From assembly GCA_046760225.1 (NCBI GenBank), contig JBHIDR010000009.1, positions 1 through 22,325 on the forward strand: DNA of 22,325 nucleotides, given 5' to 3'. The translations under genes and the position numbers were made by a program. The notes beneath the pieces are model-generated. The model searched no databases, was not told the origin of the DNA, and saw only the letters and a program-made list of their open reading frames with translations. Numbering within the stretch: position 1 is the first letter of the stretch; each line of letters opens with the position of its first letter. Of the stretch, positions 1 to 22,325 are shown piece after piece. The stretch is from Candidatus Aenigmatarchaeota archaeon (GTDB lineage: Archaea > Aenigmatarchaeota > Aenigmatarchaeia > Aenigmatarchaeales > JACQIB01).

Positions 1-432
1 GTACTTAAGGAAGATGTGGTCAATTACCTTCTTGATGAAAAGTTCTCTCTTGAGATGCCTACTGAAAGCAAGCTTGTTGCTAGAAATGATGATGTAAGGG
101 CATACATAGTCTTCATGGACTATGATGATGGTTGTTATACGTTTTCAACAGAGAAATTCTACAAGAACATGAGAATTCCTGTCAGGTTCTTCAGGCAGCA
201 TGAAGGAAAGGTCCCGCAAGTAAAAATAAAGAAAAAGGCACTGGAATTCCCATGCTTAACGCCCGCACTTCTTTATGTGTCTAAACAAGCTTACAAGGAT
301 GAAATGAGACCAAAGGACAAGAAGGACCTTAAGAGTATTGTTGATAAAGTTGAAAAATCCTACACAGAAGAGGAGAAGGAAAAGTTTTATGAAGAAACAA
401 AGGAACTGATGAACATTATCTTTAGAGACTAA
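1..432 (+). CDS. Hypothetical protein, 5' partial; C-terminus resembles nucleotidyltransferase-fold proteins
   Basis: Frame is open from base 1 (VLKEDVVNY...), so the gene probably starts upstream of the window. 'LTPALLYVSK...RPKDKKDL' resembles the K...R.KD..D helix of nucleotidyltransferase-like families. Confidence 0.45.
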   Translation, partial: VLKEDVVNYLLDEKFSLEMPTESKLVARNDDVRAYIVFMDYDDGCYTFSTEKFYKNMRIPVRFFRQHEGKVPQVKIKKKALEFPCLTPALLYVSKQAYKDEMRPKDKKDLKSIVDKVEKSYTEEEKEKFYEETKELMNIIFRD

Positions 433-1676
433 GTCTTGTCAAGCAGGGTTTCCATGAACTCATTTATTGTTATGAAAGGTCCTGCAGCACAAGTGTGCTC
501 ATCATACTTCTTGACATCATTCGGCTCTATGTCCTTTCCATAAATCATGAAAGGAAATGCGCCTGCTTCGTGCACACCAGAAAAGATAGAGCATATGTGG
601 TCTGAAGTTGCTGCAATTATTGTTGTATTAAGGTCAATATACTCTGTGAGCCTTTTGAAGACCTCCCTGTCTATCTTCTCTATGAAGCCCCTCTTGATAT
701 CGAACTTCTTGTCATGGCCTGCAACATCAGCGCCAAGGATGTGAAGCACGACAAAATCATGTTTTCTTAAGGCCTCGAGTGCTGCAAGTGTCTTTTCCCT
801 TAAGTTGGTATTGAGGTCAGCTGTTGCACCAGTCACATTGGGAACTGTCATTCCAAATGCCTTTGCAATCCCCCTTACAACCGGTGAGGCTGCAATGCAT
901 GCTGCCCTGAGACCGAACTTTTCATGGAAGGGCTTGAACTGCTTCTGCATGCTGGCACCGCGCAGCACAATGAAGTTTGCAGGATTCATCCTGTACCTGT
1001 TGGCAGGATGGTTCTTCATTTTCTTGTGCGTTTCCCTTGTCCATTTGTTCAATGTTTTTGCTGTATGCATAGCAGCATTATCTGGAGTAAGTGGTTTTAT
1101 CTCAGGTGCTTTCATTCCTGGAAAACCCGGATCAGAAGCAGTTATGTGGGGGGATACCAGGTTGTTCCTCATTACCAGAACCGCCCTGTGCGCAACTGAC
1201 TTGTGGAACCTGAAGTTTATTCCCTCAAGGAAGATGTTTGCTATTTCTTCTGATATCTCCTTCAGCCCCTCTCTCTCCCTTCCTGCTCTCCTGTCCAGGA
1301 CAATGAAATCGGGTAAGAGAAGTGTTTTTGGGTTGTAAGGAACAGTGTCCAGTGCAGACGGCACTTCCCTCACTGTTGCAAAATTTGCTCGCATGTAAAC
1401 TTCATCAGGCCTTGTGTCTACTCCAACACCAAGTGCATCCAGATAACCTCTTCCTGGATAGTCCTTTTCATCATAACCAAAGAGCACGAAGTGCGATATC
1501 CCTGAATCTGGACCGAACTGTTCTGTGCCGAGCCTGTTGTCAACAAGACCTGCAAACCCCTTGCTTGTGAAGAGGTCAAGAATAGGCTTGTTGGCTGCCT
1601 GAAGCGTGGTGCGCTTTCCCTCTATGAAGCCGTCAGCAGCGCCATCAAGAATCACCAGAAGTGTTTTCTTTGGCAT
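429..1676 (-). CDS. apgM: 2,3-bisphosphoglycerate-independent phosphoglycerate mutase, archaeal type
   Basis: LLVILDGAAD, TTLQAANKP, DSGISHFVLFGY (catalytic Ser), GRGYLDALG, RANFATV, DRRAGR, DVAGH and TSDH metal motifs. Confidence 0.9.
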   Translation of the reverse strand: MPKKTLLVILDGAADGFIEGKRTTLQAANKPILDLFTSKGFAGLVDNRLGTEQFGPDSGISHFVLFGYDEKDYPGRGYLDALGVGVDTRPDEVYMRANFATVREVPSALDTVPYNPKTLLLPDFIVLDRRAGREREGLKEISEEIANIFLEGINFRFHKSVAHRAVLVMRNNLVSPHITASDPGFPGMKAPEIKPLTPDNAAMHTAKTLNKWTRETHKKMKNHPANRYRMNPANFIVLRGASMQKQFKPFHEKFGLRAACIAASPVVRGIAKAFGMTVPNVTGATADLNTNLREKTLAALEALRKHDFVVLHILGADVAGHDKKFDIKRGFIEKIDREVFKRLTEYIDLNTTIIAATSDHICSIFSGVHEAGAFPFMIYGKDIEPNDVKKYDEHTCAAGPFITINEFMETLLDKT

Positions 1677-1677
1677 T

Positions 1678-3231
1678 TTATCTCTCCAGCATAAATATTC
1701 TCCTGTGGGGTATTTCTGTTGGGAATATTCCTGTCAGCATCCTGTTCTCTATTCTCTTGTCAACTATAACAGGTTCCATTTCTCCCACCATCTTGAGGGC
1801 ATTGTTAAGCTTCCTTGTGTTTTCAGCATAAATCGTGAGGGTTTTCTCGCCCTTCTTCACACTGTCCCCTATCTTCTTGTTGAAAAGAATTCCTGCACCC
1901 TTGTCCTTTGGTGTCCCGGCCTCCCTTGCTATTGCAGCAATTTCAGCGTTCTTCATCCAAAGAACCTTGCCGCTCTTCTTTGAGCGGACTGATACGTTCT
2001 TCTTTCCCAGCTTTATGTCAGAGGCCTTTATTTTCGGATTTCCGCCCTGCTCGCCTATTATCTCCCTCATCTTCCTCAATGCCTTCTTGTTCTTCAGTAT
2101 GTTCATTGCGTGCTTCTTTCCTTCGATCCTGTTCTTTCCTACCAGGTCGAAAAGTGTTCCCACCACTTGTGTTACCTTTTCAATAAGGTCAGGCGGACCC
2201 TTTCCCTCAAGTGTCTGGAGTGCCTCCCTTGCCTCAAGTGCAGGGCCTATTGCCTTGCCTATCGGCTGCTCACCAAATGTTATTGTACATGCGACCTCCA
2301 TTCCCATCCTTCTTCCCAGTTCCCTGAAATCAGAAGCAAGCGAATATGCGCTCCCTGTTGTCTTTATCTTTGCTCCCCTTCCCGTGGGTATGTCTATTAT
2401 CACATACCTTGCATTCACTGCCCTTTTCTTTGACATTATTGAGGGGAGCAAAAGGGGGTCTACACCAAGGGGGTATTCTACCTGTATGAAAACATCATCT
2501 GCAGGCGCAAGCTCAAGCGAACCGCCCCACACAAGGCAGCCGTTTGTCTTCTTCACGACCTTCTTTATCTCGTCAATACTGAGGTCAACAGGAGCAAGCA
2601 CCTCCATCCTGTCAGCTGTTCCTGCGGCCGAGGTTATTGCACGGGAAGAGGTCTTGGGAATAGTAAGCCCGGCTGCAGCTATTATCGGCACACCGATGAG
2701 CGATGTCTTATCACCGGGCACCCCGCCTATTGAATGCTTGTCACATATCACCCTTCCCGGTATTGTGAACTGCTTTCCTGTCTCAACCATTGCGTTCGAA
2801 AGACCTTCTGCCTCGTCCATTGACAGGCCATAAATCTCCAGGGCAGAAACAAAAGCAGAAAGTTCTATCTCCGAGAGATGCCTTTCAACAACATCCTGGA
2901 CAATGGCCCTTATCTTGCTGGCATCAAGCCTTGCACCAGTTATTTTCTGCTTGACAAATTTTACTGACTCGGGCGCCTCAGCAGGGACTATTTCAATCTC
3001 GTCCCCGAGCTTCAGCTTGAAGAACTTGTTAAGCTCGCTGTTGGTAACAGCAACGCCCTGCTCGGCAAACTTCTCAGTGACATCAACTATGGCTATCAGT
3101 GTTTTTTTGTCCTTTGTTATGAAAACCCTGTCAAGCACATGGATTCCCAGGGTCTCAACATCTGCCTTGTTCAGTATTACTACACCTTTTCCTCCTGCCT
3201 CAAAACTTATTGGCTTTGCCCTGAATTTCAT
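1678..3231 (-). CDS. deoA: AMP phosphorylase (archaeal NMP phosphorylase, thymidine phosphorylase family)
   Basis: N-terminal extension plus DKHSIGGVPG, PKTSSRAITSAAGTAD, SIMSKK, GPALEAREAL and KDKGAGI; 517 aa; clustered with RuBisCO and R15P isomerase. Confidence 0.95.
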   Translation of the reverse strand: MKFRAKPISFEAGGKGVVILNKADVETLGIHVLDRVFITKDKKTLIAIVDVTEKFAEQGVAVTNSELNKFFKLKLGDEIEIVPAEAPESVKFVKQKITGARLDASKIRAIVQDVVERHLSEIELSAFVSALEIYGLSMDEAEGLSNAMVETGKQFTIPGRVICDKHSIGGVPGDKTSLIGVPIIAAAGLTIPKTSSRAITSAAGTADRMEVLAPVDLSIDEIKKVVKKTNGCLVWGGSLELAPADDVFIQVEYPLGVDPLLLPSIMSKKRAVNARYVIIDIPTGRGAKIKTTGSAYSLASDFRELGRRMGMEVACTITFGEQPIGKAIGPALEAREALQTLEGKGPPDLIEKVTQVVGTLFDLVGKNRIEGKKHAMNILKNKKALRKMREIIGEQGGNPKIKASDIKLGKKNVSVRSKKSGKVLWMKNAEIAAIAREAGTPKDKGAGILFNKKIGDSVKKGEKTLTIYAENTRKLNNALKMVGEMEPVIVDKRIENRMLTGIFPTEIPHRRIFMLER

Positions 3232-4224
3232 TCAACCAGCCTCTGGCCTGACCTTTTTCCAGTAAATCAAGAACAGTATGACGGGTACTATAACAGTAAT
3301 AGCAAGTGTCCATGTAATCAAATTAAACTGTTCCTGGAGTGGGAGATAGGGTATTCCATAAAATGTGCCAAGGGTGTTTGGCACTGCTATCACAGTGCCT
3401 ATTCCGGTCAGTATGAACATTATCCATGTGAGCTTCCTCACACTGAGGTTTATCCTGTTCGAGATGCTTGCCAGCCTGTTTGAGATCACTGTCTCGTTTA
3501 TTGTGATGGCGTCTGTCAGCGTCTCCCTTTGTGCAGAGACCATCTCCATCTGGTATATGTAGGCATCATGGATATCGTCAAGCATTCTTGCAAGGCTCGG
3601 GTCTATCTTCACTGATGTGAGCCCCTTTCTTATTGAGAATATTATCTTAGATGTGCCCCAGAATCTTCTCCACATCACAAGAAGCGATCTCTTGAGACTT
3701 ACTATGTCCCTTATTATATCCTTTTGCTTTGACCTGCCTATCATCTGCTCCTCTAGTTTTGCTATTCTCCTTTCATTTAGATGGAGAACTTCGAAGTTCT
3801 CTTCCATATCATAATCCATTATCTCATAAAGCAGGTAGCCCAGGCCCTTCAACTTTGGAAGCATGAGGTTCACCTTCTTGAAGATGCTGTTGTAGTGCGG
3901 AAGCATCTTTTCAGTGACTGTTACCAACACGTTCTCCCTTGCAAAAAACAGCACGTTCTCCACGCCTGTACCGCCCCTGATCGGATAATAATCAACAATC
4001 ACAAAGGACAGCGGACTCCAGGAGTACTTCATTGAACGCCTTTCCTTCCTGTATTTCTCAAAAAGGGTTTCCTTCATGCCGAAGTCCTTGCTCAGCCTCT
4101 TTATCTCAGCCTTTGTGGGAGAAGTAACATGAATCCACACGAAACCCTTGCGCGGTCTTGGGTATTTCAGGCCGCTTCCCTGTCCATATCTCTTTGGTGA
4201 AGCTCTGTACAGGAACTTAATCAT
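3232..4224 (-). CDS. CorA-family divalent cation transporter with a non-canonical signature (YGIP instead of YGMN)
   Basis: WIHVTSPT N-terminal motif, long helical funnel region (LDDIHD...), two C-terminal TM helices flanking TFYGIPYLP. Confidence 0.85.
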   Translation of the reverse strand: MIKFLYRASPKRYGQGSGLKYPRPRKGFVWIHVTSPTKAEIKRLSKDFGMKETLFEKYRKERRSMKYSWSPLSFVIVDYYPIRGGTGVENVLFFARENVLVTVTEKMLPHYNSIFKKVNLMLPKLKGLGYLLYEIMDYDMEENFEVLHLNERRIAKLEEQMIGRSKQKDIIRDIVSLKRSLLVMWRRFWGTSKIIFSIRKGLTSVKIDPSLARMLDDIHDAYIYQMEMVSAQRETLTDAITINETVISNRLASISNRINLSVRKLTWIMFILTGIGTVIAVPNTLGTFYGIPYLPLQEQFNLITWTLAITVIVPVILFLIYWKKVRPEAG

Positions 4225-4257
4225 ACATTATATTCTAGAAAAAGTTCTATATAAAAA
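4225..4257 (-). promoter_or_regulatory. Putative archaeal TATA promoter for corA-deoA-apgM (probably leaderless)
   Basis: Minus strand reads TTTTTATATA about 25 nt upstream of the CorA ATG in an AT-rich gap. Confidence 0.5.
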
Positions 4258-4620
4258 TTATAAAACAGGACAGGTCTGCTCTCCTGTTGCCTGGTTGCAG
4301 GCGAGCTTGAGATTTGCACAATCGAACCTATTGCTGTGATATCGGTTGTGAATGTCGCACAGGTTGTCTATGTACCATTCTACCTGCGGAAGACTTATAT
4401 GGGCATTCGAGTCGCAGGTCCAGTTTCCCCAGTACTCGCAGTGCTCTACCATGACCTCTTTTGCAGAAGCGCACTTGTAGCCTGGCCTTGCAACCTCACA
4501 ACCTGCCTTGTCTGTATATACAGGTATTGAGACCAGAATCACGAATATTACCAGTGCTGCAACTGCTATCTTGTCGAACCTGGTCAATTTGGGTAGTTTG
4601 GGTATCTCCATGCCAATCAT
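4258..4620 (-). CDS. Hypothetical membrane-anchored or exported protein with 8 Cys
   Basis: Basic N-terminus, hydrophobic helix IAVAALVIFVILVSIPVY, then 8 cysteines; co-oriented with and close to the RuBisCO gene. Confidence 0.7.
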   Translation of the reverse strand: MIGMEIPKLPKLTRFDKIAVAALVIFVILVSIPVYTDKAGCEVARPGYKCASAKEVMVEHCEYWGNWTCDSNAHISLPQVEWYIDNLCDIHNRYHSNRFDCANLKLACNQATGEQTCPVL

Positions 4621-4635
4621 GTGGATTTCAAGCTT

Positions 4636-5751
4636 TTAAAGGTTTTCAACTGCCCTCCTCATTGCAGCTGCTCCTTTCTTTGTTCCTCCAGGATAACCGT
4701 GAACCCCGCCTCCAGCCTGTATGATTATGTCCTTGCCAACCATCTTCACCAATGGTCTTATAAGGCCTGGGTGAAGACCTCCTGAACATACAGGGAACAC
4801 AGGCCTTGTTGCATCAACTATCCTCAGGAACTCCTCCTTCTTTTCTGCCATTTTTCCTACAACAGTGCCCACATGCAGCTGGTCGACCCCAACGAGTTTT
4901 GCAATTTTGGCTTCGACCACCATGGATATGCCATGTTTAGGGTTCCGCGTGAATGCAGCATGCATTGCCCTGTGGGCATGCATTATCATGCCAAGGTCTT
5001 CGTTTCTCAGTGTCTGGACACCTGCCCAGCCCACTGTCATTATGTCAACCATGATGTATCTTCCGCCATTCTTCTTGACAAAATGTGCTCTGCGCAACAT
5101 TTCCTTTGTCTCGGCTGTTACATTGGGCATGTAGGCCTTTTTCTCTCCTGCCTCCTTTTCTGCCTTCTTCCTCATCTTCAGTGTCTTTCTGACCCTATCT
5201 TCGAACCTGTTGAATGACTGTGATGCCAGGTTCTCATCATCCTTCACAATATCAATGCCGCCTGACCATGCCTCATAAGCCACTTTTGCATGCGCTGAAG
5301 AAGAAAGTCCTAGCTTCGGCTTTATTATTGTGCCTACCAAGGGTCTTTTTCTTATTTTTAGTTTTTTCCTTACGCCTTTCATGCCGTACTTGGGACCAGG
5401 AAAGCTCTTCTCAATGCTTCTTGGAAAATCAATGTCCTCAAGACGCAGGTTATTTACAGCCTTCATTCCGAATATGTTACCTGCAACACTGGATAGAATC
5501 TGCGGCATGTTTCCTGGCTCGAAAAGAACAGAAGGATAAGCAATCTTGAAGTTATTTCCTTTCACCCAGAATATTTTTGCTCCCATCTTCCTTATCCTTG
5601 GCGTCATTGTTGCAACTTCCTTCCATGTGCCAATAGAAGACTCTGCTGCAACAGCTTCCCTTGCCTGCCTGGTTGCAGGCTCTATCCTGAAAGTGCAGAC
5701 AATATCGTTCTTCGGCCTGTAGTTCATTTGAGTGTATCCTTTGTATGCCAT
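4636..5751 (-). CDS. rbcL: Ribulose-1,5-bisphosphate carboxylase, form III-type, short (371 aa)
   Basis: AESSIGT, GNIFGMK, GTIIKPKLGL, GGIDIVKDDE, HAHRAMH, LHVGTVVGK, SGGLHPG, QAGGGVHG. Confidence 0.95.
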   Translation of the reverse strand: MAYKGYTQMNYRPKNDIVCTFRIEPATRQAREAVAAESSIGTWKEVATMTPRIRKMGAKIFWVKGNNFKIAYPSVLFEPGNMPQILSSVAGNIFGMKAVNNLRLEDIDFPRSIEKSFPGPKYGMKGVRKKLKIRKRPLVGTIIKPKLGLSSSAHAKVAYEAWSGGIDIVKDDENLASQSFNRFEDRVRKTLKMRKKAEKEAGEKKAYMPNVTAETKEMLRRAHFVKKNGGRYIMVDIMTVGWAGVQTLRNEDLGMIMHAHRAMHAAFTRNPKHGISMVVEAKIAKLVGVDQLHVGTVVGKMAEKKEEFLRIVDATRPVFPVCSGGLHPGLIRPLVKMVGKDIIIQAGGGVHGYPGGTKKGAAAMRRAVENL

Positions 5752-5752
5752 A

Positions 5753-6118
5753 TTATCTTACCCTTATACTAACATGACTTTTGCCACACTCAGGACACCT
5801 GAATGTAAACGTTCCTTTCCTGTAATCCTTTTTTCTTACCCTCACAATAATCATTTCATCACAATTGCTGCAGTATTCGTTTATTTTCTTGTACTTCTTC
5901 CCAGCATCCTTCATGTGCTTCTTTAGCTCGTTCGAGAGGTTCATTTTCTTCCTGTTCGCAAGCTGTATGCATTCGAACAAGATATCAACTGCCTTGTGCT
6001 TAGCGTTCCTTGTGTTAAGTTCTCTTGCATCTTTCTTGATGAACTTTATTATCTCGTTTGCCTTTGTCTTGTCCCAGTTCATCTTCTTTTCAAACTTTGC
6101 AACATCCTTCTGCATCAC
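5753..6118 (-). CDS. Degenerate MazG-like (all-alpha NTP pyrophosphatase) domain fused to a C-terminal Zn ribbon
   Basis: QKDVAKF...W...KKDAREL...AVDILF...LANRKKMNL follows the MazG/YpjD pattern without most acidic residues. C-terminal CSNC...CPECG. 4-nt overlap with the upstream gene and a 1-nt gap to rbcL. Confidence 0.6.
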   Translation of the reverse strand: MMQKDVAKFEKKMNWDKTKANEIIKFIKKDARELNTRNAKHKAVDILFECIQLANRKKMNLSNELKKHMKDAGKKYKKINEYCSNCDEMIIVRVRKKDYRKGTFTFRCPECGKSHVSIRVR

Positions 6119-6924
6119 AACAGCCTCTTGAGATTTCCTGGTGTCATTATTCCTTTCTCAGTTATTATCCTTGTTATGAATCTCCATGGTGTGATATCAA
6201 AAGCAGGATTCCTTATCTTCACACCTTTCAATGCCTTGTAAACTTCTGATGGTGGCCTTTCCTCAATCTCTATTTTTTTCCTTTTGTCGAGCTTCAAAGT
6301 AGATGCCACAACATAATACGGTTTCTTGTAGAAGTTGGCAGCAAGCGCTATGTTCAGGCTTCCTATCTTGTTCACATTGCCTTCCTTCCTCATTGCATCA
6401 CTTCCAACCATGACAAGGTCCACTTCTGGCATGAAAAAGGAAACAGCTGAATCAACTATCAGGGTGACAGGTATTCCTGCTGCAGCAAGCTCCTTTGCTG
6501 TCCTTATTCCCTGCTGCTTTGGTTCTGTCTCAGTTGCTATTACCTTTATCCTCTTCCCCTGCTTCTTCGCGTGCCTGAGCACAGACACAGCTGTACCTGA
6601 ATGGCAATGGGTCATTATTGTCTGCCCGCTCTTTATGAACCTGCTTGCCTCTGCTATCTTTTTCGGAGAGGTCTTAAGCTTTGTGAGAAGAAAGTTTATT
6701 TTTTTCTTGCTCTTGTCCTTCTTGAGAATCTCAATGCAGTTGTGGAGAACAACTGCTGTTGGCCTTGCAGCTTCCAGCTCCTTCATTGCCCTGTTGAATT
6801 TGCTTCCGAAGCCATGCTTCCTTGAATACTTCCTCAGGAACCTAAGGCTCTCTGTTGCTATCTCCTTTGCTCCCTGTATCTTCAGGCTCTTTATCTTTTC
6901 AACCATTTCCTTGAGTTCAGGCAT
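6115..6924 (-). CDS. Ribose-1,5-bisphosphate isomerase (eIF-2B alpha/beta/delta family)
   Basis: IQGA, ARPT, MTHCHS (catalytic Cys), VGSDA (catalytic Asp), NKIGS, IEERP, RNPAFDITP; same operon as RuBisCO. Confidence 0.9.
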   Translation of the reverse strand: MPELKEMVEKIKSLKIQGAKEIATESLRFLRKYSRKHGFGSKFNRAMKELEAARPTAVVLHNCIEILKKDKSKKKINFLLTKLKTSPKKIAEASRFIKSGQTIMTHCHSGTAVSVLRHAKKQGKRIKVIATETEPKQQGIRTAKELAAAGIPVTLIVDSAVSFFMPEVDLVMVGSDAMRKEGNVNKIGSLNIALAANFYKKPYYVVASTLKLDKRKKIEIEERPPSEVYKALKGVKIRNPAFDITPWRFITRIITEKGIMTPGNLKRLL

Positions 6925-6955
6925 AAATTAATCTTATAGTAGGTTTAAAATAAAG
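6925..6955 (-). promoter_or_regulatory. Putative TATA promoter for the isomerase-RuBisCO operon
   Basis: Minus-strand TTTTAAA (6950-6944) lies 20-26 nt upstream of the ATG at 6924; AT-rich gap with no SD sequence. Confidence 0.45.
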
Positions 6956-7828
6956 TTATTGTTGCCTCAAGAACCACTCAACTTCACTGAAGTACTCAGA
7001 TGATACCTCATTGTCATCCTTGAACCCCTCAACAAATGGTTCCCTGCATGTCCTTTCTATGTAGCATTCTGAGCATTTCTGTTCCTCAAGTGAGCTTCCT
7101 ACATCAGCACAGACAGGGCACAGACTGTATTTATAGCTGACAAATCCCTTTTCCACATACACCTTCATCTTTACATCAAGACCATCCAGGACAATTTTTC
7201 TTTTCTCAGGTTTTAATGCTCTCAGTTCTTCTTTTATATAATCTTTCAGCCTTGTTCCAGAACCAATTTTTTTCTTGAATACCCTCAATGATTTCAGCAA
7301 GTTATTTGTTTCATAACTCTTCAGGGCAAGCTGCTCTTCCTGGTTAAGTTCCTTTGGATTGAAGGTGTAAGGACCGAATCCGACCTTTTTTAGAAATAAT
7401 CCCATTTCAAATTTTGGATCATGTTTCAGACTAAAATCTCTAGTTTCAGGATAGATGTAGCTTCTAAGATAGATAACATCATATTCTTCGGGTTTCTTTC
7501 CTCTTTCAACCAGTTCCTGGTGATGCTTACTTGCCTCCTTTTCAAGTGCTGTCACAAGGCAGTTTGCAAGGCCCTTCCCCCTGTATTCAGGGAGAATGGA
7601 AAAGTTCCTGAACTTCAAATCAAATTTTCCCTTCTTTACTATTGTGTAGCCTATTTTCCTTCTGTTCCCTTCAAGATAAATTATTTCCTCTCCTGGCCAG
7701 AGCCTATTAGACAATTCGTAAATCTCTTTGTAATCCCTACCAAAAACATCAATATAGTGCTCTCTTTTCAACTCTTCCAACTCTTCAGAAAGGCCATATC
7801 TTTTTTCTTTTACCAGTCTTATTTCCAA
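6956..7828 (-). CDS. GNAT-family N-acetyltransferase with a C-terminal Cys-cluster domain
   Basis: Motif A FSILPEYRGKGLA; C-terminal CPVC...CSEC....C. Probable TTG start at 7828 (MEIRLV) after GAGGG; the ORF track uses GTG at 7846. Confidence 0.75.
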   Translation of the reverse strand: MEIRLVKEKRYGLSEELEELKREHYIDVFGRDYKEIYELSNRLWPGEEIIYLEGNRRKIGYTIVKKGKFDLKFRNFSILPEYRGKGLANCLVTALEKEASKHHQELVERGKKPEEYDVIYLRSYIYPETRDFSLKHDPKFEMGLFLKKVGFGPYTFNPKELNQEEQLALKSYETNNLLKSLRVFKKKIGSGTRLKDYIKEELRALKPEKRKIVLDGLDVKMKVYVEKGFVSYKYSLCPVCADVGSSLEEQKCSECYIERTCREPFVEGFKDDNEVSSEYFSEVEWFLRQQ

Positions 7829-8351
7829 GATAATCCCTCGCAACACGATTATATTTTTCTATCAGTTCATATGCTTCCTTAAGATTTTTTCCAAAAGCAA
7901 TAGAGCCATGTTGTTTTAGAATTATGTACCTTGTATCAGGGTTATTTTCCATACATTTTAGTATTTCTTCTGCAAGCTCTAGTGTGCCACATGGGTATGT
8001 TTTCTCTGTCTTAGGAACAACATACTTCTTTGCATATTCCAGAACAGCATTGTCATGAACATGTATTATTGCCTTGTAAGGATATTTTGAATATATCATG
8101 TAGTGTGCCAGTGCTTCTGTAGACGGCTTGACCTTACCTATTGCATACACTACTCTTTCTTCAAAATCAACATCTTCTATTCTGACCAAGTCATCCTTGG
8201 TCAGGCTACCTTTGTGAACCCCTCTTCCTGTCACTATCATCTTGCTGTTGTTTATGCTTATGTTGCCGAATGTTGACTCTTCATACTCTGGGAAAACACC
8301 TAATTCGTACAGCTTCTTTCCTACCTCTATAATGTCACTCGGTGTATCCAT
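7785..8351 (-). CDS. Class II aldolase/adducin-family metalloenzyme
   Basis: FGNIS, VTGRG, PSTEALAH, AIIHVH and LKQHG Zn-binding motifs. ATG at 8351 lies inside the end of coaBC. Confidence 0.85.
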   Translation of the reverse strand: MDTPSDIIEVGKKLYELGVFPEYEESTFGNISINNSKMIVTGRGVHKGSLTKDDLVRIEDVDFEERVVYAIGKVKPSTEALAHYMIYSKYPYKAIIHVHDNAVLEYAKKYVVPKTEKTYPCGTLELAEEILKCMENNPDTRYIILKQHGSIAFGKNLKEAYELIEKYNRVARDYLGNKTGKRKKIWPF

Positions 8352-9564
8352 TGTCAATCAGCTCTGTCCTGAATCTTTTCACACCGAGCCGAGTATCAAG
8401 AATACTGTATATCTCCTTTACCATCTCGTCCTTTGTCTCTGTCTCGTACACACCTTTCTCTGGCGTAACTATGTATGCTGGATGGATATCTCCCCTAATT
8501 GAGTCAAGGTCATTTGCAACAATCAGGTTAAGGTGCGCTTTCCTCATCTTCTCATACGCTATGTCTACTATCTCCTCCCTTGTCTTCTTGGTCTCGAGCT
8601 TGAACCCGACTGCAAAAACACTTCTGTAAGCTTTCTTTACTTCGTCTATTATCTTCGGTGTTTTCTTGAACCTTACCTGCAGATTATCAACAGTGGACCT
8701 TATTTTTTTGTCTGTGTATTCTGCTGGCTCATAGTCCAGGACAGCTGCTGTGAATATTGCAGCATCAGCTTCCTTCATCTCTATCATGCATACATCAAGC
8801 ATCTGCTGCGGTGTTTCAACATCCACTCTCCTTATGTAATGCGGCACCTTTTCTTTTCCTGGACCGTATATCAAGGTGACATCTGCTCCTTTCAGATAAC
8901 CTTCTTTTGCGATCTTTACTCCTAGCTTTCCACCTGACCTGTTTGATATGTACCTGACATTATCTATTGGGCCTCTTGTTGGGCCTGCTGTAATCACTAC
9001 CTTCTTTCCTTTGAGTCTTGAGTCAGAGAGTTCACGCGTAACATAGCTTGTTATGTATTCTGTGTCTGCTATCTTTGCCTTGCCCTCGTCCATCCTGGGC
9101 TCTATGAACCTCACGCCATATTCTTCTAGCTTTTTTACGTTCTCATTGTAAGCAGGATTGTTGTACATGGTCTCATGCATTGTTGGCGCCATTACTATCT
9201 TGGTCTTTCTTCCAAGAGAGGATGACAGGAGTGATGATACTGCATCATCTGCTATTCCATTGGCTGCCTTCCCTATTGTGTTCAATGTTGCTGGTGCAAC
9301 AAGGATCAGGTCCTTTTTTCTTGTGTGTTCAGCATAGCCACTAAGGTGTGTGATTACATCTCTTTCAGTTGCCCATTCAAGTGCCTTGTAACCAACAAAT
9401 TCCAAAGAAGCTTCTGTCATATAAGCTTCGACATCAGCACCGTATCTCCTCAATGCCCTTGCTGTGATAGGTGACTTTATTGATGCTATGCCACCTGTTA
9501 CGCAGAGTGCAACCTCTTTTCCATCAAGGTAATCCCCGATTTTTTCAACCTTTGTGTCTTTCAT
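8335..9564 (-). CDS. coaBC: Bifunctional phosphopantothenoylcysteine decarboxylase / phosphopantothenate-cysteine ligase
   Basis: VTGGIA, VAPATLNTIGKAANGIADD, APTMHETMY, ITAGPT..PID.VRYISNRSGGKLG, AAVLDY, VGFKLET, IVAND; SD GAGGAG upstream. Confidence 0.95.
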   Translation of the reverse strand: MKDTKVEKIGDYLDGKEVALCVTGGIASIKSPITARALRRYGADVEAYMTEASLEFVGYKALEWATERDVITHLSGYAEHTRKKDLILVAPATLNTIGKAANGIADDAVSSLLSSSLGRKTKIVMAPTMHETMYNNPAYNENVKKLEEYGVRFIEPRMDEGKAKIADTEYITSYVTRELSDSRLKGKKVVITAGPTRGPIDNVRYISNRSGGKLGVKIAKEGYLKGADVTLIYGPGKEKVPHYIRRVDVETPQQMLDVCMIEMKEADAAIFTAAVLDYEPAEYTDKKIRSTVDNLQVRFKKTPKIIDEVKKAYRSVFAVGFKLETKKTREEIVDIAYEKMRKAHLNLIVANDLDSIRGDIHPAYIVTPEKGVYETETKDEMVKEIYSILDTRLGVKRFRTELIDNGYTE

Positions 9565-9568
9565 ATCG

Positions 9569-11281
9569 TCATCTCCTCAATAATTTTTTTGTCCTTTCCT
9601 GCAGGACAGGACTATTCCTAAAAACCTTTATGCCGTAAGGTGGGAAAGGATTGCCTATACAAAAAACTGAATCATGAGGATATGCTAAAATAACAGGAAC
9701 CAGCAGCAGGTCCTCCTCTCCTTCAACCTTAAGCTTGAACCTGTGTTTTTTGCAGCGCTTTTGAAAATCCCTTATGCTGAATATTTTGTCATATGCATCC
9801 CTGCTTACTATGGACTTCTTGCTCTGTGCTTCAGCACCCATTACATTATATTCATCCAGAAACTTTGCAATCTCATCTGCATTCTCCCTTCTTGTCTTTC
9901 CATCATATATGAAAAGGTCTGGCTTTGCACCAGCTCTCAACAGGTAATATGCAGAAACATCACCTACTATGACATCAGGACTGTATCTTTTCAGCACAGC
10001 TTCTGCTGTTTCTTCATATCCATCCTTGCTTATGATTTCATCATACGTTTCCCTGAAGAAAGGAATGTCCTCCTCCCTCAGCCTATATACTTCCTTTTCT
10101 CTAAGCATTCTTCCATCGCAATCTATTTCACCTTTCCTTATCCTGGTTGATGATATCCTTCTTGAATCGTCTGCGAGCACATCTTCAACTAGAATCTTTT
10201 CTATTTCAGGGAAGCCCAATTCCTTTCTTTTTCTGTTTATTTTTTCAAGGTTCTTTTGCGTTTCTTTTGTAACAACCATTGCTTGCATGTCCTTTCTCTC
10301 CAGTGTCTCACCATATATGTCGAAAATCATGTTTATCTCATAGTTATCAAGACCGTGTTCATTGGTGAGACAGTCCATCAACTGGAAACATCGTATCCTG
10401 TAAGGCGGGGGCCTGGGGCTCTTGTGCTTTATCATCTCGTCATCTGTCATTCCCAGAAAAACATATTCTCCATTCTCGAACGCCTCTTTCAAAAGTTCCT
10501 TATGGCCCCTATGAAGAGGTCCGAATGTGCCGCCCATTGCAACTGTGTCATATCTTTTCATTTCAAGCTCAAGGCCGTGCCTTGCTGTGTAAAGCGGCAC
10601 TCCTGCATCAATCTGCCTCTTGAACTCAGCAGGCCTAAGCTCTGCAAAGTGCGTGAGCACAGTCTTCTTTGGACATGCATACTCCAACAAGTATGAAACA
10701 TCAGATGGCGTCATGTGGCCATTCTTTTTATATCTTGATCCTTCACTCAATGTAGCATCAACAACAAGTATGTCTGCATCTGCTGAGAATTCCTTAAGTT
10801 CTCTGAAAAGACCGGTGTCTCCTGTATAGACAAGCTCTCTTTTTCCTGTTGAGAACCTGTATGCATAGTTCTTTACCATGTGCTTTGTCTCAAGGTAGTC
10901 AACTTCTATGTTTCCAACCTTCCTTGGTATTTCCTCTATGAACCCTATCTCAAAACCAAGGTCCTCGAAATTATTAGGAGCAACATGGTTTGAAATCTTT
11001 CCAACAGGTGTCTCAGGAGTGTATATCGGAAGGTACCTCTCTCTTCCAGCATCATACATTGCAGCCAGGAGAGGATAGAGTGCCATCATATGGTCCTGAT
11101 GGATATGTGAAAGGAACACAGCATCTATGTCATAATCTGGCCTGAGGTCCCTTATTATGTTCTGAGCACCTGCATCAATAAGGACCTTATCTCCATTAGC
11201 GTATAGGGTGAAGCAGCTATAATCGTCATCATAGGGCACAAACCCTGAGCTTCCATGAAAATATGTTTTAATTTCAGACAT
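9569..11281 (-). CDS. Triple fusion: RNase Z-like metallo-beta-lactamase hydrolase + phosphopantetheine adenylyltransferase (archaeal CoaD) + DUF359 GTP-dependent dephospho-CoA kinase
   Basis: aa 1-240: LIDAG, SHIHQDH, TKH, YTGDT, GHMT, LTHF. aa 241-391: GGTFGPLHRGH, VVTKET, RISSTRIRKGEID. aa 392-570: VGDVS, YDGKTRR, VEGEEDLL. Confidence 0.85.
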   Translation of the reverse strand: MSEIKTYFHGSSGFVPYDDDYSCFTLYANGDKVLIDAGAQNIIRDLRPDYDIDAVFLSHIHQDHMMALYPLLAAMYDAGRERYLPIYTPETPVGKISNHVAPNNFEDLGFEIGFIEEIPRKVGNIEVDYLETKHMVKNYAYRFSTGKRELVYTGDTGLFRELKEFSADADILVVDATLSEGSRYKKNGHMTPSDVSYLLEYACPKKTVLTHFAELRPAEFKRQIDAGVPLYTARHGLELEMKRYDTVAMGGTFGPLHRGHKELLKEAFENGEYVFLGMTDDEMIKHKSPRPPPYRIRCFQLMDCLTNEHGLDNYEINMIFDIYGETLERKDMQAMVVTKETQKNLEKINRKRKELGFPEIEKILVEDVLADDSRRISSTRIRKGEIDCDGRMLREKEVYRLREEDIPFFRETYDEIISKDGYEETAEAVLKRYSPDVIVGDVSAYYLLRAGAKPDLFIYDGKTRRENADEIAKFLDEYNVMGAEAQSKKSIVSRDAYDKIFSIRDFQKRCKKHRFKLKVEGEEDLLLVPVILAYPHDSVFCIGNPFPPYGIKVFRNSPVLQERTKKLLRR

Positions 11282-12080
11282 GTGCTTTCACCTCATTGAA
11301 CAGGTGTGAGTAGTCCTCGTACTCCTCTTCGCAAGGTCTGCCAGGACAGTAAAGGTAAGTAGACTTCTCAAATTCCTTGTTAATTGCAACTATGCTGGAT
11401 GACCTTGTATAGAACTCATCGCTGTGATGGTTGCATAGCGTGAATTCCTTTGGCACAACATCGTCATAGTGATCCCTTGCAAGCTCTTTCAGCTTCTCTA
11501 TTGCATCGTCAATCCTCCTTGGCTTGAAGTCTTTCAGAAGCATCTCTGCTCTGTCTTTCCTGAGCATGGAATCAACCCTGTCATGCTTCTGGATGAATGT
11601 TTCAGGACATGTGGTAAGATAATCATTCACGAAAATATGTATTCCTTCATCAATTTTCCTTGTGCCCACCTTAGAATCATAATAAGTCATGTAGGCATTG
11701 TCTTTGTCTGCAACAACAAAGTTCACCTTGTGATAACCGCCTTCTTCCAGTTCTTCTTCAAAAAAATCCTTTGCATCTTCTGCATTGCCATATGTTCTTG
11801 CTACTTCCAAGCACAGTCTTCCTATTGATTTTGTCAGCTTATCAGCAGGCTTGCTGGAACATCTCTCAGTAAGAGCAACAAACATGCCTTTTCTGTTGAA
11901 AGCCAGCCATGTACCTTTGGTCCCGCTGTCCAGTGCGGCATAGGTTTTGAAGGAATGGAAAGGATCTTCATCAAAATAAACAGGTGGCTGCTCTTCCTTG
12001 TATGCGTACTCATCCCTGTTCTCCATTGCTATGACTAGGAATTCGTCCATTACCTTGTAAAGCATTATGAGTGTGCACAC
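11274..12080 (-). CDS. NRDE/TANGO2-family Ntn-hydrolase-fold protein
   Basis: GTG-TGC start gives M-C-T-L-I with SD GGTGA at 12090-12086. Literal NRDE motif, GTWLAFNRKG, N(F)VVAD, LCNH, YTRSSSIV, GRPCE. Confidence 0.88.
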   Translation of the reverse strand: MCTLIMLYKVMDEFLVIAMENRDEYAYKEEQPPVYFDEDPFHSFKTYAALDSGTKGTWLAFNRKGMFVALTERCSSKPADKLTKSIGRLCLEVARTYGNAEDAKDFFEEELEEGGYHKVNFVVADKDNAYMTYYDSKVGTRKIDEGIHIFVNDYLTTCPETFIQKHDRVDSMLRKDRAEMLLKDFKPRRIDDAIEKLKELARDHYDDVVPKEFTLCNHHSDEFYTRSSSIVAINKEFEKSTYLYCPGRPCEEEYEDYSHLFNEVKAHV

Positions 12081-12092
12081 CTTTCTCACCAA

Positions 12093-12157
12093 TAGAAATA
12101 TGGGTTTAGGGTTCTTTATAGATAATCTTTAAATATTTAAAGAACTATAAAGTTATT
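12093..12157. promoter_or_regulatory. Divergent promoter region containing an extended palindrome
   Basis: Perfect 18-bp palindrome TCTTTAAATATTTAAAGA (12126-12143) flanked by inverted CTTTATAG (12114-12121) and CTATAAAG (12145-12152); TATA-like boxes on both strands. Confidence 0.6.
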
Positions 12158-13093
12158 ATGGAAGTACAAAAAAGAAAGCTGCAGGAGATAGCAGGCTCAT
12201 TACTCATAACAATACCCAAGTCATGGACAAGACAGTATAATTTGGAAAAGGGAAATAGTGTGGATGTCCTTCTTCTTGATGATGGCACCCTGAAGATAAT
12301 GCCTTCGTTCAAAGAAGAGCACAAGGAAATCAAGAGAGCTGTAATAAGGCATGACAGATATGTTTTGAGGAAGTTTTTCAGAGAATATCTGCTTGGTACG
12401 CATGTCATTGAGATAATACTTACAAAGCCATTGAGCAAGGCTGAAAGGGAGAAGATAACCAAGTTCCTGAAGCGGTTGATAAATGTCGAAATAATCGAAG
12501 AGGGCTCCAAGAGGATAGTTATTGAAAACCTGGGCACGCAGAAGATGCCGATAAGGCAGGCATTCAGCAGGATGGTCTTCCTTACAAGCTCCATGTTCGA
12601 GGACATACTGAACTATATGGACGAGCCTGATGTGCTAAAGACGATGAACGAAAGGGATGAGGTGGTTGACAAGTTCTATTTCATGGTTGTGGCGAACACA
12701 AGGACATTCATATCCAAGGGATATTTCATATTGCCGGAACGCGAACTCACGCTCCTGGAGTGCCTTGACTACAGGCTTGCTTCTGAAAAAGTAGAGAGGG
12801 TTGGTGATATACTGAAAAAAATGGTACCATTGCTAAAGAAAGTTAAAAACAAGGAAGTAATGAAGTTCGGGGAACTGGTCTTTGAAAAATACAAGAAAGC
12901 TGTCAAGAGCTTCCTGAAAAAAGACCTTGATACTGCTGTCAGCCTAATAGATGATGCAAAGGAAATAAATGCCAAAGCAAAGAGGCTGAAAAAGAAGTTT
13001 GAAAGGAAAAAGGATGTTGGTGCAATAGAGATTGTTGATTACTTCTTGCAAATATTTGAGCACGGCAAGGATGTTGGAGACCTGGTGAGATAA
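12158..13093 (+). CDS. Archaeal phosphate-uptake regulator (AbrB/SpoVT DNA-binding domain + PhoU domains)
   Basis: RKLQEIAGSLLITIPKSW AbrB domain; YLLG; ERDEVVDKFY; ERVGD PhoU repeats. Confidence 0.85.
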   Translation: MEVQKRKLQEIAGSLLITIPKSWTRQYNLEKGNSVDVLLLDDGTLKIMPSFKEEHKEIKRAVIRHDRYVLRKFFREYLLGTHVIEIILTKPLSKAEREKITKFLKRLINVEIIEEGSKRIVIENLGTQKMPIRQAFSRMVFLTSSMFEDILNYMDEPDVLKTMNERDEVVDKFYFMVVANTRTFISKGYFILPERELTLLECLDYRLASEKVERVGDILKKMVPLLKKVKNKEVMKFGELVFEKYKKAVKSFLKKDLDTAVSLIDDAKEINAKAKRLKKKFERKKDVGAIEIVDYFLQIFEHGKDVGDLVR

Positions 13094-13734
13094 TGGATTG
13101 GCTAGTTGAGCAGGAAGATCTTTTCATGCAGATGAAGGCCTTAGGTACGCTCAGGTCAAAGGAAATAGAAAAGGCTATGGCAGATGTGCCAAGGCACCTC
13201 TTTGTCCCAAAGTCGCTTGAAAGGTATGCTTACAAGGACACCCCGCTGTCAATCGGTCATGACCAGACAATATCGCAGCCCAGTACTGTTGCCCTGATGA
13301 CATGGATGCTTGATGTGGAGCCAAGAAACAAGGTCCTTGAGATAGGGAGCGGCAGTGGATGGCAGGCAGCAATAATATCAAAGCTCGGAGCAAAGGTGTG
13401 GACCATAGAAAGGCTAAAGGAACTGGCAGATTTTGCAAGAAAGAACCTGAAGAAGAACAAAATAAAGAACGTGGAAGTTATTCACGGAGACGGATCGCAG
13501 GGACTGAAGAAGAATGCACCTTATGACAGGATAATTGTGACATGCGCCTGCCCCGAAATGATAGAACCGCTTGTGGAGCAATTAAAAGAAGGTGGTAAGA
13601 TGGTAATTCCTGTTGGAGACAGGTACATGCAGCACATGCTTGTTGTGACTAAAAAGAAAGGCAAGATAAAGAAGAAGGACATGGGCAGATTTATGTTCGT
13701 TCCGCTAATAGGTAAATACGGATTCAAGAGGTGA
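13093..13734 (+). CDS. pcm: Protein-L-isoaspartate O-methyltransferase
   Basis: VPRHLFVP, AYKDTPL, QTISQP, VLEIGSGSGW, GDGSQG, APYDRIIVT, QLKEGGKMVIPVG, FVPLIG. Confidence 0.96.
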   Translation: MDWLVEQEDLFMQMKALGTLRSKEIEKAMADVPRHLFVPKSLERYAYKDTPLSIGHDQTISQPSTVALMTWMLDVEPRNKVLEIGSGSGWQAAIISKLGAKVWTIERLKELADFARKNLKKNKIKNVEVIHGDGSQGLKKNAPYDRIIVTCACPEMIEPLVEQLKEGGKMVIPVGDRYMQHMLVVTKKKGKIKKKDMGRFMFVPLIGKYGFKR

Positions 13735-13738
13735 TTTT

Positions 13739-13993
13739 GTGGACCAGATTGCAATCAATGTAGTCAAAAGGGACAAGACATGGGAATCCTTTAGCATGCA
13801 GAAGCTTGTGAACTCATGCATAAGGGCAGGTGTTCCAGAGAGCGTGGCAAAGAAGGTTGCTGAAGAAGTGAGCAAGAAGCTCTATCCTGACATACCTACT
13901 TACATCATAAGGAAATTGATTTACAAGGAGCTGAAGAGGAGGGACCCTGAATCTGCTGAGAAGTATATCAGGTTCAAGAAATTGAGGGGCTAG
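13739..13993 (+). CDS. Stand-alone ATP-cone domain protein
   Basis: VVKRD..ESF...KL..S...AG...IPTYIIRKLIYKEL; SD GAGGTGA before the GTG start. Confidence 0.85.
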   Translation: MDQIAINVVKRDKTWESFSMQKLVNSCIRAGVPESVAKKVAEEVSKKLYPDIPTYIIRKLIYKELKRRDPESAEKYIRFKKLRG

Positions 13994-15078
13994 GGCTTTT
14001 GCATCAGGATAATGCTCTCCCTCATCTTTCCTACCTTTATTGTCTTCTGTCTTGTGCACCAGCTCTGGCGCGCAACAAGAACCTCTGGCACAGAGAAGCC
14101 TTTTTCTTGTGCAAGCTCAGCTACCAACCTGTCTGCTTCAACAACCCTGTCAGGGAAACAGCCACCACCAACAACCATGGCAATTCTTGCACCAGGTCTG
14201 CAAGTACGGAAGAGCTCATCAAGGACCTTTGACATGTCCTTGAAATATGCTTTTTCAGTGTCCTCGCCCTCTCCAACATAAGCGCGGAGCTTTGTCTCAG
14301 GCAGGTTGAAGAAAAGCGAAAATTCTGTCTTGTATATCCTTGTGTACTCAATCTTGTTCATGTAAGGTGGGGATGTTATTACAAAATCAATACTGTTGTC
14401 TGACAGCTCAATGTTCCTGGCATCACCTATTTCAACTTCTACTGGAACTTCTGGCAAAGGTTTTTTCCTCAGGTCCTTTAGCATTCTTCTAATCTTGTAC
14501 TTGAACATCTTTGCAACAGGTGCGACCGGCCTTCTTTTTATTCTCACAAGTGCTCCGTCCTTGTATGCAAAAGAACACTTCATTGCAGAATCAATAAGAC
14601 CGAGCAAGAGGAAGTCCCTTGCCTTCTCCTCCTCTATCTCGAATATTTTTTTCCTGTAAAACATTATATCTTCCAGTGCCCATATGGAAAAAACTTTTCT
14701 GAGCCATTTCTCCTGCGGAAGCCTCTTAGGTTTAGTAAACTTCCACTTGAGCGCTTCTTTCACTACTTTTTCGAGTTCTTCTATGCTATAATCCCTTGTC
14801 TTTACCCTTGATACAAACACTGTGAGCGGTGAGATATCCATGCCTATTGACATTATTCCTCTTTGTTTGCAGGCAAGAAGGGTTGTGCCAACACCGCAGA
14901 AGGGGTCAAATACAATGGAATCCTTTGGGACTTTGAACTCAGAAAGAAAAAAATCAACCAGGCCCTTTGAGAAGCCTTCCTTGTAGTAGTACCAGTTGTG
15001 TATGGGCTCCTGTTTGTTCGGAACAAAAGTAACAAGGAACTTGAAGTCAGGGGCATCTTTGAATTTCACTTCAACCAC
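13990..15078 (-). CDS. Orphan amino-group (probably N4-cytosine) DNA methyltransferase
   Basis: HNWYYYKEGFS, motif I DPFCGVGTT preceding motif IV ITSPPY. Confidence 0.8.
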   Translation of the reverse strand: MVEVKFKDAPDFKFLVTFVPNKQEPIHNWYYYKEGFSKGLVDFFLSEFKVPKDSIVFDPFCGVGTTLLACKQRGIMSIGMDISPLTVFVSRVKTRDYSIEELEKVVKEALKWKFTKPKRLPQEKWLRKVFSIWALEDIMFYRKKIFEIEEEKARDFLLLGLIDSAMKCSFAYKDGALVRIKRRPVAPVAKMFKYKIRRMLKDLRKKPLPEVPVEVEIGDARNIELSDNSIDFVITSPPYMNKIEYTRIYKTEFSLFFNLPETKLRAYVGEGEDTEKAYFKDMSKVLDELFRTCRPGARIAMVVGGGCFPDRVVEADRLVAELAQEKGFSVPEVLVARQSWCTRQKTIKVGKMRESIILMQKP

Positions 15079-16094
15079 TTGCCAAGAGAGCCCTTGCCAG
15101 GTTTCTTTTCCTTTAGTTTTTCAACAGCCTTGTCTATCCTTGTTTCCGAGAACTCGAACTCGTCAACAAGGAACTTCTTTATTTTTTCCGGATGCATGGT
15201 CAGTGTCTTGATGTTTACTTTTTTCGACGGTGGGTCCAGGAAATAATCCAAAACTTCTTTTGGTTCAGGTCCATACCATGGATTCTTTTGTACTGCCTTT
15301 TCGATTATCTTGTCCAGTTTCTTCTCTTCCCTAACAATCTTAAGTGCTGTTTTTGGCCCTATGCCACGTATGCCTGGATTATAGTCTGTCCCGACGAGCA
15401 TGCCGAGTACTATCAGCTGCTCCCTGCTCAGCTTTAGCTCCTTCAGCACTAACTTCAGTTCAAGAATCTCAGGGAAAACATCAACATACGCGCCTGTTTT
15501 TGGGATCCTTCTCTTTCCTGATATGGAAAGGTTCCTGACCAGTCTGGGTGAGCCGAAGAGCAGGGAATCCCAGTCCTGGCTCGCTGTTGCATAAACCAGT
15601 TTTTCGCTGCACATTGCAGCGCACTGGGCCTCGCCCTCTCCTGGTGCCTGCACAGCCTGCACCCCCATATGCTCCAAAAGTTTCTTGGACTGCTCAATCA
15701 TTTCACCAGTAAGACGTGCTGTCATCTTTGCAGCCTTCACTGCCTCTTCCTTTTTCCCTTTTGCCAGTGCCTCTTTCCATGCCTTTTCTGCCTTTGTTTT
15801 AACAGCTGCTCTTTTGGTTATTGTTTCTGCCTTGAACTCAGGCCTTGGACCGTCAAAAACATAGACAGGCCTTATACCTGCCTCAATGAGCTTGGCTGTC
15901 CTGTAGAAGAGGCCAGAAAGATGGGACGTCACCCTTCCCTTTGAATCCATGAGGGGCTGGCCTGTTTCCCTGTCGCGTATTATTGAAAGGAACTGGTAAA
16001 GTATATTGAATGCGTCTATTGCGATTACCTTACCCGACAGTTGTTTGATTTCAATGTCCTTTCCCTTTATCAAAGAGCCTAGCTGAACTCCCAT
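15066..16094 (-). CDS. fen: Flap endonuclease 1
   Basis: MGV, AIDAFN.LYQFLS.IR, GRVTSHLSGLFYRT, YVFDG, EGEAQ, SQDWDSLLFG, GTDYNPG..GIGPK; C-terminal PIP-like SLGKW. Confidence 0.97.
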   Translation of the reverse strand: MGVQLGSLIKGKDIEIKQLSGKVIAIDAFNILYQFLSIIRDRETGQPLMDSKGRVTSHLSGLFYRTAKLIEAGIRPVYVFDGPRPEFKAETITKRAAVKTKAEKAWKEALAKGKKEEAVKAAKMTARLTGEMIEQSKKLLEHMGVQAVQAPGEGEAQCAAMCSEKLVYATASQDWDSLLFGSPRLVRNLSISGKRRIPKTGAYVDVFPEILELKLVLKELKLSREQLIVLGMLVGTDYNPGIRGIGPKTALKIVREEKKLDKIIEKAVQKNPWYGPEPKEVLDYFLDPPSKKVNIKTLTMHPEKIKKFLVDEFEFSETRIDKAVEKLKEKKPGKGSLGKWLK

Positions 16095-16166
16095 AGAAAG
16101 ACTAGTTTATTTGTTTATTATATTCTTTACTATACAAATTATTAAAAATCTCAAAAGTGCATAAGA

Positions 16167-17069
16167 ATGATGAAAAAGGTTAAATATATACATTTGGACG
16201 ATTTGGACGGGCTCTCTGTTCTTTTTAATAACAATTTTAGGTTTGAGTTATTTTCAAAAATTGCTATACAATTTAAAAATCAAAAGGATATAGCTAAGGT
16301 TTTTGGAGTTAGACAATGGACAATAAGCAGATGGAAAACTGGAAAGTCCTTCGTACCGATAAGTAAATTAAATTTGATTAGAGAGCATTCCCAAACGAAT
16401 TCTTTAGAAAAAGGGGTTAACAAAATAGGGGGAGGAAAGGGATCAGAGCCATTGAATATTAGACTCCCATTAGAGTTTAGTGAAAATCTATCATATTTAT
16501 GTGGTCTTATAATAACAGATGGTCACTTAAATAAAAATTTGAGATGGGTACAATTCACTAATAAGAGCAAATACCTACAAAAAATCTTTTTAAAGAAAAT
16601 CAAGGACGTTTTCAAATATAACAAATATTATCAGAATGAGAAAGATAGAATTCAAATTTATATCAAGAGCAAGAACATTACTATAATTTTTCATTGTATA
16701 GACATACCTAAAGGGAGAAAAGTTGGTATAATTACAGTACCGGATATTGTTAAAAAATCTCCTTCATCTGTGAAAGCAGCTTTTCTTAGAGGCTGTTTCG
16801 ATGGCGATGGGTCAGTATCTTATTCTAAGAAGCGGGGATTAAGAATAATAAATCTTGCGAACAGAAGCAAGAAATTTCTAGAAGAAATCCAAGTTCTTTT
16901 GAAGGAATTTGGAATAGAAAGCTCTCTTACGACAAATAAGTTTATGCAAAGCTATCTTAACATAACTAATAAATCGAACTTGAATAAATTCCATAATTCC
17001 GTAGGATTTCATCACCCAGAAAGAAAAGAAAAACTTTCAACTTTATTGCTTTCTTATCAAAGACCGTAG
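16167..17069 (+). CDS. Free-standing HTH + double-motif LAGLIDADG homing endonuclease
   Basis: QKDIAKVFGVRQWTISRWKTG (Cro-type HTH), YLCGLIITDG and FLRGCFDGDGS motifs. AT-rich (17/60 G+C counted in line 16201); opposite strand to both neighbours. Confidence 0.85.
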   Translation: MMKKVKYIHLDDLDGLSVLFNNNFRFELFSKIAIQFKNQKDIAKVFGVRQWTISRWKTGKSFVPISKLNLIREHSQTNSLEKGVNKIGGGKGSEPLNIRLPLEFSENLSYLCGLIITDGHLNKNLRWVQFTNKSKYLQKIFLKKIKDVFKYNKYYQNEKDRIQIYIKSKNITIIFHCIDIPKGRKVGIITVPDIVKKSPSSVKAAFLRGCFDGDGSVSYSKKRGLRIINLANRSKKFLEEIQVLLKEFGIESSLTTNKFMQSYLNITNKSNLNKFHNSVGFHHPERKEKLSTLLLSYQRP

Positions 17070-18625
17070 CATTTTTTATATAGAGGTTCGTTCTCTAATT
17101 TTTTCGCGTCCCTAACATACAAGTCCTCTTTTAGAGACTTGTTGTTTTGTTTCTCCCACTCTTCTATGGATAAAGAGAACTTCATTTGAATCTTATCTCT
17201 ATACCATTCTGGTATCACATTAAATGCGCAAAATGGTACTATCTTTCCGTCAGGCTGTGCATAATGAATACAACAACGTTTTACGCGTTCAATATCGTAA
17301 TTAAATTTGTCCTGGAAATGCATCATTCCAAGGAACATGGTCTTGTGATGGAATATCCTTAATGCGCCATAGTCCCTGTTTTTGAGCACATTGAAAAGTA
17401 TGTTTGCAAGGTTCAGGCCTTTTGGTTGTTTCTCCTTATCAATGAACTTGTTCAGCCTGAAAATCATCTCAGCACCGACAAGGAGCCTGCTCTTGCCATC
17501 CCTCACTTCTTTTGCTTTTTCATCCAGATATTCTGTCAGGCCTTCCACATCAACAAAGCGCGTAATTGGTATGATTTTGTCATTGTCCTTGAAAAGGTAT
17601 GTTGCCATGCCGCACACAGGATGGGCTGTCAATTCATACTTCTGTCTATTTGTTATTGCCTCAATAAAGTGTGTGAACGCTGTCACAGTGGGGACTGGAT
17701 ACCAGTCCTCTTTTACAACCGTCCCGCTTGTCTGCTCTTCTATATTCTTTATTACGTCAGGTATTGTAATCCTCATCTTCTCCCTATCTGCCTTTGATAT
17801 CCTTCCAACCAGGGAGACAGGTTGATAATTCACTCCCCTGACAATGTCAATGTTCTTGAGACCGAACTTTAATATGTCACCAACCTCATGGTCGTTTATT
17901 CCCCTCATAACAACGGGAACAAGCACAATACCCATTCCAGTGTCCCTGCAGTTCTTGAATATGCGCGGTACCTCCCAGTGGTTCTTTGGGTTTGTCTTTG
18001 CTGTAACACCGTCAAAGCTCAGATACAGGTGGTTGACTCCTGCTGACCTGATTATCTTGCCGAACTCAGGATCATGGGAAAGCCTTATTCCGTTTGTGTT
18101 CAGCTGGACATGGTCAAAGCCCTCTTCCTTTGCCATCTTGACTATGTCTACTATGTCCTCCCTCAGCATGGGCTCTCCTCCTGTGAGCTGTAATGCATTG
18201 GTTGAAACAGGCTTTTCCTGCCTGAGGTTCCTGAGCATCAGCCTTATCTGGTTCAAGCTAGGCTCATAAACATAGCCCATTGCCTTTGCATAGAAGAAGC
18301 AATAGAAGCAGGCAAGGTCGCACCTGTTGGTTATTACAATGTTTGCTAGGGCTGTGTGGGACTTATGTTGGTTGCAGAGACCGCAGCTCATCGGGCAGCC
18401 CTCAAACTTGGTGTTCGGGTTTTTTATTCCCTTGCCATCGTGCTGCCATTTCATTGCCTTCAGGTACATTCCATAGTCGCCATAGTAAAGGTCTGTGAAC
18501 TCGCCATGTTCCTCGCACCTCTTCCTTATCCATACCTTTCCTTCCCTTTCGAAAATATCAGCTGGAAGAATTTTAAGACATTCCGGGCAAAGTGTTTTGG
18601 TTTGTCTGATTATGTTCTCTGTCAT
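17057..18625 (-). CDS. tes: Radical SAM protein of the MJ0619 / tetraether lipid synthase (Tes, GDGT-MAS) family
   Basis: N-terminal TLCPEC...KRCEEHG, CPMSCGLCNQH, TNRCDLACFYCF, LTGGEP, HPVCGMATY, RCCIHY...IVPFCAFN. Confidence 0.8.
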   Translation of the reverse strand: MTENIIRQTKTLCPECLKILPADIFEREGKVWIRKRCEEHGEFTDLYYGDYGMYLKAMKWQHDGKGIKNPNTKFEGCPMSCGLCNQHKSHTALANIVITNRCDLACFYCFFYAKAMGYVYEPSLNQIRLMLRNLRQEKPVSTNALQLTGGEPMLREDIVDIVKMAKEEGFDHVQLNTNGIRLSHDPEFGKIIRSAGVNHLYLSFDGVTAKTNPKNHWEVPRIFKNCRDTGMGIVLVPVVMRGINDHEVGDILKFGLKNIDIVRGVNYQPVSLVGRISKADREKMRITIPDVIKNIEEQTSGTVVKEDWYPVPTVTAFTHFIEAITNRQKYELTAHPVCGMATYLFKDNDKIIPITRFVDVEGLTEYLDEKAKEVRDGKSRLLVGAEMIFRLNKFIDKEKQPKGLNLANILFNVLKNRDYGALRIFHHKTMFLGMMHFQDKFNYDIERVKRCCIHYAQPDGKIVPFCAFNVIPEWYRDKIQMKFSLSIEEWEKQNNKSLKEDLYVRDAKKLENEPLYKKCYGL

Positions 18626-18668
18626 TTCGCTACCCTCAATCTATTATATGGACAAACTACTTAAAGGT

Positions 18669-19508
18669 TCAGACCCTGTATGTGGCCTGGATTGCATGGG
18701 ATATTTGCGTCTCAATAAGAGCTCCCACCAAAATAAGGGCTATTGCAATCCCCAAGAGCAAGAATGAAATGCCAATAAGCCTATTGCTGTTAGGGGAGAA
18801 TGGTTTGTATCTCATTACAGCGGATGCTATGAATGCGCCTGCAACTGCTGCATAGAAATAGGCAACCACCTCTGGCACCAGATGCAGTATATAATAGGCT
18901 GTTCCCACTGAAAATCCCTGCATAATGGCCAGGTGTATGGCTGTTCCGGTTGCCTTTATCTTGGTTATGATTATGCCTATGGCAACACCCACAACAGACG
19001 CGTTCCATGAAAGTATGAAGAGCGCGCCTGCACCGAAAATAAAACTCAGGATCGTGCACAGTATCACGAGCTTTATGTTGTTCATGGCAATTATCATGAA
19101 TATGTCCGGCTGCACGGCTGCAGCTGTTGAAACGCCCAGCTGCCTGAGGTTATAGAGCTGCTCTGAAAAGAGGATTTGGGTCATTTCCTGCGGCAGGACG
19201 CTGTACCAGAACGCTACGCCGATTGACATGCCAAGGAAGAGGAGCAGGTAAAGCTCAGCTATATCAGCATTTGTTTCAAATAGCTTCCTTATCGAATGCA
19301 GTTTGGTCTCCTGAACGGACTTCTTCTTCAGCAGGTTGGTAAAAACATAAATAGAGGGGATGGTCATGAAGGTGACAACCACCATGCTTGGTGCATGGGC
19401 AAAGAGCGCCATGGATATGAACACTGAGATTGAAGACAGGAATATGCCTACAAGGAACAGGTGCAGCGGTTTTTTGATCTCTATGCCCATAAGGAAATCC
19501 ATTATCAT
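18669..19508 (-). CDS. SpoIIM/DUF95-family integral membrane protein
   Basis: Multiple TM helices; NNIKLV...FGAGALFILSWNASVVG, HLVPEV.AY, GALIET. Confidence 0.8.
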   Translation of the reverse strand: MIMDFLMGIEIKKPLHLFLVGIFLSSISVFISMALFAHAPSMVVVTFMTIPSIYVFTNLLKKKSVQETKLHSIRKLFETNADIAELYLLLFLGMSIGVAFWYSVLPQEMTQILFSEQLYNLRQLGVSTAAAVQPDIFMIIAMNNIKLVILCTILSFIFGAGALFILSWNASVVGVAIGIIITKIKATGTAIHLAIMQGFSVGTAYYILHLVPEVVAYFYAAVAGAFIASAVMRYKPFSPNSNRLIGISFLLLGIAIALILVGALIETQISHAIQATYRV

Positions 19509-19555
19509 GCAATCACACTATAAAGGATTTGAGATATAACATTTATATAAAATAT

Positions 19556-19672
19556 ATGAAGGGCATATGTAAAGCTTGTGGAAAAATAGCAAAGCTGCAC
19601 AGCTGTGATTTTTGCGGTACTGCTCAAGCTGCCTTCTTCCCTTTGGCTACCGGTTTCCAAAGGAGATTTTAA
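19556..19672 (+). CDS. Small Zn-finger ORF (38 aa), possibly truncated
   Basis: MKGICKACGKIAKLHSCDFCGT...; follows an AT-rich TATA-containing gap; below the ORF-track size cutoff. Confidence 0.4.
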   Translation: MKGICKACGKIAKLHSCDFCGTAQAAFFPLATGFQRRF

Positions 19673-19896
19673 ATTGCTTTCAGGGCTTCCACGAGTTGCT
19701 CCACTATTTCATTTTCAGCCGGGAAACCAAGTGCGTTCTTGAACCTCTTCCTTCCGTCCTGTCCCACGAATCCCTTTGAAATCGATATTATCTCGACCTC
19801 TCCTTCCTCTGTCTTTGCCTTCTTCCTTGCGATTTCAAGGAACTTGTTTGTTCCGAACTTGATTTCCTTTGCTTCTATTGTCTCGAATTCTACCGT
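19669..19896 (-). CDS. Hypothetical 75-aa protein with an apparent ACG start codon
   Basis: (M)VEFETIEAKEIKFGTNKFLEIARKKAKTEEGEVEIISISKGFVGQDGRKRFKNALGFPAENEIVEQLVEALKAI. Host-like codon usage; AGGAGG 8 nt upstream; an in-frame TAA upstream excludes ATG/GTG/TTG starts. Confidence 0.75.
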   Translation of the reverse strand, partial: TVEFETIEAKEIKFGTNKFLEIARKKAKTEEGEVEIISISKGFVGQDGRKRFKNALGFPAENEIVEQLVEALKAI

Positions 19897-19931
19897 ACAA
19901 ATCCCCTCCTTTTGTTATTTCTGAACATAAT

Positions 19932-20186
19932 TCATATAAGAGTTACAGACTCCACTTCCACGTCTCCCACTCCTTCCACTTCCTTTATCTGCCTTTCTAT
20001 CTCCTCTGTGCCTCCCCCTGTATCAGGCTTTACCACCATTATCCTGAGTGCCTTAAGCCCGAAGGCCAGGGGCTCTATTTTGGAATCCTTTACGTCTATT
20101 TTTTCCTCTATTTTTTTCTTGACCTCTTCAATATCAACTTCTCCTGAAGCCGGCATTATCTTTATAGAAATAGCAACATCTCCCAT
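19932..20186 (-). CDS. ef1b: Translation elongation factor 1-beta
   Basis: MGDVAISIKIMP...EPLAFGLKAL...GGTEEIE...VEGVGDVEV; ATG at 20186 directly follows the DUF1610 stop. Confidence 0.95.
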   Translation of the reverse strand: MGDVAISIKIMPASGEVDIEEVKKKIEEKIDVKDSKIEPLAFGLKALRIMVVKPDTGGGTEEIERQIKEVEGVGDVEVESVTLI

Positions 20187-20187
20187 A

Positions 20188-20352
20188 TCATGGTCCCTCA
20201 AACCTGCATTTCGGGCACTTGTAGGCTGTTGAAAGGGTCTTGCACCTCTTGCACCTGATTATGGTTATCTCGCCACATTGTGGACAGGGGAACTTCACGA
20301 ACTCTTCCTGCCCTACAAGCTCCTTCCCGCATGTCATGCACTTCATTCTCAT
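20188..20352 (-). CDS. DUF1610 / HVO_2753-family zinc-ribbon protein (54 aa)
   Basis: MRMKCMTCGKEL...FPCPQCGE...RCKRCK...YKCPKCRFEGP; this family typically sits upstream of archaeal EF-1beta; absent from the ORF track. Confidence 0.92.
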   Translation of the reverse strand: MRMKCMTCGKELVGQEEFVKFPCPQCGEITIIRCKRCKTLSTAYKCPKCRFEGP

Positions 20353-20402
20353 TCAATCACTTGCTATTTTTTAAAAGGTTGAAGTATTTAAAGATATATA
20401 AG

Positions 20403-20479
20403 GCCCCTGTAGTTTAGCCTGGATAGAACTCAAGGTTGCGGACCTTGAAACCCGTGTTCAAATCACGGCAGGGGCACCA
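20403..20479 (+). tRNA. tRNA-Arg(GCG), intronless, CCA encoded
   Basis: Acceptor GCCCCTG/CAGGGGC + ACCA; D arm GTTT/GAAC; anticodon arm CAAGG-TTGCGGA-CCTTG; T arm CCGTG-TTCAAAT-CACGG. Confidence 0.95.
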
Positions 20480-20520
20480 TTGGCTTTTAAATATTGAAGT
20501 ACAGTTTAAAGTGTGGTTTC

Positions 20521-21063
20521 ATGGTGGACCTGTGGGTACAATTCGTGTTTGCCTGGTGGATACTTTTCCCTGCATATGCTGCAAATGTGTTCCCGCCCCT
20601 TGTGAGGGGGAAAATCAAGCTTGATGAGAACAGGAAGCTGAAGGACGGGAAGAGGATACTTGGTGATGGCAAGACCCTGGAAGGAATAATAGCCGGGGTA
20701 GTAATGGGAACTGCAATAGGGGCACTGGAATGGGCTGTGATGCCCTTCATCAATGCCTATAGTGCGCAGTTCGGTGTTGTGTTTCCCCATATGAGCATAT
20801 TTGTTGGTTTCCTGATAGCATTCGGTGCTGTATCTGGTGATATTGCAGCCAGCTTCATCAAAAGAAGAATTGGCATGAGAAGAGGGGAGAGTGCATTGTT
20901 TGCAGACCAGCTGGACTTCATAGCAGGGGCAATTGTGTTCTCATTCGCCTTCACGCAAATAAGCATATATATGATAATGATTATGTTAGTTGTCACGCCT
21001 GCAATACACTTTACAAGCTGCATTATAGGATATAAACTGGGTGTAAAGAAGGTGCCATGGTAA
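20521..21063 (+). CDS. carS: CDP-archaeol synthase (CDP-2,3-bis-O-geranylgeranyl-sn-glycerol synthase)
   Basis: PAYAAN..P, DGKRILGDGKT.EG, GD..ASFIKRR.G..RG, DQLDF, C-terminal KKVPW; ATG at 20521. Confidence 0.92.
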   Translation: MVDLWVQFVFAWWILFPAYAANVFPPLVRGKIKLDENRKLKDGKRILGDGKTLEGIIAGVVMGTAIGALEWAVMPFINAYSAQFGVVFPHMSIFVGFLIAFGAVSGDIAASFIKRRIGMRRGESALFADQLDFIAGAIVFSFAFTQISIYMIMIMLVVTPAIHFTSCIIGYKLGVKKVPW

Positions 21064-21752
21064 TGAAAATAGACCTGCATAACCATACAGTATACAGCAA
21101 GCACTGGTTCTGGGGAATAGACGCGCTGAATACGCCTGAGGAGATGATAAGGGCTGCAATAAAAAGGGGATTGGATGGTATTGCGATAACAGACCACAAC
21201 TATGTGAAAAGCAGCCTGAAGGCAAAGAAGTACGCAAGAAGGGTTGATAGGGATTTCCTGGTCATAACCGGCACTGAAATAAGGAGTGCATCAGGTGATG
21301 TGCTCGCACTTGGGGTCAAAAGCGATGTAAAAGCAGGCATGAGTGTTCAAGAAACTGTTGAAAAAATAAGGGAACTGGGAGGAGTGGCTATAGCGCCACA
21401 CCCATTCTCGAAATTCATACTCAGGGAATGCATAGGGAAGGAGGCATCAAAAGCTGATGCAGTTGAAATCTTCAATGCAAGCAGCAATATGTCCTTTCAC
21501 AATACCAAGGCAAAGGCATTTGCTATCAAGTATGATATGCCTGTATGTGCAGGAAGTGATTCGCACTGCATAAGAACAGTGGGCAATGCAGGAATAATCT
21601 GTTATGGTGACCCGCTTGAAGACATAATGAAAAAAAGAGTAAAGGTGTTCGGAAGAAGGACAAAGAGATCTGATATGCTGTTTCTCATAAGCAAGAAGTA
21701 TGGAAGGGCTATAAAATGGACAATCCTAAAGAACCAGCCCGAATACAGATGA
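21063..21752 (+). CDS. PHP-domain phosphoesterase
   Basis: DLHNHT..S, AITDHN, GTEI, APHPF, EIFN, GSDSH; TAATG stop/start overlap with carS. Confidence 0.9.
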   Translation: MKIDLHNHTVYSKHWFWGIDALNTPEEMIRAAIKRGLDGIAITDHNYVKSSLKAKKYARRVDRDFLVITGTEIRSASGDVLALGVKSDVKAGMSVQETVEKIRELGGVAIAPHPFSKFILRECIGKEASKADAVEIFNASSNMSFHNTKAKAFAIKYDMPVCAGSDSHCIRTVGNAGIICYGDPLEDIMKKRVKVFGRRTKRSDMLFLISKKYGRAIKWTILKNQPEYR

Positions 21753-22241
21753 TGCCCAAGCTATGCCGTAAAAGCCAGCATAGGCTATGAACAGGTATTT
21801 TACAAGTTTTCCTGCTGTGGTAGCTATCATGAACTTCTTGAACGGGTAGCCTATGTTGCCGCAGAAAATCCCTATTATATCAAACGGCACAGGTGCCACT
21901 GAGAACAGGAATATTACCAGCCATCCACTGTATTTCTGGAATTTCTTCTCCAGGTCCTTCAGCTGCTTCTCATATTTCCTTGTTATTGTCTGCTTGCTGC
22001 CATATCCAACAACAAAGCCTGTTAATTCACCTGCAGCAGAGCCCAGGCCAGAGAATATGCCGACCAGGAAGGGGTTCATTACTGCACCAAGGCCGAATAT
22101 GACCACAAACGCTGGTGTTGGAAGGAACAGGGTAAAGCTGCTGAGGAAGCCTATAAAGAATATACCAAGATATCCGAATGTTTCAACTGAATAGTTTGAA
22201 ACCTCTATGAACCAGTTTGCAAGGCTGTTCAAGACGGACAT
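21726..22241 (-). CDS. DedA/VTT-family membrane protein
   Basis: GYLGIF, FLPTP, GSAAGELTGF..G, PVPFDIIGIFCG, F...T..GK..K. Confidence 0.88.
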   Translation of the reverse strand: MSVLNSLANWFIEVSNYSVETFGYLGIFFIGFLSSFTLFLPTPAFVVIFGLGAVMNPFLVGIFSGLGSAAGELTGFVVGYGSKQTITRKYEKQLKDLEKKFQKYSGWLVIFLFSVAPVPFDIIGIFCGNIGYPFKKFMIATTAGKLVKYLFIAYAGFYGIAWASSVFGLVL

Positions 22242-22280
22242 AGATATATTAAATAACGCGGTAAATAAATAGTTGATTTG

Positions 22281-22325
22281 ATGAACATTCCCAATGCTCT
22301 TACAATGACAATAATCGCCCTCATA
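22281..22325 (+). CDS. Probable CDP-alcohol phosphatidyltransferase, 3' partial
   Basis: MNIPNALTMTIIALI resembles the PgsA-type N-terminus (MNxPNxLT); only 15 codons are visible. Confidence 0.45.
   Translation, partial: MNIPNALTMTIIALI

Follow-up and report, generated by a model that had tools for sequence, protein, structure and literature searches.

The window analysed here is the whole 22,325-nt stretch of contig JBHIDR010000009.1 from a Candidatus Aenigmatarchaeota archaeon. It contains a five-gene array on the minus strand, from 12080 to 6956, that encodes an NRDE/TANGO2 protein, an MBL–PPAT–DPCK fusion, CoaBC, a class II aldolase and a GNAT protein, with order and strand as claimed in the original prediction. 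The genes, domains and flanking spacers are as follows.

12081..12157, no strand assigned: divergent intergenic spacer that separates the minus-strand NRDE gene from a plus-strand PhoU/AbrB-like gene
11274..12080, minus: NRDE/TANGO2-family protein, 268 aa (PF05742, E 1.7e-13)
9569..11281, minus: triple fusion, 570 aa (Lactamase_B_2 33-212, cytidylyltransferase-like 249-383, DUF359 445-569)
10562..11281, minus: MBL-fold domain, residues 1-240 of the fusion (PF12706, E 2.4e-19)
10094..10561, minus: archaeal-type PPAT domain, residues about 241-396 (NF001985 and PF01467)
9569..9997, minus: DUF359/arCOG04076-type (GTP-dependent) DPCK domain, residues about 429-570, plus stop codon (PF04019)
8335..9564, minus: bifunctional CoaBC, phosphopantothenate-cysteine ligase and phosphopantothenoylcysteine decarboxylase (TIGR00521, PF04127, PF02441)
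7785..8357, minus: class II aldolase/adducin-family protein (PF00596, E 5.6e-24)
6956..7846, minus: GNAT-domain protein with a Cys-rich (zinc-ribbon-like) C-terminal tail (PF13673, PF00583)
6925..6955, minus: AT-rich spacer of 31 nt with a TATA-like box ~24 nt upstream of the e2b2 start codon

The predicted gene content is borne out by domain calls for PF05742, PF12706, NF001985, PF04019, TIGR00521, PF00596 and PF13673, the first five of which lie above curated cut-offs. The NRDE and fusion genes overlap by 8 nt (ATGTCTGA), which suggests translational coupling, and 4 nt lie between the fusion and CoaBC genes. The overlap of CoaBC with the aldolase is 17 or 23 nt, according to which start codon is used; the aldolase/GNAT junction is a 62-nt overlap with GTG at 7846 or a 4-nt gap with TTG at 7780. 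Shine-Dalgarno-like motifs lie upstream of the NRDE, fusion and CoaBC starts, and the NRDE/fusion and fusion/CoaBC junctions are compatible with co-translation. Gene overlap is nevertheless weak evidence of shared function because packing is tight throughout the window, with gaps of ≤33 nt in 16 of 18 same-strand neighbour pairs. Coding density is ~0.97, overlaps also occur between unrelated pairs (DNA methylase/FEN1 and CarS/PHP), and the co-directional run extends seven genes past the array, to 429. The 77-nt divergent region is the largest gap around the cluster and reads as AT-rich TATA-like boxes plus a GGTGAG Shine-Dalgarno-like motif ahead of the NRDE start; it is likely the promoter of the array, a function that we infer from sequence. 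The spacer at 6925..6955 is, by consensus resemblance only, a possible internal promoter and hence a candidate 3' boundary of the five-gene unit. A comparable TATA-like box occurs upstream of CorA (4248-4256); the count of such boxes is 8 against 3.4 expected, a number reached in 3 of 100 shuffles. No Pfam match to pantoate kinase, phosphopantothenate synthetase or PanK exists among the 28 window ORFs scanned, in line with the original prediction, and no heme or cytochrome-maturation genes were seen in the window.

CoaBC matches TIGR00521 at 326 bits (E 3.3e-97, cut-off 219.7), the PPAT domain matches NF001985 at 147 bits (cut-off 104) and PF01467 at E 3.8e-13, and the DPCK domain matches PF04019 at 56.5 bits (cut-off 25). 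The Thermococcales DPCK equivalog NF041125 was rejected for the last domain, with just 39 bits against 300. The MBL domain retains its HxHxDH, Asp and His catalytic motifs; PDB sequence matches are 1zkp and 6kns, and the nearest folds are 1zkp (an ElaC homologue), 6kns (YhfI), RNase Z, 6b9v (a PhnP-family diphosphatase), PhnP and Apyc1. These neighbours comprise nucleotide phosphodiesterases and one diphosphatase. The domain is of the phosphodiesterase type, RNase Z/YhfI/PhnP kind, in agreement with the original prediction. Assignment as an RNase Z equivalog failed (94 bits, cut-off 252), as did assignment to the PhnP and cyclic-nucleotide phosphodiesterase equivalogs, for which scores also fell under the cut-offs.

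Fusion of MBL and PPAT domains recurs elsewhere. A search of 1.84 billion representatives gave 5207 matches; from the best 150, 15 representatives were Pfam-scanned and three of them (P0025, P0047 and P0171) combine both domains. The order is MBL-PPAT in P0025 and PPAT-MBL in P0047 and P0171, and the MBL parts of these proteins share 31% and 26% identity with that of the window. The matches listed include many PPAT–DUF359 fusions, and no MBL–PPAT–DPCK triple fusion was found outside the window among the best 150 of the 5207.

The first gene of the array starts with GTG at 12080 and encodes an N-terminal Met-Cys; NRDE proteins in general are not known to be enzymatically active. The protein matches PF05742 at 51.8 bits (cut-off 22.6), and an alignment of 18 sequences shows conservation of C2 and of the N21-R22-D23-E24 motif. 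Its structure model (pLDDT 84.4) best matches human TANGO2 (9bwa/8sv7, E about 1e-13, TM about 0.7) and also matches Cys-Ntn enzymes, including acyl-CoA:isopenicillin N acyltransferase, an acyl-CoA user. The modelled protein has an Ntn-hydrolase fold with Cys2, as had been anticipated. It is the sole deviant at K28, K55, E72 and I86, where the 17 other aligned homologues are identical. By mapping through the alignment, R28 and R86 correspond to R32 and R88 of human TANGO2, which are reported to coordinate phosphate in the crystal structure (PMC12359130). K28 and I86 replace these residues in the window protein, and therefore its ligand may differ from the canonical TANGO2 ligand. Y116 is retained as the counterpart of a Tyr implicated in heme binding in a bacterial homologue.

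Evidence that joins NRDE/TANGO2 to CoA synthesis beyond this genome comes from an ESM Atlas cluster of 54 archaeal proteins of 653 aa, most commonly from Ca. Bathyarchaeota. PF02441 (Flavoprotein) and PF04127 (DFP) occur in 100% and PF05742 (TANGO2) in 96% of its members, as judged from Atlas domain percentages and structural matching, in which merged gene calls are possible. This cluster is the top structural row for both window proteins: NRDE aligns over 242 residues (TM by query 0.86) and CoaBC over 394 (TM 0.92), and the two alignments jointly span about 636 of 653 residues. Such gene fusions in other archaea suggest that the NRDE–CoA pairing is not accidental. The linkage is not general. 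At 13 further NRDE loci, of which 11 are bacterial and 2 haloarchaeal, tblastn of the fetched flanks recovered no homologue of CoaBC, PPAT, DPCK (DUF359) or MBL; none of these turned up in a Pfam scan of 88 neighbour ORFs at nine NRDE loci or in the annotations of three plasmid or chromid loci. Neighbours are heterogeneous, as in a Haladaptatus salinisoli plasmid where NRDE lies beside an oligopeptide ABC transporter, a glutathione S-transferase, DUF1028 and a gamma-glutamyltransferase. When longer NRDE fusions were sought by word index, a single one came up, PF05742 with PF06224. Outside this genome, the NRDE–coa linkage recurs in the archaeal CoaBC+TANGO2 cluster and, judged by the 13 loci, is not general across prokaryotes.

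These findings lead us to propose, tentatively and at a little under an even chance, that the locus combines late archaeal CoA synthesis with two pathway-linked hydrolase-type modules. CoaBC and PPAT–DPCK would convert 4'-phosphopantothenate to CoA, the late half of archaeal CoA biosynthesis. One accessory module would be the MBL domain fused to PPAT, a phosphodiesterase or diphosphatase of the RNase Z/YhfI/PhnP type, and the other the Cys-Ntn-hydrolase-fold NRDE/TANGO2 protein. The MBL domain could cut a CoA-related nucleotide at a phosphodiester or diphosphate bond to give 4'-phosphopantetheine, the PPAT substrate. Cys2 of NRDE could cut an acyl or amide bond in a pantetheine-containing compound, which would either free the thiol or make 4'-phosphopantothenate, the CoaBC substrate. 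Together, they would allow scavenged or spent CoA species to be rebuilt. We purely infer this salvage or recycling mechanism, and with it the hydrolysis that would release (phospho)pantetheine or (phospho)pantothenate. The interpretation in the original prediction is partly supported: gene context does favour a TANGO2–CoA connection through the CoaBC+TANGO2 cluster and recurrent MBL–PPAT fusions, while window packing is non-discriminating and the 13 other NRDE loci offer nothing for it. The proposal also draws on the intact MBL motifs and on the acyl-CoA binding and Cys2-dependent hydrolysis put forward for human TANGO2 (PMC11867700, PMC12359130). Against it also count the absence of a second triple fusion among the best 150 of the 5207 matches, the four deviant NRDE positions, the lone PF05742–PF06224 fusion from the word index and the heme-trafficking role reported for a bacterial homologue (PMC10470608).

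An unlikely but substantial alternative is that the genes are chance neighbours in a compact genome, so that only CoaBC and PPAT–DPCK form a functional unit and NRDE has an unrelated task, for instance heme trafficking as reported for bacterial HtpA, or a different amidase role. The tight packing, which includes clearly unrelated pairs, the CoA-free and heterogeneous surroundings of the other NRDE genes (the Haladaptatus plasmid among them) and the conserved heme-binding Tyr (PMC10470608) are what this reading would lead one to expect. Chance fits poorly, however, with a single-chain CoaBC and TANGO2 in an independent 54-protein archaeal cluster alongside adjacency here, and the 8-nt overlap is compatible with coupling. 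Rather improbable, in our view, is that NRDE, instead of being a salvage amidase, senses or unloads CoA or acyl-CoA (as a binder, thioesterase or acyltransferase) and so tunes CoaBC and pathway flux to the free-CoA/acyl-CoA state, with MBL acting on a nucleotide by-product. Purified human TANGO2 is reported to bind acyl-CoA in an NRDE-dependent manner (PMC11867700), the crystal-structure paper proposes Cys2-dependent acyl-CoA hydrolysis with docking (PMC12359130), the acyltransferase is a close structural neighbour, and a CoaBC fusion would suit an allosteric or channelling role. Against this, K28 and I86 stand in place of the phosphate-coordinating Arg counterparts, and near Cys2 and the NRDE motif the protein keeps every residue that is invariant in the family, which suggests that it is a catalyst and not just a binder.

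It is highly improbable that all five genes make a modified CoA or CoA-derived cofactor, with the aldolase and GNAT proteins as tailoring enzymes. Co-direction, the overlap with CoaBC and the promoter-like spacer after the GNAT gene are all that speak for it, and against them stands the tight packing. The aldolase, which probably starts with ATG at 8351, reaches no NCBIfam equivalog cut-off; its best families are PRK08660, MtnB, FucA_Meth (fuculose-phosphate aldolase) and ribulose-1-phosphate aldolase, and among PDB entries 2irp comes closest (E 1.7e-10). Its surroundings include an e2b2-family isomerase one gene away and, nearby, RuBisCO III and AMP phosphorylase, and it may belong instead with these adjacent sugar-phosphate genes. 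The GNAT match is marginal (PF13673 26.5 bits against 23.6; PF00583 21.6 against 20.7), and a PDB sequence search gave no match. No fusion or recurrence that ties either gene to CoA genes was found. Both are probably passengers of a compact genome, and their claimed membership of a CoA operon is not supported. The proposal of CoA synthesis with two linked hydrolase-type modules concerns the first three genes.

In this archaeal gene cluster, the CoA-finishing enzymes have as direct neighbours a second hydrolase-type domain and a relative of TANGO2, a protein of human disease. Parts of the supposedly undescribed operon have precedents, in the available text of three papers: PPAT–DPCK fusions (PMC6650551) and TANGO2 acyl-CoA binding and the hydrolase hypothesis (PMC11867700, PMC12359130). 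The archaeal NRDE–CoA genomic link itself was not found in the literature searched. Shimosaka et al. 2019 (PMC6650551) identified the DUF359 (arCOG04076) family as DPCK, and the pathway described there likewise has an archaeal-type PPAT fused to the DUF359 kinase with CoaBC supplying 4'-phosphopantetheine; the window adds an N-terminal MBL phosphodiesterase-type domain and an NRDE gene at the head of the cluster. HtpA (Shewanella SO0126), a bacterial TANGO2 homologue, is reported as a heme-trafficking protein on the basis of cytochrome c phenotypes (PMC10470608). It belongs to the same family and shares the Tyr with window NRDE, whereas the available text of that paper describes no CoA gene context for it. 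Human TANGO2 (8sv7, 9bwa) and window NRDE belong to one Pfam family and share the Met-Cys N-terminus, the NRDE motif and the alpha-beta-beta-alpha fold; they differ in sequence (about 15% identity by structural alignment), in the K28/I86 counterparts of R32/R88 and in context, which in the window is archaeal, cytosolic and adjoining CoA biosynthesis genes. The 653-aa cluster shares CoaBC and NRDE/TANGO2 components with the window (TM by query 0.92 and 0.86), but has them in one polypeptide, whereas in the window they are separate genes with the MBL–PPAT–DPCK gene between. The MBL domain shares its fold (TM 0.7-0.82) and metal-binding motifs with YhfI, the ElaC homologue, PhnP, the PhnP-family diphosphatase and Apyc1 (6kns, 1zkp, 3g1p, 6b9v, 7u2r), and differs from them in its fusion to PPAT–DPCK and its sub-threshold equivalog scores. 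Eukaryotes break down and re-use CoA with Nudix/ENPP diphosphatases and pantetheinase: the diphosphate bond is cut to give 4'-phosphopantetheine, the pantetheine amide is cut, and CoA is rebuilt. By analogy, the scheme proposed for the window would follow this logic with unrelated protein families, for which the MBL domain and the Ntn-fold protein are the candidates.

Five genes lie on the minus strand from 12080 to 6956, each overlapping the next or separated from it by 4 nt; coordinates and profile matches agree on this arrangement, as the original prediction had described it.

Genes of the five-gene cluster (position in the window, strand, product)
11274-12080, minus, NRDE/TANGO2 protein (PF05742, E 1.7e-13)
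9569-11281, minus, 570-aa fusion of MBL, archaeal PPAT and DUF359-type DPCK domains
8335-9564, minus, CoaBC (TIGR00521)
7785-8357, minus, class II aldolase
6956-7846, minus, GNAT-domain protein with a Cys-rich tail

The NRDE and triple-fusion genes overlap by 8 nt, 4 nt separate the triple fusion from CoaBC, CoaBC and the aldolase overlap by 17-23 nt, and the aldolase/GNAT junction is either a 62-nt overlap or a 4-nt gap, depending on the choice of start codon. Co-direction, these overlaps, an AT-rich divergent region upstream and an AT-rich spacer that follows the GNAT gene make the cluster a candidate single transcription unit. The divergent intergenic region (77 nt, 12081-12157) lies upstream of a twelve-gene co-directional run on the minus strand, which continues beyond 6956 with seven genes for an e2b2-family isomerase, a zinc-ribbon protein, RuBisCO III, a small protein, CorA, AMP phosphorylase and apgM. 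The start codons of e2b2 and CorA are each preceded, at about 24-28 nt, by an AT-rich TATA-like box; the two boxes might divide the run into three units, with 6956 then a true boundary; this consensus resemblance is suggestive only (8 matches to the pattern vs 3.4 expected, with 8 reached in 3 of 100 shuffles). Scans for sigma-70 promoters (27 vs 22.2 expected) and terminators (18 vs 11.7) are uninformative for an archaeon, and an Rfam scan of the window returned tRNA-Arg only and showed neither a riboswitch nor any other RNA close to the cluster. Gaps are ≤33 nt in 16 of the 18 same-strand neighbour pairs, the coding fraction is ~0.97, and closely packed pairs include the unrelated DNA methylase/FEN1, CarS/PHP and PCMT/ATP-cone genes. 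Because packing is tight across the whole window, unrelated pairs included, gene arrangement alone means little.

AMP phosphorylase (TIGR03327, 600 bits), the e2b2-family isomerase, type III RuBisCO (TIGR03326, 503 bits vs 497) and apgM constitute a complete AMP/pentose-bisphosphate salvage set directly downstream of the cluster (429-6924, minus), with CorA, the zinc-ribbon protein and the small protein interspersed; in principle this set could take up AMP derived from CoA-type nucleotides. The window looks archaeal by its content of CDP-archaeol synthase, aEF-1beta, FEN1, type III RuBisCO, AMP phosphorylase and archaeal forms of PPAT and DPCK. A divergently transcribed protein with PhoU and AbrB/MazE-like domains (12158-13093, plus), which has its promoter region in common with the NRDE gene, could be a regulator of the gene array. 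GC content is lowest (0.307 vs about 0.43 for the window) around a free-standing LAGLIDADG homing-endonuclease-like gene (16167-17069, plus; PF14528, E 4e-25), a possible mobile insertion. Next to a 279-aa protein without a Pfam match (18669-19508) is encoded a radical SAM protein whose N-terminal zinc ribbon is of the HMPTM type (17057-18625, minus; PF23545, E 5e-20).

CoaBC reaches 326 bits against the TIGR00521 equivalog cut-off of 219.7 and matches both PF02441 and PF04127, the PPAT domain (residues 242-396 of the fusion) scores 147 bits vs 104 for the archaeal subfamily NF001985, and the DPCK domain scores 56.5 bits vs 25 for PF04019, the DUF359 profile of the archaeal GTP-dependent kinase (arCOG04076). 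On NF041125, the equivalog of the characterised Thermococcus enzyme with a cut-off of 300, the DPCK domain reaches only 39 bits, as would be expected of a distant lineage; such a score does not demonstrate lost function. Together these enzymes span the route from 4'-phosphopantothenate to CoA, and this core is already known biology: PPAT-DUF359 fusions, which are abundant among our sequence matches, were in uncultured archaea the published clue to the identity of the archaeal DPCK (PMC6650551). Pantoate kinase, phosphopantothenate synthetase and PanK gave no family match among the 28 window ORFs scanned, which bears out the original statement that the window lacks them. Several archaeal PPATs from Thermoplasmatota MAGs (P0031, P0033 and P0036-P0039) have an inosine/xanthosine triphosphatase domain (PF01931) as fusion partner, a further nucleotide hydrolase joined to PPAT.

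The NRDE protein belongs genuinely to its family but is divergent. It matches PF05742 over residues 6-240 (51.8 bits vs 22.6), its best homologue is only 31% identical, and the profile of alignment A1, which comprises 18 of 23 homology-search matches (P0013, P0015, P0017, P0019 and P0022 were left out), retrieves human TANGO2 chains at E 4e-27. A GTG at 12080, with GGTGAG just upstream, yields the Met-Cys N-terminus typical of the family; the alternative start, a TTG at 12092, would give a 5-residue leader. C2, N21, R22, D23 and E24 are invariant in all 18 A1 sequences, the window protein included, and the other family-invariant residues are also kept apart from four columns. The structural model (pLDDT 84.4, pTM 0.85) has the alpha-beta-beta-alpha Ntn-hydrolase fold; its top PDB matches are TANGO2 (9bwa/8sv7; E about 2e-13, TM about 0.7), followed by the Cys-Ntn enzymes CV2077, acyl-CoA:isopenicillin N acyltransferase and bile salt hydrolases. 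At the four exceptional columns the window protein is the sole deviant, with K28 for R, K55 for G, E72 for N (the Asn of the L-T-N motif) and I86 for R, where the other 17 of the 18 A1 homologues are identical at each column. In the profile alignment with human TANGO2 the R28 and R86 columns are the counterparts of human R32 and R88, which with K56 coordinate phosphate in the human crystal (PMC12359130). The archaeal protein thus has a remodelled pocket, and extrapolation to human TANGO2 needs care.

Linkage of NRDE genes to CoA genes beyond this genome, which the original prediction had left to a neighbourhood search, received a divided answer: it was found in 0 of 13 other NRDE loci, and one 54-member archaeal cluster of proteins combines CoaBC with TANGO2 domains. 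The latter is an ESM Atlas cluster of 653-aa proteins, all archaeal and most commonly from Ca. Bathyarchaeota, and is the top structural neighbour of the window NRDE protein. Its 54 members carry PF02441 (100%), PF04127 (100%) and PF05742 (96%). The NRDE protein aligns to it over 242 residues (TM by query 0.86), CoaBC of the window has the same cluster as its top structural neighbour (TM 0.92, 394 residues aligned), and the two alignments jointly cover about 636 of the 653 residues. Atlas domains and alignments thus place CoaBC and TANGO2 on a single chain in a further group of archaea; at minimum, the two are adjacent there and called as one gene.

On the negative side, a genome scan with the 6-sequence alignment A2 and a single peptide pattern, a small sample biased toward that motif, gave nine NRDE loci, one from Haladaptatus and eight bacterial. 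CoaBC, PPAT, DPCK and PanK had no Pfam match in 88 neighbour ORFs of these nine loci, with the ORFs chosen by a GC3 filter that missed the NRDE frame in locus L008 and, in locus L007, joined the NRDE region to iPGM; scattered CoA-using enzymes occurred only several kb from NRDE. A tblastn search of all 13 NRDE loci with the window CoaBC and triple fusion found nothing, and recovered NRDE itself in 13 of 13. Ten plasmid or chromid NRDE matches were obtained, four of which were inspected, the other six being further Ralstonia and Acinetobacter records; annotations of three of these loci (Haladaptatus salinisoli, Ralstonia and Acinetobacter) list no CoA-biosynthesis genes, and the Nocardia record, which has no annotation, was covered by tblastn only. 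A word-index search for longer NRDE fusions returned one protein (PF05742 + PF06224), and its negative is uninformative because it missed the CoaBC-TANGO2 Atlas cluster. On the Haladaptatus salinisoli plasmid (L010, 1-12729) NRDE is flanked by genes for an oligopeptide ABC transporter and a glutathione S-transferase, with MaoC dehydratase, DUF1028 and gamma-glutamyltransferase genes nearby, which is a thiol/peptide-amide context rather than one of CoA biosynthesis. In L007 (758-3293, from a proteobacterial MAG) a cofactor-independent phosphoglycerate mutase directly follows NRDE or is merged with it by the ORF call.

In the MBL domain of the triple fusion the metal-binding motifs (HxHxDH, Asp and His) are intact. 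Its model (pLDDT 88.4) has the ElaC homologue 1zkp and YhfI 6kns as nearest folds (TM about 0.8), both of which also match at sequence level, and RNase Z, the PhnP-family diphosphatase 6b9v, PhnP, AMP-/GMP-bound MBL proteins and Apyc1 as further matches. It is RNase Z-like without being RNase Z proper (NF000801, 94 bits vs 252; TIGR02651, 91 vs 293). In the profile scan it fell below every equivalog cut-off; with its closest matches, this makes putative MBL phosphodiesterase/diphosphatase acting on a nucleotide a fair label. A full HMMER pass of the triple fusion against 1.84 billion representatives gave 5207 matches, and among the best 150 listed the MBL-PPAT-DPCK architecture is found in this window only. 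A Pfam scan of 15 of these 150, namely all 11 with two matched stretches and four others, revealed both MBL and PPAT in three: P0025 in the order MBL-PPAT (43% identity to the query), and P0047 and P0171 in the reversed order PPAT-MBL, with MBL parts 31% and 26% identical to that of the window. The two domain orders imply at least two independent fusion events. Recurrent fusion in both orders gives good support to a functional partnership between this MBL subfamily and PPAT, and it points to a probable unrecognised accessory activity in archaeal CoA metabolism; no mention of MBL-PPAT fusions was found in the literature searched, a provisional result with most subscription journals outside its scope. 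The closest MBL relatives (P0025, P0043, P0162 and P0173) have no His in the 'T-K-H' motif, which the window domain keeps, and part of the subfamily may have altered metal binding.

Judged from domain architecture, each hydrolase-type module appears to be tied by fusion to one specific CoA enzyme, PPAT in the case of MBL and CoaBC in that of TANGO2. The simplest interpretation sharpens the salvage role originally proposed for the two hydrolases into a scheme in which each module provides the substrate of its partner, and we hold this tentatively, as a reading with a little under an even chance of being right. The MBL domain would convert a CoA-type nucleotide to 4'-phosphopantetheine, the PPAT substrate, and at the CoaBC step a pantetheine compound would be the target of the NRDE enzyme, through either thioester cleavage to give a free thiol or amide cleavage to give 4'-phosphopantothenate. 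A more ambitious version is a dismantle-and-rebuild cycle that would repair spent or damaged CoA by replacing its damaged cysteamine end. A CoA species with an irreversibly oxidised or alkylated thiol end would be cleaved at its diphosphate bond by the MBL domain, Cys2 of NRDE/TANGO2 would cut the pantothenoyl-cysteamine amide so that the bad cysteamine is discarded and 4'-phosphopantothenate released, CoaBC would install a fresh cysteine-derived thiol, and PPAT-DPCK would restore CoA. Such a cycle would account for the specific fusion of TANGO2 to CoaBC and of MBL to PPAT, and would also explain a pathway that starts at 4'-phosphopantothenate without a visible source of that compound in the window. 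The literature searched yielded nothing on CoA metabolite repair, and we consider the cycle decidedly improbable.

There are three rival readings. The position of the NRDE gene beside the coa genes may be a chance adjacency, with a role unrelated to CoA, such as the heme trafficking described for a bacterial TANGO2 homologue (PMC10470608); the 13 loci without coa genes and the dense packing of the window sit comfortably with this, the archaeal CoaBC-TANGO2 chains do not, and we regard it as rather unlikely. The NRDE protein may instead be a binding, thioesterase or regulatory partner of the CoA enzymes: acyl-CoA binding by TANGO2 is already published (PMC11867700), as are CoA docking and the hypothesis of a hydrolase acting through Cys2 (PMC12359130), and this reading we consider unlikely. 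A modified-CoA pathway that uses the aldolase and the GNAT protein is very improbable. The aldolase resembles MtnB, fuculose-phosphate aldolase and ribulose-1-phosphate aldolase, and the e2b2-family isomerase lies one gene away, so membership with the sugar-phosphate genes is more plausible; PDB sequence searches gave no assignment for the aldolase (best match 2irp, a putative aldolase) and no match for the GNAT protein.

Prokaryotic gene context is a classic route to settling disputed protein functions. Loss of TANGO2 function causes a lethal metabolic disease in humans, yet what the protein does biochemically is disputed, with roles as heme chaperone, acyl-CoA binder and hydrolase among those proposed in the literature. 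Archaeal TANGO2-CoaBC adjacency or fusion was not found in the literature searched, which is likewise a provisional result. If the NRDE-CoA link holds, pantetheine-containing compounds at the CoaBC step would become concrete candidate substrates for TANGO2, and small archaeal proteins would become candidates for testing them. If the repair cycle were true, TANGO2 would be an enzyme of CoA quality control, which fits the reported rescue of TANGO2 deficiency by vitamin B5 (bioRxiv 10.1101/2022.11.04.514597). In comparison with the 653-aa archaeal proteins, the window has a different gene order, and Thermoplasmatota make up most of its named nearest relatives by PPAT and of its feature neighbours by CoaBC; since these relatives point elsewhere, we treat the 653-aa cluster as largely independent support for the linkage of TANGO2 to CoA biosynthesis.
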